Shown piece by piece: positions 1 through 64,000 of a DNA stretch of 64,000 nt. The DNA comes from Candidatus Omnitrophota bacterium (GTDB taxonomy: Bacteria; Ratteibacteria; UBA8468; B48-G9; DTJG01): assembly GCA_023819255.1 (NCBI GenBank), contig JAMWBU010000004.1, positions 1,418 through 65,417 of the forward strand. Direction: 5' to 3'. The notes under the pieces are model-generated. The model was not told the DNA's origin and searched no databases. It saw only the letters and a program-made list of their open reading frames with translations. The first letter of the stretch is position 1. Each line of letters begins with the position of its first letter. Both the position numbers and the translations under genes were made by a program.

Positions 1-1456
1 CCTTATTAAAACCTTTCCATGTCTTTTTTTCATCATCCCACTGAGGCATTCTGAATAGGCACCACATACTTTCAACAGGGTGTATAACAAGAAGATTTCT
101 TTTCTCTGTGCCTTTAGTCATAACCACGTGCAATCTTGCAAAATAATCCTCAACCTTACTGTAAAGATGCCACCACGGCGACTGATAAAAGATGCTGGCT
201 GGATAATCTCTTTTTGCTTCTGCAAGCATCGTATACCAGGAAAGATGCTGGCATCTCAGGTTTATTCCTAAAGCTAACTGCCAGTCGCCAAGCGCCTTAT
301 GGCCTGAAAATGGGAAATCCCATCCAGTGCATCCATATGTTTCTGTTAGGCGCCACTTTCTTCCGAATTGTCTTGCGACTGAACTGACCTGTTTTGCGGT
401 ATTGAATTCTCTCCTGTGTTCTGTAAGAAGATCCATTCCAGGCGCCTGCATATACTGGTAAAATCTCATGCAGCTTCCGACCACATTTGTCTGGGATGCA
501 AGTGTTTCTTCTGAAAGCACATGGCCTGTAAATAATAACTTATTCTTTTCGCACCACTGGCCTATCTGTCTCGCAAAAGCATCAACAAAAAGATATGTAA
601 TGCAATCGTGATAGTGGTATCTGGGTTTTGAAATTTTCTGTTCTGCTATATCGAAATATATTTCAGGAAGATGATTCATTATGTCATAGCCATATCTTTT
701 CTTAAACACAACAGGAAGTTTTTCGGTCCAGGGGACCGCTATGATTGTTTCGGGTTCATTTTGAGAGATAAAAAATGTTCTTCCATAATTAGGTTCGTCT
801 GTAAAAATTCCAGGTATCACATTGCCAAAGTATTTCCCGCAAGAATTTTTATATCTCTGGTGAGTAATTTCAATAAATTTTTTGACTGCCTGGTGGTTCA
901 TTGTATCAAGATATGTGTATCCGTTATACCAGGGGCTTTCCTTTTGGACCTCAATAGTAAAAACAAGATACTTAACTTTATCTTTCGTCCTTTTTTCTAA
1001 CTTTTTGACCTTTCTATAGCTTTTTATTTTGTCCTGTTCAAATTCGATCTCGAAAATTCCGGCAACATTCTTTGCATCTTTAATTTTTTTATACTCGTCA
1101 ACAATCTTCATACCAAGATATCTCATTCGGAATTTCTTGTCTTTTGTAACAAGACCACCTGCTGCTCCTGACGGCCATCTGTCTTCGTCATAAAGATAGG
1201 CGAGCATTTTTAACTTTTTTGCTTCATCAGCACAGGCATTTATGCATTCAAACCACTCTTTTGAAAGATACTCTGTGTCAAGACCAACGCGCGAATGCAT
1301 AAAGAATCCGCCAAGACCCATTTCTTTCATGATTCTTATCTGACGTCTCAATTCTTCTGGCTCAAGTTTTCCATTCCATGCCCAGAATGGCGCGCCCCTG
1401 TAAATGGATGGAAGTTTTTCGAGTTCTTTCAAAATCGCATTAATATTTTTTGACAT
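1..1456 (-). CDS. Glycoside hydrolase, GH106 (alpha-L-rhamnosidase)-like; 3' end runs off the window
   Basis: Not in the ORF track. Hand translation from ATG 1456 (SD GGAGG): MSKNINAILKELEKLPSIYRGAPFWAWNGKLEPEELRRQIRIMKEMGLGGFFMHSRVGLDTEYLSKEWFEC...YLYDEDRWPSGAAGG. PFWxWN, GxGGFFxH and YDEDxWPSG are GH106-like N-terminal motifs. Confidence 0.8.
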   Translation of the reverse strand, partial: MSKNINAILKELEKLPSIYRGAPFWAWNGKLEPEELRRQIRIMKEMGLGGFFMHSRVGLDTEYLSKEWFECINACADEAKKLKMLAYLYDEDRWPSGAAGGLVTKDKKFRMRYLGMKIVDEYKKIKDAKNVAGIFEIEFEQDKIKSYRKVKKLEKRTKDKVKYLVFTIEVQKESPWYNGYTYLDTMNHQAVKKFIEITHQRYKNSCGKYFGNVIPGIFTDEPNYGRTFFISQNEPETIIAVPWTEKLPVVFKKRYGYDIMNHLPEIYFDIAEQKISKPRYHYHDCITYLFVDAFARQIGQWCEKNKLLFTGHVLSEETLASQTNVVGSCMRFYQYMQAPGMDLLTEHRREFNTAKQVSSVARQFGRKWRLTETYGCTGWDFPFSGHKALGDWQLALGINLRCQHLSWYTMLAEAKRDYPASIFYQSPWWHLYSKVEDYFARLHVVMTKGTEKRNLLVIHPVESMWCLFRMPQWDDEKKTWKGFNK

Positions 1457-1518
1457 GCGTCCTCCTTTTTGTGTTCATTAATATACAACATACAAAACAT
1501 TTCAGTCAAGCATATCTT

Positions 1519-2595
1519 TTATAGCGGCACAATGAATAGGGAGCTTTTTCCATCGCGGTCTGAAGTAAATATGACATAAGTCCCTTTCGGGCTGAATGAG
1601 GGATGGACATGACCCAGCTGGTTTCTTTCGGGATTGCAGGAAGAATCTGGCCAGCAGAGTATTTGAGATTTTCCTGTTTCAATGTTGATAATGTATAATT
1701 CATTCTCTTTTTGTTGCTGGACATCAGAGACAATCAATTTATTGTCCATTGAAATGGCTGAATGTCCGAGCAATCTTTTTTCTGAAAAAAAATGTTCTTT
1801 ATAATCAGAGCCATTTATGTCAATTGAAGAGATAAATGTCGGCACCCAGGACGGCACAGTTTTTTTATGAAAGTATAAGCGGTTATTAGTGCCGTGACCC
1901 CAGTATTCGTGTGTTGCGCGGAAGCCTGCTGGCATTACGAGAAATGGTTCGAGTGTTTCATTTTCAACATCCAGCTTCCACGCTCTCGCTCTTTTGTCCG
2001 GTGGCAATGAAAAATTATTCTGCATATCAGGCAGTATGTTAAATGTAACAATCAATTTTTCCGATGGTGCCGCAAGCAAATGAGAAATCTTTTTACACTC
2101 TTGCGGAAGCGGATATGTGCCTGAGATTTGCTGGTTGCCAGATAATTTTTTATAGACTATGCCAGTACGGCCATCTTCATTTTTATAAAGGCCTGAAACC
2201 CAGTTTCCTCTTTCTGAAATAGCAGGTCCAGCAGTTATCTCAGTCCATTGGTTTTCTTTTTCTAACAGAACAGTTCTATCGAGATTTTCTATGTCTGCAC
2301 ATACAATTCTTTTTCCGTCATTCCATATTATATACTGGTCAAAACAAGTGTAGTTATAACATTTTCCAAAATTTTCTGTGATTTGGGTTGTTTCAAGACT
2401 CTCAATTTCCATCCTGTATAATTCAAAATTTCCTGTTTTATTTGAACTGAAAATTACATATCTTTCATCTGCTGAAAATGCCTGAAAATACATATACGGA
2501 GCGACGCAATCGCAGCCATCCATGTAAAACTTCAATATTTTCCTGCCTGTTTTTTCATCAAATATCGTTTGCTTTTTCATAGGAAATATATCCAC
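1519..2595 (-). CDS. Oligogalacturonate lyase (PL22)-like / TolB-like beta-propeller protein
   Basis: 358 aa, GTG start after GGAG. N-terminal D-x-x-TG, Y-M-Y-F-x-A-F-S-x-D, ATHEYW and C-terminal HVHPSFSPKG-x-x-VIFTSDRDG resemble the Ogl family; no signal peptide. Confidence 0.6.
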   Translation of the reverse strand: MDIFPMKKQTIFDEKTGRKILKFYMDGCDCVAPYMYFQAFSADERYVIFSSNKTGNFELYRMEIESLETTQITENFGKCYNYTCFDQYIIWNDGKRIVCADIENLDRTVLLEKENQWTEITAGPAISERGNWVSGLYKNEDGRTGIVYKKLSGNQQISGTYPLPQECKKISHLLAAPSEKLIVTFNILPDMQNNFSLPPDKRARAWKLDVENETLEPFLVMPAGFRATHEYWGHGTNNRLYFHKKTVPSWVPTFISSIDINGSDYKEHFFSEKRLLGHSAISMDNKLIVSDVQQQKENELYIINIETGKSQILCWPDSSCNPERNQLGHVHPSFSPKGTYVIFTSDRDGKSSLFIVPL

Positions 2596-2761
2596 AATTT
2601 CTCCATTTATTTTTGAAGGGAATTTTTAATGCTTGTTTATTTTACTACTGAACGGTTGCAAAGTAAAGAATTTTATTTAAAATTTGTTTATGAAATGTCA
2701 GCTATAATTTAATAAAAATAAATTTGACAAGGAATTGAAGTTTAGAAAATTAAGAGAAAAA

Positions 2762-2790
2762 TTGAAAACTGTTACCAGATTCATTATAAT
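2762..2790 (+). promoter_or_regulatory. Sigma70-type promoter TTGAAA-N17-TATAAT for the pilin-like and beta-helix genes
   Basis: ttgaaa 2762-2767, 17-nt spacer, tataat 2785-2790; AGGAGG SD precedes ATG 2846. Confidence 0.65.
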
Positions 2791-2845
2791 AAATATCAGA
2801 GGACAAAAGGATGAATCAATAAAATAACAAAAAAAGGAGGTAAAA

Positions 2846-3619
2846 ATGGACAGAAAAGGATTTACACTAATAGAACTGCTTGTAGTTATAGCGATAGTGG
2901 CGATTTTATCAGCGATGTTACTTCCTGCGTTAAGCAGGGCCAGGGAAAAAGCAAGGGCTGCTGTATGTATGAACAATTTAAAACAATGCGGATTTGCTTT
3001 CCATATGTACGCGAATGATTATGATGAGTTTTTACCTCCGGCATATTACAGGGAAGGTAACTATGATTACTGGTTTCATCTTATTGCAATTTACCTGGGA
3101 AAGTCAATTGATCATAATTCTTCTACACCATATAAATTTGAATTTGGGCTTATGAAACCAAGCAGACCGCAGGGTATACCGTTTATGCCATGTCCATCTG
3201 CTCGCATTGAAATAAAAACAAGAAATAATGATACTTATACATACAGTGTTAACTATTATTATGGATCACGAGATGATACCGTAATAGGAGTATTTGGGCC
3301 ATATCAAACCGGATCTCCTTATTATAAGGGTTCTAAAAAACTGAGTCAGATAAAAAATCAGAACTGTTTTCTCGTTGTGGATGGGACTTATAATTCTGTA
3401 TACAATATTCTGGGAGCCCCTTTGAATACAGATACAGACGCTGATGGAGTAAACGATACTTACTATTATTTACTTTCTGACCTTCCGAGGAGTCAGTATA
3501 ACTACACCAGCCCCAGGCATTCAAATGGATACACTGCTCTTATGGCAGATGGTTCTGTAAAATATATTAATTTTTTGGAATTTTTAACAAATCAGGAATA
3601 CTGGCGCGCTATAAAATAA
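2846..3619 (+). CDS. Prepilin-type N-terminal cleavage/methylation protein of the DUF1559 / H-X9-DG type
   Basis: KG^[45 protein letters not shown] motif and C-terminal [15 protein letters not shown] (H-X9-DG). Confidence 0.9.
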
Positions 3620-3648
3620 ATTTTAAGGAAATGATCATAGGGGGGATT

Positions 3649-5685
3649 ATGGATAAATTTTTCTATTTGATTAGAAATGCATTTATGATTTGTACTGTGC
3701 TGTTTTTATTCGGAGTCAATGGTTCTTTTCCTCAAGCTAAGAAAGAAAAAATTGCTCCGAATACGCAGGCGATTGAAGAGATTAATCAGGGCAAGAAAAA
3801 CATTGCGTATGCCTCCTGGTGGGGATTTGATCCCGAAGATGCAACAGAAGCACTCCAATCAGCAATTGATTCAGGTGTCCAAAAAGTGATTGTTGATAAT
3901 ACAGGGAAACCATGGGTCATTGGAAAAACAATTCACTTGCGCAGTAATCAGGAAATTATCTTTGAGAAAGGAGTAATTGTTGAGGCGAAAAAAGGAGCCT
4001 TTTCAGGTAAATATGATTGTCTCTTTCTTGCTGAATCCCAGAGTAATATTGTTCTTAATGGCTATGGTGCGACTTTGAAAATGAGAAAGATGGATTACAC
4101 AAAGCCACCTTATGAAAAAGCAGAATGGAGACACATACTTGCTCTTAAAAGCAGTGAAAATGTGAAAGTTTATGGTTTAACACTTTCAAGCAGTGGTGGA
4201 GATGGAGTTTATATTGGTGTATCAAGAAAAGGTGTTCCATGTAAGAACATTCATATAAAAGATGTGATTTGTATCGATAATTACCGTCAAGGTATAAGTG
4301 TCATAAGTGCTGACAACTTAATTATCGAAAACGTTATATTACAGGATACTGAAGGCACTTTGCCGATGGCAGGTATCGATTTTGAACCAAATGAACCTTC
4401 GGAAATGCTTTCAAACATAATTATGAGAAACTGCATATCTCAAAACAACGCCGGGTTTGGTTTCGCTTTCTATCTAAATTACCTGAATAACATTTCTCAT
4501 CCCGTGTCAATTCGCATTGAAAAATGTAAAGCGATCGGGAATAAGGCAGGTGTATGGATTTCTTCAGGTAATAGCAAAGATGCGGCTGTTAAAGGTTCTA
4601 TAGAGTTTGTCGACTGCGTTTTTGAAAATAGTGATCAGCCAGGAATTGTTATCAGTGACAAGTATCCGGAAAACTTAAAAGTCAGGTTTGTTGATTGCAA
4701 GATTAGTAAAACATCAGTCAAACAACCAGAGCAAGCCCCAATTTTTTTTGTATGCTCCCGTAATAGTTCTGAACCAGTTGGGGGAGTTGATTTCATTAAC
4801 TGTGAAATAAATGATGAGATTGAGCGAATGCCTTTCGCTTTTTCTGACTACAGCGGTGGTAGAGTTAAATTGAAAGATATAACGGGTACAATAAAAGTTG
4901 TTCGCAATAATTTTCAGAAGGAATACAGAATTACACAGGAGTTACTCAGTCAGTGGATTCCATCCCAGATTTCTAAACAGTTTGCAGATTTTAATTTAGA
5001 AAACTTGAATAAATTAGAACCATTGTTTCCTGATGCTAAATTTCCGGCAGGCATCTCTTCTAATATAAGATTTCGCGGTGCTGCTGAATTTCTGATATGG
5101 GCAAAAAAAGGTGAAATTGTTTCTTATATAATGGAAGTTCAACCTGTTACCACAGGCGCTCAGCCATTAGATTTAATGATAATTACTCCTTCGGGTAAAA
5201 GTTTTGGGAAGAGAAATTTGTTGGGAGAAAATAAAAATGAATTTATTGCTGATGAGACAGGGGTCTACCGCATTGTTTGCAAAGCAGATTATTCTGTAGC
5301 TATAACAATGAAATCCTGCACGCATAGATTTTGTTTTTTTGCTGCTGATAAAGCTTTTCACTTTTTTCTTACAACAGGCGAATTATACTTTCTTGTTCCA
5401 AGGGGTATTAAAGAATTCGGTATAAATGTTTATGGTGATGCTGGCGAGGCAGTGAAAGCTATCGTTTATGATGAAAAAAAACAAATTCTGGGGCAAAAGG
5501 ATAATATAATTAAAGCACATCAGTTTGTTGTCGCAAGAGATAGTTTTGATAAGGAAGAAATTTATTCAATTAGTTTTGAAAGACCTTCTTCAGGACACTT
5601 TGAAGATTTTTATGTTAGACTTCAGGGTATTCCGGCCTTGTTTGTTCCTGTTAAAGAGGCTTTACTTAAGCTGGTTGAAAATTAG
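3649..5685 (+). CDS. Secreted right-handed parallel beta-helix (pectin-lyase fold) protein with extra C-terminal domains
   Basis: Hydrophobic N-terminal signal, WWGFDPEDATEALQSAIDSG, GGDGVYI, NYRQGISVIS and GIDFEPN repeats typical of beta-helix carbohydrate enzymes; start chosen at the ATG after GGGGG. Confidence 0.75.
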   Translation: MDKFFYLIRNAFMICTVLFLFGVNGSFPQAKKEKIAPNTQAIEEINQGKKNIAYASWWGFDPEDATEALQSAIDSGVQKVIVDNTGKPWVIGKTIHLRSNQEIIFEKGVIVEAKKGAFSGKYDCLFLAESQSNIVLNGYGATLKMRKMDYTKPPYEKAEWRHILALKSSENVKVYGLTLSSSGGDGVYIGVSRKGVPCKNIHIKDVICIDNYRQGISVISADNLIIENVILQDTEGTLPMAGIDFEPNEPSEMLSNIIMRNCISQNNAGFGFAFYLNYLNNISHPVSIRIEKCKAIGNKAGVWISSGNSKDAAVKGSIEFVDCVFENSDQPGIVISDKYPENLKVRFVDCKISKTSVKQPEQAPIFFVCSRNSSEPVGGVDFINCEINDEIERMPFAFSDYSGGRVKLKDITGTIKVVRNNFQKEYRITQELLSQWIPSQISKQFADFNLENLNKLEPLFPDAKFPAGISSNIRFRGAAEFLIWAKKGEIVSYIMEVQPVTTGAQPLDLMIITPSGKSFGKRNLLGENKNEFIADETGVYRIVCKADYSVAITMKSCTHRFCFFAADKAFHFFLTTGELYFLVPRGIKEFGINVYGDAGEAVKAIVYDEKKQILGQKDNIIKAHQFVVARDSFDKEEIYSISFERPSSGHFEDFYVRLQGIPALFVPVKEALLKLVEN

Positions 5686-5772
5686 ATTGCAACAAAGAAA
5701 AAAATTTTAAATTTCATGGTTATTTTTGTTTTCAGGTTAGCGCAAATCACATTTCTCCGATAAAAAAAGTTT

Positions 5773-5801
5773 TTGACATGACCTTATTAAAATTGTAAAA
5801 T
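5773..5801 (+). promoter_or_regulatory. Sigma70-type promoter TTGACA-N17-TAAAAT for the gap operon
   Basis: ttgaca 5773-5778, taaaat 5796-5801, GGAGGAG SD before gap. Confidence 0.75.
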
Positions 5802-5839
5802 ACATTCAACGATCACATTTCCCAACAAAAGGAGGAGTT

Positions 5840-6844
5840 ATGAGAGTTGCCATTAACGGTTTTGGTAGAATCGGAAGACTTGTTTTAAGAGCCGCCATTG
5901 AGAAAGGAGCGAAAGATTTTGAGATTGTTGCTTTCAATGATATCGCAGATGTTAAGACAAATGCGCATCTTTTCAAATATGACTCAAACTACGGAATTTT
6001 TCAGGGGACGGTCGAGGTAAGAGATAAAGAAATTGCGATAAACGGCAAGCCTTATAGAGTTCTTATCGAAAAGGACCCGAAAAATCTTCCATGGAAATCG
6101 ATGAATGTTGACCTTGTTGTTGAATCCACAGGTCTTTTCACTGAGGCGGAAAAAGCAAGAGCCCATATCGAAGCGGGCGCAAGAAAAGTTGTTATAACTG
6201 CTCCTGCAAAGGGTGAGGATGCAATGATTGTTATGGGGGTAAATGACTCAGCGTATGACCCTGCGAAACACAACATTATATCCAATGCCTCCTGCACCAC
6301 AAACTGTCTCGCGCCCATGGTTAAAGTTCTTGATGATGCGTTCGGGGTAATCAAAGGATTGATGACAACAATCCATGCATATACAAACGACCAGAGGATT
6401 CTGGATCTTCCGCATAAAGATCTTCGAAGAGCAAGAGCGGCTGCTCTTTCAATGATACCGACAACAACCGGTGCTGCGAAGGCAATAGGAAAGGTTATTC
6501 CAAAATTGAATGGGAAATTGAACGGCATTGCTATCAGAGTTCCCACTCCAACAGTTTCAATTGTAGATTTTGTCGCTCAAACTGATAAAAGTGTTGATGA
6601 AAAAACAGTTAATGATGCATTCAAAAAGGCTGCTGAGACAAATCTGAAAAATATTATTCAATACTGTGATGAACCACTTGTTTCAAGGGATTTTGTGAAA
6701 AATGAACACTCCTGCATTTTTGATGCGCCCTCAACCTATGTCATTGATGGAAATATGGTGAAGGTTTTTGGCTGGTATGATAATGAATGGGGTTACAGTT
6801 GTAGGGTTGTCGATCTTTTAACAATGATAAGCAAGAAAGGTTAA
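5840..6844 (+). CDS. gap: Type I glyceraldehyde-3-phosphate dehydrogenase
   Basis: [19 protein letters not shown] catalytic motif, WYDNEWGYS. Confidence 0.98.
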
Positions 6845-6864
6845 GTTTCCACCAGGGGGAAACT

Positions 6865-8049
6865 ATGAAATTATTAACAATTCAGGGTAAGGATTATTCA
6901 GGAAAGCGCGTTTTTGTGCGAGTTGATTTTAATGTGCCGCTGGATAAGGACCAACACATTACCGACGACACAAGAATAAGGGCTTCTCTTGAAACAATAA
7001 ATTTCTTGTTAAACCAGAAAGCCACAGTAATACTTGCTTCTCATCTTGGAAGACCAAAAGGAAAGCCAGAGTCCTCAATGAGTCTTTCACCAGTAGCAAG
7101 ACATCTTTCAGCACTTATCGGCAAGCAGGTTTTATTTGCAAACGATTGTATTGGGCAGGAAGCAAAGAAGATCGTTAACTCCGCTGTAGCCGGAGACATA
7201 GTATTGCTTGAAAATTTAAGATTCCATCCCGGAGAAGAAGAAAATGACGAGGTATTTTCAAAAGCTCTGGCTGAACTTGCAGACTGTTATGTGAACGATG
7301 CATTCGGTTCATCTCATCGAGCTCATGCCTCGATCGTTGGGATAACAAATTTCTTAAAGGATAAGGCAGCGGGTTTTCTCATAGAAAAAGAAGTCAAAGC
7401 TCTCAGCAAGCTTATGGAAAATCCTGAAAGGCCTTTTTTATTAATCGTTGGTGGAGCAAAGGTGAGTGATAAGATAGGTATGCTTAGAAATCTGCTTGAC
7501 AAGGTTGATACAATGATTACAGGCGGAGTGATGGCTTATACATTTATCAGGGCAAATAACTGGGAGACAGGAAATTCAAAGGTGGAATACGATTCCATTC
7601 CGCTTGCGAAAGAGATTTACAAGGAAATAAGAAAAAGACATTTAGAGTTCCACACTCCGCTTGACCATGTTGTGGCAGACAGAATTGCTGAGGATGCTCA
7701 TTATTTCACGACAGAAAGAGGCACTGTGCCGATAGGCTGGATAGGCGTGGATATCGGTCCACAGGCAGTCTGGGAATATACTGATTGTATAAAAAGGGCA
7801 AGGACAATTTTCTGGAATGGCCCTATGGGCGTTTTTGAGATAGAACCTTTTGCTAAAGGGACCATTGAGATAGCAAAAGCGGTTGCGGAAAGCGACGCAT
7901 TTACAGTGATTGGCGGAGGAGACTCAATAGCGGCAGTGAATAAAGCAGGTGTTGCTGATAAAATCTCCCATATTTGCACAGGTGGCGGAGCTTCTCTTGA
8001 GTTCCTCGAGGGAAAGGGACTGCCGGGAATTGATATACTCAAAAAGTGA
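6865..8049 (+). CDS. pgk: Phosphoglycerate kinase
   Basis: RVDFNVP, SHLGRPKG, LLENLRF, WNGPMGVFE, TGGGASLEFLEG. Confidence 0.98.
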   Translation: MKLLTIQGKDYSGKRVFVRVDFNVPLDKDQHITDDTRIRASLETINFLLNQKATVILASHLGRPKGKPESSMSLSPVARHLSALIGKQVLFANDCIGQEAKKIVNSAVAGDIVLLENLRFHPGEEENDEVFSKALAELADCYVNDAFGSSHRAHASIVGITNFLKDKAAGFLIEKEVKALSKLMENPERPFLLIVGGAKVSDKIGMLRNLLDKVDTMITGGVMAYTFIRANNWETGNSKVEYDSIPLAKEIYKEIRKRHLEFHTPLDHVVADRIAEDAHYFTTERGTVPIGWIGVDIGPQAVWEYTDCIKRARTIFWNGPMGVFEIEPFAKGTIEIAKAVAESDAFTVIGGGDSIAAVNKAGVADKISHICTGGGASLEFLEGKGLPGIDILKK

Positions 8050-8056
8050 GGAAAAA

Positions 8057-8812
8057 GTGATAAGACCACTTATTGCGGGCAACTGGAAGATGTATAAAAC
8101 GCCGAAAGAGGCAGAAAATTTTGCTAAGGAGTTGAAGGAAATTCAGAAGTATGATGATCGCGACATACTTGTATGTCCACCTTTTCCAGCAATTGCGATT
8201 GTTAGTAGAATTCTTGCTGACACTGGAATTTACGTTGGGGCTCAAAATGTTTATCCCGCAAAAGAGGGCGCATTTACCGGCGAAGTTTCTCCTTTGATGC
8301 TCAAGGATGCCGGCGCGCAATTTGTGATATGCGGACATTCTGAAAGGCGGCAAATTTTTAAGGAAACAGATGATTTGATTGGTGAAAAAGTCAGGGCAGT
8401 TGTTGAGTATGATATGGTTCCTATCCTGTGTGTTGGCGAAACTCTGCAGCAGAATGAAAAAGGTGAAACCTTTTCTGTGGTGAAAATGCAGATTGAACAG
8501 GGATTAAAAAATATTTCGGCAGATATGATAAAAAACATTGTGATTGCTTACGAACCTGTATGGGCGATAGGCACAGGCAAAAATGCAACCCCGCGGCAGG
8601 CAAATGAGGTTCACGCCTTTATCAGAAACATTATTCAACAGATATATGGAAATGTTGCCAGATCCATTCGTATCCTTTATGGTGGAAGTGTGAAGCCTGA
8701 CAATATTGACAGCCTGATGGCTGAAAAAGATATTAATGGCGTGCTTGTGGGTGGAGCAAGTTTAAAGTTTGAGTCCTTTTCGCGAATAGCAGGTTTTAAT
8801 AAATCGGTGTGA
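8057..8812 (+). CDS. tpiA: Triosephosphate isomerase
   Basis: AGNWKM, GHSERR, AYEPVWAIGTG, LVGGASL; likely GTG start at 8057. Confidence 0.97.
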   Translation: MIRPLIAGNWKMYKTPKEAENFAKELKEIQKYDDRDILVCPPFPAIAIVSRILADTGIYVGAQNVYPAKEGAFTGEVSPLMLKDAGAQFVICGHSERRQIFKETDDLIGEKVRAVVEYDMVPILCVGETLQQNEKGETFSVVKMQIEQGLKNISADMIKNIVIAYEPVWAIGTGKNATPRQANEVHAFIRNIIQQIYGNVARSIRILYGGSVKPDNIDSLMAEKDINGVLVGGASLKFESFSRIAGFNKSV

Positions 8813-8819
8813 GGGATAC

Positions 8820-9176
8820 ATGATTACATTTCTCATAGTTGTGCATTTGATAGTATCGATTCTTTTGATTGTAGCTGTCCTTCTTCAGAGTGGCAAGGGT
8901 TCTTCAATGGCAAACGTGTTTGGTGGCGGTGGCATGGAAACGGTTTTTGGCGCAGAGACGCCTGCCATTATGAATAGAATCACGACAGTGCTGGCTGTGT
9001 TGTTTATGGTGAATTGCATCCTTCTTACAACAATGTCTTTTAAGTATGCCGGATCTTCTGTGATTCAAAGGGAATTGCAAAAAGAATCCTTGCCATCAGA
9101 GCCGGTTGAAAACCCTGCTGGACCGTCAATTCCAACAACACCTTCAACAGATGTGCCGCCGGCACAGAAAAATTAA
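8820..9176 (+). CDS. secG: Preprotein translocase subunit SecG
   Basis: Two TM helices, VLLQSGKG...FGGG linker, classic position after tpiA. Confidence 0.92.
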   Translation: MITFLIVVHLIVSILLIVAVLLQSGKGSSMANVFGGGGMETVFGAETPAIMNRITTVLAVLFMVNCILLTTMSFKYAGSSVIQRELQKESLPSEPVENPAGPSIPTTPSTDVPPAQKN

Positions 9177-10872
9177 TCTTGTTTTTTTGTTTCTGGTGTT
9201 ATTTTTCTGCGTGCCAGGTCGATCGGATGCCACACATGGGGGTTCTGTAGTAATCTCATCGTCTTCAATACCAAAATCATTTAATCCTGTCGTTGCGAAG
9301 GAAACAAGCACGACTTTCATAACAGGATTCATTTTTGAAGGTTTAACTGCCACAGATGGAATTACGCAGCAGGTCAAACCAAACCTTGCGATTTCATGGA
9401 ATATCGATAGTACAGGAAAAATATGGACTTTTTATTTGCGAAAGGATGTTTACTGGAATGATGGAATTCAGTTCACCGCGCGTGACGTAAAGTTCACTTT
9501 TGACCGGTTGATTTTCAATCCTGATATACCCACCAGCAGCAGAGATGTGCTTTCAATCGATGGCAAACCTATAAAGGTTGAGGTTGTTGAAAAATTTGCG
9601 GTAAGGTTTTACTTGCCAGAAAGATTTGCACCATTTTTGAGATTGATGGGACAGGAGATTCTTCCGGAACATAAATATAAACAGATTGTTGATAGAAAAG
9701 CGTTTTCTTTTTCTATGGGATTGGATTCGAAACCAGAAGACATAGTCGGCACAGGTCCTTTCATGCTTGAGGATTTCAGACCAGGGGAATGGGTTATTTT
9801 GAAAAAAAACAAAAGATACTGGAAGAAAGATTCTCAGGGCAATTCACTTCCGTATATTGATAGAATTATTATCCTTACGATCCCTGATCAGAATCTCGCG
9901 CTTTTGAAATTCAAAAAAGGCGAGCTTGATATGATTTCCTTGCGGCCGCAGGATTATCTATTGTTGATGAAAGATAAACCTGCGGATGTGAAGATTTTCA
10001 ATGTTGGGCCTTCTCTTGGTTCTGAATTTCTTGTATTCAATCAAAATCTTGACAGCAGTATTGCTGAATATAAGAAACAATGGTTCAGGAATGTTAAGTT
10101 TAGATGGGCGGTTTCCTGCGCCATTGACAGACAGACAATCATTGATAATATTTTTGCCGGGCTCGGTCATCCTTTATATGGTCCTGTGAACGAATCAGTG
10201 CCTGAATTTTATAATAACCGCATTAGAAAATTTCATTACGACCTGAGAAAAGCGGAAATGTATCTGGCTGAAGCAGGTTTCAAAAAAGGTAGTGATGGAT
10301 TGCTTTATGATAGAGATGGAAATCAGGTTTCCTTTTCTCTAATTACAAATAGCAACAACAGTCAGAGAATAGAACAGGCAAACCTTATAAGGACTGATCT
10401 TGAAAAACTTGGCATGAAAGTGAATTTCCTTCCTGTTGATTTCAATTCCCTTGTAACAAGGATTAACAGTACAAGAGATTGGGAGGCGGTATTACTTGGA
10501 CTCACAGGAAGCGTAGACCCGCATTTTGGGAAAAATGTCTGGGTTACAAGTGGGCATCTTCATCTGTGGAATCCTGGCTCGCCTTCGTCAGTTTATTCGT
10601 GGGAAAAAGAAATTGACAGTATTTTTCAACAGGCAGCAATGATCTTTGAGCCAGAAAAGAGGAAACAGCTTTACGACAGGTGGCAGGAAGTTTTTTGCGA
10701 AAACCAGCCCATGATTTTTACTGCTACATCTGATGTTATTTACGCGGTAAAGGATAAGTTCGGAAATCTTAAACCCACAGTTTATGGTGGACTTTTTCAT
10801 AACATAGAGGAAATTTATATTTTACCCATTGAATCGGGTTCCTCAAAAGCGAGGAAAAAGATCGGGAAATAA
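9151..10872 (+). CDS. ABC transporter substrate-binding protein, family 5 (peptide/oligosaccharide/nickel)
   Basis: Signal-like N-terminus, PKSFNP, PNLAISW, WNDGIQFTARDVKFTF, VGTGPF, LPYID. Start uncertain (9106-9151). Confidence 0.9.
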   Translation: MCRRHRKINLVFLFLVLFFCVPGRSDATHGGSVVISSSSIPKSFNPVVAKETSTTFITGFIFEGLTATDGITQQVKPNLAISWNIDSTGKIWTFYLRKDVYWNDGIQFTARDVKFTFDRLIFNPDIPTSSRDVLSIDGKPIKVEVVEKFAVRFYLPERFAPFLRLMGQEILPEHKYKQIVDRKAFSFSMGLDSKPEDIVGTGPFMLEDFRPGEWVILKKNKRYWKKDSQGNSLPYIDRIIILTIPDQNLALLKFKKGELDMISLRPQDYLLLMKDKPADVKIFNVGPSLGSEFLVFNQNLDSSIAEYKKQWFRNVKFRWAVSCAIDRQTIIDNIFAGLGHPLYGPVNESVPEFYNNRIRKFHYDLRKAEMYLAEAGFKKGSDGLLYDRDGNQVSFSLITNSNNSQRIEQANLIRTDLEKLGMKVNFLPVDFNSLVTRINSTRDWEAVLLGLTGSVDPHFGKNVWVTSGHLHLWNPGSPSSVYSWEKEIDSIFQQAAMIFEPEKRKQLYDRWQEVFCENQPMIFTATSDVIYAVKDKFGNLKPTVYGGLFHNIEEIYILPIESGSSKARKKIGK

Positions 10873-10876
10873 TCCT

Positions 10877-11389
10877 GTGCCGGTGCTGAGAATTGTGTAT
10901 CAGAAGAAACTTGTCGGACGATTTATTTCGGCAAATTACATTGGAAATATCTTTGAAAGATCTATGAGAAGATTGCAGGTTGATTTAGTTTTTTCTCAGG
11001 GCTTCAATCGGAGGGTCAGGATGAGTTTTGGCCCGCCACTTGCTGTTGGAATAGCAGGTAGAAACGAGATAGTCTACATTTATGTAAAAAACACAAATAT
11101 GTCCTGTCAGTTAATAAAGGAAAAACTGAATGAAATCCTTCCAGAAGGTTTAAAAGTTGTTGACTGTGAGTATTTTCAAGATAATAAGAAACCGCCTCTG
11201 ATCAAAAAGGCTATCTATCTTATAAAAATTTCAGAAGATAAGAAGTTTTTTCTTCCACAATCATGGAAGATTGTTTCGCTAAAAGACAATATTATGGAGA
11301 TAGAGATTTCGCTTGAAAAATTCAAACACAAAGAATTGTTTGATATATTCGGTCCTTCTGGTGTTATCGAGCGGTTTTTGATTTTTTGA
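10877..11389 (+). CDS. Radical SAM-linked protein (DUF2344 / TIGR03936-like)
   Basis: RFIS...FERSMRR...FSQGFN-x-R-x-RMSFGPPLAVG...E and LNEILPEGL. Start uncertain. Confidence 0.75.
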   Translation: MPVLRIVYQKKLVGRFISANYIGNIFERSMRRLQVDLVFSQGFNRRVRMSFGPPLAVGIAGRNEIVYIYVKNTNMSCQLIKEKLNEILPEGLKVVDCEYFQDNKKPPLIKKAIYLIKISEDKKFFLPQSWKIVSLKDNIMEIEISLEKFKHKELFDIFGPSGVIERFLIF

Positions 11390-11396
11390 TAAAAAT

Positions 11397-11405
11397 TGAT
11401 ATAAT
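11397..11405 (+). promoter_or_regulatory. Extended -10 promoter element (TGaTATAAT) for the sugar-acid operon
   Basis: tgatataat 11397-11405 with ttgatt at 11378-11383; AGGAG SD before TTG 11459. Confidence 0.5.
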
Positions 11406-11458
11406 TTTGAATAAACTGTTCAAACCGCAGATAATACTAATTTCAACAGGAGAATAAA

Positions 11459-12241
11459 TTGGCATTGAGATTTAGCATACCAAAAAGGGAAGGTTTTTAT
11501 AAGAAATTTGTTTCTTCGGACAATTCTGACATAAAGTTTATTTCATTCAGTTTTTTTCGCGGTAACTCAGGTCAGTCCATTGTGGAAAACACTGCTCGAG
11601 AAGAATGGTTATGGGTTATTCTTTCAGGAAAGATCAGCATTCAAATAAAAGGTGGCGAGAGTTTTATACTCGAGAGGAAAAGTGTTTTTGTTGATAGACC
11701 TGTTTCGCTATACCTTCCACCAGAGACAGAATATTCCATAAAAATTGAGGTTCTGTCAGAGGTACTGGCTGTTTCAGCTGTTGCAGACAGAAAGTTTTCA
11801 CCGGTTTTGATTTCTGGCAGGGATGTTAAGGTTCAAAGGGCAGGAAAACTTAATTACCAGCGAACAATATTTAATATAGTGCCTCAGGATTTCCCTGCAT
11901 CAAAGATTATCGCTGGAGAGACGATTCATGATAAAGGGCACTGGTCCTGTTTTCCACCGCATAAACATGATGTTGACATGATGCCTTATGAAAGTGAGCA
12001 CGAAGAGATATACTTTTTCAAATGCGAGCCAGAAAGCACGGGGTTTGGAATGATGCGCGTTTATGATGAAAAAAATGATGTTGCTTTTCCAATACTGACG
12101 AATGATGTCATAACGATTCCTGGTGGATATCACCCTGTGGCAGTTATTCCAGAACATACTCTTTATTATTTCTGGGTGCTTGCCGGCAGAAAAAGGCCTT
12201 TTCAACGCCATACGCATCCTGACTATTTACAATACGAATGA
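11459..12241 (+). CDS. iolB: 5-deoxy-glucuronate isomerase IolB / KduI-family cupin
   Basis: GHWSCFPPHKHD, EEIYFF and GYHPV motifs; YYFWVLAG. Confidence 0.85.
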   Translation: MALRFSIPKREGFYKKFVSSDNSDIKFISFSFFRGNSGQSIVENTAREEWLWVILSGKISIQIKGGESFILERKSVFVDRPVSLYLPPETEYSIKIEVLSEVLAVSAVADRKFSPVLISGRDVKVQRAGKLNYQRTIFNIVPQDFPASKIIAGETIHDKGHWSCFPPHKHDVDMMPYESEHEEIYFFKCEPESTGFGMMRVYDEKNDVAFPILTNDVITIPGGYHPVAVIPEHTLYYFWVLAGRKRPFQRHTHPDYLQYE

Positions 12242-12252
12242 AGGAGGAGAAA

Positions 12253-13080
12253 ATGGACAGAAAGATGATGGAACTTTTTTCTCTTGATGGAATGAATGCA
12301 GTCGTTACAGGCGGAGCCGGGGTGCTTGGATTAGGTATATGTCGAGGTCTTGCTCTGGCAGGCGCAAAGGTTGGTATTCTTGATATGAAAAATTTCGACC
12401 AGGCTGCGGAGCAACTTGTTTCAGAAGGGCTAAAAGCGGATGGTTTCTATATTGATGTGTTGAAAAAGGATGAGATTGTCTCCTGCGCTGAAAAGGTTAT
12501 TAAAAAATATGGAAGAATAGACATACTTGTCAATTGTGCTGGTGGAAATCTTAAAGAGGCAACAACATCCTCTGAATTGACTTTTTTTGATCTGCCACTT
12601 GCAGGACTTGAAAAGGTTATTGCACTTAATCTTTTTGGCGGTGCAATATTGCCATCGCAGGTTTTCGGAAAAGAGATGGTAAGAAATAAAGAAGGCGGCT
12701 CTATTATAAACATATCCTCAATGAATGCCTTCAGGCCTTTAACAAAGATTCCAGGTTATTCAGCCGCCAAAGCAGCTGTGAGCAATTTTACTCAATGGCT
12801 CGCTGTTCATTTTGCGATGGAATACAACAAACTGTTAAGGGTTAATGCAATCGCTCCGGGATTCTTTTTGACCCAGCAGAACCGTTATCTTCTTGTGGAT
12901 GAAAACAATAATTTGACCTCAAGGGGGCAGACAATTATCCAGCATACACCAGCGGGTAGATTTGGCGAACCAGAAGATTTGATAGGCGCCTGCATCTGGC
13001 TTGCTTCAAAGGCATCAAAATTTGTCACAGGGGTTGTTGTTCCTGTTGATGGGGGATTTAACGCTTATTCAGGGGTTTAA
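12253..13080 (+). CDS. SDR oxidoreductase, D-mannonate oxidoreductase / fructuronate reductase-like
   Basis: TGGAGVLG, LVNCAGGN, SSMNAFRPLTKIPGYSAAKAAVSNFTQWLAVH, RVNAIAPGFF, VDGGFNAYSGV, matching the SDR-type UxuB family. Confidence 0.85.
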   Translation: MDRKMMELFSLDGMNAVVTGGAGVLGLGICRGLALAGAKVGILDMKNFDQAAEQLVSEGLKADGFYIDVLKKDEIVSCAEKVIKKYGRIDILVNCAGGNLKEATTSSELTFFDLPLAGLEKVIALNLFGGAILPSQVFGKEMVRNKEGGSIINISSMNAFRPLTKIPGYSAAKAAVSNFTQWLAVHFAMEYNKLLRVNAIAPGFFLTQQNRYLLVDENNNLTSRGQTIIQHTPAGRFGEPEDLIGACIWLASKASKFVTGVVVPVDGGFNAYSGV

Positions 13081-13099
13081 TCTAAAAAAGGAGAGAGGA

Positions 13100-14587
13100 A
13101 TGGGAAAAGCGGATATTGCAGTAATCGGGATGGATGTTATGGGAAGGAGTCTTGCTCTCAATATGGAGAGCCGCGGTTACACTGTTGCTGTTTATAACAG
13201 GACAGCCGAGAAGACAAAAATATTCGCAGAGACAATGGCGAAAGGGAAAAACATCATTCCAACTTATGATCTCAAAGAACTTGTTGATGCGCTCAAAAGT
13301 CCAAAAAAAATTATGCTGATGGTCAAGGAGGGCCAGCCTGTTGACAGTTTTATTGAATCTCTTCTGGAATATTTGAAAACAGGCGACCTGATTATAGACG
13401 GTGGAAACTCTTTCTTTAAGGACACAATTCGCAGGAACAAAACACTTGCTGAGAAAGGTATTTTGTTCATTGGAACAGGTGTTTCCGGCGGTGAAGAGGG
13501 TGCGTTAAAGGGGCCAGCAATAATGCCTGGCGGACAGAAACAGGCCTATGACCTCATTGAGAAGATATTTAAGGACATTTCCGCAAAGGCATATGACGGA
13601 GAACCATGTGTTGATTATATGGGACCAGATGGAGCAGGCCATTTTGTCAAGACAATTCATAATGGAATTGAATATGGAGATATGCAACTTATCGGAGAGG
13701 TTGTGTGGTTTTTTACAAATGTCGGAATGAAAGCCGATGAAATCGCAGATATAATGGCAAAATGGAACGAAAAAGACGATATTTTACGCTCCTATCTAAT
13801 TGAAATAACAGCTGATAGCATGAAACAGAAACACCAGGATTCAGACGAATTTCTTGTTGACAGGGTCGCTGATATAACAAGGATGAAAGGAACAGGCACC
13901 TGGACAGTTCAGAGCGCCCTTGAATTGCTTGTGCCGATTCCAACCATTGCGGCTGCTGTTTTTTCCAGAGAAATGTCTCAGGACAAAGATCTACGGCTTT
14001 CTATGGCAAAGAAACTTAAAATTAGTTCGTCCAGATTCAATGGTGATAAAAAAGATATGGTGCAGATTGCGCATGACGCGCTTTACATTGCGAAAATTTC
14101 TTCATATGCGCAAGGTATTGCTCTTTTGCAGGCGGCTTCAAAGACATACAATTTTAATTTGAATATTGGAAGAATTGCGAAAGTGTGGAGAGCAGGATGC
14201 ATCATTCGAGCCCAATTCCTTGATGAAATCACAAAGGCATATGAATCTAATCCGGATCTGCCAAACTTGCTTGCGGCTCCAAAATTTGCAGATTTTGTTG
14301 AGAAAAACACAGGAAAGCTGGTGAGGTTTGTAGAGGTTGCTCATCAGTGTGGAGTGCCGGCTCTTGCAATGTCGGGTTCACTCGACTATATTTTGCAGAT
14401 AACATCGCCTGTTATGCCTTCTGCCCAGGTTTCTGCGCTTCAGCGAGATTATTTTGGCGCTCACGGATATTTTAAAATAGGCGGGACGAGCAAACCTGAA
14501 TTGATGTTGAATAAGGAAGGCAAAGTGAGGGAGTTTCACACCGAGTGGTTGCTTCCTGGAAGACCGGAAAAAGAAATAACAAAATAA
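13100..14587 (+). CDS. gnd: 6-phosphogluconate dehydrogenase, decarboxylating (NADP-type)
   Basis: VYNRT, IIDGGNS, GVSGGEEGA, HFVKTIHNGIEYGDMQ, KGTG, QRDYFGAH. Confidence 0.95.
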   Translation: MGKADIAVIGMDVMGRSLALNMESRGYTVAVYNRTAEKTKIFAETMAKGKNIIPTYDLKELVDALKSPKKIMLMVKEGQPVDSFIESLLEYLKTGDLIIDGGNSFFKDTIRRNKTLAEKGILFIGTGVSGGEEGALKGPAIMPGGQKQAYDLIEKIFKDISAKAYDGEPCVDYMGPDGAGHFVKTIHNGIEYGDMQLIGEVVWFFTNVGMKADEIADIMAKWNEKDDILRSYLIEITADSMKQKHQDSDEFLVDRVADITRMKGTGTWTVQSALELLVPIPTIAAAVFSREMSQDKDLRLSMAKKLKISSSRFNGDKKDMVQIAHDALYIAKISSYAQGIALLQAASKTYNFNLNIGRIAKVWRAGCIIRAQFLDEITKAYESNPDLPNLLAAPKFADFVEKNTGKLVRFVEVAHQCGVPALAMSGSLDYILQITSPVMPSAQVSALQRDYFGAHGYFKIGGTSKPELMLNKEGKVREFHTEWLLPGRPEKEITK

Positions 14588-14670
14588 ACTCTGGCTTGAA
14601 TCACGGGTTTTTGTTAATAGGCGTGCCTCGTGAATAACGTGGGCGTGATAAATTTTTAAGTCAGCAAACA

Positions 14671-15681
14671 ATGGAAGACTTTTTTTTACGGATAAAAGAA
14701 TTCAAAAAGACAAAAGATTATCTTGTCGCAATTGATACAGATGGTTGCGTCGTTGATAATATGAGTGGGAAACAGATTCTTGTTTTTCATCCTCTTTATA
14801 TGGAATTTTATGGATTATGGGATATTGAGTCGTATTTCAGAGAGGTTGCCGAATACTACAATCTTTTCTCAGTTCACAGGGGTTCCAATAGATTTATCGC
14901 TTTAAGGTTAATCCTGAATGTTCTCAAAAACCGAATGGATGCAGGCAGGGTTGTGAAAGAAAACAATTTGAAAATACCTGACTCTGGAATACTTGACGAT
15001 TTCATTGATTTTTGTGAGAAAAATAGTTATGGACTCAGTAATTCTTCTCTCAAGATGTTTGTTGATACAAGGTGTCTGGATTTAGCCGCTCAAAAGACTC
15101 TCGCCTGGAGCAGAGCGGTTAACGAAGTATTGCTGATTATAAACAAGAATTTTATGCCATTTGCGAATGTCAGAGAATCTCTTGAGATTATTAGCAGGGA
15201 AGCTGACATTGTTGTTGTTTCTCAGACGCCATACGATGATTTATTTGAATACTGGCGTTCATATGACATGATAAAATATTTGAAGATTATATGCGGGCAG
15301 GAAACCGGAAGCAAGGTTTTTCAGATTGAAATGCTGAAGAAAATCGGTGGCTATCCTGATGAAAATGTGCTGGTTATAGGAGACAGCTACGGCGATTTTG
15401 AAGCGGCAACAAAAAACAATGTGAAATTTTATCCGGTGGTTCCCGGAAAAGAAGAAAATGCGTGGAAAAAGATGCCTGATGCTTTTGAACTTTTTCTGGG
15501 CGGCAAATACACGGCTGAAAAGCAGAAATTTTTTCTTGAAGAATTTTTAAAAATTTTAAATTCTTCTCCGGCGTGGGAAAATCCAGAATATGACCACTCA
15601 GTTTCATACCGGGAAAAACAGGAACTTAGAAAATCTTTATATAAGAGATTTAACCCTTCAGGGAGATTATTGCTGCTATGA
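14671..15681 (+). CDS. HAD-superfamily hydrolase-like protein
   Basis: Motif I AIDTDGCVVD, motif II VVVSQT, Lys in GSK, motif IV IGDSYGD. Confidence 0.8.
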   Translation: MEDFFLRIKEFKKTKDYLVAIDTDGCVVDNMSGKQILVFHPLYMEFYGLWDIESYFREVAEYYNLFSVHRGSNRFIALRLILNVLKNRMDAGRVVKENNLKIPDSGILDDFIDFCEKNSYGLSNSSLKMFVDTRCLDLAAQKTLAWSRAVNEVLLIINKNFMPFANVRESLEIISREADIVVVSQTPYDDLFEYWRSYDMIKYLKIICGQETGSKVFQIEMLKKIGGYPDENVLVIGDSYGDFEAATKNNVKFYPVVPGKEENAWKKMPDAFELFLGGKYTAEKQKFFLEEFLKILNSSPAWENPEYDHSVSYREKQELRKSLYKRFNPSGRLLLL

Positions 15682-16964
15682 TTATAAAAGAAAAATGGCG
15701 CGTGGATAGTTCCCTGTCGAATACAGAATTTTCATCATTGTTGAATGAAGCGCTTGCCTTGAAATTTTTCGAAAAGCAAAAAATTTTGACGATTATTCCT
15801 GATGGAACGCGCTCGGGTCCCACAGGACTTCTTTTCAGAACAATACTCGATTCACTTTATGGCAGGGCAAGCAAGATTGATTTTATGATAGCGCTTGGCA
15901 CGCACCCAGCCATAGGTGAAAATCAACTTGAAAAACTTCTTGGAATAAGTTGTGCTGACTTGCAGAGCAAGTATCCGGAAACCGCTGTCTATCAACACTG
16001 CTGGGACGATTCTTATATCATCACAGAAATTGGCACGATAACCTCAAAAGAAATTTATGAAATTACAAAGGGATTGCTTGACGAAGATATTCCTGTAACG
16101 GTTAATCGAAACATACTTGATTATGATCAGATAATACTTGCAGGTCCTGTTTTTCCGCACGAAGTTGTTGGTTTTTCTGGCGGCTATAAGTATATTTTTC
16201 CAGGGGTTTCCGGCCCGCATTTTCTTCACAAGTTTCACTGGCTCGGTGCTTTGATTACCAATCCAAAAATAAATGGCACAAAGGATACACCTGTCAGAGA
16301 CGCGATAAATAAAGCGGTTTCCTTTATTAAGACGCCAATAACGCAAATATGCTATGTTGTGAAGGACAAGAATGTTTATGGGTTATATGTGGGTGATAAT
16401 CAGGCGTGGTCTCAGGCTGCGGATCTGTCGGCTCAACTTAATATCAAATATGTTAAAAATAGTTATAAAACTGTTTTATCCATGGCTCCTTTAATGTACG
16501 ATGACATCTGGACAGCCGGGAAGTGCATGTATAAATTAGAGCCTGTTGTTGCTGATGGTGGAACCTTGATCATTTATGCACCCCATATAACCGAGGTTTC
16601 ATACACTCATGGGAAATATATTGAACAGGTGGGATATCATACGCGCGACTATTTTGTGAAACAATGGGAAAAATTCAAGGATTTTCCCGGCGGGATTCTT
16701 GCTCATTCAACCCATGTTAAAGGAATAGGAACTTTCATAAATGGTAAAGAGAATCCAAGAATAAGTGTCTGCCTTGCCACAGGCATAACAAAACAAATGT
16801 GCGAAAAAATTAATCTTGGATATATCAATCCTGGCGCGATTGATATCAATGAGTTTATCAGAAAACCAGACACTCTTGTTGTGAGAGATGCAGGAGAAGT
16901 TCTTTTTAGATTGGAAAATGGAGATGTTCCGGATATTGATGAACTTTACAGGATACACAAATGA
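15678..16964 (+). CDS. LarA-family (nickel-pincer nucleotide) 2-hydroxyacid racemase/epimerase, probably acting on a sugar acid
   Basis: IIPDGTRS, IALGTH, VFPHEVVGFSGGYKYIFPG, FHWLG, DIWTAGK. Confidence 0.85.
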   Translation: MIIKEKWRVDSSLSNTEFSSLLNEALALKFFEKQKILTIIPDGTRSGPTGLLFRTILDSLYGRASKIDFMIALGTHPAIGENQLEKLLGISCADLQSKYPETAVYQHCWDDSYIITEIGTITSKEIYEITKGLLDEDIPVTVNRNILDYDQIILAGPVFPHEVVGFSGGYKYIFPGVSGPHFLHKFHWLGALITNPKINGTKDTPVRDAINKAVSFIKTPITQICYVVKDKNVYGLYVGDNQAWSQAADLSAQLNIKYVKNSYKTVLSMAPLMYDDIWTAGKCMYKLEPVVADGGTLIIYAPHITEVSYTHGKYIEQVGYHTRDYFVKQWEKFKDFPGGILAHSTHVKGIGTFINGKENPRISVCLATGITKQMCEKINLGYINPGAIDINEFIRKPDTLVVRDAGEVLFRLENGDVPDIDELYRIHK

Positions 16965-18325
16965 ACGAGTCATTCAGAAAGCGATATCCTGAATTCAAAG
17001 TTTTTAATAGTTCTATTAGAAGACATGGCGATAAGTATTACTTTGTAGCCGAAAGAGAAAGCAGGTTCTATCTTGTTACTGGCAAAGATTCTTTCAGTTT
17101 TTTTGAAAGAGAAAAAGCCCCTGAGATACTGAAGAAAAGTTTTCCTTTTCTTAAGCCCGCGTGCTCGGGTTGCAAGAATTCTTTTGGTTTTGGAGATAGA
17201 ACAGGATACGCTACAGCAGGTCATATTCGTGCTGCCAGAAAAAGCAATTTTTTCCCGATTTTTGCGCAACAATCGGCAAGAGAACTTGAAAGGACAGGCA
17301 GAAGTTTTCAGCAGGTTCTTGATGATGTGGTATTCTGGTGTTTTGCTGAAGGATGGTCGGATCCTTTCGGCGCAGACGCTGACCACGCAAAGAGTTTTGA
17401 AACCCTGCAGGAGGCAATTTCCGCAGGATATACCTTCTTCACCATTGACCCGTCGGATAAGATTAAGATTTTAGAAAAACAATTTGCCGGAGAAAGCCAT
17501 AAATATGGATTTTATCTCAAACAATATTCTGGAAAGAAAATTTCGATCAAGGGATTTTCTTTTGTTTTTACAGATGATATTATTATTGACCTTGTTTCCA
17601 CATATGGAGACGCTCTTGATTTTGTTCAGCAGTGTTATTTATTTATTTCAGATAAAAGAAAAGATTTTGATTTTGAGGTCTCTGTCGATGAAACAAAAAT
17701 TCCAACAAGCCCTTTTGCTCATGTGTTTGTTGCGATGGAACTTATAAGGAGAAAAATCAGTTTTCAGAGTCTGGCATTGCGTTTTCCGGGAAAATTTGAA
17801 AAGGGAATTGACTACAGGGGAGATATTAAAAATTTTACAGGGGATCTGATAGTTCATAACAACATAAGAAATTATTTTGGACCGTATAAAATTTCCCTGC
17901 ATTCTGGAAGCGATAAGTTCGCAGTATACAGAGAATTCAGGAATATTGTCGCAGATATGTTTCATGTGAAAACATCAGGAACATCATGGATTCAGGCGAT
18001 GAAGACAATTGCCGCGGTTGACAGGAACCTGTTTATTGAATGTATGGCTGTAGCGCTCAAAAATTTTGAAAAAAATTCTGCTTCCTATGAAATTTCTGCT
18101 GATATTTCAAGGATAAACATTGAAAAAATGCAAAGAGAAGATATTGAAAGCATGTTTTCTGACAGCAATATAAGGCAGCTGATTCATATCAGTTATGGAA
18201 GCATTACAGGAGTCGAGAGTCCGCAATTGAAGAACAGTTTTTTCTCTGTAATTGAAAAAAACCTTGAACTTTACACTCAATTTGTTGAAGAACATTTAAA
18301 CAGGCACATTACACTTTTATCATAA
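16961..18325 (+). CDS. uxaE: Tagaturonate/fructuronate epimerase
   Basis: SFGFGDR, FAQQSARE, FGADADH, FTIDPSD, EVSVDE, FEKGIDY, SLHSGSDKF, HVKTSGTSW. Confidence 0.88.
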   Translation: MNESFRKRYPEFKVFNSSIRRHGDKYYFVAERESRFYLVTGKDSFSFFEREKAPEILKKSFPFLKPACSGCKNSFGFGDRTGYATAGHIRAARKSNFFPIFAQQSARELERTGRSFQQVLDDVVFWCFAEGWSDPFGADADHAKSFETLQEAISAGYTFFTIDPSDKIKILEKQFAGESHKYGFYLKQYSGKKISIKGFSFVFTDDIIIDLVSTYGDALDFVQQCYLFISDKRKDFDFEVSVDETKIPTSPFAHVFVAMELIRRKISFQSLALRFPGKFEKGIDYRGDIKNFTGDLIVHNNIRNYFGPYKISLHSGSDKFAVYREFRNIVADMFHVKTSGTSWIQAMKTIAAVDRNLFIECMAVALKNFEKNSASYEISADISRINIEKMQREDIESMFSDSNIRQLIHISYGSITGVESPQLKNSFFSVIEKNLELYTQFVEEHLNRHITLLS

Positions 18326-18339
18326 AAAAAGGAGCCAGG

Positions 18340-20259
18340 ATGAAGAAAAGATTTCCTTATGATACTTTGCCCGTTGATGAAATTAAAACATTGAAGGAAT
18401 TCAGCAATCTTTGTAGAAGAGATGTTCTTACGATGACAACACTTTCAAAATCCGGTCATCCGGGCGGTTCAATGTCCGCCATGGAGATATATAATGTTAT
18501 CTTTCATTTTGCCGCAATAAGTCCTGAAAAAGTGGATGATCCTGAAAGAGATAAGATTGTTATAAGTTTTGGTCATACTTCTCCAGGAGTATACGCTGTT
18601 TTGGGAAGATTGGGGTTTTTTGATCCTGACACAGCGATTGCTTCATTCAGACAGGCTGGAAGCATTTTTGAAGGGCATATCGTGAGAAAAGTCCCTGGAA
18701 TTGACTGGGGCACCGGTAATCTGGGCCAGGGACTTTCCGCAGGTTGCGGATACGCGCTTTTTGACAGAATAAAAAATCGTGAAAGCTACACTTTTGTTTT
18801 GATGAGCGATGGTGAGCAAACTAAGGGACAGGTTGGTGAAGCGCGGCGTTTTGCAATGAAATATAATCTGAATAATCTCAGGGTAATCATTGATTATAAC
18901 AGGATACAGATAAGCGGATGCATTTTTGATATCATGCCGTCAAACATCAAGGAGAATTATCTTGCCGATGGATGGGAAGTAATGGAAACAGATGGACATG
19001 ATATAGCCCGGCTTTATTCAACTATAAAGAAAAGCCTTGAAATTGATAAACCAGTTTGTATAATCGCAAACACGGTTATTGGCAAAGGCGTTTCTTTTAT
19101 GGAAGGGAAATGCGCATATCATGGAAAGACGCTCGGTGAAGAGGACTACATTAAAGCGATCAAGGAACTTGGTTTTGAAAGTGATCTTGAAAAATACAAA
19201 GAGTTGAGAAAGAAAAAGAATTACACATTTCCCGGAAGGAGTTTTGAAATAAAAGTTTCAATAAACAAAGGGAAAAGCCGCACCTATGAACCAGGAACGA
19301 AAATTGATAATCGTACCGCATTTGGAAACGCGCTTCTGGATCTTGGAATAGCCAATAAAGATAACAAAGAAAATCCAATCCTTGTTTTTGATTGTGATCT
19401 TGCAAGCTCAGTAAAGACCGATATATTTGCCAGGGAATTTCCGGATAGATTTTTTCAGTGCGGTGTCCAGGAACACCATGCCGCAACAGTGTCAGGCGCT
19501 TCTTCGTCTGGCGGCGCTGTGAGTTTTTTTGCTGATTTTGGAGTATTCGGGGTTGACGAGACATACAATCAACATCGCTTGAATGACCAGAACTACACAA
19601 ACCTGAAGGTTATATGCACACATCTCGGTCTTGATGTGGGAGAGGATGGGAAAACGCATCAATGTATAGATTACATTGGGCTGTTCAGAAATATTTTTGG
19701 TATGCGCCTTATTATACCCGCCGATCCAAACCAGACAGACAGAGTGATAAGATATGTTGCGTCGCAACCAGGAAATTATTTTGTTGGCATGGGTAGATCG
19801 AACGCACCTATTATTACCACTATTGATGGAAGGCCATTTTTCGCGTCTGATTACGAGTTTGAATACGGACGGGCTGACATTTTAAGAGACGGCAAAAATG
19901 GTTTTATTTACACTATGGGAGCACTTGTGCCAAGGGCAATCGCAATTTCTGACCAGTTGAAGCAGCAGGGTATAGAAATTGGTGTTGTCAATTACAGCTG
20001 CCCTGTGGCGATAGATGAAAATGCGTTGAATATGGGAATTAAAACAGGGCTTGTGATTTCCTATGAAGACCATATTGCTGATTCAGGACTTGGGATGACC
20101 ATTGCTTCTTATATTGCCGAAAAGCAAAAGATTGTTAAGTTTTACAGGCTCGGCATAAGAAAATATGGAAGCTCTGGCACACCCGACGAACTCTATGCAG
20201 AGCACGGTCTGGATGTTGAGACAGTGAAGGATTTAATTAGAAAATTGTTGAAAGTTTGA
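18340..20259 (+). CDS. tkt: Transketolase (single chain)
   Basis: SGHPGGSMS, GNLGQGLS, SDGE...N TPP-binding motif, GVQEH, GEDGKTHQ. Confidence 0.92.
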   Translation: MKKRFPYDTLPVDEIKTLKEFSNLCRRDVLTMTTLSKSGHPGGSMSAMEIYNVIFHFAAISPEKVDDPERDKIVISFGHTSPGVYAVLGRLGFFDPDTAIASFRQAGSIFEGHIVRKVPGIDWGTGNLGQGLSAGCGYALFDRIKNRESYTFVLMSDGEQTKGQVGEARRFAMKYNLNNLRVIIDYNRIQISGCIFDIMPSNIKENYLADGWEVMETDGHDIARLYSTIKKSLEIDKPVCIIANTVIGKGVSFMEGKCAYHGKTLGEEDYIKAIKELGFESDLEKYKELRKKKNYTFPGRSFEIKVSINKGKSRTYEPGTKIDNRTAFGNALLDLGIANKDNKENPILVFDCDLASSVKTDIFAREFPDRFFQCGVQEHHAATVSGASSSGGAVSFFADFGVFGVDETYNQHRLNDQNYTNLKVICTHLGLDVGEDGKTHQCIDYIGLFRNIFGMRLIIPADPNQTDRVIRYVASQPGNYFVGMGRSNAPIITTIDGRPFFASDYEFEYGRADILRDGKNGFIYTMGALVPRAIAISDQLKQQGIEIGVVNYSCPVAIDENALNMGIKTGLVISYEDHIADSGLGMTIASYIAEKQKIVKFYRLGIRKYGSSGTPDELYAEHGLDVETVKDLIRKLLKV

Positions 20260-20288
20260 TCCGCAGACAATTATTCCGGGAGGCAGAA

Positions 20289-20489
20289 ATGAAATGCGTA
20301 AATCGGGATGTTAATATTAAGAATTGTTCGTGCACATACATTTCCTGCGGCAAGCGGGGCATGTGCTGTGAATGTGTAAGCTATCACAGGAAAAATGGCG
20401 AAATTCCGGGATGCTTTTTTCCTCCAGACGCAGAAAAAACTTACGACAGATCAATAGAAAATTTCATACGCGTCTACAGCAAAAGTTAA
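20289..20489 (+). CDS. Small Cys-rich protein (DUF6485-like)
   Basis: MKC...NCSCTYISCGKRGMCCECVSYH...IPGCFF...EKTYDRS; GGAGG SD upstream. Confidence 0.75.
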   Translation: MKCVNRDVNIKNCSCTYISCGKRGMCCECVSYHRKNGEIPGCFFPPDAEKTYDRSIENFIRVYSKS

Positions 20490-21424
20490 TACCATATCCA
20501 GAGATACCTCCATCTCTTCAGGAAACGAGAAACAATGTCAGGCTGTTTTATAACAATCAATGTCTCAATATTTTTTCTTGCGGTTTCAGTGTAATTAAAT
20601 GAACCGGTAAGAACAGTATTGCGATCGATAATCAAAAATTTGTCATGTATGTTATTAACAAAGCAGTCCTTTTTTACTTTTAGAAAATGGATTTTTTTCA
20701 TAAAAGAATATTCGTTCGAGGAAGGATTTTGCGAGCCCTCAAAGATTCCATAAACCTTTATTCCTTCTATTCCTGTCCTGCAGATTTCTTCGCCTATCGC
20801 GTCAGAAGTAAAAACAAACATTGCGAATTTTAGAGATTCTTTCGCTTTTTTTATTTCATTTTTTACTATCAAGGCGCAGTCAGAGACAGGAGAGAAATAA
20901 ATTTCTATGAAATCATTTATTAACAATTGTCCTTTTGAAATAATAGATCTCGACCATAGAGAGAAAAAATTTTCAGCAAAAAATTTACCGATAGTTTCGT
21001 CATTAATAAAAAGAATGTTATTTGAATCCCACCACATTGAAGATTCAGTGAAATTGGCTGAACCGACAAAGGTATATTTTTCGTCTATCACTATAAATTT
21101 TGAATGAAGCGCGCAGGATTTTTTATCCCATCTTTTTATCTGCAAGTTTCTGGCGATGCTGAAATTTTGATAGGGCTGGAAATTGGTCAGGATTTTTACT
21201 TCTATTCCTTTTTTTGCAAGATTTTCAAGAATATCATAGCCCTGTTTCCAATTGAAGGTATAACTTGCGATATAGACGGATTTTTTTGCTTCCTGCAATT
21301 TTTTAATGATTATCCGGTCAATTTTATCGGATGGAGAAAAGTATGCCGACATTTCTGCGGCGTGAGACAAATATTGCAGAAAAAAGATTAAAACTATGAT
21401 TTTTCTCAAAAAAACCTTCTTCAT
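20486..21424 (-). CDS. Exported phospholipase D-superfamily protein (nuclease/PLD)
   Basis: Signal peptide, two HxKxxxxD motifs (HSKFIVID, HDKFLIID), GSANFT and GSFNYT. Confidence 0.85.
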   Translation of the reverse strand: MKKVFLRKIIVLIFFLQYLSHAAEMSAYFSPSDKIDRIIIKKLQEAKKSVYIASYTFNWKQGYDILENLAKKGIEVKILTNFQPYQNFSIARNLQIKRWDKKSCALHSKFIVIDEKYTFVGSANFTESSMWWDSNNILFINDETIGKFFAENFFSLWSRSIISKGQLLINDFIEIYFSPVSDCALIVKNEIKKAKESLKFAMFVFTSDAIGEEICRTGIEGIKVYGIFEGSQNPSSNEYSFMKKIHFLKVKKDCFVNNIHDKFLIIDRNTVLTGSFNYTETARKNIETLIVIKQPDIVSRFLKRWRYLWIWY

Positions 21425-21458
21425 ATTAAGAATTTCTTATTTTCGCAAAAAAGAAGTT

Positions 21459-21500
21459 TTCACAAAAGTTGTAAACTGAAGTAAAATATTACCGGTCAAT
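21459..21500 (+). promoter_or_regulatory. Promoter TTCACA-N17-TAAAAT followed by the imperfect palindrome ATTACCGGTCAAT
   Basis: ttcaca 21459-21464, taaaat 21482-21487, palindrome 21488-21500, AGGAGG SD before TTG 21528. Confidence 0.5.
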
Positions 21501-21527
21501 AAAAATGATATCAGAAAAGGAGGAATT

Positions 21528-22577
21528 TTGAAAGCAGCAATTTTTCAGGGTCCGGAAAAAATACAGGTTATGGAGTGGAAAAATCCTGTTTGCGGAGACG
21601 ATGAGATTCTGATAAAAGTTGAGTATTGCGCAATATGCGGCACAGATGTTAGAACTTTTTTCCATGGCCATAATAAGGTTATTCCGCCCGCGATTATCGG
21701 TCATGAAATAACCGGTGAAGTGGTTGAAGCAGGGAAGAATGTTAAAGGACTATTAAAAAAAGGAGACAGAATAACACCTGTAACTTCCATTGGTTGCGGA
21801 TACTGCAGGCTTTGCAGTAAGGGTCTGTACAATCTATGTCCTGACACAAAAGCCCTGGGTTATTTTTATCCTGGAGGTTTTGCCGAATATATGATTATTC
21901 CAGAGGCAGCTGTTGAGCAAAAAGCATGGGTTGTTCTTCCTGATAACATTTCTCTCCTTGAGGGTTCTCTTATAGAGCCATTGTCCTGCGTGATAAATGC
22001 CCAGAACTATCTCGCAATACAACCAGGCGATTCTGTTGTCATCTATGGAGGTGGGCCAATAGGTTTTATGCATGCCATACTTGCGCGAGCATCTGGAGCA
22101 GAAAAAATCGTAATGGTGGATCCCGCATATGAGCGGCTTGAAAAATTTGCTTCACTATTTTCTGATTTAATACTGATAAATCCTTTGAAAGAAAACACTG
22201 TTGCCAAGATTAAAAAGATCACAGATGGTTTTGGCGCTGATGTTATAATTACGGCGTGTCCTGCAAAGCAGGCGCAGGTTGAAGCTTTCCAGATAGCGGC
22301 GCCTCGAAGCAGAATAAGTTTTTTTGGAGGATTGCCAAAAGACGATTCTGTGATCAGTATTGACAGCAATCTCATCCATTATTATGAAATAAGCGTTTTT
22401 GGAGCGTTTGCTTCAAACAGGGTTGATTACCAGAAAGCCGTTGACCTCATATCTTCAAGAAAGATCGATCCTTCCAGATTTATTACAGAAGTTATTCCAT
22501 TAAAAGATATTGATAGAGGAATAAGAATGGTGAAAGGTGGAAGCGTTTTGAAGGTGGTTTTAAAGATACAGGAGTGA
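21528..22577 (+). CDS. Zinc-dependent polyol/sugar dehydrogenase (L-iditol 2-dehydrogenase-like MDR)
   Basis: ICGTD, GHEITG, structural Zn motif CGYCRLC...C, GGGPIG. Confidence 0.85.
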   Translation: MKAAIFQGPEKIQVMEWKNPVCGDDEILIKVEYCAICGTDVRTFFHGHNKVIPPAIIGHEITGEVVEAGKNVKGLLKKGDRITPVTSIGCGYCRLCSKGLYNLCPDTKALGYFYPGGFAEYMIIPEAAVEQKAWVVLPDNISLLEGSLIEPLSCVINAQNYLAIQPGDSVVIYGGGPIGFMHAILARASGAEKIVMVDPAYERLEKFASLFSDLILINPLKENTVAKIKKITDGFGADVIITACPAKQAQVEAFQIAAPRSRISFFGGLPKDDSVISIDSNLIHYYEISVFGAFASNRVDYQKAVDLISSRKIDPSRFITEVIPLKDIDRGIRMVKGGSVLKVVLKIQE

Positions 22578-22580
22578 AGC

Positions 22581-23369
22581 ATGAAACAAATGCTAAAAGG
22601 TATGATTACGATTGTCACCGGCGCCGGACGGGGGCTTGGAGAAGCTTTGAGTTATGGATTTGCGCAGGAGGGCGCGATTGTTTGCCCCTGGGATATTGAT
22701 GAAGAAAATCTTAATAAGACCGCAGGGAAACTTGAAACCATGAAAAGACTCGGGAAAAAAGCAAAGGTTGATATAACTGATGAAAAACAGGTGAGCAAAG
22801 AAATGGAATTGATTGAATCTGAATTTGGAGGAATAGACATTTTAATAGCAAATGCAGGAATACTTTATTCTTATGAAATTACTGAGTTTCCTGAAGACCG
22901 GTGGAGAAAGATCATAGAAGTCAATCTCACAGGATATTTTATATGCGCAAAGTACGCGGCAAGATTGATGAAAAAGAAAAGAAAAGGAGTTATTATCCAG
23001 ATAAACTCCAAATCAGGGAAAAAAGGGAGTTACTGGAACAGCGCATATGCGGCAAGCAAATTCGGTGGGATAGGACTTACTCAGAGTATGGCTCTGGATC
23101 TTGCGCCTTTTGGAATCAGGGTAAACGCAATATGTCCGGGTAATCTTTTTGAAAGTCCGTTATGGCAGAAAAGTTTGTTCCAGCAGTATTCAAAAAAGTG
23201 GGGTATTTCCATTGAAGAAGTAAAAAGAAAATATGTTGAGCAGGTTCCTCTTGGAAGGCCGTGCACTTACAAGGATGTTATAAATGTGGCGGTTTTTCTT
23301 GCGAGCGACCGGGCCGAATATATGACCGGTCAGGCAATCAATGTGACAGGTGGTCAGGAAATGAGATGA
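22581..23369 (+). CDS. srlD: Sorbitol-6-phosphate 2-dehydrogenase-like SDR
   Basis: VNLTGYF, IQINSKSGKKGS, YAASKFGGIGLTQS, GNLFESPLW, TGQAINVTGGQEM. Confidence 0.8.
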   Translation: MKQMLKGMITIVTGAGRGLGEALSYGFAQEGAIVCPWDIDEENLNKTAGKLETMKRLGKKAKVDITDEKQVSKEMELIESEFGGIDILIANAGILYSYEITEFPEDRWRKIIEVNLTGYFICAKYAARLMKKKRKGVIIQINSKSGKKGSYWNSAYAASKFGGIGLTQSMALDLAPFGIRVNAICPGNLFESPLWQKSLFQQYSKKWGISIEEVKRKYVEQVPLGRPCTYKDVINVAVFLASDRAEYMTGQAINVTGGQEMR

Positions 23370-24490
23370 AACAGTCCAGAGATATTATTTTTCTAAATAA
23401 ATGCCTTGCCCTTGCGAAAAATGGTTCAGGTCTTGTCAGCCCAAATCCAATGGTCGGCGCTGTTGTGGTGAAGGGCAATCATATTGCTGGATATGGCTGG
23501 CACAGGGCTTTTGGCCTTCCTCACGCAGAAGTCGAAGCAATTAAAATGGCAGGTGCAGGGGCAAGAAACTCAACATTGTATGTTAATCTTGAGCCCTGTT
23601 GCCATTATGGAAAAACACCCCCGTGTACTGATTTAATCATCAATTCTGGTGTAAAAAAGGTTGTATTCTGTACCTTAGACCCTAATCCCGAAGTCAACGG
23701 GAAAAGTGTGGAGATTTTGAAAAATAATGGTGTTGAGGTTAGATACGGGCTGCTTGAATCAGAAGCTCGAAGATTAAATGCTTTTTATTTTACATTTGTG
23801 GAAAAAAAGAGACCATTTATAAGTTTAAAATGGGCGATGAGTGTTGATGGCAAAATCGCTGACGCATCTGGCATGTCAAAGTGGATTACAACATGTCAAG
23901 CGAGAGAATTTCAAAAACAACTGCGATTTGAGTATGACGCAATTCTTACGGGAAGCGGGACTATCTTAAAAGACAATCCCGTGCTTGATTTCAACGTTCC
24001 CGGTCAAATAAAAAAGCGTCTGGCAAAAAGGAAGAGATTTTACAAGATAATTCTTGACAGCACATTGAAGATAGCCCCTGATGCAAATGTTTTTTCGAAT
24101 GCGAACGCAAATGTTGTCATTTTTGTTGCAAACGGTGTTGTTGAAAGTAAGAAAAAATTTCCTGAAAATGTTGAGATAGTGGAAGTGGAAAGAGAATCAA
24201 ACGGATTGCTTGATATCAGGGCTGTCATTTTTCATCTATATTCAAAAGGAATTGGCAAATTGTTTGTTCAGGGAGGGACAAAGATATTGACATCATTTTA
24301 CAATTATGGACTTTTTGACAATATTTATTTATTTGTGGGCGGCAAGATTATTGGAGGACCTGCCATATATCCGCCTTTTGAAGGAAAGATAATTCCACTG
24401 GAATCTCAATCAGAGATTCATCTGGAAGAAGTGATAAGGATTAAAAACGATGTATTAATGGTTTTCAGAAATGTTCGCCGGGATAATTGA
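23366..24490 (+). CDS. ribD: Diaminohydroxyphosphoribosylaminopyrimidine deaminase / reductase
   Basis: PNPMVGAV, HAE, LEPCCHYGKTPPC, SVDGKIA; ATGA overlap with the upstream SDR. Confidence 0.95.
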   Translation: MKQSRDIIFLNKCLALAKNGSGLVSPNPMVGAVVVKGNHIAGYGWHRAFGLPHAEVEAIKMAGAGARNSTLYVNLEPCCHYGKTPPCTDLIINSGVKKVVFCTLDPNPEVNGKSVEILKNNGVEVRYGLLESEARRLNAFYFTFVEKKRPFISLKWAMSVDGKIADASGMSKWITTCQAREFQKQLRFEYDAILTGSGTILKDNPVLDFNVPGQIKKRLAKRKRFYKIILDSTLKIAPDANVFSNANANVVIFVANGVVESKKKFPENVEIVEVERESNGLLDIRAVIFHLYSKGIGKLFVQGGTKILTSFYNYGLFDNIYLFVGGKIIGGPAIYPPFEGKIIPLESQSEIHLEEVIRIKNDVLMVFRNVRRDN

Positions 24491-25100
24491 AGAAATAGGG
24501 ACTGTTGTTGATGTAAGAAAAAAAGGAAATTCAGTTTTGCTCGGGATAAAGGCAAAAAAGGTTTTTGACGATTTATCCGTCGGGGATAGCATCAGCGTGG
24601 ATGGTGTATGCCTTACGGTTAAAACCATAAAAAGACCAGTTTTCTATACAGATCTTTCACCGGAAACATTGAAGACGACGACTCTCGGAAATGTCAGGAA
24701 CCAGGCTTATGTAAATCTTGAAAGGGCTTTGAAATATGGAACGAGAATCGGCGGACATTTGCTTTCAGGACATATAGATTTTAAGACAACGATAATTTCA
24801 AGAAAGAATCAGGGAAATAATTCAATAATCCTGGTGAGGATACCGATTGAATATTCCTGCTATTTTATAAAGAAAGGTTCTGTGGGTATAGACGGAATTT
24901 CTTTAACTGTTGCTGACTTAACAGGCGAGAATATTGCCATATGGCTTATTCCATATACGATAGACAATACGACGATGAAAAACAAGAAAACCGGAGACCA
25001 GATCAATATTGAAGTTGATATGCTGGCAAAAATCGCAACTGGCACAGAATGCAATGCGCGGAGAACATATGGAAAGGTCAGCAAGGAATCAATCTTTTGA
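24471..25100 (+). CDS. ribE: Riboflavin synthase (alpha chain)
   Basis: MFAGIIEE, GVCLTV, VNLERAL, GGHLLSGHID, GISLTV. Confidence 0.95.
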   Translation: MFAGIIEEIGTVVDVRKKGNSVLLGIKAKKVFDDLSVGDSISVDGVCLTVKTIKRPVFYTDLSPETLKTTTLGNVRNQAYVNLERALKYGTRIGGHLLSGHIDFKTTIISRKNQGNNSIILVRIPIEYSCYFIKKGSVGIDGISLTVADLTGENIAIWLIPYTIDNTTMKNKKTGDQINIEVDMLAKIATGTECNARRTYGKVSKESIF

Positions 25101-26316
25101 AATCAGCAGTGTAGAGGATGCGATCAGGGATCTTAAAAAAGGTAAGTTTATTATTGTGGTTGACGACGCAAAGAGAGAAAACGAGGGAGATCTCGTTTGT
25201 TCTGCAGAGAAGGTTACGCCTGCTGTTATAAATTTTATGACAAAGCATGCCAGGGGATTGATTTGTGTGGCTTTACCCGAAGAAAGGATAAAGCAATTGA
25301 ATCTTTCTCCTATGGTTGAGGACAATACAGCGTTGCATCACACAAATTTTACTGTTTCCGTGGATGCAAAAAATGGGGTTACAACAGGAATATCCGCTTT
25401 TGACAGAGCCAGGACAATAAAGGTTTTAATATCGCCTGACTCAAAGCCCCAGGATCTTGCCCGACCAGGACATATATTTCCTATCAAATCAAGAGACGGT
25501 GGAGTGCTGGTGCGTGCAGGGCATACTGAAGCCGCGGTTGACCTTGCGAAATTGGCCGGTCATTATCCAGCTGGAGTAATATGCGAGATAATGGCTGACG
25601 ATGGTTCGATGGCAAGAATGCCTGAACTCATCAGCATGGCGAAGAAACACGGATTGAAGATCGTTACAATAGCGGATCTGATAAAATACAGAAGGACCAG
25701 AGAAAAACTGGTTGAACGAATATTGTCTGTAGAGCTTCCTACCAGATCTGGCACATTTGATCTGCTTCTTTATAGAGATAAGATTGAAAATAATAATCAT
25801 CTTGCTCTGGTGAAAAAGGTTTCTGACAGTAAAAAGATCCCGCTTGTGAGGGTTCATTCACAGTGTCTCACAGGCGATATTTTTCATTCATTCAGATGTG
25901 ATTGTGGAGAGCAGCTTCATACAGCGCTTTCAATGATTGCAAAAGATGGAGGGGCTTTAATTTACCTGCCGCAGGAAGGAAGGGGAATAGGGCTTGAAGA
26001 TAAGCTTCGCGCGTATAAACTTCAATCAGAAAAGAATCTCGATACCGTTGAAGCCAACTTATATCTTGGTTATCCTGATGATCTCAGGGACTATGGAATA
26101 GGAGCCCAGATTCTTCTGGATTTAGGATTGACCAGTATTCGCCTTCTTACCAATAATCCCAGAAAAATAGTTGGCCTTGAGGGCTATGGCATTGATATTG
26201 TTGAGAGAGTGCCCATTGAAATCGCTCCAAATCCGCATTCACTGAAGTATCTGGAAACAAAAAAGAAAAAGTTAAGACATCTGCTAAAGGTTAATTTTAA
26301 AAAGGGGGAAAAATGA
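25069..26316 (+). CDS. ribBA: DHBP synthase / GTP cyclohydrolase II
   Basis: [23 protein letters not shown]...[18 protein letters not shown]. Confidence 0.96.
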
Positions 26317-26777
26317 AAGTTTTTGAGGGGAATCTGTCGGCTGAAGGAAAGATTTTTGGAATTGTGGTAAGCAGGTTTAACGAATTCTTGACCAGGAATC
26401 TTCTCCAGGGAGCTATCGACTGTCTCACAAGGCATGGAGCTTCAGATAAAGACATTGATGTTGTGTGGGTTCCAGGCGCTTTTGAGATAGGATTCGCGGC
26501 AAGAAAAATGGCGGCTTCAGGCAGATATAACGCTTTGATATGTCTTGGCGTTGTTATACGCGGAGCGACCATGCATTTTGAATATGTCGCAGGTCAGGTA
26601 ACGAGAACGCTTGGCCAGATTAATAGCGAGGGAATAGTTCCGATCACCTCTGGAATTATTATTGCAGACAGCATTGAGCAGGCAACTGAAAGAGCGGGAA
26701 CAAAAATGGGTAACAAAGGCTGGAGCGCGGCTCTTTCTGCGATTGAAATGGCTGATGTGAATGAAAAGTTGAAATGA
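26313..26777 (+). CDS. ribH: 6,7-dimethyl-8-ribityllumazine synthase
   Basis: SRFN, VPGAFE, GVVIRGAT-x-HFEYV, NKG. Confidence 0.96.
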   Translation: MKVFEGNLSAEGKIFGIVVSRFNEFLTRNLLQGAIDCLTRHGASDKDIDVVWVPGAFEIGFAARKMAASGRYNALICLGVVIRGATMHFEYVAGQVTRTLGQINSEGIVPITSGIIIADSIEQATERAGTKMGNKGWSAALSAIEMADVNEKLK

Positions 26778-27202
26778 AAAAGATAGCTCGAAAAGCCAGG
26801 GTGATCGCTCTTGAAATATGTTATCAGCTTGATATTCATAACCTTCTGTCTGAAAAACACGCTACAAAAGTGTTGAAGGAAAAGAATATTGACGGAGATA
26901 TTTATTTCAGGGTCGAATCGATTGTTTGCGGAGTTGTAAAGAACCTTTCTTTTATCGACGGTTTGCTCGCGAAATACAGCGCAAACTGGGATATTTCAAG
27001 AATGAGTTATGTGGACCGCAATATTTTGAGAATTGCTGTTTATGAAATGTTTTTCGTCTCCGAGGTGCCTGATATTGTTGCAATCGATGAAGCAATTGAA
27101 ATTTCAAAGATTTATAGCAGCCCGGATTCAGGAAAATTTATCAACGGACTTCTTGACAGGATAATGAAAGAAGGCGTTTCCCGAAAAGACATAGAAAAAT
27201 AG
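26774..27202 (+). CDS. nusB: Transcription antitermination factor NusB
   Basis: RKAR, DRNILR, VAIDEAIEISK, FINGLLD; follows ribH. Confidence 0.93.
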   Translation: MKKIARKARVIALEICYQLDIHNLLSEKHATKVLKEKNIDGDIYFRVESIVCGVVKNLSFIDGLLAKYSANWDISRMSYVDRNILRIAVYEMFFVSEVPDIVAIDEAIEISKIYSSPDSGKFINGLLDRIMKEGVSRKDIEK

Positions 27203-27206
27203 TGAG

Positions 27207-28163
27207 ATGAAAAGAATATCTGGAATTGCTCTGAAATCCTGTGTCAGTATCTTCTTCATTTTTCTCGTACTGAGAAAAATAAATTTTTTTGAATTGGGAG
27301 GAATTTTCAAAAATGTGTCTATTCCCGCTCTTATATGGATGTTTACGGTGAATTACGCGATTACTTTTTTTATAGCTCTGAGGTGGTATTTCATTCTTGA
27401 TGAATTTAAAGAAAAAATTTCTTTTTTCAATGTCTGGAAATTATCTTTAATAGGTTTGTACTTTAATATACTCTTGCCAACCGGCACCGGCGGTGATGCT
27501 GTCAAAATTTTATATATAACGCGTAATCATCAGGAAAAATTAAGACTGGGAACATCTGTAATTTTTGATCGCTTCATAGGGTCTTCAACGATTATCGCGA
27601 TGGCGATAATCAGCCTTCTTTCATACGAAAAAAATCTTCCAGCGAAGTTAAAGATCACTCTTGCGTTGCTGCTTATTGTTGTACTTTCAATATGGCTGCT
27701 GATTTTCTGGGACAGACTTGCTGTTCTCACGGGCAGGATTTTTCCTTACAGATTGAGGCAGAAGTTGAAGATTTTTTATAATCATCTCAGGGATTATGGC
27801 ATTAACAGTCGCGTTCTAATTAACGCGATATGCACCAGCATTTTCGTTCAAATCCTTTCAATATATGTCCAGTATCTCGCTGCAGAACTTGTTTCGCCTG
27901 TGTCTGGCACATCTATTCCATTTCAGTTGTTTTTCATTTTCATTCCGATTATCTGGCTTAGCTCTATTGTGCCATCTCTGGGCGGACTTGGGATCAGGGA
28001 ATACGGATATCTTTTTTTCTTTAATCCTTACCTTGGAAAGGATGCCGCCATAGCAATGTCTCTTATAAATCTTATGCTGATTCTCGCACAGGCAATCGCT
28101 GGAGGTTTGATATTTCTGTTTTTTCGTCCAGATCGTCAAAATCCGCAACGAAAGTCCTTTTGA
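27207..28163 (+). CDS. Lysylphosphatidylglycerol synthase TM / flippase-like membrane protein (UPF0104)
   Basis: RW, FN-x-LLPTGTGGDAVK, DR, PSLGGLGIRE; multiple TM segments. Confidence 0.85.
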   Translation: MKRISGIALKSCVSIFFIFLVLRKINFFELGGIFKNVSIPALIWMFTVNYAITFFIALRWYFILDEFKEKISFFNVWKLSLIGLYFNILLPTGTGGDAVKILYITRNHQEKLRLGTSVIFDRFIGSSTIIAMAIISLLSYEKNLPAKLKITLALLLIVVLSIWLLIFWDRLAVLTGRIFPYRLRQKLKIFYNHLRDYGINSRVLINAICTSIFVQILSIYVQYLAAELVSPVSGTSIPFQLFFIFIPIIWLSSIVPSLGGLGIREYGYLFFFNPYLGKDAAIAMSLINLMLILAQAIAGGLIFLFFRPDRQNPQRKSF

Positions 28164-29084
28164 GAATTTTTTCTACTTCATAAGGTTGTGGAATATCAGT
28201 GAATGGTTTTGCGGCTTTTGCCGTTCCGCAGGCTGCGGCAAATTTCAGAGATTCCCTAAATTTCCCTGTTCTTGAATAAGACAGAACAAACCCGGCAAGA
28301 AACACATCGCCGCAACCAACAGAACCGGCTTTTTTAATTTCAGGGCCTCTGGTATAAAAAAAACCTTCTCTGGAAAAGCCCGCCGCTCCTTTATCGCCCA
28401 TTGTCACAAGCACAAAAGATATTCCTGAATTAAGTAGTTTTTCTGCTGCTTTTCTGAGTTGCGCAAGGTTTTCAATTTTTCTGGATATGAGTCGTTCAAG
28501 TTCTCTGATGTTTGGTTTTATAAGGTCTGGACCTGCAGATACTGCGGATTTCAAGAAAAAACCATCTGAGTCAACGCTGATCATAGCCGTGGTATTTTTT
28601 TCGCGAATCTTATGTATCGCCTGATTGTAGAAATTCGCTGGTATGCCTGGTGGCAGGCTTCCACAAAAAAAAATCCAGCTAATTTTGTCGAAATCTCTAT
28701 CAACAATGAATTTCAGGATTTTTTTTGCAAAATTTTCTGTTATTAATGGGCCTGGTTCATTAAATCTTAATACTGTGCCGTTTTCAAAAAAAAATTGTGG
28801 CTTTCTCTTGTTTCGGCAGAAATATCAAGAAGATATTCAGTGGAAATCCTGCTTTCAGTCAGGAGTTTTTTGAATCTGATTCCATTTAAACCGCCAGCAA
28901 TGCCAATTGTTTTAATATTTTCGCCATATTGAATCAGAAACCTTGCGACATTAAATCCTTTTCCTCCAGCTTCTATTTTTTTCTTCTTAATGCGCACAAC
29001 ATCGTCGAACTTTATTTCTTCTGCATAGTAGTTTACATCCAGACAAGGATTCAAATTGACTGATATGAATTTTTTATGTCGCAT
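28072..29084 (-). pseudogene. 1-phosphofructokinase / tagatose-6-phosphate kinase family (PfkB) gene interrupted by a 1-nt frameshift in a T9 tract
   Basis: N-part (LNPCLD, AGGKGFNVA, ETR) stops at 28767. The -1 frame continues ENGTVLRFNEPGP...CGSLPPG into the C-part (IKPNIRE, VGCGD). One extra T at 28786-28794 restores a complete gene. Confidence 0.8.
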
Positions 29085-29089
29085 TTGCC

Positions 29090-29254
29090 TTATACTGACT
29101 GAGGTCGATATTTTCTTATTTTTTTGCGTCTTCTTAACTGGCTGGGTTTTTCATAAAATTCCCGTTTCTTAATTTCCCTGATAATACCTTCTTTTTCAAC
29201 CTCGCGTTTAAACTGTTTGAACAGTTTTTCAAAATGTTCGTGTTGTTTTTCCAC
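29090..29254 (-). CDS. rpsU: 30S ribosomal protein S21
   Basis: Not in the track (54 aa). [54 protein letters not shown] carries the S21 signature FKR...G...E...REFYEKPS. Confidence 0.88.
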
Positions 29255-29275
29255 TTAGGTACTGTCACCCCCTTC

Positions 29276-29437
29276 CTAATAGCTATCTATGTCAAAAAGA
29301 CGTGATCCGCAGTGCTTACATTTTTTTTCGTTTTGCTTGTATCCATCCACAATGAAGCAAACCCTGCATTTTATGTTTTTCTTCTCGCTTGCAGGTTCTC
29401 TCTCTTTTTCAATACGAGATAATGATTTCTCTTTCAT
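29276..29437 (-). CDS. Small zinc-ribbon protein (53 aa)
   Basis: Not in the track. MKEKSLSRIEKEREPASEKKNIKCRVCFIVDGYKQNEKKCKHCGSRLFDIDSY has CxxC...CxxCG and fills the gap between the phosphorylase gene and rpsU. Confidence 0.65.
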   Translation of the reverse strand: MKEKSLSRIEKEREPASEKKNIKCRVCFIVDGYKQNEKKCKHCGSRLFDIDSY

Positions 29438-29440
29438 ATT

Positions 29441-30274
29441 TTATATGGTCCTTTTTTGATAACTTATTATAATATTTTCTACAATATCCGTCAAAAAAGG
29501 TTCTGCGGCAGAAGCAGCAGCCAAAATTTCTTCAAATGTGGCAACCTTCAGAGCGTCAGGGAGACACATATCGCTGATGACCGATGCGCCAAAGACTTGC
29601 AATCCAGAATGAACAGCTGCTATTACTTCGGCCACTGTTGACATACAAACCATATCAGCGCCTATGGATCTTAGAAATCTGTATTCTGCTTTTGTTTCAA
29701 GATTTGGTCCGGTCAGTCCAACCAGCACCCCTTTCTTAACAGGTATCTTTTTTTCAAGCGCTATCGTTTCTGCAAGTTCTATGAGTTTCTGATCATATGG
29801 TTGTGACATATCTGGAAATCTTACTCCGATTTCCTCATAATTTTTTCCAATTAGAGGATTATGTCCGGTAAGATTAATATGGTCTACAATGATTACAATA
29901 TCGCCTGTTTTGAACATTGGGTTCAACCCGCCTGCTGCGTTTGATTCAATCAAAATCTTTGTACCAAGAAATTTCAAAACCCTTATAGGAAGTGCTATTT
30001 CCGTTGCTGAATAACCTTCATACAGATGAAATCTGCCCTGAAAAGCAACAACGTTTTTTCCGGCAATTTTTCCAAAAATAAGGTTTCCCGCGTGTCCCTG
30101 GACGGTTGAGACAGGAAAATTAGGGATTGAACTATAGGGCACTATCTTTTCCGTATCTATTCTATCAGCAAATTTTCCAAGACCTGTTCCAAGAATAATG
30201 CCAATTTCAGGCCTCATATCGGTTATGGATTCCAAAAATTTAACGGTCTCTTTAATTTTTTCAAGTTCGCACAT
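29441..30274 (-). CDS. punA: Purine-nucleoside phosphorylase (trimeric type)
   Basis: IILGTGLG, VQGHAG, QGRFHLYEG, NAAGG, GPNLET, MSTV. Confidence 0.92.
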   Translation of the reverse strand: MCELEKIKETVKFLESITDMRPEIGIILGTGLGKFADRIDTEKIVPYSSIPNFPVSTVQGHAGNLIFGKIAGKNVVAFQGRFHLYEGYSATEIALPIRVLKFLGTKILIESNAAGGLNPMFKTGDIVIIVDHINLTGHNPLIGKNYEEIGVRFPDMSQPYDQKLIELAETIALEKKIPVKKGVLVGLTGPNLETKAEYRFLRSIGADMVCMSTVAEVIAAVHSGLQVFGASVISDMCLPDALKVATFEEILAAASAAEPFLTDIVENIIISYQKRTI

Positions 30275-30291
30275 CTTTCTCCTCCAGTTTG

Positions 30292-31110
30292 CTATCTTAG
30301 TTTAGAAAGCTCTATTGCTTTTTTTTCTGCTGATTCAAAGGCGGCACTGATTGTTTTTTCAAGATTTCCTTCTGTGAGTTTTGATAATCCCGCAAGAGTT
30401 GTTCCTCCAGGAGAACATACTTTTTCTTTCAGCAGAGCAGGGTTTTCTTCTGCTTTTGCAAGCATTATTCCCGCGCCCTGAAAAAGATGCGAAACAATCT
30501 TCACCGAGATATTATCAGAAAATCTTCTCTTTCTTAAAATTTTGTAAACCAATTCCGCAAGATAAAAGAGAAAACCAGGTGCGCTTCCCGCTACCGCTGT
30601 CATAAAAAACATATCCTTTTCTTTCACTGGAAAGCAGTATGCCGCTTTTGAAAAAATCCTTACAATTTTTTTAATTGTCGTCGATGTAACACCCTTGCTG
30701 CAGTAGGCAATAAGTCCATTTCCATAACCAATCGCGAGATTCGGCATAAATCTGATGGCAGAAACATCCTTATCAAGCATTTTTCTGATGGAATCGATGG
30801 TTATTCCAGCAGCGACACTGATGATAATTGAGTTTTTTTTCAAATATGGGGAGATACTGGAACATAATTGTGCTATATCCTTTGGCTTCACAGCGATTAT
30901 TACAAACCTGGACCTTCTGACAAGTATATCTGTGTCGGTTGTAACAATTCCGAAATTTTTTTTAAGAATTTTTGTTTTTGATTTATCGATATCACTTACG
31001 CAAATTTTATCTCTGGAGATATCCGCAAATTCTGTAAGGGCTTTGATAATTGCTATTCCTATGTTTCCGCACCCGATTATTCCAAAGGTAAAATTATTTC
31101 TTTTTTTCAA
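30292..31110 (-). CDS. proC: Pyrroline-5-carboxylate reductase
   Basis: GCGNIG, AVKP, SVAAG, RFMPN, VCSPGGTT. Confidence 0.93.
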   Translation of the reverse strand: MKKRNNFTFGIIGCGNIGIAIIKALTEFADISRDKICVSDIDKSKTKILKKNFGIVTTDTDILVRRSRFVIIAVKPKDIAQLCSSISPYLKKNSIIISVAAGITIDSIRKMLDKDVSAIRFMPNLAIGYGNGLIAYCSKGVTSTTIKKIVRIFSKAAYCFPVKEKDMFFMTAVAGSAPGFLFYLAELVYKILRKRRFSDNISVKIVSHLFQGAGIMLAKAEENPALLKEKVCSPGGTTLAGLSKLTEGNLEKTISAAFESAEKKAIELSKLR

Positions 31111-31847
31111 CCCGCTTCTTCTCCTTCCACTTCTCCAACCTTGATCTGCAGGTTTTCTCTATCTTCAATCCTTTCAATCAAGCCGTCCCTGATCCATATG
31201 ACCCTGTCAGAAACATCGAGCATTTTAAGATCATGAGTGGCGGTAATGATGCTAACCTCTTTATTTTTATTCATTTCCTTAAGCAGGTGTATGATTTCTT
31301 TTCCGGTTTTTAGATCAAGATTTCCTGTGGGTTCGTCAGCAAGAATGATAGCCGGATCATTAGCAAGTGCTCTTGCGATGGCAACCCTCTGCTGTTGACC
31401 TCCAGAAAGTTCAAATGGCTTATGATGGAGCCTTTCTCCAAGACCCACTGTTTCAAGAAGCTCCTTTGCTTTGTTCATTGCTTCATCGTTTTCCATACCT
31501 CCGAAAATCATAGGAAGCATCACATTTTCAAGGGCAGTCATAACTGGAATGAGATTAAATGTCTGAAATATGTATCCTATTTTTCTGCATCTTAACCATG
31601 CAAGCTCATACGCGTCGAGCTGGGCGATGTCCACTTCATCTATGTAGACCTTTCCCTCAGTGGGTTTATCGAGGCCACCTATCATGTTAAAAAGTGTCGT
31701 TTTTCCGCTTCCGGACGGACCCATTATTGATATATATTCGCCTCTGTATATTTCGATATCAATTCCTTTCAAGACGTGCAGCGGTATTTTTCCAAGAAGA
31801 AATGTTTTTTTTAATCCTATCGTCCTTACAATCGCTTCTTTTGGCAT
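31107..31847 (-). CDS. ABC transporter ATP-binding protein (LolD/MacB type)
   Basis: GPSGSGKTT, FQTFNL, LSGGQQQRVAIARA, ADEPTGNLD. Confidence 0.93.
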   Translation of the reverse strand: MPKEAIVRTIGLKKTFLLGKIPLHVLKGIDIEIYRGEYISIMGPSGSGKTTLFNMIGGLDKPTEGKVYIDEVDIAQLDAYELAWLRCRKIGYIFQTFNLIPVMTALENVMLPMIFGGMENDEAMNKAKELLETVGLGERLHHKPFELSGGQQQRVAIARALANDPAIILADEPTGNLDLKTGKEIIHLLKEMNKNKEVSIITATHDLKMLDVSDRVIWIRDGLIERIEDRENLQIKVGEVEGEEAG

Positions 31848-31860
31848 TTTTGTCTCCTTT

Positions 31861-32514
31861 TTAGACTTCCCTGCGGATTGCTTCAGCTGGTTCCAGTTTT
31901 GCCGAAATATATGCAGGATATATTGCACCGATTACAGATATTACTATCCCGAGCAGAATGCTGAAAACTGAATATTTTATAATAAGTTGCCCCGGGAATA
32001 TGCTCCATACAAGGCCCTTGTATCTTAAAAGATAGATAAAAAGAGTCGCCAGGGCTCCTACAAATACTCCTATGATTGATCCTGCAAGTCCCTGTATTGA
32101 AGATTCGAGAAGGAAAAGTTCAACAATAAATTTATCAAGCGCGCCAAGGCATTTCATTGTGCCTATTTCGCGGGATCTTTCTGTTACCGCCATAAGCATT
32201 GCATTTACGATTCCAACAACGCAGACAAGCAGTGAAAGAGAGACCAGCCATGCCTGTCTTGTTCGTATTTCATCAAGATTTTGTTGCAACGCAATCTTCA
32301 AACTTTCCGGTCCTTTTTGTATTATGCCCGCTATAAAGGCATTACTGCTCAATATAGACATGAGAAAAGCGATGCCGAGTACAATAGACGAGGTAACAAT
32401 AATGGATCTGCCGAATCTTATTTTTATGCTTCTCAAACTCATATTGAACGCATGTTTTAGTGGTAATACCAGTTGTTTTTCTATTTTTCTTTTTTCAGGC
32501 ACTTGCGTGGACAT
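31861..32514 (-). CDS. Short FtsX/MacB-family permease
   Basis: Four TM helices, GIVNAMLMAVTERSREIGTMKCLGA, YPAY...LEPAEAIR. Confidence 0.88.
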   Translation of the reverse strand: MSTQVPEKRKIEKQLVLPLKHAFNMSLRSIKIRFGRSIIVTSSIVLGIAFLMSILSSNAFIAGIIQKGPESLKIALQQNLDEIRTRQAWLVSLSLLVCVVGIVNAMLMAVTERSREIGTMKCLGALDKFIVELFLLESSIQGLAGSIIGVFVGALATLFIYLLRYKGLVWSIFPGQLIIKYSVFSILLGIVISVIGAIYPAYISAKLEPAEAIRREV

Positions 32515-32542
32515 TTTCGCTCCTTTTTTCAATAAATAAATT

Positions 32543-33469
32543 TTAAACCATTTTTTCCTGCTCGTAAAGAAAGCATGACACCAGGTGTTTCTTTTCTTTT
32601 TCTTTTAATACAGGATGATGTTCAAAACATATTTTTTTTCTATACGGACATCTGGCGAGAAAAACACAACCATCAAAATCTTTGTATTTTTCTTCTCTTA
32701 TGGATGTTATAGAAGAAGGGTTCCATAAAATCTTTGTATACGGATGAAGTGGAGATTTTAATATCTGTTCCACAGAACCTTCTTCAACTATGTTGCCTTG
32801 ATACATAACAACAATTCTTTCGCAGAAGTCAACCACAATCTTCAGATTATGAGTTATGAATACAAAGGTCAGCCCTAAATTTTTTCTTAATCCATCGAGA
32901 AGTTTCAGAATGTTAACTTCTGTTGTGGCGTCGAGATTGCCTGTTGGTTCGTCAGCCACTACACATTCTGGATTGCCGGCAATAGCCCTTGCTATGGCTA
33001 CCCTCTGCCTTTCTCCGCCGCTCATCTGATGCGGGTATCTGTTTTTATAATCAGAAGGCAGGCCTGTTTGAGTAAGCGCTGTTTCAATCATTTCAGGATT
33101 GACTCTTCTTGAAGGTATGGCTTCTCTGAGTGTTTTTTCAATGGTTGAACGAGGATTTAGAGATTTGTACGGGTTTTGAAAGATTATCCTCACCTTATTT
33201 CTGAAAAAGACAAGCTTTGAATCACCAAGACCTGTTATATCGTTATTTCTATAATACACTGAACCTGAATCGGGCCTTACAAGTAAAAGCAATACTTTCG
33301 CAAGCGTTGTTTTTCCAGAACCAGATTCTCCCACGACACCAAGATCAATTCCTTTGTTTACTCTGATTGATACATTATTCAAAGCTGTGACTTTTCGCCT
33401 GTTGATTCCCAGAAAGTCCTTTACCACAAAAACCTTGCTTATTTTTTCACACCTGAGTATTTCTTCCAT
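32543..33469 (-). CDS. Oligopeptide ABC transporter ATPase (OppF/DppF-like)
   Basis: GESGSGKTT, FQNPY-x-SLNP, SGGERQR, HPYT, C-terminal Cys cluster. Confidence 0.9.
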   Translation of the reverse strand: MEEILRCEKISKVFVVKDFLGINRRKVTALNNVSIRVNKGIDLGVVGESGSGKTTLAKVLLLLVRPDSGSVYYRNNDITGLGDSKLVFFRNKVRIIFQNPYKSLNPRSTIEKTLREAIPSRRVNPEMIETALTQTGLPSDYKNRYPHQMSGGERQRVAIARAIAGNPECVVADEPTGNLDATTEVNILKLLDGLRKNLGLTFVFITHNLKIVVDFCERIVVMYQGNIVEEGSVEQILKSPLHPYTKILWNPSSITSIREEKYKDFDGCVFLARCPYRKKICFEHHPVLKEKEKKHLVSCFLYEQEKMV

Positions 33470-34391
33470 TTTTTAAACATCTTATACCGGTTTCGCTGTC
33501 GCACCACACAAAAGGAATTGTTTTTTTACACCTTGCTTCTTTTTCGACGCACATATCAAAAAAAGGACATTTTTGTTGCATTTGTTTACTATCCATCGTA
33601 TTTTTTTTGAAATTCAATTCCAATATGGTGTCTTTTCCTTCAATGGTGCCGAGAAGAATATTCGCGTACGGATGGGAAGGTTTTTCTCTGCCGGGTTTGA
33701 ATATTTCCACGATATGTCCGCGATACATAATACCTATGCGTGTGCCTGTTTTCATTGCAAGTTCCAGATCATGGGTGATGAAAAAGATTGCCGGATTATG
33801 TTTCAATCTTATGGCATTTAAAAGGTCTATGACCTGTCGCGTCGTCAGGACATCAAGTGCAGTGGTTGGTTCATCCGCAATGATAATTGAAGGTTTGTTT
33901 ATGAGAGCCATTGCTATCATTACTCTTTGTTGTTGACCTCCACTTAATTGATGCGGATACACTGTTTGTACCTCTGAATCAAGCCCAACTTCCTGCAATG
34001 CAAGTGAAATCAGCTCCTTTTTATTTTCATTTTTTCCATGATAGGATTCCTGAAGATGGGAGCCAATTGTGAACAAAGGGTCCAGATACGCCGATGGATC
34101 CTGGAAAATGATGCTTATATCCTTTCCCCTTATATTTCTCATTGATTGCTCGTTTATTTCAAGAATATTTTTCCCATTTATTAATATTTCGCCGGATGCT
34201 ATTTTAAAACTTTTTGGAAGAAGTTTAATAATTGAGAGGGCGAGAGTTGTTTTTCCTGAACCTGATTCGCCAACCAGACAGAACATTTCCCCTTTTTTCA
34301 CCATAAAATTGATGTCATTCAAAATCGAGATTGATTCTGTCTTTTCAACTCTTAATACTGAAAGGTTCTTGACTTCAAGTATTTGCTCCAT
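33447..34391 (-). CDS. Oligopeptide ABC transporter ATPase (OppD/DppD-like)
   Basis: GESGSGKTT, IFQDP, YPHQLSGGQQQRV, DEPTTALD. Confidence 0.9.
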   Translation of the reverse strand: MEQILEVKNLSVLRVEKTESISILNDINFMVKKGEMFCLVGESGSGKTTLALSIIKLLPKSFKIASGEILINGKNILEINEQSMRNIRGKDISIIFQDPSAYLDPLFTIGSHLQESYHGKNENKKELISLALQEVGLDSEVQTVYPHQLSGGQQQRVMIAMALINKPSIIIADEPTTALDVLTTRQVIDLLNAIRLKHNPAIFFITHDLELAMKTGTRIGIMYRGHIVEIFKPGREKPSHPYANILLGTIEGKDTILELNFKKNTMDSKQMQQKCPFFDMCVEKEARCKKTIPFVWCDSETGIRCLKNGRNTQV

Positions 34392-34392
34392 T

Positions 34393-35451
34393 TCACCAGT
34401 TTTTTGGGTCAAGCACATTTCTCAGGGCGTCTCCGAGAAGATTAAAATTTATCAAAACAACGAATATAAATATTCCTGCAAGAAGCAGCCAGGGCGCGTC
34501 TCCAAGAACTCTCAAATTTCCTATTGTTGAAGAAAGAATATTACCCCAGCTTGGATATGGTTCCTGTATTCCAAGTCCGAGCAAACTGAGCGCGGCTTCT
34601 CCGATGATGTATCCGGGTACGCTAATTGTAATTGCAGTGATCGAATAAGAAAAGGTGTTCGGAAATATGTGAAACAATAAGATTTTCCAGTGAGGTAATC
34701 CGAGAGATCTTGCCGCAAGAACATAGTCTTCTTCTTTAATAGAAAGAACCATGCCCCTTATGATTCTTGCAAGTCCTGCCCAACCAATCAGGCTGAGAAT
34801 CATAACAATCAGAAGATAAACCTGGATGCTTGAAAGATTCAGAGGAAACATTGCTCTGAGAGAAAGCATAAGATAAAAAGAAGGGAAAACCATCAGAATT
34901 TCCACCAGTCTCATAAGTATCTGATCAATAATTCCGCCAAAATATCCAGCAATCCCTCCTGTGATCATGCCGAGAGAAAATGAAATAAATACACCTATCA
35001 AACTGATTGAAAGAGAAATCCTGCCGCCGTATAACAATCTTGAAAAGATATCCCTTCCATAGTTGTCTGTGCCAAACAGAAAAATTCCGGCTGGTTGATC
35101 AACTCCGAAGAGATATCGTTTCGTTTTGAAAAAAAAGAAGATCCTTCTTTCTTTGCCCGAAACAAAAAATTTTAATGGATATATTTTAGAGTAATCCTGT
35201 TTGTATGTTTTGAAAACAGGATCGTCAATTACAGTGTTGTATACAAATGGTCTTATGTGAAAATTGCCACCCGAGTCGAAAAAATGGATTTTTGTTGGGG
35301 GATGATACGGCTTGTTTCTGAACTGCTGATCGAAATGATATGGTGCGAGTATATCAGCGAAAAATGAAACGAAATAAAATACCAGAAGAAACCATAAACT
35401 GAAGTATGCCGGTCTGCTATGATTTTTTAATCTTTGTAAAAGCCTTCTCAT
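34393..35451 (-). CDS. Oligopeptide ABC transporter permease (OppC-like)
   Basis: GTDNYGRDIFSRLLYG, EDYVLAARSLG, PSWG. Confidence 0.9.
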   Translation of the reverse strand: MRRLLQRLKNHSRPAYFSLWFLLVFYFVSFFADILAPYHFDQQFRNKPYHPPTKIHFFDSGGNFHIRPFVYNTVIDDPVFKTYKQDYSKIYPLKFFVSGKERRIFFFFKTKRYLFGVDQPAGIFLFGTDNYGRDIFSRLLYGGRISLSISLIGVFISFSLGMITGGIAGYFGGIIDQILMRLVEILMVFPSFYLMLSLRAMFPLNLSSIQVYLLIVMILSLIGWAGLARIIRGMVLSIKEEDYVLAARSLGLPHWKILLFHIFPNTFSYSITAITISVPGYIIGEAALSLLGLGIQEPYPSWGNILSSTIGNLRVLGDAPWLLLAGIFIFVVLINFNLLGDALRNVLDPKNW

Positions 35452-36413
35452 GATATTCTTATCCTTGGATCAAAAAACGCTATCAGTATATCGCCTATGA
35501 GATTTCCAACAATCAACAGAAAACCGCTTATTACAAGTGAACCCATTACAAGATACAGATCGTGTGAAAGAACTGCTTCAAGTATAAGGCTGCCCATGCC
35601 AGGCCAGCCACATATTATTTCTGTTAGCGCGGCTCCATTAAGGATGCCTCCGATTTCCATTCCGAGGATTGTGAACATTGGATTCAATGCGTTTCTCAGG
35701 GCATGTTTGAAAATTACTGAATTGCGGGGCACTCCTCTTGCCCATGCAGCAAGGACATATGGTGTATTGAATGTTTCAATAAAATTGTTCTTCATAAGCC
35801 TGAATAACCCGCCTACATTTACCAGACACAGCACAAGACCCGGAACTAAAAGATGTTCCATATAGTCCTTAAAAAGCGCAAATGAGGACGCATCAACTTC
35901 AAAAATGCTTCTTGTCCCTCCAAGAGGCAATAGATTAGTTTTGCTTATAAAATATACAAAAAGCAAAGCGACAAAAAATGATGGCAGAGATATGGAAAGA
36001 TAGGCTAACATAGAAAAAATTTTATCAATGAATGTTCCTTCTCTGTATCCTGCAAACACTGCCAGAGGTAATGCTATGACCCAGCTTATAACCAAAGAAA
36101 AAATTGCCAGACATATTGTGTTTTTCAGGCGAAATTTTATCAGTGTTCTAACAGGGATGTGATACGCGAATGAAACGCCAAAATCAAGTTTGCACATGTT
36201 TTTCAACCAGAGAAGATATTGGACAAGAATCGGTCTGTCAAGTCCAAAGTTGACCTTCATTGATTCGATTGTTTCAGGGGATATTTCCGGATTCATTTTC
36301 ATCTGGGCAAAATAATCTCCGGGCGAGGACTGGATGATTATGAAGGAAACAAAACTCATTCCGATGAGCATGGGGATTAATTGCAAAAGTCTTTTCAATA
36401 CAAGTTTTTTCAT
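35448..36413 (-). CDS. Oligopeptide ABC transporter permease (OppB-like)
   Basis: PGD, GLDRP, DFGVS, KHALRNA, WPGMG. Confidence 0.9.
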   Translation of the reverse strand: MKKLVLKRLLQLIPMLIGMSFVSFIIIQSSPGDYFAQMKMNPEISPETIESMKVNFGLDRPILVQYLLWLKNMCKLDFGVSFAYHIPVRTLIKFRLKNTICLAIFSLVISWVIALPLAVFAGYREGTFIDKIFSMLAYLSISLPSFFVALLFVYFISKTNLLPLGGTRSIFEVDASSFALFKDYMEHLLVPGLVLCLVNVGGLFRLMKNNFIETFNTPYVLAAWARGVPRNSVIFKHALRNALNPMFTILGMEIGGILNGAALTEIICGWPGMGSLILEAVLSHDLYLVMGSLVISGFLLIVGNLIGDILIAFFDPRIRIS

Positions 36414-36416
36414 TTT

Positions 36417-36896
36417 TTATAACAGTTCGATAGTTATTTTTCTCCGTTTCAAATCAAGAAATTCAAGAGTAACCTTTATCGATTTAGCTGGTATTTTTTC
36501 CATAGCAACTTCAGGCCACTCAATCAAAAGAAGTCCGCTATCAATATATTCTGAGAAACCGAAACTTTCAAGTTCAATTGCGCTGGTAATCCTGTAAAAA
36601 TCAAAATGGTAAACAGTCGTTTTCCCCTTTGAATACTGGTTAACAATCGCAAAAGATGGGCTTGTAATATTGTTAATGCCGGTTAAACCTTTTATTACAC
36701 CCCGAATCATTGTTGTTTTTCCAGAGCCAAAAGGGCCAGAAAAAATCACGCAAACAACTTTATGCTTCTTTATCCATTGCGCCAGTTTTCTTCCCAGTAT
36801 CTCTGTTGATTTCGAAGAGTTTGTTTTGAAGCAGAGTAATTTTTTTTCAGGAGAAGTGTTTGAATTTTTCTCCGCGTATTTTAGCTTTTTTTCCAT
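36417..36896 (-). CDS. tsaE: tRNA threonylcarbamoyladenosine biosynthesis ATPase
   Basis: GPFGSGKTT, SPSF, YHFDFYR, IEWP. The true start may be downstream. Confidence 0.9.
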   Translation of the reverse strand: MEKKLKYAEKNSNTSPEKKLLCFKTNSSKSTEILGRKLAQWIKKHKVVCVIFSGPFGSGKTTMIRGVIKGLTGINNITSPSFAIVNQYSKGKTTVYHFDFYRITSAIELESFGFSEYIDSGLLLIEWPEVAMEKIPAKSIKVTLEFLDLKRRKITIELL

Positions 36897-37743
36897 CGGG
36901 GTATTTCAACAAAAAGGTTTTTTGTCTTGTTATTCTACCAATATTTGTAACAGGTAAACCCTTGATATCTGCAGGAACAAGTGATACAAATTCAGGTGAA
37001 ACGGTAAACAGCAGTTCATAATCTTCCCCGTCGTAGAGAGCAGAGGAAATCCTATTTTTTTCACTGGCATCTCTTGAAACAGGAATTTTTGATGTCTCTA
37101 TCTCAAATCCACAGCCGGACGCTTCCGCAAGTTTTCTTGCGTCAGAAGCCAGACCATCAGAAAGATCGATCATTGCCGAGGGTTTGATGGACTTGATTAT
37201 TTCTTTTGCCTCCCTGACGCGCGGAATGAATCTAAATTGTTTGCCTTTCTGGGCTCCGCCGAGGGTTCCTGTAACAAAAATGATATCTCCGGGTCTGGCC
37301 GTGTTGCGCAGGATCAGTTTCTTCTTTTCCACAATCCCGATTAAGAAGATATCGACAAAAAGCGTCTCTGAACGGGATAAATTGCCCCCAACGATATCAA
37401 TGTTAAACATTTCCGCTATTTCCAGAATGCCCGTATAAATTTCTCTGTAATTGTCGGCTTTTTTTTTCTCCATACCAAGAGAAACAAGCGCCCACAGCGG
37501 ATTGCCGCCCATTGCTGCTATGTCACTGATGTTGACCGCGAGCGCCTTGCGTCCAATCTGTCTGAATGTGGCTTCCTGCATTTTAAAATGGACATTTTCC
37601 ACCACAACATCTGTTGTAAGCAGTAGATAAGAATTTCTGTTATAATCGATAACAGCTGTGTCGTCTCCAATGCCAAGTTTAACCTGTCTGTTTTTACATC
37701 TGCAGCGAGATTTGAGCCATTTTATTATTTGTCTTTCGTCCAT
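36847..37743 (-). CDS. thiL: Thiamine-monophosphate kinase
   Basis: [29 protein letters not shown]. Confidence 0.95.
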
Positions 37744-38939
37744 CCTGTTTTCCTGTTTCTTTTACCCTCGAGAATCAACGGCAATCCAAAAATGTCTATA
37801 AATCCTTTTGAGGCTTTATGGTCAAAGATATCCCGGTCGGTATATGTAGCAAGGTCTTCCTGATAAAGAGAATAAGGAGATTTCCTGCCGACAGCCACGC
37901 ACTGGCCTTTATAAAGTTTTATTCTTACGGTTCCAGTTACATGTTTCTGTGTTTCGTCAATGAAACTTTCAATGCATTTTCTGAAATCACTGAACCAGTA
38001 ACCATAATAGATGAGTTCAGAATATTTCTGGCTTATAATGTTTTTGAAATGATACAGTTCTCTTTCAAGAACAAGTTTTTCAAGTTCCGCGTGCGCGGTG
38101 TGTAAAATTACGGCGGCAGGCGCTTCGTAGATTTCTCTTGATTTTATGCCTATTAGGCGGTTTTCCAGCATATCAATTCTTCCGACACCATGTTTTGCGC
38201 CGATTTCATTTAGTTCAGAGATAAGTGAAATATCTGGCAGACTTTTCCCGTTTAATTTTATGGGGATTCCCTTGTAAAATTCTATATCGATGTGTTGGGG
38301 CGTTGTCGGCGCCTTTAATGGTGAACAGGTAAGCTGATAAGCATCTTCCGGTGGTTGTTGCCATGGGTCTTCGAGCAATCCGCATTCTATGGAAATGCCC
38401 CAGAGATTCCAGTCAATGCTGTATGGTTTCTTTTTCGTAACATCAACCGGAATTTTATGTTTTCTGGCATATTCTATTTCTTCTTCCCTGGATTTAAATT
38501 CCCATTCTCTCACCGGCGCAATAATTTCCATTTCCGGAGCAAGACTTTTGAAGGCGAGTTCAAATCTTACCTGGTCATTGCCTTTTCCTGTACATCCATG
38601 CGCGAGCGCATCGGCTTTTTCTCTTTTTGCGACCTCGACCATGTTTTTTGCGATCAGCGGCCTTGAAAGTGCTGTCGCAAGCGGATATTTACCTTCATAG
38701 AGGGCGGAACCTTTAAGAGAAGGAAAAACATAATCATCGATAAACTCGCGTTTTAGGTCCTTAAAATAGAATTTTTTCGCTCCTGTCGCAATCGCTTTTT
38801 TTTCTAATGCCGATGGATTTTCTTTTTGTCCGATGTCTGCTGTGAAGGCAATAATTTCTGCACCGTATTTTGTTTGCAGCCATTTTATGATGACAGATGT
38901 ATCAAGCCCGCCCGAATAGGCAACCACAATTTTTTTCAT
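37725..38939 (-). CDS. argG: Argininosuccinate synthase
   Basis: [33 protein letters not shown]. Confidence 0.97.
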
Positions 38940-38950
38940 TTTTTCTCCTG

Positions 38951-40042
38951 TTAAATAAGATTTTCTTTTCTCATCTTAAAGAACATTCTTGCTCTTCCGT
39001 ATGCAACTCCTCCGAAGCCAATAATTAAAAACAGCAATTGAATCAAATAACCGATTTTTGGTATGGATGTCAGAAGAACAAAGATCCCTGTGCCAACAAA
39101 TATGCCGAGAATTGTCCTGATTTTTTCTCTTTTTAGTTTCCAGAGTATCAGTCTTCCCAGGGCAATACAGGTAAATCCGCGGCAGAGATATAGAAGCGAA
39201 ACATAAAAAGTCAAAAAAATCAGTCCGAGTGGCGCGCCAACCAGAGTGATCATCAGAAAAACAAGAATCAATGGAACAGCAATAAGCAATAATATTCCTG
39301 TAAAGAAAATTCTCACGGGTTTTTTCTCTATGATATCTATTATTTCATTGAGAATTCTTGGTGTAAAAATAATCATCAGAACAAAGGGAAAGCACAAACC
39401 CAGAAAAGAATACATTTTGATAAATTTAGACGAAAAGAAGACCTGTGCCGGCCGAGGAACAGGGGGTTGGTAGGTAAAATCGCATCTTTCCAAAACCTTC
39501 AAAGGAATCGCTGGCTTTTCTTTGCTCTGAACGAAAACTTTGTTTTTTATATCAATGTTCTTACTGAAGATTATGTTTCTTGTTCTTATATAGAGAGAAT
39601 CGTAGGCGCCTCCTATCTGAATGTTCCTTGACCAGATTTTTGCCGCATGGTTTGCTTTGACATCGTCTAAAATTGATATTTCAGGGGCCATTATATTTAC
39701 ATTTCCACCAACCGCCAGATTTCGCATTTCAAGACTTCTTGCTATCACTCTCAGATTGCCATTTATTTTTCCAGAGATAGACACGGAATCTCCGGCAATA
39801 TAAACATCTTTTTTTGAAGAACCACTGAAGTTAACATTGATTCCCAGCAGCACAACATCTTCCATTGATGTTCCGTTAAAATTCAATTTATTTCCAATGG
39901 AAAGAATATTGTTTTTTAAATTATGTTGCATCTTTAATTCCTCGCCGGTAAAAAAATCTTCAATGCCGAAATTAGCCGTTTCAACATCAGCATAAAGATT
40001 GGAAAAAAATAGCAAAAATAACAAAGCAAGAATTTTTTTCAT
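38951..40042 (-). CDS. Membrane protein with exported beta-solenoid (bactofilin-like) N-domain and multi-TM C-domain
   Basis: Signal peptide, repeats such as [21 protein letters not shown], then about five TM helices including ITLVGAPLG; ATGA overlap with the upstream gene. Confidence 0.65.
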
Positions 40043-40497
40043 AGGTTTTTTATCATTGGCACTTCGTCGCATCTTGGAAATTTCGGACAGTTTATGCAGT
40101 CAAACCATATCTTATGTGGTAATTTCGTTTTTTCGATCCGCACAAAACCGAATTTCTCAAAAAAATCAGGAGCATAAGTGAGAACGAATATTTTTTTGAT
40201 TTCCAGTTTTTTTGCTTCCAGAATAAGCATTTCGATGAGTTTTGTGCCATATCCCATTTTTTGCTTTGTGTTTCTAATCGCAAGAGACCTGATTTCGCCA
40301 AGATTCCTCCATACAATTTTAAGAGCGCCGCAACCAATAACTTTTCCATTGTCGCATATTACCCAGAAATTTCTGAGGTTTTCAAAGATCTGATTTAATG
40401 AAACCGGAAGCATTTTGCCCTTTTTTGCCTGACTGTTTATAAGATTTTTTATTTCATAAACATCACCCATTACCGCTGGTCTTATGTCAATTTTCAT
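40039..40497 (-). CDS. GNAT N-acetyltransferase, short N-acetylglutamate synthase (ArgA-like)
   Basis: GEIRSLA, FVLTY, LPHKIWFDCINCPKFP-x-CDE; lies near argG. Confidence 0.8.
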   Translation of the reverse strand: MKIDIRPAVMGDVYEIKNLINSQAKKGKMLPVSLNQIFENLRNFWVICDNGKVIGCGALKIVWRNLGEIRSLAIRNTKQKMGYGTKLIEMLILEAKKLEIKKIFVLTYAPDFFEKFGFVRIEKTKLPHKIWFDCINCPKFPRCDEVPMIKNL

Positions 40498-41101
40498 CTA
40501 TAATGACCCTCCTTCCCTCAATTCTAATTTTTTGTTCAGAAATAAGTTTTATGGCGAGTGGATATATTATGTGTTCTTTTTCCTGTATTCTCTGGTGGAG
40601 CGTTTCAGGAGTGTCATCATCCATCACAGGTACAACTGCCTGAAGAATTACAGGACCCGTGTCAATGCCCTGGTCGACAAAATGCACGGTGCAACCGGAA
40701 AATTTAGCACCGTAATCAATCGCCTGTTTCCATGCTTCGAGACCGGGGAAAGATGGCAAAAGCGATGGATGTATATTGATAATTTTGCCTCTGAATGAGT
40801 TGAAAAATGTTTTTTTTAGTATTCGCATAAATCCTGCGAGACAGATAAGTTCTACATCATATTCTTTAAGGCATTTGACATACTTTTCCTCTTGTTGCGG
40901 TTCCAGAATTGTGCGATATCCGCCGGGTTCTATGTATTTTGCGTCTATGCCATTGGCCCGGGCAATCTCAAGAGCGAAAGCCCCGGGATTATCGCTTATC
41001 ACTGCGCCGATTTTAACCTTCAAAAATCCTGATTTCACCTGGTTTATTATGGCGGCGAGATTGCTTCCTTTTCCGGAAGCAAGAATTCCTATGGTAAACA
41101 T
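40487..41101 (-). CDS. purN: Phosphoribosylglycinamide formyltransferase
   Basis: ASGKGSN, LAGFMRIL, NIHPSLLP, GCTVHFVD, DTGP. Confidence 0.96.
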   Translation of the reverse strand: MFTIGILASGKGSNLAAIINQVKSGFLKVKIGAVISDNPGAFALEIARANGIDAKYIEPGGYRTILEPQQEEKYVKCLKEYDVELICLAGFMRILKKTFFNSFRGKIINIHPSLLPSFPGLEAWKQAIDYGAKFSGCTVHFVDQGIDTGPVILQAVVPVMDDDTPETLHQRIQEKEHIIYPLAIKLISEQKIRIEGRRVIIDEN

Positions 41102-41415
41102 TTTTCAATCTCCTTCAAAAGTCGAAGAATTTTTTTTAAAAATTCCGCAGAACTTTGCTGGGTCTTTTTTTCCTTGTCGTAAGCGCCACGAATTTTCTTT
41201 TTTACTCCATGTATTTTATATCCATCTTCATAAAGAAGTTTCTGAATGTGTTTAATCCTGTCCATATCTTTTTCAGAATAGATCCTTCTTCCCGAATGGT
41301 CGCGCTGAATCCTGAGAAAGGAAAATTGAGTTTCCCAGTATCTTAATATATGCGGCGCGATTCCAGTTATTTTTGCAACTTCCTTTATGCTGTAATAACG
41401 AGGATTTTCACTCAT
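41089..41415 (-). CDS. Short MerR-family HTH regulator
   Basis: YSIKEVA...HILRYWE...GRRIY...LLY-x-DGY. Confidence 0.88.
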   Translation of the reverse strand: MSENPRYYSIKEVAKITGIAPHILRYWETQFSFLRIQRDHSGRRIYSEKDMDRIKHIQKLLYEDGYKIHGVKKKIRGAYDKEKKTQQSSAEFLKKILRLLKEIEKCLP

Positions 41416-42388
41416 TCTTAAGTTGCCTTGTCATTAGTTTTTCAATCTCATCCAGAGGTTCAGAATCCTGGTTTACTATTCTGTAAATAGTAGATGCAAT
41501 CGGGACTTCCACTTTGTTTTTTTCGGAAATTTTTATGATTGCTTTTGACGCGGATATGCCCTCAATTACCATTTTCGTGCTCGCGAGAAACTCATTTTTC
41601 TTTTTTGCAGCCACTGCCTGTCCGAAACGATGATTTCTACTTCTGGGACTGAACGAAGTAGTGATTAAATCGCCGATACCTGCAAGTCCCCAGAAAGTTT
41701 TTTCCCTGGCGCCGAAAACCTTACCGAAGTTCTTCATTTCTTCGATGCTTCTTGTGATAAAGGCTGCTTTTGCGTTATCTCCCAGATTAAGTGCGTCTAT
41801 TATGCCTGCACCTATAGCGACAACATTCTTATAACCTCCGCATATTTCAACCCCGCAGACATCATTGGTTGTGTAAAGCCTGATGATTTTCGAAGAAAAC
41901 ATATGTTGAAATTTCATTGCTAAATTTGTGTTATGGGAAGCGATTACCGCAGCTGTTGGTTTTCCAGCAGCGACCTCAGATGCAATGGTTGGTCCTGAAA
42001 TATTTGCTGATTCGCACCGACCGATTTCATTGTACAATATTTCTGACATTCTCATTCCTGTTTCAGGTTCGAGGCCCTTTGTGGCTATAAGTATATCTTG
42101 CTTTCGATAAAATGGTTTTAGATATTGTACCGTATTTCTGAAATATTGCGACGGAACCACAATTATAAGCGTGTGAGCGGATGAAACAGCCATCTGAATG
42201 TCGCTGGTTATAAATACTGTTTCGGGAATTTTAAATCCTGGAAGAAATTCAGAATTTTCTCTGGTTTTCACAAGAGTTTCCGCATAATCTGGAAATTTTT
42301 CCCACAGCGTCACAGAGTATTTTTCAGCCAGCAGTATTGAAATGGCTGTACCCCAGCCACCAGCGCCGATAACACCTATTTTTTCCAT
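41408..42388 (-). CDS. gpsA: NAD(P)H-dependent glycerol-3-phosphate dehydrogenase
   Basis: GAGGWGTA, ATKGLE, SGPT, KNVVAI, GLAGIGDL, SRN. Confidence 0.95.
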   Translation of the reverse strand: MEKIGVIGAGGWGTAISILLAEKYSVTLWEKFPDYAETLVKTRENSEFLPGFKIPETVFITSDIQMAVSSAHTLIIVVPSQYFRNTVQYLKPFYRKQDILIATKGLEPETGMRMSEILYNEIGRCESANISGPTIASEVAAGKPTAAVIASHNTNLAMKFQHMFSSKIIRLYTTNDVCGVEICGGYKNVVAIGAGIIDALNLGDNAKAAFITRSIEEMKNFGKVFGAREKTFWGLAGIGDLITTSFSPRSRNHRFGQAVAAKKKNEFLASTKMVIEGISASKAIIKISEKNKVEVPIASTIYRIVNQDSEPLDEIEKLMTRQLKNE

Positions 42389-42987
42389 AAATTAAATTTG
42401 TTTTCTTTTCCCTGCGTAAGCCTTTTAATGTTTTCTTTATGAGCCATAATTATTACCGCGCAGATAAAAACTCCAGTTATTATAAGAACTGGGTCTTTGT
42501 GCAATAGCCATAAAAATACCGGCAATCCAGTCGCAGCCGTCATTGATGCCAGAGAAACATATCCTGTGATGATAAACACCAGAGCCCATAATAAAAGGGA
42601 AATAAGCGCTTCAATCGGCATTATCGCAAGTATTACGCCAAAACTGCAGTTTACTGCCTTTCCACCTCTGCCTTTGAGAAAAATGGAAAACTTGCTGCCA
42701 AGAATCGCGGCAAAACCGGTGGATATAAGGATTAACTGATTCAGGTTTGTCCCATGGATATACTTCATCAGAAGGATTGGAAACACGCCTTTTAAAACAT
42801 CCAGTATGAAAGTAAAAATTCCGGGTACTGGTCCCAGTACCCGGAATACATTGGTTGCTCCAATATTTCCACTTCCTTTTGTTCTGATATCAACGCCATA
42901 AACATATCTGCCAATCCAGTAGCCCCATACGAAACTACCTGACAAATATCCGGCCGTGACCCAGCAAAAAATTAAGAACAGAGACAC
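42376..42987 (-). CDS. plsY: Glycerol-3-phosphate 1-O-acyltransferase
   Basis: DIRTKGSGNIGATNVFR, DVLKG, GGKAV, YVSLAS, HKENIKRL. Confidence 0.95.
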   Translation of the reverse strand: MSLFLIFCWVTAGYLSGSFVWGYWIGRYVYGVDIRTKGSGNIGATNVFRVLGPVPGIFTFILDVLKGVFPILLMKYIHGTNLNQLILISTGFAAILGSKFSIFLKGRGGKAVNCSFGVILAIMPIEALISLLLWALVFIITGYVSLASMTAATGLPVFLWLLHKDPVLIITGVFICAVIIMAHKENIKRLTQGKENKFNLWKK

Positions 42988-43007
42988 TGACCATAAGCCT
43001 GCAAAAG

Positions 43008-43637
43008 TTATTTAATGCTCAGCAATTCCTTTGCTTTATCAACAGCAGAACCAGCGTCAGGCGCATACCCATCAGCTCCTATTTCATCAGCGTAGGTCTG
43101 GGTAACAGGCGCTCCGCCGATTATTATTTTCACACTGTCCCGGATGCCTTCTGATTTCAATTTTTCAATGACATTCTTCATCGCTGGCATCGTGGTCGTG
43201 AGAAGCGCGGAAAGTCCTATCAATTGAGCGCCATTTTTTGCGGCTTCAACGAATTTTTCCTCAGGCACATCTATGCCGAGGTCCATAACTTCAAACCCTG
43301 CGCCTTTCCACATCATTGAAACAAGATTTTTTCCGATATCGTGGAGATCTCCTTTTACTGTGCCTATGGCAACCTTTGCCTGTGATTTAATGCCGGCTTT
43401 TGCTATTTCTGGCTGGAGAATAGCCATTGCTTGATTCATTGCTCTCGCAGCGATCAGAACCTCAGGAACATAAAATTCATTATTTTTGAACTTGACTCCT
43501 ACAACATTCATTCCTGCAATAAGGCCTTCGTTCAAAATATTTTCCACTCCAATGTTCTCTGATAAAGCTTTTGTGACAAGCTCGGTCGCCTTTTTGGCGT
43601 CTCCCCTGATGATGGCTTGCTTTATTTCTTCTAACAT
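43008..43637 (-). CDS. Stand-alone cobalamin-binding (corrinoid) protein
   Basis: Cap domain (GLIAGM-x-x-VG, YVPEV) plus GTVKGDLHDIGKNLV (DxHxxG), SALLTTTM, IGGAPV. Confidence 0.92.
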   Translation of the reverse strand: MLEEIKQAIIRGDAKKATELVTKALSENIGVENILNEGLIAGMNVVGVKFKNNEFYVPEVLIAARAMNQAMAILQPEIAKAGIKSQAKVAIGTVKGDLHDIGKNLVSMMWKGAGFEVMDLGIDVPEEKFVEAAKNGAQLIGLSALLTTTMPAMKNVIEKLKSEGIRDSVKIIIGGAPVTQTYADEIGADGYAPDAGSAVDKAKELLSIK

Positions 43638-43678
43638 TACTAACCTCCTTAATTGAGAAAAAAATTTTTATACAAAAA

Positions 43679-43707
43679 TTTATACAGCATATCAGATTAT
43701 TTGTCAA
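43679..43707 (-). promoter_or_regulatory. Leftward sigma70 promoter TTGACA-N17-TATAAA
   Basis: Reverse strand ttgaca (43707-43702), 17 nt, tataaa (43684-43679); AGGAGG SD before the corrinoid gene. Confidence 0.65.
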
Positions 43708-43729
43708 GTTTTTGTTATAAGTTTAAAAT
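43701..43729 (+). promoter_or_regulatory. Rightward promoter TTGTCA-N17-TAAAAT for tRNA-Val
   Basis: ttgtca 43701-43706, taaaat 43724-43729; the tRNA starts at 43744. Confidence 0.55.
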
Positions 43730-43743
43730 AATAAGTGCTTAAA

Positions 43744-43817
43744 AGGCGGTTAGCTCAGTCGGCAAGAGCGCTTCCCTTACAAGGAAGAGGTCGTGGGTTC
43801 GATTCCCTCACCGCCTA
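43744..43817 (+). tRNA. tRNA-Val (anticodon TAC), CCA not encoded
   Basis: Acceptor AGGCGGT/ACCGCCT, D-arm GCTC...GAGC, anticodon arm CTTCC-CTTACAA-GGAAG, T-loop TTCGATT. Confidence 0.95.
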
Positions 43818-43919
43818 TAAATAACTCTATTATCGCGCCTTTGCGAAAAGGATTATGAAACTTTTATTTGCGTCTCCACATCTAAAATTAACGAAAATTA
43901 AAACAATAGGAGAAATAAA

Positions 43920-45791
43920 ATGGAAAAAATCATAGGAATAGATCTTGGAACAAGTAATTCAGCAGCCGCTATAATGGAGGCAGGCAAGATTGTTGTTATT
44001 CCCAGCGCAGAAGGCACAACAATAGTTGGTGGAAAGGCTTTTCCGTCATATGTGGCTTTTACGAAAGACGGACAGATTCTTGTTGGAGAGCCCGCGAGAC
44101 GGCAGGCAGCGGTTAATCCTGAGCGGACAATTTTTGCAGCAAAAAGGAAAATGGGCACCGATTTTAAGTACACAATTGATGGTAAGACATACACGCCGCA
44201 ACAGATCTCGGCTTTTATTCTTCAGAAAATTAAGAAGGATGCCGAAAATTACCTGGGTTATCCAATTACAAAAGCCGTGATAACAGTGCCCGCATATTTT
44301 AATGATAACCAGAGACAGGCAACAAAAGATGCCGGAACAATAGCCGGACTCGAAGTTGTCAGATTGATTAATGAACCCACTGCCGCAGCGTTTGCTTATG
44401 GCCTCGATAAGCTAAACCAGGAGCTGAAAATTATGCTTTTCGATTTTGGTGCTGGCACCCTTGATGTCACAATAATGGAAATGATGGGCGGAGGCGTTTT
44501 TAAGGTTCTTTCCACAAGCGGGGATACCCAACTTGGCGGAACCGATATGGATCAGGATCTTATTAACTTTATTGTAAATGATTTCAAGATGCAGACCGGA
44601 ATAGATTTAACAACTGATAGAATGGCGATGCAAAGAATTCGGGAAGCGGCTGAAAAGGCAAAAATAGAACTTTCTTCTACGCTTGAGACCGAGATTAGCC
44701 TGCCTTTTATCACCGCGAATGAGAAAGGGCCGCAACATCTCTCAATGAAGATCAGAAGGGCTCAACTTGAGGAATTGGTAAGGGGGCGCGTGGAAAAATG
44801 TCGTGGACCAATGGAACAGGCGCTTTCAGACGCAAAACTTACATCATCTCAGATTGACAAAATTATTCTCGTTGGCGGACCCACGAGAATGCCGATAGTT
44901 CAGAAGTTTATAGAGGATTTTATGGGCAAAAAGCCGGAAAGAGGCGTGGATCCTATGGAGTGTGTTTCAATTGGTGCCGCAATACAGGGTGCAATACTTG
45001 CCGGCGACATAAAAGATAAAGATATACTTTTGCTGGATGTGACTCCTCTTTCGCTCGGAGTGGAAACTCTTGGCGGAGTGTTTACAAAAATAATCGAGAG
45101 AAATACCACAATTCCTACAAAGAAAAGCCAGATATTTACAACTGCGGCAGATAATCAAACTTCAGTTGAGGTTCATGTGTTGCAGGGAGAACGGCCGATG
45201 GCGAGTCATAATACCAGTCTTGGAAGATTTCATCTTGATGGAATTCCTCCGGCACCAAGAAATGTTCCACAGATTGAAGTGACCTTCGATATTGACTCAA
45301 ACGGAATTCTATCTGTGACTGCGAAAGATCTTGCGACATCAAAGCAACAATCAATAAGGATTACGGCCTCGAAGAAATTATCAAAAGAAGAAATAGACAA
45401 AATGATTAAAGATGCTGAACAATTCGCCGAGCAGGATAGAAAACAAAAGGAACTGGTGGATCTATGCAACAGTGCCGATGGCTTTGCATACAGTGTTGAA
45501 AAAACCCTTAAGGAGCACGGCGATAAAATCCCTGTCGAAGAAAAAAATCTTGTCAATGAAAAAATATCTGCCCTTAGAAAAGCTGTTGAATCGAAGAATG
45601 AATCCGAAATAAAATCTTTAATGCAGGAACTGGAACAGGCATCTCACAGGATAGCAGATATCCTTTATAAACAAACAGCGCAATCGACTGCCGACCAGCA
45701 GCAATCATCTCAGGCATCTGAACCAAAACAGGAACAGGAAGGTAAAAAGGTTGTTGATGCCGACTACCGTGAAGTCGATGGAAATAAATAA
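43920..45791 (+). CDS. dnaK: Molecular chaperone DnaK (Hsp70)
   Basis: [44 protein letters not shown]. Confidence 0.98.
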
Positions 45792-45812
45792 TATGGTATC
45801 AGGTTGAAAATG

Positions 45813-45838
45813 AGGGCGGCTAATGCCGCCCTTTTTTT
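45813..45838 (+). terminator. Rho-independent terminator after dnaK
   Basis: AGGGCGGC-TAAT-GCCGCCCT stem-loop followed by a T run. Confidence 0.88.
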
Positions 45839-45894
45839 ATTGGTTTACTCCATGGTGTTATAATAATAATGAAATATACAGGGGAAAAAAAGAA

Positions 45895-46944
45895 ATGGTT
45901 ACATATAAAAGGGCGGGGGTAGACGATCAAAAGGCAGAAGCGCTGGTAAGGTTTATAAAGGACCGCGCAGAAAAATCCTTCAAGAAAAAAATAGCTGGAG
46001 ACATTGGCTTTTTTGCTGGCTTTGTGCCTTTTCCTTTTTCTGGCGGCAAAGATTTTCTTGTCGCTGGTTGCGATGGCGTTGGTACAAAGGTTCTTATTGC
46101 AAAGGCGCTTGAAAAATATGATACGATTGGTATAGATCTTGTGGCGATGAATTGCAACGATGTCGCTGTCTGCGGAGCAAAGCCTCTTTTTTTCCTTGAC
46201 TATCTGGCTGTGGGAAAGTTAAAAATAGAAAGGGAAAAGAAACTTCTTGAGGGAATAATTAGAGGTTGTGAAATTGCTCAATGCGCTCTTGTTGGTGGAG
46301 AAACTGCTCAGATGCCGGATGTTTATTCCGAAGATGATTTTGATCTTGCGGGTTTTTGCGTTGGTGTAGCGAAAAAGGACAGGATACTCGGTCCTTCAAG
46401 GGTTAGTGAAGGTGATGTGTTGCTTGGAGTTGGTTCAAACGGTTTGCATTCAAACGGATTTTCTCTTGTAAGAAAGATTTTTTTTCAAAGCAGGGACATT
46501 AAGAGAAAACTTTTTGAATACAGGGTAAATCTCGGTCGTTCTCTGGGAGAAGAATTTTTGAGGCCCACCCACATTTATTCTCCACTTATTGTCAATCTGG
46601 TTGAAAAAAATCTTGTTAATGCGGCTGCTCATATTACTGGAGGCGGTATCCCGGGAAATCTTGTAAGAGTTTTGCCGGAAAATCTGGATGCTGAAGTTTT
46701 CACCGATTCATGGAATGTGCCAGTCGTGTTTTCTATGATTCAGGAGACAGGCAGAATCAAGCCAGAAGAAATGTATAATGTTTTTAATATGGGGATTGGA
46801 TTGATTCTTTGTTTACCGGTGCGCAATAAGGAAGAAGTCAGTTCAATCATACAAAAAAAAGGTTTCAGGGTTTTTGAAATAGGATTCATATGTAAGGGCA
46901 AAAGAAGGGTTGTTCTGAAAAAAAGGCGTTTGAATAAACAATAA
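45895..46944 (+). CDS. purM: Phosphoribosylformylglycinamidine cyclo-ligase (AIR synthetase)
   Basis: YKRAGVD, DGVGTK, GGETA-x-MP, SNGLHSNGFSL, HITGGG, FNMGIG; TGtTATAAT upstream. Confidence 0.96.
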   Translation: MVTYKRAGVDDQKAEALVRFIKDRAEKSFKKKIAGDIGFFAGFVPFPFSGGKDFLVAGCDGVGTKVLIAKALEKYDTIGIDLVAMNCNDVAVCGAKPLFFLDYLAVGKLKIEREKKLLEGIIRGCEIAQCALVGGETAQMPDVYSEDDFDLAGFCVGVAKKDRILGPSRVSEGDVLLGVGSNGLHSNGFSLVRKIFFQSRDIKRKLFEYRVNLGRSLGEEFLRPTHIYSPLIVNLVEKNLVNAAAHITGGGIPGNLVRVLPENLDAEVFTDSWNVPVVFSMIQETGRIKPEEMYNVFNMGIGLILCLPVRNKEEVSSIIQKKGFRVFEIGFICKGKRRVVLKKRRLNKQ

Positions 46945-46959
46945 CTGTGGGAGGCAGAA

Positions 46960-47247
46960 ATGACTGATAAGAAAAATATTCTGTACAAAGCACTTGCTTT
47001 AGGGATTGCCTCGCTTTCCATTGCCGAAAAGAAAAGAAAAGAGATTCTGGAGATCCTCGAAAAAGAGGTGAAAGATAAGAAACTTGAAGAAAAAATCGAG
47101 AAGCGGTTTTCTGGTTTGATTGAAAAAATCGATAAGACCACTGGTATTAAGAAGGAAAAAATCGCAGAAATCTTCGGGCTTGTAACAAAAAAAGAAATAG
47201 AGGACCTTAAGAAAGAAATAGAGAATTTGAAATATGGCAAGCAATGA
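46960..47247 (+). CDS. Small phasin/PHA-granule-associated-like coiled-coil protein
   Basis: LYKALALGIAS N-terminus and GLVTKKEIEDL-x-x-x-IE C-terminus; sits directly upstream of an ABC1 kinase. Confidence 0.55.
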   Translation: MTDKKNILYKALALGIASLSIAEKKRKEILEILEKEVKDKKLEEKIEKRFSGLIEKIDKTTGIKKEKIAEIFGLVTKKEIEDLKKEIENLKYGKQ

Positions 47248-48878
47248 ATATACTTGGTGTAAGCAGAAAATACCGACTTATCAATCGTGTGCGCATAGTG
47301 TTAAGGGTGCTGGTCAAACATGGACTTGGATATTTTTTGGACAGGATTTTCAAAGAACCAAGTTTAAGGGTTCTGCGTTTTCATCGAATTTCTGCAAAAA
47401 GGCAATATCTCACACCCGCGCAAAGATTATGTTCTGTTATTGAGGAGCTTGGACCAACATACATAAAAATCGGGCAATTTTTTAGCACAAGAGCCGACAT
47501 ACTGCCAGAAAATTTTCTTAAGGAACTTTCCAAACTTCAGGATAATGTCTCGCCTTTTCCTTTTGAAAAAGTTGAAAAGACGATTAACGAAGATTTTGAA
47601 AGGCCCATGCATGAAATCTTTTCAGAGTTTTCAGAAAAACCGATGTTTTCCGCTTCCATCGGGCAGGTTCATTTTGCAAGACTTGTTTCTGGAGAAACGT
47701 GTGTTGTTAAAGTCCGAAGACCGGGAGTGGAGGAGGCCATTGCTGAAGATGTCGAAGTTTTAACAGAGATATCTAAACTGGCCGCCAAGCATATTCCTGA
47801 ATTAAAAAAATGGAATATTTCAGAATTACTTGAAGAAGTTGGAGAATTTTTGAAAAGGCAGATAGATTTTATTTATGAGGCGGGTATGATGGAGAAATTG
47901 AAGGATTACTATGGCAGATCAAATATCATGGTTCCTCGCGTATTTTGGGATTTTACGTCAAAACGGGTGCTTACAATGGAAAAAATACACGGGATCAAAA
48001 TACTGGATGTTGTTGCTGACAAAAGTGATGTTTCCAGTCGTCTTGTAAAAGGATTGTTTGAGACTCTTTTTGAAACAGGTTATTTCCACGCTGATCTGCA
48101 TCCGGGCAATATACTGATCACAGACAAGGGTGGTATTGCTTTTGTCGATTTTGGTCTTGTGGGTTATTTTTCTTTTGAGAAAAGGAAATTGCTTGCTGCG
48201 ATTATTTCAGGCGTTCTTAAAGGAAAAACTGCAGAAGTGATACCTCATATAAAAAAGCTTTTTGGAATATCATACAAAGTTCCAGAAACTTTTGAGAGGG
48301 ACGTCGGTTTTATTGTTGATAAATACGGTTCTCTTCCGCTTAAAAAGGTTCATCTTGCGAACATTATTTATGATCTGATGCGCATGGCACGAAAGATGAG
48401 CATTAGACTTGATTCTGATGTTGGACTTCTCGCAAAAAATTTAATGAGTCTTGAAGCAATCTGTGCCAGACTCAGCCCATCTGAAAGCATGCTTGATCTT
48501 AGCAAGACGTACTGGCAACCACTGCTGGACAAAGGAATCTTTCAACATTTATGGCTGGAAGACATAAAAAATGTTTTAATATCCTATAAAAACATCATAA
48601 TGGAGTTACCCGAAACGTGGGAAGAATTTGTAGGGCTTAACAGAGAAAGAGTCGAAACAGAACAAAAAATTAGCCGCCAGCTCGAGAAGTACACCAGGAG
48701 CATTGAACACGCGGGAACTAAAATAAGTTTTGCCATTTTTCTTTTGCCTGTTTTGGCATTTATTATAATTTCAGGCATTAAATATCTGAGGCCTGGCATG
48801 TTTATACTTTTGTTAACAGTGTTCATTGTGCTGATCGCCATTTTATTAAAGATGACAACGCAGGAGTCAGATGAATGA
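47244..48878 (+). CDS. ABC1/UbiB/AarF-family atypical protein kinase
   Basis: LGPTYIKIGQ, LQDNV, ASIGQVH, VVKVRRP, FHADLHPGN, DFG, two C-terminal TM helices. Confidence 0.92.
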   Translation: MNILGVSRKYRLINRVRIVLRVLVKHGLGYFLDRIFKEPSLRVLRFHRISAKRQYLTPAQRLCSVIEELGPTYIKIGQFFSTRADILPENFLKELSKLQDNVSPFPFEKVEKTINEDFERPMHEIFSEFSEKPMFSASIGQVHFARLVSGETCVVKVRRPGVEEAIAEDVEVLTEISKLAAKHIPELKKWNISELLEEVGEFLKRQIDFIYEAGMMEKLKDYYGRSNIMVPRVFWDFTSKRVLTMEKIHGIKILDVVADKSDVSSRLVKGLFETLFETGYFHADLHPGNILITDKGGIAFVDFGLVGYFSFEKRKLLAAIISGVLKGKTAEVIPHIKKLFGISYKVPETFERDVGFIVDKYGSLPLKKVHLANIIYDLMRMARKMSIRLDSDVGLLAKNLMSLEAICARLSPSESMLDLSKTYWQPLLDKGIFQHLWLEDIKNVLISYKNIIMELPETWEEFVGLNRERVETEQKISRQLEKYTRSIEHAGTKISFAIFLLPVLAFIIISGIKYLRPGMFILLLTVFIVLIAILLKMTTQESDE

Positions 48879-49866
48879 TTTTATCGATGAAGTGAAAATA
48901 TGGATAAAGGCAGGGGATGGAGGACCTGGTTGCGTTGCGTTCAGAAGGGAAAAGTTTGTTCCAAGAGGCGGGCCTTCTGGCGGCAATGGCGGCAATGGCG
49001 GTTCTATCTATTTCAAAGCATCTAGCAATGTCAAGACATTGCGTCAATATTATTACCGCAGGCATTTCAAAGCAGAAAGCGGCAAGCCAGGGGAAGGGAA
49101 TAACCGCACAGGCGCAGATGGTATGGACCTTATTCTTAAAGTGCCGGTGGGAACAATTGTGATTGAGATAAGAGAAGGAGAAAAAGAAGTGATTATCGCA
49201 GACCTGGATAAAGAGGGTTCAGAAGTGCTCGTTGCAAAAGGTGGCCGTGGTGGAAGAGGAAATGCAAGTTTCAAAAGTTCTATAAATCAGGCTCCTCGAA
49301 TAGCGATGCCAGGTGGTTATGGCGAAGAGAAATTTGTGAAACTTGAACTCAAACTTATCGCTGATGTCGGCATTATTGGTTGTCCCAATGCCGGCAAATC
49401 CACATTGCTTTCAATAATTTCCAATGCTAAACCAAAAATAGCCGAGTATCCTTTCACGACATTGAACCCTAATCTTGGTGTGGTTGACCTTGGAGACGGA
49501 AGACAGTTTATTGCCGCTGACATACCCGGGCTTATTCAGGGCGCATCGTGTGGCGCGGGACTCGGGATCAAATTTTTGCGACATATTGAAAGGACAAGAC
49601 TTCTTATTCATCTTATTGACCTTTCTTTGCATGATGTTGCTAAAAGGTATTATAATATAAGAGATGAAATGGGTTATTATAACCAGTCGCTTCTTGAAAA
49701 ACCCGAAATTGTTGTAGGCACAAAAATAGATTTGCCTGAAAGCAAAAAAAACATTCAAGAACTGAAAAAGGTTGCAAATGCTTTTTTTCTTATCTCCTGT
49801 ATGACCAACGAAGGCATTAAGCCATTACTCGAAGAAATCTGGAAAAGATTGCTCAGTTTAGGATAA
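48871..49866 (+). CDS. obgE: GTPase ObgE/CgtA
   Basis: FIDEV, FRREKFVPRGGP, GCPNAGKST, YPFTT, DIPG. Confidence 0.96.
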   Translation: MNDFIDEVKIWIKAGDGGPGCVAFRREKFVPRGGPSGGNGGNGGSIYFKASSNVKTLRQYYYRRHFKAESGKPGEGNNRTGADGMDLILKVPVGTIVIEIREGEKEVIIADLDKEGSEVLVAKGGRGGRGNASFKSSINQAPRIAMPGGYGEEKFVKLELKLIADVGIIGCPNAGKSTLLSIISNAKPKIAEYPFTTLNPNLGVVDLGDGRQFIAADIPGLIQGASCGAGLGIKFLRHIERTRLLIHLIDLSLHDVAKRYYNIRDEMGYYNQSLLEKPEIVVGTKIDLPESKKNIQELKKVANAFFLISCMTNEGIKPLLEEIWKRLLSLG

Positions 49867-49881
49867 GTGAGGAACGATTTT

Positions 49882-50991
49882 ATGGAATCAACGTTGAAAG
49901 ACAAATGCATTCAGTTGCAAAGGTCTTTTGAAGAAGTGAAAAAGGCTGTTCAGTGGGAACAACAGCAGGAGAGATTTGCTGCTCTGCAACAAGAAAAAAA
50001 CTTAAAAGGTTACTGGGACCCCAGGGTGGATAGCGAGAAAATAAATCAATGGAATTATTTTATAGAAAAACAGGAAAGGATTGATAAGATAGAAAAAATG
50101 TTTGATAACTTTTTTGCAATTGCAGAACTCCTTCAAGATGGGTCTGATCCAGATCTTGAAAATGAAGCTTCTTCTATTCTCCAGCGGTTATCACAGGAAA
50201 TTGAGAATTTCAAATTAGAGGTCTATTTTTCAGAACCCGCTGACAGAAATGATGCTATTGTTACTCTTCATGCGGGCGCAGGTGGGACAGAGGCATGTGA
50301 TTGGGTAAGCATGCTTTTTCGAATGTATTCAAAATGGGCTGCGCAGAAAGGCATGAAGGTCGAAGTTGTTGACTTCTTGCCCGGGGAAGAGGCAGGACTG
50401 AAAAAAATTATGGCGGTTTTCTCAGGTAATTATGCTTATGGTTATCTCAAAGGCGAGACCGGTGTTCACCGACTTGTGAGAATTTCGCCTTTTGATGCGA
50501 ATAAAAGACGACACACAAGTTTTGCGGCTGTGAATGTTATTCCAGAAATAGAAAAGGATATTAAGATTGAAATACGAGATGAGGATATAGAACTGGAAAC
50601 ATTTCGTTCAGGTGGAAAGGGTGGTCAGAATGTGAACAAGGTTGAGACAGCTGTCAGGATAAAACACATACCTACGGGTATTGTCGTTCAGTGTCAGAGC
50701 GAAAGGAGTCAGTTCAAGAATCGTGAAACAGCAATGAAGATTTTGAGGAGTCGCCTCTATCAGATTGAGATGGAAAAAGAAAAAAAAGAGGAAGCAGAAA
50801 AGTGGGATTCTCAGAAAGAGATTGCGTGGGGAAGTCAGATAAGGTCTTATGTATTCTGTCCTTACACTATGGTAAAAGACCATAGAACTCAAGTAGAGAC
50901 AGGAAATGTTGAAGCAGTAATGGACGGTGAGATAGATGTTTTTATCAAGGCTGAAGTTGAATATCTTGCAAAGCAAAAAAATGTAAAATGA
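49882..50991 (+). CDS. prfB: Peptide chain release factor 2 (no internal frameshift)
   Basis: [17 protein letters not shown] (SPF), [11 protein letters not shown]. Confidence 0.95.
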
Positions 50992-51626
50992 AATTTCTGA
51001 TAACAGCAGGACCCACAAGAGAATATCTGGATCCTGTGAGATTCATAAGTAATCCGGCAACAGGAACGCTTGGATACTTTTTGGCAAAAAAGGCAATGGA
51101 GCGCGGGCATTCAGTGAGCGTTATTTCCGGGCCATGCAATTTTCCTGAAATAAAAGGGGTAAAAAAAATACAGGTTGAATCAGCGCTTGAAATGAAAAGC
51201 GTGGTGGAAGAAAAATTTCCATCGTGCGACGCGCTTATAATGACAGCTGCTGTTTCAGACTGGAGACCTGCAAAAAGATATGGAAAAAAATTGAAAATAA
51301 AAAAGTCGTGGAACCTTAAACTTGTTCCAAACCCGGATATTTTGAAAAGTGTGGCGAAAATAAAAAAAGTAAATCAGGTTGTTGTCGGGTTTGCTCTTGA
51401 AAGCGCCAGTATAATTGAAAATGCAAAGAAAAAACTGAGATGGAAAAAACTTGATGTGCTTGTTGCAAATACGGTTGAAAACTTTGGTGATTCATCCGGA
51501 AATAATGAGATTTTTGTTCTTTATCCTGACGGAAAGATAAAAGATTGCTCGGGATATTCCAAACGAAAATTGGCTTCCTTTTTAGTCCTTGAAATTGAAA
51601 GGCATAACAAATTGAAGCGCAAATGA
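50988..51626 (+). CDS. coaB: Phosphopantothenate--cysteine ligase (CoaB domain only)
   Basis: [34 protein letters not shown]; no N-terminal CoaC flavoprotein domain. Confidence 0.88.
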
Positions 51627-52351
51627 TAAAGAAACTGAGTTTTGTTCTTGTTTTGCTTTATGCAATCCGATCTATGTGCGATTCCTCAATTAACAGGGAA
51701 ATTTTATGCAATCGAGTCGAAGGAAAAATCGTTGTGGATGGAATTATCAATGAGCCGGCATGGGAAAAAGCGGTTCCCTTAAACTTTGTCAAAATTGTAT
51801 CTCTGGACGAACCAATTTTTGCTACGATGGCCTATTGCCTTTACGATAAAAATTATATTTATTTTGCATTTTTTTGCCAGGACAGAGATATATGGGCAAC
51901 ACTTAAAAATAGAGATTCTCAACTCTGGGACCAGGATGTTGTGGAGATTTTTTTGAAGCCTGATTCTTCTGACGATTCGTTTTATGAATTTCAGATTTCT
52001 CCCAAAAATACAGTGTTGGACGCATTTGTTTTGAGGAGACTGAGGGAAAAAATGTTCACAAGGTTTGCTGAATGGAATTGCGCAGGGCTTAAATCATCTG
52101 TAAAAATAAAAGGAACATTAAACAACTGGTTTGATGATGATAATTTCTGGAGTGTCGAAGTGGCTATTCCTTTCAAAAGTTTGCTATCGAATGGCAGGAT
52201 GCCCGCAAGAAATGATGTGTGGCTTATTAACCTTGGAAGATATGATTATTCTGTCTACCTTGAAAAAGGTTTTGAAACCTCAACCAGCTGCCCGATAAAA
52301 AAGTTTGATTTTCATAGATATGAAGAATGGAGTTTTTTGAAATTCAATTGA
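51623..52351 (+). CDS. Exported carbohydrate-binding family 9-like (DOMON-type) protein
   Basis: Signal-like N-terminus, VDG-x-x-NEPAW, YD-x-x-YIY, DVVEIF, YEFQISP, WSVEVAIPF. Confidence 0.78.
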   Translation: MIKKLSFVLVLLYAIRSMCDSSINREILCNRVEGKIVVDGIINEPAWEKAVPLNFVKIVSLDEPIFATMAYCLYDKNYIYFAFFCQDRDIWATLKNRDSQLWDQDVVEIFLKPDSSDDSFYEFQISPKNTVLDAFVLRRLREKMFTRFAEWNCAGLKSSVKIKGTLNNWFDDDNFWSVEVAIPFKSLLSNGRMPARNDVWLINLGRYDYSVYLEKGFETSTSCPIKKFDFHRYEEWSFLKFN

Positions 52352-52366
52352 GGGGATTTAATTGAC

Positions 52367-54715
52367 GTGAGAAGATACGATTACAGTTCTTCAGTTGAAA
52401 AAATTGCGATAAAACAATCTGGTTTTGAACCGCGTTACCAACCGGAAGAAAAAATAAGAATTCTTGAGGTGGCTGATTTTCCCAGTCTTGGAAAAATTAC
52501 AGCACTGAGGTTTTTAGAATGGTGTAAGAAGAATCCCGCAGGCGTAGTTTCTTTGCCTACCGGCAAGACGCCAGAACATTTTATATACTGGACATCTTTT
52601 ATTCTTAAAAACTGGTTCGGAAAAGATGTTCAACGACTTCTTGATTCTTACGAAATTGATTCTAAGATCAGGCCAGTTATGTCTGATTTTATTTTTGTTC
52701 AGATAGATGAGTTTTTTCCAATGAATCCACGGCATGAAAATAGTTTTCTATGGTATATCAATAAATTTTATATTAAGGAATTTGGATTTGATGACAAAAA
52801 GGCACTTTTGATTGATGCGTGGACAACAGGATGCAAGCGCGGAAAAAATCTTGGGGAATTTTTTCCCGATGGCAGGATAGATCTATCATTAAGATACAGG
52901 CAACCCAGAAATAAACTCGAAGAGCTTCAACAAAAGGCAATTCAGCATATTGATGATTATGCGATGGAATATGAGCAAAAAATCAGAGAATATGGAGGCA
53001 TTGGATTTTTTCTCGGCGGCATCGGCCCGGATGGCCATATCGGTTTTAACATAAGGGGTTCAGACCATTTCAGCACAACTCGACTTGCACCTATCAATTA
53101 TGAAACAGCGGCAGCCGCAGCGACAGACCTTGGAGGAATAGAAGTTTCAAGGGAAAAAGTTGTTATGACAATCGGCATTGAAACAATTACATTTAACAAA
53201 ACGGCAACTGCGATTATTATTGCCGCCGGGGAAAGCAAAGCGCAGGTTGTCAGGGATGCAGTGACAAATGAGCCTTCAATTCTTTATCCAGCAAGCGCTC
53301 TTGGCATACTTGAAGGCGCGTGTTTTTACCTCACAACCGGAGCGACAAAACGTCTCACGCAAAGGACAATAAAAAAACTTGAGAAAGAGCCTGCTTTTTC
53401 TGAGATTGATTTGAAAAAAATTATTGTTGATGTTGCGCTTAAAAGCAACAAATCGCTTGAATCACTGGCTATTGCTGATTTTAGAAAAATCACGGAAGGA
53501 AATTTCCTTATAAAAAATGGAATTGATGTTGCCGTTGCTTCGAAGTCTGTTTCTCGTTCCTTTAAAGAAAAAATAAAGCGCGGCACAGAGACGATTGAAA
53601 ACACCACGTTTTTGCACACAGGCCCACATCATGATGATATAATGCTGGGTTATATGCCATACATAATTCATCTTGTAAGAACACCTTTGAACAATCATTA
53701 TTTTGCGACTCTCACCAGTGGTTTTAGTTCTGTGACAAACTCTTATGTTGTTGAGCAAATGAAAAATCTCGAATCTTTTATTTCAACTGATGAGTGCAGA
53801 CAATTACTTCAGCAAAAGTACTTCAAACCAGATGATAATAAAGCAAGGATCAGAGATGTGTATCTCTATCTTGATGGGGTTGCTGCAAATAGTGCGGATA
53901 TTCAGAACCAGGCTTCTGCGAGAAGGATGATGAGAAACATTGTTTCGATAGTCAATTCGTATAAGATATCAACGATAGAAAACAAAATTTCATGGTTTTT
54001 CAAATATTTTGCGAGCTCTTATCCTGGGAAAAAAGATATCCCGGATGTTCAACTTCTAAAAGGGATGATAAGAGAATGGGAAGAGGAACTTTTATGGGCG
54101 CATCTTGGATTTGACTGTCAGCATGTTTTTCATATGAGATTGCCTTTTTACACAGGCGACATCTTTACAAAAAAACCGCAGTTGAATCAGGACATAATGC
54201 CGATGCTGGATTTAATCGAAAAAATCAACCCTGACGTCATTACTGTAGCGATGGATCCTGAAGCAAGCGGTCCCGACACGCATTATAAGGTTTTGCAGGC
54301 AATTGCAGAAGCCATTGGACTGTATCTGAAAAAAAATCCAGGGAAAAAGATACGGGTGTGGGGCTATAGAAATGTGTGGTACAGGTTTCATCCAGCAGAG
54401 GCAGATATTATTGTGCCTGTTTCCATGAACTCATTTGCGATTATGAGAAGCGCTTTCAATATCTGTTTTGGTTCACAGAAAAGCGCATCTTTTCCAAGTT
54501 ATGAGTATGACGGACCTTTTTGCGACCTTGCTCAGAAAATTATGGCAGAACAATACGCTATGATGAAGACATGTCTGGGAAGGGAATTTTTTTATTCAAG
54601 TGAAATTCCCAGACTCAGAGCAACAAGGGGACTGGTATTTTTGAGAGAAATGGAGCCAGAAGAGTTTTTCGCTGAAGCAAGATATCTTAAACAATTGACT
54701 GAAAGCATAAAATGA
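52367..54715 (+). CDS. Glucosamine-6-phosphate deaminase (NagB)-like domain fused to an LmbE/PIG-L deacetylase-like domain
   Basis: SLPTGKTP, QIDEF, GGIGPDGHIGFN, TIG; C-terminal half has GPHHDD and DPEASGPDTHY. Confidence 0.82.
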   Translation: MRRYDYSSSVEKIAIKQSGFEPRYQPEEKIRILEVADFPSLGKITALRFLEWCKKNPAGVVSLPTGKTPEHFIYWTSFILKNWFGKDVQRLLDSYEIDSKIRPVMSDFIFVQIDEFFPMNPRHENSFLWYINKFYIKEFGFDDKKALLIDAWTTGCKRGKNLGEFFPDGRIDLSLRYRQPRNKLEELQQKAIQHIDDYAMEYEQKIREYGGIGFFLGGIGPDGHIGFNIRGSDHFSTTRLAPINYETAAAAATDLGGIEVSREKVVMTIGIETITFNKTATAIIIAAGESKAQVVRDAVTNEPSILYPASALGILEGACFYLTTGATKRLTQRTIKKLEKEPAFSEIDLKKIIVDVALKSNKSLESLAIADFRKITEGNFLIKNGIDVAVASKSVSRSFKEKIKRGTETIENTTFLHTGPHHDDIMLGYMPYIIHLVRTPLNNHYFATLTSGFSSVTNSYVVEQMKNLESFISTDECRQLLQQKYFKPDDNKARIRDVYLYLDGVAANSADIQNQASARRMMRNIVSIVNSYKISTIENKISWFFKYFASSYPGKKDIPDVQLLKGMIREWEEELLWAHLGFDCQHVFHMRLPFYTGDIFTKKPQLNQDIMPMLDLIEKINPDVITVAMDPEASGPDTHYKVLQAIAEAIGLYLKKNPGKKIRVWGYRNVWYRFHPAEADIIVPVSMNSFAIMRSAFNICFGSQKSASFPSYEYDGPFCDLAQKIMAEQYAMMKTCLGREFFYSSEIPRLRATRGLVFLREMEPEEFFAEARYLKQLTESIK

Positions 54716-54725
54716 GAGGTGCGAA

Positions 54726-56120
54726 ATGTCAATACAGAGACCAGTCATTGGAATGCTTGGCGTCACCGCGAGTCTTTATAAAAAAAAGCTTCCACAATTT
54801 GTTGAGGAACTTGAAAAACAGTACAAGAATTTTGTTCAGAAATGTTTTTCGTTTGCTGACATTGTTAGTTTTCCTGTTGCTTACGAAAGGCATATGATAG
54901 AAGAATCATATTCAAAAATGCTTCAGGCGGGCGTGGATGGCATTATTATTGTGTTTCTTTCTTACAGTCCCAGCATGATTATCGCGCCTGTTATTGAAAA
55001 AAGCCGTGTTCCGGTTCTCATATGGAACACGCAGCATCTTTTTGAGATAACTAAAAGTTTCTCAGTCAGGGATATGATAAATAATCATGGCATGCATGGG
55101 GTTCAGGATCTCGCCTGTGTTCTTTTGAGACAGAAGTCACCATTTATAATTGTCACAGGTCATTGGACCCAGAATGACACAATGTTATCTCTGGCGAACT
55201 GGTGCAGATGCGCTGCGGTTTATGGGGCTTTAAAGAGATTAAAGGTAGGCAGAATCGGAGGAAGATTTAAAGACATGGGCGATTTTTCTGTGTCGGATGA
55301 AGCCATTGGAAAAAATTTCGGCGTGGATATTGTAGACATTGAAATAGCCGAGCTGGAAAATGAAGCAAAGCAAATTTCCCGGAATGACATAGAGCAAGTA
55401 CTTAAAAACGAAAAGAAGAAGTTTATTGTTGAGATTGACAGCAGCCTTCATGAAAATTTGATCTGTACGGAGATGGCGTTAAGAAACATAATTAATAGGT
55501 ACGGACCGGGTGCACTGGCAATAAATTTTATGGCATTTAAAGGGGACTCTGCCTATAATTTAATGCCATTTTACGCTATTTCAAAACTTATTTCAGAGGG
55601 CATGGGATACGGAGGCGAAGGAGACGCCCTTTGCGCCATAAGCGTATGGATTCTCCATAAACTTGCTGGTCAGGCCGCATTTACAGAGATGTTTACCACT
55701 GATTATAAAAATAATAGAATTTTTATGTCTCACATGGGCGAAAGCAACCTTTCTATGGCAAAGAACGATGCAGAAATAAAGCTTGTTAAGAAGGATATGA
55801 GCATTGTCAACCCGGGATCCTTTACAGGAATGTTTTTATTTCAACAAAAGCCGGGAACTGTTACACTCTTTAATCTTGCTCCATGTGAAAAAGAAAAGTT
55901 TCGTTTTATTGCTGCAACAGGCCGTGTGGAAAGCAGAAAGATTTTTCCAGATATCAAAGCACCACACTTTCTGTTGAAGGTAAAAGATGATGTGAGGGAT
56001 TTTTTAACATCGTACAGCCTGTATGGAGGGACACATCATCTTGCTATGGCATACGGGGATTATAATGAGCGGCTCAGGACCCTTGCCAGTATAATCGGTC
56101 TGGAATTTTTACAAATTTAA
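54726..56120 (+). CDS. L-arabinose/L-fucose isomerase-family sugar isomerase
   Basis: AraA-like metal-ligand motifs GYGGEGD, FTEM, SHMGE, GTHH; HGMHG. Confidence 0.78.
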   Translation: MSIQRPVIGMLGVTASLYKKKLPQFVEELEKQYKNFVQKCFSFADIVSFPVAYERHMIEESYSKMLQAGVDGIIIVFLSYSPSMIIAPVIEKSRVPVLIWNTQHLFEITKSFSVRDMINNHGMHGVQDLACVLLRQKSPFIIVTGHWTQNDTMLSLANWCRCAAVYGALKRLKVGRIGGRFKDMGDFSVSDEAIGKNFGVDIVDIEIAELENEAKQISRNDIEQVLKNEKKKFIVEIDSSLHENLICTEMALRNIINRYGPGALAINFMAFKGDSAYNLMPFYAISKLISEGMGYGGEGDALCAISVWILHKLAGQAAFTEMFTTDYKNNRIFMSHMGESNLSMAKNDAEIKLVKKDMSIVNPGSFTGMFLFQQKPGTVTLFNLAPCEKEKFRFIAATGRVESRKIFPDIKAPHFLLKVKDDVRDFLTSYSLYGGTHHLAMAYGDYNERLRTLASIIGLEFLQI

Positions 56121-56123
56121 TCT

Positions 56124-57500
56124 ATGGGAAACTTTTTATCTTTTGATAGCGGTACAACCAACACCAAGGTTTTTTTGTATTCAGCAGATGGGCAGCTTTT
56201 ACAGAATACTTCGATAAAAACAGGCATTTGTTTCCCCGGGCCTCTTATGGCTGAACAGGATAGTGATGACTGGATTTCTGCCATAAGGAAAGGAATAAAG
56301 AGAATAAAACAAAAATCTGCAATAGACGGCATTTCCGGGAGTTTTCAGGGTGGAACATTTGTTTTGCTCGATAGAAATCTTGGTCCGCTCAGACCAGCGA
56401 TAACCTGGCTTGATAACAGGGCAAAATATGTTGCTCAAGAGCTCATTCAAGAATTTGGGGAAGAATTTTTCTATAAGAAAACCGGATACGTACCGGGCGG
56501 GTGGTCGTGCGTTACCATTTTAAGGTGGTTGAAGAAAAACGAACCAGAGGTATTCGGAAAAGTTGCGCGAATTTCGTTTGTTGCGGATTATGTAAATCAT
56601 TTTTTGACAGGCAATTTTGTTATTGATAAAACCAGCGCTGCAATTACCACGCTTTATAATCTGAAGGAAGAGAAGTGGGATTATGAACTTCTGGAAATAG
56701 CCGGGATAAGCAAAAACATGCTTCCTGAGATAGTTGAAGCAGATACCTCAATAGGTGGAATTAATGCATTTGCTGCAAAATCATTGGGTTTGAAATCTGG
56801 AATTCCTGTGCTTGCAGGAGGACATGACCAGTACTGTGCAAGTTTGGGCGCACGTGCTGCGGAAAAAGGCAAAATTCTTGTTTCCTGCGGAACTGCATGG
56901 GTTTTGCTTGCATCCACCACAAAACTTGTTTTTGATAGCAGAATGCGTCTTGCACCCGGTCCTCATGTCAAACAAGGTATTTACGGACTTATGGCTGCTA
57001 TGAGCAATGGCGGAGTTATATATGAATGGGGACAGAAAAATATTACGCGAAAATTCAATCTTCTTTCACATCCTTCAGGTGTTGTTGTAATACCGGATTT
57101 TAACACAGGAAACGGTGCCATTTGCGGGTTGGGTCTTTCAACAAAATCTTCAGATATAATGCGGGCAATTGTTGAAGCGCTCTGTTTTCAGGTTCGTGAG
57201 CGACTTGAAAGAATCGAAGAAATACTGCCTGAAGGAGAAAAGATAAACTGTATTGTTATGATAGGCGGAGCCGCAAAGGATACATCTCTTGCGCAATTGC
57301 TTTCAACCATTTCAGGGAAAACGGTTGTTGTCCCTGAAATAAGCGAAGCTGCCGGGTCAGGCGCGATGAGACTTTTCGGATCATTATGTGAAATTGATGA
57401 AGACAGGCGCGATAGAGTTTTCTATCCTGAAGAAAAACTTTTTGATTCTTACAGTAATATGTATGCAAGTTATCTTAATTTGAAGAAAATTTTTAATTGA
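56124..57500 (+). CDS. FGGY-family carbohydrate kinase
   Basis: FDSGTTNTK, AEQD, ITWLDNRA, GGHDQ, SCGT, IGGAA. Confidence 0.88.
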   Translation: MGNFLSFDSGTTNTKVFLYSADGQLLQNTSIKTGICFPGPLMAEQDSDDWISAIRKGIKRIKQKSAIDGISGSFQGGTFVLLDRNLGPLRPAITWLDNRAKYVAQELIQEFGEEFFYKKTGYVPGGWSCVTILRWLKKNEPEVFGKVARISFVADYVNHFLTGNFVIDKTSAAITTLYNLKEEKWDYELLEIAGISKNMLPEIVEADTSIGGINAFAAKSLGLKSGIPVLAGGHDQYCASLGARAAEKGKILVSCGTAWVLLASTTKLVFDSRMRLAPGPHVKQGIYGLMAAMSNGGVIYEWGQKNITRKFNLLSHPSGVVVIPDFNTGNGAICGLGLSTKSSDIMRAIVEALCFQVRERLERIEEILPEGEKINCIVMIGGAAKDTSLAQLLSTISGKTVVVPEISEAAGSGAMRLFGSLCEIDEDRRDRVFYPEEKLFDSYSNMYASYLNLKKIFN

Positions 57501-57524
57501 GGACTTTGCGTGCATTGAAAAGCT

Positions 57525-57815
57525 TTATGACACGATTTTCTTTTCCCATTCAAGGATAAATTTCTTGAAATCTGTTCCTAATTTATAACCACCTATCTTC
57601 TTACTGGAATATATAATTCTATGGCATGGAATTGAGATGAGATGATTATTTTTACCGAGAATTTTCCCTACTTTTCTTGGACTGATGAATCCGCACTTAG
57701 CCGCAATCATTTTATAGGTTGATGTGCTTCCAAATGGAACAAGATTGACCTGTTTGAAAACAAATTTTTCTATTTTATTTTTATCAGTCATTTTTGATAA
57801 TTTGTCATATTTCAT
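57525..57815 (-). CDS. Minimal O6-alkylguanine-DNA alkyltransferase (MGMT C-domain)
   Basis: VPFG-x-T-x-TY, PRKVG, IPCHRI, GGY. Confidence 0.82.
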
Positions 57816-57861
57816 TATTTATGTTAATATTCTCTGTCAGTTTTTTCAACAAGGGTTCAGT

Positions 57862-58236
57862 ATGGAGATTCTGGAACAGTTGAAATTTAACAGCGATGGC
57901 CTTATTCCTGCCATTATTCAGGATGTTTCCGGCAGGGTGCTTATGCTTGGCTATATGAATAAGGAAAGCTTAAATAAATCCATAGAAACAGGCCTGGTTC
58001 ATTTCTGGAGCAGAAGCAGAAAAAAGCTATGGAAAAAAGGAGAAACTTCAGGGCATGTTCAGAGAATTTGTGAGATAAGGGTTGACTGCGATATGGATGC
58101 GCTTCTTTTCGTAGTTGAACAGATTTGCGCCTGTTGCCATGAAGGATATTTTTCCTGTTTCTGGAGGAAATTTGAAGACGGGGAATGGAAGGCAATCGAT
58201 GAAAAAATTTTCAATCCTGAGAGGGTCTACAAATGA
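57862..58236 (+). CDS. hisI: Phosphoribosyl-AMP cyclohydrolase
   Basis: [14 protein letters not shown]-x-x-LW-x-KGETSG, DCDMD, CH-x-G-x-x-SCF. Confidence 0.94.
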
Positions 58237-59558
58237 TGCGCAACCATTACATCAAAGTCGGTTTCATAGTTGCGGTTATCGCCTACTGTTTATGGCAGAT
58301 TTATCCAATTGAAAAGAAGATAAAAAGAGGGCTTGATCTGCAGGGTGGAGTTCATGTTGTTCTGGAGGTGAAGGAGCCACAAGAGGTCGAAAAATCAATG
58401 TCTGATGTCACTCAGAGGGCTCTGGAAATAATAAGAAACAGGGTCGATGGACTGGGTGTAAGCGAGCCTGTAATTCAAAAAGAAGGAACAAATCGCATTA
58501 TCGTTGATCTGCCCGGGGTTAAGGATGCACAGCGAGCCATTGAAATAATTGGAAAGACAGCTCTCCTTGAATTTCGTCTGGTTGAAGAAGATTCAAAAAA
58601 ATTAACAGACGCATTAAGTGGAGATAGCGAAGTGCTTAAGGATTATGAAGTCCTTTATATGAGTCAAAAAGATGAAAGAAATATCGCGAGACAAACCAGT
58701 CCTGTGCTTGTGAAAAGGCAACCTGAGCTTACAGGAGCCGGGCTCAGCGACGCATTTGTTGGGTACGGCGCTTCTGGTTTTCCTGAGGTGAATTTTGTTC
58801 TGAATAAAGAGGGAGCAGTTAAATTTGCCACCGTAACAGGCGAAAACATTAACAGAAGACTTGCCATAGTTCTTGACGGAGTGGTTAAGTCAGCGCCAGT
58901 AATCAGGGACAGGATTCCTGATGGTCGCGGTCAGATCTCAGGCGATTTCACAATGGAAGAAGCAAAAGAACTGGCGGTTGTTTTAAGAGCAGGCGCTCTT
59001 CCAGCAGAGGTAAGGGTTATTTACCAGCAGATTGTGGGTCCAACGCTCGGTAAAGAATATATCGAAAAATCAATCAGGGCTTCTATGTATGGTGTTATTG
59101 TGATTGTCATTTTTATGGTTGCATACTACTATTTCTTTGGCCTTTTAGCGAACTTTGCAATGGCAATTAACCTGTTGATTTTGCTTGCTTTTATGTCGAT
59201 GTTCAAAGGCGTTTTGACTCTTCCTGGCATTGCTGGAATCGCTTTGACCTGCGGAATGGCAGTTGACGCCAATATCCTGATTTTCGAAAGAATAAGAGAA
59301 GAACTGCGGCAGGGTAAATCAGCAAAGTCTTCCATAGAGTCGGGGTATCATCGCGCCTGGTCAGCCATTCTTGATTCAAATATTACAACAATAATCACTG
59401 GATCAATTCTTTTCTTTCTCGGAGAAGGCCCCATCAAAGGTTTTGGTTTAACCCTTTCTGTGGGTATAATTGCAAATCTTTTTACCGCGGTTTTTGCAAC
59501 AAAAGCAATAGTGGATTTTATGGTTGCCAACAGAAGCATTGAAAAGTTGAGGATATAA
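58233..59558 (+). CDS. secD: Protein translocase subunit SecD
   Basis: [49 protein letters not shown]. Confidence 0.96.
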
Positions 59559-59559
59559 A

Positions 59560-60450
59560 ATGGAGCTTATAAAAAACGCAAACATTGATTTTCTGGGAAA
59601 AAGAAAATGGACATATATTTTTTCTTTAGTTTTGATAGTTGCCGGAATGATTGTTTTTGGGTTGCGTGGGAAGTCGAATTTTGGCGTTGATTTTGTTGGA
59701 GGAGATCTGATTCACATAAAACTCGCTTCGCAGGCATCTGTCGCTTCTATAAGGAGTCAGGTCAAAAATCTCGGCATAACCGAAGTAACTGTTCAGGAAG
59801 TTGGGATGCTGCAGGATGAATTCATAATAAAGTCTCCACCGGGAACTTCTGACAGGATTCTTGAATCTATTGAAGCGGGGTTTGGCAGGGAGAAAGTTGA
59901 GGTACTGGCAAAATCCGTGATTTCTCCTTCAATGAGCGTTACCTTGAGAAAAAGAGCCCTGACTGCGTTTTTTGTGGGGTTAATAGGAATTTTACTCTAT
60001 CTTACTATAAGATTTGAATTTCATTTTGCTGTTTGCGCGACCATCGCTATTTTTCATGATTTGCTGGTGGTGCTTGCCATACTGGCGCTTTCAAAGAAAA
60101 TAATAGATGGAACGATTATTGCTGCATTGCTTACGATTGCCGGTTATTCTGTGAATGACACAATTGTGATTTTTGACAGAATCAGAGAAAATTTGAGGAA
60201 GACGCATTCTAAAAATTATTTTGAGTTGTTCAATCAGTCCATCAATGAAACCTTAAGCCGGACGATTCTAACAGTTCTCACGGTTATTTTTGTTGATATA
60301 CTACTACTGATTTTTGGTGGAGAACCGCTCAAAAATTTTGCCTATACTCTTCTTTTCGGATTTTTGATAGGGACATATTCCTCTATATTTGTAGCTTCAG
60401 CAATTCTGATCGACTGGCAGAGAAAATTTGGTCTTAGATTTAAATTATGA
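59560..60450 (+). CDS. secF: Protein translocase subunit SecF
   Basis: GVDFVGG, FHD, GYSVNDTIVIFDRIRE, TLSRT, GTYSSIFVA. Confidence 0.96.
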   Translation: MELIKNANIDFLGKRKWTYIFSLVLIVAGMIVFGLRGKSNFGVDFVGGDLIHIKLASQASVASIRSQVKNLGITEVTVQEVGMLQDEFIIKSPPGTSDRILESIEAGFGREKVEVLAKSVISPSMSVTLRKRALTAFFVGLIGILLYLTIRFEFHFAVCATIAIFHDLLVVLAILALSKKIIDGTIIAALLTIAGYSVNDTIVIFDRIRENLRKTHSKNYFELFNQSINETLSRTILTVLTVIFVDILLLIFGGEPLKNFAYTLLFGFLIGTYSSIFVASAILIDWQRKFGLRFKL

Positions 60451-61028
60451 AGTTGACAGGCGGTTTTTTCAAGGGCCGTGTTTTATCTTACAAAAAAACA
60501 TCAGGACTGAGACCCACGCGGAGCATTGTAAGAGAAGCGATTTTTGATATGCTGGGCAGCCAGGTCAAGGGAAGTAATGTGCTTGAACTTTTTGCAGGAA
60601 CAGGAGCAATGGGATTTGAAGCGTTAAGCCGGGGTGCTTCGTTTGTAACATTTGTTGACAATTCAATGCAGGCAATAAGACTTCTTTTGAAGAATGCAAA
60701 ACTGCTCAATCTGCGAGGAAATTTAAGAATAGTAAGAATGGGGGCAGAGTTGGCACTGAAAAAATTTGCAGATTCCGGTCACAGGTTTGATATTGTTTTT
60801 GCAGATCCACCATACGGGTTTGGTGAATCGAAATTGTTGCGAATTTTTTCAGGTACGTTTAAGATTTTGAATGATGGTGGGCTGTTTATTCTTGAAACAG
60901 GCAATGAACCTGGTGTTTACAAAAATTTGCGAATTGCGGATTTTCATCTGCTAAAGGAAAAGAAATATGGTTCAGCAAGAGTACAGATTTATCAGAAGAA
61001 AAGAACGTCTGGCTGTGTATCCGGGTAG
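60447..61028 (+). CDS. rsmD: 16S rRNA m2G966 methyltransferase
   Basis: RPT...REAIF, LFAGTGAMG-x-EALSRGA, DPPY. Confidence 0.93.
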   Translation: MKLTGGFFKGRVLSYKKTSGLRPTRSIVREAIFDMLGSQVKGSNVLELFAGTGAMGFEALSRGASFVTFVDNSMQAIRLLLKNAKLLNLRGNLRIVRMGAELALKKFADSGHRFDIVFADPPYGFGESKLLRIFSGTFKILNDGGLFILETGNEPGVYKNLRIADFHLLKEKKYGSARVQIYQKKRTSGCVSG

Positions 61029-61482
61029 TTTTGATCCTGTTACCAACGGACATATTGACATTATTGAAAGAAGTTTGAAGTTCATAGATAAGTTGATTGT
61101 GAGCGTGACTCATCATCCGACCAAGAAGCCCCTTTTTTCTTTCAAGGAAAGGATGGAAATGCTGCAAGGTGTTTTTCGAGACAGAAAGGAGATTGTAATC
61201 GAATACTTTGATGGACTTCTTGTGGATTATCTTGAAAAAAAGGGGGTTTTTCTTGTAATACGAGGTTTGAGAGCTGTTTCTGACTTTGACTATGAATTTC
61301 AGATGGTTTTGACCAACAGAAGGATGCTTCCTCGAATCGAAACGATCTTTCTGACACCGAAAGAGGAATACCTTTATTTAAGTTCTTCTGCTGTAAAGGA
61401 AATTGCGAGATTGAACGGGCCTGTTGAGAGATTTGTGCCGGAAATTGTCGCTGAAAAATTAAGAGAAAAACATCGTTCTTGA
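60967..61482 (+). CDS. coaD: Phosphopantetheine adenylyltransferase
   Basis: YPGSFDPVTNGH, RGLRAVSDFDYE, SSSAVKE. Start uncertain. Confidence 0.95.
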   Translation: MVQQEYRFIRRKERLAVYPGSFDPVTNGHIDIIERSLKFIDKLIVSVTHHPTKKPLFSFKERMEMLQGVFRDRKEIVIEYFDGLLVDYLEKKGVFLVIRGLRAVSDFDYEFQMVLTNRRMLPRIETIFLTPKEEYLYLSSSAVKEIARLNGPVERFVPEIVAEKLREKHRS

Positions 61483-61500
61483 TTTTAACCAGGAGAGTAA

Positions 61501-61701
61501 ATGACCACTTCAAGACGACACAGCAATAGCAGGAGAGATAGCAGGAGAAAAAATAATAAGAAGGTTCTCCAGCCGGCTCTTGTGGCATGTTCCAATTGTG
61601 GAGCGATGAAACTTCCGCACAGGATATGCAGGGAATGCGGCTACTATAATGGGAAGCTCGTTGTTGCCAGGAAGGTCAAAGAAAAACAACCCGGGAAATA
61701 A
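61501..61701 (+). CDS. rpmF: 50S ribosomal protein L32 (zinc-binding form)
   Basis: S-x-SRR-x-x-RR, CSNCG, PHRIC-x-x-CGYY. Confidence 0.93.
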
Positions 61702-62705
61702 TGGTTAGAATTGCTATTGATGGTATGGGCGGCGACCACGCTCCAGCAGCGGTTATTAAAGGAATTCAACTGTTTCTGGAAAAAAAGGGCTGCGATACGG
61801 AAATTGTTTGCGCTTGTCCCGAAGAAAAGTTCAGGCAAGTAATGGACCACGACATTTCCAGTCTCAAACTGACTGCGTGCGATAGCTACATACCGATGGA
61901 TTCAAAATTGTCCCTGTCCGTTTTCAGAAATAAAAACACCACGATGCACAGAATAATTCAGATGCTCAAAAACAGGGATGTCGATGTTGCGTTCAGCGCA
62001 GGTAATACCGCTTTATTTGTTTCTATTGCGATTAGTGAGCTTGGTCTTATTGAAGGCATAGACAGACCCGCGATATGCGTGCATTTACCAAATCTAAAAG
62101 AGCGGGTTACTCTTTTTCTTGATGTCGGAGCGAATGTTTCCGCAAAACCTATCAATTTATTACAGTATGCAATTATGGGAAGTCTCTACGCAAGGGATGT
62201 TGTTGGAATAGAAAATCCATCTGTTGGACTTTTGAATATTGGTGGAGAACCCGGGAAAGGTGATGAACTCAGACAGTCTGCCTATAAAAAACTTTCTGAA
62301 TGTTCTGCAGTGAATTTCGTCGGCAATATAGAGGGACATGAAATGTTTTCCGGCAAAGCCGATGTGATTATTGCTGATGGTTTTTCCGGCAATATTGTTT
62401 TGAAGGTTAGCGAAGGCATTGGAAGAGCATTTAAAAACATCATGCTTCGCGAAATAAACAAGTCCATTTCAGGTAAGATTGGTCTTTTTATTGCAAGAAA
62501 ATCTATTGTGAGCTATGCAAGAAAAACCGATTACGCTGAATACGGAGGAGGTGTTTTACTTGGTGTGCAAGGAATACTGGTCATAGGTCACGGCAGGTCT
62601 TCTCCGAGAGCTATATGCAATGCATTGCAACTCGGCGAAAAAATAGTGCGAAGTGAATTTATTAAAAAACTCACGGAGTATAAAGGAAAATGGGCGCAAA
62701 TATAA
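61701..62705 (+). CDS. plsX: Phosphate acyltransferase
   Basis: IDGMGGDHAP, SAGNT, RPA, LDVGAN, DGFSGN, HGRS. Confidence 0.95.
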   Translation: MVRIAIDGMGGDHAPAAVIKGIQLFLEKKGCDTEIVCACPEEKFRQVMDHDISSLKLTACDSYIPMDSKLSLSVFRNKNTTMHRIIQMLKNRDVDVAFSAGNTALFVSIAISELGLIEGIDRPAICVHLPNLKERVTLFLDVGANVSAKPINLLQYAIMGSLYARDVVGIENPSVGLLNIGGEPGKGDELRQSAYKKLSECSAVNFVGNIEGHEMFSGKADVIIADGFSGNIVLKVSEGIGRAFKNIMLREINKSISGKIGLFIARKSIVSYARKTDYAEYGGGVLLGVQGILVIGHGRSSPRAICNALQLGEKIVRSEFIKKLTEYKGKWAQI

Positions 62706-63679
62706 TAGGGATCGGGTCGTATGTTCCAGAAAGAATTTTGACCAACGCGGATCTCGAAAAACTGGTTGACACGTCGGATGAGTGGATTGTTACCAGAACA
62801 GGCATTAAAGAAAGAAGAATATGTCCTGAGGACAAAGCCGCTTCAGACCTTGGTACTGAAGCAGCGAGAAGAGCGATCGCAGACGCCGGTATTGAAGCGG
62901 GAAAAATAGAGATGATTATCTGCGCAACAATAACAGGCGATATGGTGTTTCCTTCTACCGCGTGTATTATTCAGAACAATCTCGGGATAGAAAATGTTCC
63001 ATGTTTTGACATTTCAGCCGCTTGCTCCGGTTTTATTTACGGGCTTGAGATTGCGAGAAATCTTATTGACACCGGCAGATACAATAAAATTCTCGTTGTT
63101 GCTGCTGAGTGCATGAGCAGGGTTACAGATTATACAGATCGTTCAACCTGCGTTCTGCTTGGAGATGGTTCTGCCGCCGTTGTTATTGAAAGAACTGAAG
63201 ACCGGTTCGGCATTCTGGATACATATCTCGGGGCTGCGGGTAAATTTGGCAACCTTCTTTATGTGCCTGCGGGTGGATCGAGAATGCCGGCGACTCATAG
63301 AACAGTCGAAGAAAAAATGCATTTTATGAAGATGGAAGGCTCTTCTCTTTTTAGAATCGCTGTGGTTGCGATGGGTGAGGCAGTAAAAAAAGTTCTTGAA
63401 AGAAACGGATTTGAGACCAAAGATGTTTCATTAATTATTCCCCATCAAGCCAATATTCGCATTATTCAGGGAGTCGCCAGAATGCTGGATGTTCCCATGG
63501 ACAGGGTATTTCTGAATATTGAAAAATACGGAAATATGTCAGCGGCTTCTGTCGGTGTTGCGCTTGATGAAGCTGTGAAAGCAAAAAAGATCAACAAAGG
63601 TAATCTGTTATGCATGGTTTCTTTTGGCGCCGGGCTTACATGGGCTGCAAACATCATTAGATGGGGGAAAGATGGTTAA
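62690..63679 (+). CDS. fabH: Beta-ketoacyl-ACP synthase III
   Basis: DTSDEWI-x-x-RTGI, AACSGF, PHQAN, GNMSAAS, FGAGLTW. Confidence 0.96.
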   Translation: MGANIIGIGSYVPERILTNADLEKLVDTSDEWIVTRTGIKERRICPEDKAASDLGTEAARRAIADAGIEAGKIEMIICATITGDMVFPSTACIIQNNLGIENVPCFDISAACSGFIYGLEIARNLIDTGRYNKILVVAAECMSRVTDYTDRSTCVLLGDGSAAVVIERTEDRFGILDTYLGAAGKFGNLLYVPAGGSRMPATHRTVEEKMHFMKMEGSSLFRIAVVAMGEAVKKVLERNGFETKDVSLIIPHQANIRIIQGVARMLDVPMDRVFLNIEKYGNMSAASVGVALDEAVKAKKINKGNLLCMVSFGAGLTWAANIIRWGKDG

Positions 63680-64000
63680 TAAAAGAATCGGCGTGGTTTT
63701 TCCGGGGCAGGGTTCTCAGTATGTCGGTATGGGAAAAGAATTTTATCAAAAATATGAAATGGTCAGGGAAATATTTGATGAAGGTAGCAGGATTTGCGGT
63801 TTTGATATAGCTTGCGCGTGTTTCGATGGTCCGATTGAGAAACTTACAGAAACTGAGATATGCCAGGTTTGCATATTTGCTGTGAATTTTTCATGCTGGA
63901 AAGTTTTCCAGCATGAATTTTCAATAACGCCTGTCTTTGCAGCAGGTCATAGCCTCGGCGAATATGCTGCGTTTGCTTGCGCTGGAGCTCTTTCCCGCGA
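63672..64000 (+). CDS. fabD: Malonyl-CoA-ACP transacylase; 3' end runs off the window
   Basis: Not in the track. MVNKRIGVVFPGQGSQYVGMG...AGHSLGEYAA. Confidence 0.93.
   Translation, partial: MVNKRIGVVFPGQGSQYVGMGKEFYQKYEMVREIFDEGSRICGFDIACACFDGPIEKLTETEICQVCIFAVNFSCWKVFQHEFSITPVFAAGHSLGEYAAFACAGALSR

Follow-up and report, generated by a model that had tools for sequence, protein, structure and literature searches.

Gene content and setting of the operon

Eight plus-strand genes lie nearly without gaps at 11459-20489 of the window (the whole stretch of 64,000 nucleotides that was analysed), and the open reading frame list together with family scans confirms the co-oriented, packed arrangement described in an earlier note on this DNA. 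Intergenic spacing is, in order, -4, 19, 83, -4, -4, 14 and -4 bp, the downstream limit is a convergent PLD gene, and six of the eight genes are either assigned to a family above curated cut-offs or match solved, named enzymes. A promoter-like site on the same strand (11378..11405; TTGATT and TATAAT 16 nt apart, with an upstream TG) stands 54 bp before the first gene as a consensus match only, 42 such sites being found in the region against 32.8 +/- 4.9 expected. The central-metabolism genes gap-pgk-tpi are located just upstream of the operon, and an oligogalacturonate-lyase-like gene is found within the window.

The first gene (11459..12241) encodes a KduI/IolB-family cupin (PF04962, 212 bits) which stays under the cut-off of the IolB equivalog TIGR04378 (185.7 against 205) and has its best PDB match in 2QJV, an 'IolB-like protein' (102 bits). 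It is followed by an SDR (12238..13080) of the fructuronate reductase / D-mannonate oxidoreductase type (UxuB/UxaD-like; NF006132, 351 bits, cut-off 281), with gluconate 5-dehydrogenase as its second-best model, and by Gnd, the decarboxylating NADP-dependent 6-phosphogluconate dehydrogenase (13100..14587; NF006765, 592 bits, cut-off 413; TIGR00873, 566, cut-off 427), whose start is placed at the ATG at 13100 with a GGAG-type ribosome-binding site, the listed frame starting at 13001. Next come a HAD-superfamily protein (14671..15681), a GntE-like nickel-pincer-nucleotide (NPN) 2-epimerase of the LarA superfamily (15678..16964; Lar_N, 76 bits) and the tagaturonate/fructuronate epimerase UxaE (16961..18325; PF16257, 460 bits), which matches PDB 9LHW, 'Tagaturonate/fructuronate epimerase', at 347 bits and 6ILA at 258 bits. 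The operon is completed by a full-length transketolase, Tkt (18340..20259; NF004556, 939 bits, cut-off 575), a second, split transketolase being located on contig C43, and by a Cys-rich DUF6485 mini-protein (20256..20489; PF20095, 37.9 bits; 77 aa, 8 Cys), which overlaps tkt and is translationally coupled to it.

Of 478 related loci, the best 80, which are those closest to the window, were used for the synteny counts, and the HAD-LarA-UxaE-gnd association, for which a conservation survey had been proposed, is kept across phyla. Within these 80, the LarA homologue is accompanied by Gnd in 48 loci (immediately 5' of it in 21), HAD in 39 (immediately 5' in 28), the SDR at an identity of at least 40% in 35, UxaE in 25 and the cupin in 16; in 3 loci the place of the SDR is taken by a long-chain enzyme of the mannitol dehydrogenase family. 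Tkt belongs to the cluster in just 9 of the 80, each of them inside the window's clade or close to it, and DUF6485 in 6, each time after Tkt. The window's own genome is a 2.02 Mb MAG of 92.8% completeness, which is the scope of all genome-wide absences given here, and every absence in the relatives' genomes likewise rests on MAGs.

Proposed uronate entry, the LarA homologue and Gnd

A profile of 13 LarA homologues retrieved PDB 4NAR, the Thermotoga maritima GntE2, with an E-value of 7e-84 and 285 bits, while the score against the NPN_18_hexonate model was 184, under the cut-off of 500. All the NPN-binding and catalytic residues (D42, R45, H76, H161, K171, H187 and K282), mapped onto those listed in PMC7583248, are invariant, and the search of the genome for larBCE recommended in the earlier note recovered all three NPN biosynthesis genes, LarB, LarC and LarE. 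Judged by its sequence, the predicted substrate class of the enzyme is hexonate or 6-phosphohexonate, and we lean slightly towards 6-phosphomannonate as the putative substrate. Gnd stays beside the LarA homologue even where other pathway genes are absent nearby, in genomes mostly devoid of Zwf.

UxaC, UxuA and UxaA-type dehydratase found no match across the 92.8% complete genome, and hence none in the window, and Zwf is absent from the same assembly. The lack of uxaC, uxuA/uxaA, kdgK and eda asserted in the earlier note thus holds within the cluster and within the window, and does not extend to the genome, where the single Eda match adjoins a KDG-kinase-like PfkB on contig C69; regarding canonical genes elsewhere, which were to count against the route, kdgK and eda are present and uxaC, uxuA and uxaA are not found. 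Among the LarA-clade genomes, UxuA exceeds its cut-off in 4 of 50 (full-length in 1), a UxaA-type enzyme occurs in 1 of 36, and Zwf in 12 of 50 (3 of the 35 genomes G001-G035).

Given the KdgK-Eda pair on C69, the cupin may simply supply KDG as a conventional KduI, and a reading of the whole cluster as separate modules can be built on this pair: cupin and SDR as KduI/KduD converting the unsaturated uronate DKI to KDG for KdgK-Eda, Gnd and Tkt as housekeeping enzymes of the pentose phosphate pathway encoded near gap-pgk-tpi, and LarA, HAD and UxaE otherwise employed. The oligogalacturonate-lyase-like gene, the central-metabolism genes immediately upstream, a PPi-PFK-like gene in 16 related clusters, which may encode a sugar-phosphate kinase linked to the pentose phosphate pathway, and the co-occurrence of cupin and UxaC in 5 genomes are all compatible with it. 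We nevertheless consider it improbable, as the SDR clears the mannonate-oxidoreductase cut-off and falls far under those of the KduD models (165 and 162 against 339 and 369), accompanies UxaE, LarA and Gnd in many cupin-less loci, and is joined with its neighbours into one translational unit by overlapping stop/start codons; moreover, Gnd and LarA remain adjacent where no other pathway gene is close by, in mostly Zwf-less genomes, and within the window's clade Eda is detected in just 4 of 8 genomes.

Under the preferred reading of a single route, the cupin would probably act in the window's clade as an isomerase from aldo-uronate to keto-uronate, with 5-keto-4-deoxyuronate isomerase as the alternative role. 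The claim that it occupies the uronate isomerase slot is favoured by the finding of UxaC in none of the 8 genomes of that clade, and weakened by the coexistence of cupin and UxaC in 5 of the 8 other cupin-bearing genomes. E. coli KduI is reported to help in hexuronate breakdown (PMC3578941).

In three related loci (L075, L081 and L069), IolM, IolN and IolO-like genes stand immediately 5' of UxaE-SDR-...-Gnd-LarA, and therefore the module appears to accept keto-uronate of any source. The arrangement in L075, with IolM (559, cut-off 450), IolN (298, cut-off 245) and an epimerase resembling IolO directly 5' of UxaE-SDR-PFK-like-HAD-Gnd-LarA, suggests that its module is fed by inositol-derived keto-uronate. 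The Thermotoga-type myo-inositol route (IolG, IolM, IolN, IolO) yields D-tagaturonate, the product of IolO. The reaction ascribed to IolO is also reported for LguG (PMC12632266).

Entry by dehydrogenation of other hexonates (for instance L-galactonate, L-gluconate or L-idonate) to 5-keto-hexonates, as opposed to uronate isomerisation, would call on a nearby Zn-dependent dehydrogenase, and such a gene (Zn-ADH, 21528-22577) does lie just downstream and recurs in related loci. The gluconate 5-dehydrogenase model second in rank for the SDR and the Luteolibacter conversion of L-gluconate to 5-keto-L-gluconate and D-tagaturonate (PMC12632266) are in line with this entry, which we nonetheless regard as very improbable. 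The convergent PLD gene separates the Zn-ADH from the operon, and the enzyme exceeds no equivalog cut-off, its best NCBIfam match being IolM (196 bits, cut-off 450) beside a weak match to L-idonate 5-dehydrogenase. Unlike the Thermotoga inositol route, the window's genome, searched with tblastn, gave no match to IolN, and for IolO just a weak one at 28% identity, and the pectin-related genes of the window point to uronates. Pectin is the most likely source of the sugar acids that the operon would handle.

The HAD protein and the kinase slot

The HAD protein belongs to a family of ~347 aa with a large helical cap (HAD_2, 27.6 bits, cut-off 23.8) and had zero matches in the NCBIfam scan. D22-T-D24-G, S184/T186, K215 and G237-D238...D242 are invariant across 20 homologues; the set of HAD-superfamily phosphatase/mutase motifs is complete, and a kinase signature is absent. 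Its AF2 model (pLDDT 88.7) comes closest in fold to phosphatases of subfamily IA (Z 17.7 to 15). The family is restricted to these clusters, with a mean column identity of 65%, and occurs in 34 of 50 genomes. It is predicted to be a competent phosphoryl-transfer enzyme dedicated to the module, most likely a phosphatase or mutase on phosphorylated hexonate. A catabolic route that depends on a kinase offers no evident place to an enzyme of phosphatase type, which counts against the best explanation.

The operon carries no kinase gene, and none can be assigned among the kinases of its genome: the search for gntK suggested in the earlier note found no SKI-type GntK in the 2.02 Mb assembly (92.8% complete), its five FGGY kinases are XylB, RhaB, AraB and two unassigned enzymes, with scores of 162 and 157 where the gluconokinase cut-off is 649, and orthologues of the kinases of other loci were not found in it. 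In the earlier note, the HAD protein appears to take the gluconate kinase slot; in a more specific form of this idea, it would be a phosphotransferase that forms its aspartyl-phosphate from a donor (PPi, acetyl-phosphate or ATP, for instance) and passes it to O6 of mannonate or gluconate, which would render the operon self-sufficient. Mutual exclusion with slot-filling FGGY kinases stands in its favour. Of the 53 loci that extend 5 kb or more upstream, 4 have an FGGY gene between SDR and Gnd/LarA, HAD is in none of the 4, the family is missing from all four whole genomes (G010, G016, G022 and G050), and FGGY orthologues of at least 70% identity occur only in three genomes, all HAD-less: G010, G022 and the FGGY query's own G016. 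The absence of SKI-type GntK above cut-off from all 50 genomes, the cluster-restricted and strongly conserved nature of the family, and structural neighbours that transfer phosphate to non-water acceptors (beta-phosphoglucomutase 5OLW at Z 14.3 and, with an equal Z, the kinase PtkA 6F2X) point the same way. We still hold this role to be unlikely, since it carries phosphatase and mutase motifs, the top structural neighbours are phosphatases (Z 17.7 to 16), and true kinases stand alongside HAD elsewhere, namely a PPi-PFK-like gene in 14 loci (14/14 with HAD) and PfkB in 2. The FGGY exclusion comes from four loci in few lineages, a search for a fused kinase form found none, and clusters L015, L029 and L047 have neither HAD nor kinase, and therefore an unlinked kinase must be possible.

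The proposed route among known systems

We read the operon, with a probability of about 0.65, as a route that leads, without a dehydratase, from keto-uronates derived from hexuronates to pentose phosphates, within which the module leading from keto-uronate via mannonate and (6-phospho)gluconate to ribulose-5-phosphate (Ru5P) is well supported. Keto-uronate would be formed, in the window's clade by the KduI/IolB-like cupin from galacturonate or glucuronate; UxaE would interconvert tagaturonate and fructuronate, and the SDR would reduce the latter to D-mannonate. The GntE-like nickel-pincer enzyme would then invert C2, with C6 phosphorylation before or after, Gnd would decarboxylate 6-phosphogluconate to ribulose-5-phosphate, and transketolase would form the end. 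The core of this order, already put forward in the earlier note, fits the families, the synteny and the NPN genes, and LarA-clade genomes in which UxuA, UxaA and Zwf are nearly absent.

The pectin-induced T. maritima operon aldH-pelB-gnd-uxaRED-gntEK (PMC3750489) has, like ours, Gnd and UxaE together with a fructuronate reductase of the SDR type (UxaD) and a C2 epimerase from the LarA family; GntE2 converts mannonate into gluconate by epimerisation (PMC7583248), and diversion of mannonate to the pentose phosphate pathway has been proposed (PMC3750489, PMC7583248). The window's LarA homologue matches GntE2 (LarAH20, 4NAR) best and shows the signatures of groups 18-20, with E-V following the catalytic His and helix 11 carrying W...G-K, but it forms a distinct clade by the 4NAR and group-18 scores given above, with S-T-H-V-K in the helix-14 stretch where GntE2 has V-I-N-V-R. 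Unlike T. maritima, the window has HAD, the IolB-like cupin, Tkt and DUF6485 and lacks GntK and UxaC; T. maritima retains UxuA-KdgK-KdgA, whereas UxuA and UxaA were not found in the window's genome.

In Lactobacillus suebicus, a kinase acting on mannonate and a 2-epimerase of 6-phosphomannonate lead into Gnd (PMC6978723), and galacturonate passes, as proposed here, through tagaturonate, fructuronate, mannonate and 6-phosphogluconate to Gnd and Ru5P, using neither dehydratase nor KDPG aldolase (PMC6978723). That route was shown in cell extracts only, in work that did not assign genes to the two new activities (PMC6978723), and it has UxaC, GntK-like kinases and a phosphoketolase end, in contrast to the transketolase end proposed for the window. 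The Ashwell isomerase pathway (UxaC-UxaB-UxaA / UxuB-UxuA-KdgK-Eda) has in common the upper steps, in which keto-uronate is reduced to hexonate, and its KdgK-Eda is also in the window's genome; in the proposed route, however, the hexonate would be epimerised and decarboxylated as opposed to dehydrated and cleaved, UxaC, UxuA and UxaA being unmatched in the 92.8% complete genome.

The concept is therefore not new, having been proposed in Thermotoga and shown in a Lactobacillus, and of the candidate 'undescribed pathway variant' of the earlier note it is the particular features that stand apart: a distinct LarA clade tied to Gnd in genomes that mostly lack Zwf, a cluster-restricted, conserved HAD family never found alongside a slot-filling FGGY kinase, and, in a clade with UxaC in 0 of 8 genomes, a cupin resembling IolB. 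By analogy, the operon would be the counterpart, in uncultivated lineages, of the T. maritima gnd-uxaRED-gntEK locus and the L. suebicus route.

Operon layout and conservation

It can be seen from the open reading frames and family scans that the segment 11459-20489 holds eight plus-strand genes with junctions of -4, 19, 83, -4, -4, 14 and -4 bp, closed at the 3' end by a convergent phospholipase-D-like gene, which bears out the co-oriented, tightly packed eight-gene operon described in an earlier note. In order, the plus-strand products are a KduI/IolB cupin (PF04962, 212 bits; 185.7 bits against the IolB equivalog, under its cut-off of 205), an SDR, Gnd (592 bits, cut-off 413), a HAD protein matching Pfam HAD_2 only and no NCBIfam model, a LarA homologue with the Lar_N domain (PF09861, 76 bits, cut-off 23.3), UxaE, a full-length transketolase (Tkt; 939 bits, cut-off 575) and a DUF6485 protein of 77 aa with 8 Cys. 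The SDR scores 351 bits against the D-mannonate oxidoreductase model NF006132 (cut-off 281), clearly better than against KduD or gluconate 5-dehydrogenase models, the rivals reaching 187 bits (NF006070, cut-off 279) and 165 bits (KduD, cut-off 339). UxaE matches PF16257 in full length (460 bits over profile positions 59-475) and the named UxaE structures 9LHW and 6ILA with 347 and 258 bits. The start codon of Gnd is the ATG at 13100, which follows a GGAG-type site, and not 13001. A promoter-like consensus match lies at 11378-11405, and a scan for terminators gave no useful signal (11 sites, 9.2 expected).

A pattern scan of species-representative genomes yielded 478 loci with a LarA relative, of which the best 80 were kept (L-numbers), so that the sample leans to the window's kin; within these best 80 of 478, tblastn with the window proteins detected Gnd in 48, HAD in 39, the SDR in 35 (at least 40% identity), UxaE in 25, the cupin in 16, Tkt in 9 and DUF6485 in 6, which provides the survey of the HAD-LarA-UxaE-gnd cluster proposed in the earlier note. 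Where at least 5 kb of upstream sequence was available (55 loci), Gnd was present in 44, the SDR in 31, HAD in 30 and UxaE in 22, and none of these in 8. In the best 80 loci, the LarA homologue is immediately preceded by HAD (28), Gnd (21) or the SDR (1); in the remaining 30 none of the eight query genes holds that position. Seven to eight close relatives (L005-L012) repeat the eight-gene order; the SDR is swapped for a long-chain mannitol-dehydrogenase-family enzyme in L025, L026 and L048, and in L075 IolM (559, cut-off 450), IolN (298, cut-off 245) and an IolO-like epimerase (230, under 300) stand right before UxaE-SDR-PFK-like-HAD-Gnd-LarA. Only Gnd and LarA are still together in the Atribacteria-labelled loci. 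The parts of the module vary between loci with its logic unchanged, and this comparison lends strong support to a predicted module leading from keto-uronate through mannonate and 6-phosphogluconate to Ru5P, to which we assign a probability of about 0.65.

Counts in the 50 genomes carrying the loci place UxaC above its cut-off in 15 of 50 (0 of 7 in the window's clade, 0 of 8 with the own genome), Zwf in 12 of 50 (3 of 35 among genomes G001-G035), UxuA above its cut-off in 4 of 50 with one sole full-length strong match, a UxaA-type dehydratase in 1 of 36, Eda in 16 of 36 (4 of 8 in the window's clade) and SKI-type GntK above its cut-off in 0 of 50, where single absences are weak because completeness is reported for the own genome only, but the overall pattern is not. 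The own assembly (2.02 Mb, 78 contigs, 92.8% complete) gave zero matches for UxaC, UxuA and a UxaA-type dehydratase, and likewise for G6PD and SKI-type gluconokinase, so the search for uxaC, uxuA and gntK suggested beforehand came back empty. At this completeness the canonical Ashwell isomerase pathway is represented by its lower end, Eda on contig C69 directly adjoining a KDG-kinase-like PfkB; the surroundings are housekeeping genes only and include no dehydratase. The route had been described as dehydratase-free and devoid of kdgK and eda; the first part holds genome-wide, but the second holds for the cluster and the window only.

Ahead of the operon lie the genes gap, pgk, tpi and secG, an isolated gene for a family-5 solute-binding protein and a gene of the DUF2344 family, with pectin-type genes farther upstream. 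The solute-binding protein, of sub-threshold NikA/Opp similarity (150, cut-off 393), and the radical-SAM-associated DUF2344 gene occupy 9106-11389 and keep their upstream position in 13 and 11 of the best 80 loci, respectively. The pectin-type set (2-5685) comprises a GH106-like protein (2-1456, minus strand), a beta-propeller with oligogalacturonate-lyase similarity (1519-2595, minus strand), a DUF1559/N-methyl prepilin-like protein (2846-3619) and a right-handed beta-helix protein of 684 aa (3631-5685). The segment 21528-23369 encodes a Zn-dependent dehydrogenase with a sub-threshold best match to IolM (196, cut-off 450) and, after it, an SDR that passes the threshold for sorbitol-6-phosphate dehydrogenase (340, cut-off 307); L007-L009 and L056 also have a similar Zn-ADH downstream of their operons. 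At 23261-27202 lies an ordinary operon for riboflavin (ribD, ribE, ribBA, ribH, then nusB).

A LarA homologue of the GntE-like branch

The Lar_N domain and matches to PDB entries 4NAR, 2YJG, 5HUQ and 6D6Z assign the LarA homologue to the LarA superfamily, and a profile of 13 homologues matches 4NAR with E 7e-84. This structure is T. maritima GntE2, for which epimerisation of D-mannonate to D-gluconate has been shown (Km 17 mM; PMC7583248). The same source names R75, K184 and H200 of LarA as binding the nickel-pincer nucleotide (NPN) and D72, H108, H174 and K298 as catalytic. With residue equivalences transferred via alignments to solved LarA-family proteins, the NPN-binding set becomes R45, K171 and H187 and the catalytic set D42, H76, H161 and K282 of the window protein, all invariant among the 13 homologues. 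The makers of NPN, for which a search had also been suggested, are all encoded in the own genome: LarB (279 bits, cut-off 175) on contig C50, LarC (316 bits) on C4 and LarE (315 bits, cut-off 150) on C41.

LarA homologues of groups 18-20, the GntE-type D-gluconate 2-epimerases, are distinguished by E-V/S after the catalytic His, a Trp in helix 11 and a Gly before the catalytic Lys (PMC7583248), and the corresponding E162-V163, W278 and G281-K282 are invariant here, 'EV' occurring in 74 of the 77 LarA ORFs from the related loci. Against NF052594 (group 18), the one curated model of a hexonate epimerase, the window protein stays far below threshold (184, cut-off 500). Helix 14, which points toward the substrate tail (PMC7583248), reads S-T-H-V-K in the window protein but V-I-N-V-R in GntE2, placing a His where GntE2 has the small residue N348; S-T-H-V-K is found in 51 of the 77 ORFs, 18 ORFs falling outside the search pattern. 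On the grounds of the group-18 score and the helix-14 difference, the LarA homologue is placed by its sequence in a clade of its own within the GntE-like branch, outside the named groups, and its predicted tail pocket, more polar and basic than that of GntE2, would be consistent with a phosphorylated substrate.

The same clade occurs without Gnd, SDR and HAD in L051, L052 and L054 (also L044, L045 and L050), where LarA is followed by a D-2-hydroxyacid dehydrogenase, in most cases faces a GHMP kinase and adjoins type II secretion/pilus genes; LarA with D-2-hydroxyacid dehydrogenase is a second context of the clade. The own genome also carries a second, canonical LarA on C41 (L003, L092; 412 bits, lactate racemase cut-off 460); its neighbours are an Amidohydro_2 gene and a URO-D-like gene, and LarE is encoded about 4 kb away. 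The 335-aa gene beside this second LarA was considered as a HAD paralogue and rejected, being the Amidohydro_2 gene.

The HAD protein and the kinase slot

Twenty homologues of the HAD protein, of about 347 aa and 65% mean column identity, keep the motif residues D22, D24, S184/T186, K215, D238 and D242 invariant, together with many cap residues, several Arg and Lys included. The four motifs, Rossmannoid core and cap are those of HAD superfamily phosphatases and phosphomutases, and the AF2 model (pLDDT 88.7) superposes on phosphatase 4EX7 with a VIA Z of 17.7 and an rmsd of 2.5 over 196 residues. Its structural neighbours are phosphatases (Z 17.7-16), followed by the BT2127 pyrophosphatase (Z 15.2) and, at Z 14.3 each, beta-phosphoglucomutase and the HAD-fold kinase PtkA; by Foldseek and VIA-align it falls with generic enzymes of subfamily IA, and neither points to a specific function. 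ESM Atlas returned 'HAD family' clusters only, and the named homologues are all 'HAD family hydrolase'. Exhaustive profile searching gave 323 cluster representatives at E <=1e-30, mostly relatives of about 295 aa. A word search among proteins of 589-2000 aa found no fused forms, and the exhaustive search gave a few longer HAD-family proteins (P0277, P0304, P0336, P0274) with a second HAD domain, an N-terminal region of about 690 aa, a membrane region or, at the C terminus, a P-loop-like part, none of which aligned by eye with the cluster kinases.

Kinases were surveyed by ORF clustering in the 53 loci that have 5 kb or more of upstream sequence (L047, L076, L080 and L082 dropped, their LarA ORF being unclustered). 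An FGGY kinase is found in 4 of the 53 and never with HAD; the HAD family, present in 34 of the 50 genomes, is missing from the whole genomes of these four loci, and close orthologues of the slot FGGY occur in three HAD-less genomes only. Such complementarity is the sole piece of evidence for HAD in the gluconate kinase slot, as the earlier note had it, but it comes from few lineages, and L015, L029 and L047 have clusters with neither HAD nor kinase. No homology to sugar-acid kinase families was found in NCBIfam or Pfam, which in itself does not speak against kinase-like action. Because of the few lineages and the clusters with neither gene, we treat HAD as a dedicated phosphoryl-transfer enzyme, most likely a phosphatase or mutase acting on phosphorylated hexonate, and a phosphotransferase in the kinase slot is unlikely. 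Less likely again is the combination in which the 6-phosphomannonate 2-epimerase activity of L. suebicus extracts would find its gene in the LarA clade, a nickel-pincer enzyme then acting on a phosphorylated sugar acid, and HAD would be a new phosphotransferase replacing the hexonate kinase; if true, eight genes alone would take uronate to pentose phosphates with no classical kinase or dehydratase.

PfkB is found in 2 of the 53 loci, both with HAD, and a PPi-PFK-like gene of the NF010675 subfamily (336, cut-off 273) in 14 of 53, situated between Gnd (or the SDR) and HAD and never without HAD (14 of 14 loci). The loci with this gene are L016, L019, L020, L022, L023, L027, L034-L037, L041, L046, L049, L059 and L075. 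Instead of being the hexonate kinase, it may belong to the pentose phosphate side, where it could act as a sedoheptulose-7-phosphate kinase. The window's genome contains no orthologue of it, and tblastn with kinase and inositol genes from the other loci likewise gave no orthologues there; the genome has two PFKs, of which one is a Thermotogales-type PPi-PFK, and five FGGY kinases (xylulo-, rhamnulo- and ribulokinase and two others). One of these two others follows an AraA-like isomerase (weak match) at 54726-57500, and this looks like an aldose isomerase/ketose kinase pair for some sugar, not a hexonate kinase.

Route entry and comparison with known systems

In chemical terms, UxaC carries out an IolB-type isomerisation from aldose to ketose on glucuronate or galacturonate, and the uronate isomerase slot had been given to the cupin. 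Its only structure match is 2QJV, an uncharacterised IolB-like protein, and its sequence does not single out a substrate. Nothing else is at hand for keto-uronate formation in the window's clade, given its lack of UxaC (0 of 8) and, in the own genome, no tblastn match to IolN and a weak IolO-like match (28% identity). The proposed slot agrees with this UxaC-less clade, but of eight other genomes with the cupin in the locus five also have UxaC (G008, G014, G015, G030, G032) and three do not. E. coli KduI is reported to aid hexuronate breakdown (PMC3578941). A cupin acting as the uronate isomerase that makes keto-uronate is a tentative assignment at slightly below even odds, and because the own genome has KdgK-Eda for KDG and the window an oligogalacturonate-lyase-like gene, an ordinary KduI feeding KDG stays a live alternative.

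The genes could also be read backwards, from Ru5P and CO2 through 6PG and mannonate to uronate, with HAD as the committed phosphatase. Since the pectin-degrading context and the inositol-fed loci speak for catabolism, this biosynthetic direction is highly improbable.

The core idea of the catabolic keto-uronate to Ru5P pathway has already been published for Thermotoga and L. suebicus. The T. maritima cluster aldH-pelB-gnd-uxaRED-gntEK is induced on pectin, and a diversion of mannonate into the pentose phosphate pathway through GntE was proposed in that work (PMC3750489), with enzymatic support in PMC7583248. Extracts of L. suebicus convert mannonate to 6-phosphomannonate and then to 6-phosphogluconate, the genes being left open (PMC6978723). 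Searching the literature, most subscription journals being outside its range, for '6-phosphomannonate' or 'mannonate kinase' matched PMC6978723 alone and no later paper naming genes. Searches of the same range, combining lactate racemase, 6-phosphogluconate dehydrogenase and tagaturonate, or Omnitrophota/Ratteibacteria and uronate, found the cluster nowhere described.

Overall, the interpretation in the earlier note is partly supported. The Thermotoga/Lactobacillus-type link between uronate and pentose phosphates is widespread, with 478 loci in species-representative genomes; the 80 examined (best of 478) are mostly from uncultivated, mostly Zwf-less lineages, and the link may be the main cause of Gnd retention in these lineages. 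A conserved HAD family, for which the known pathway schemes offer no role, accompanies it. A redox-neutral, dehydratase-free galacturonate to Ru5P route is desired for pectin fermentation engineering (PMC6978723), and the present loci offer concrete candidate genes for two activities left gene-less in 2020, mannonate phosphorylation and 6-phosphomannonate 2-epimerisation. Relative to the Thermotoga and L. suebicus systems, what is new is the LarA clade, its tie to Gnd in Zwf-poor lineages, its private HAD partner and the UxaC-less entry.
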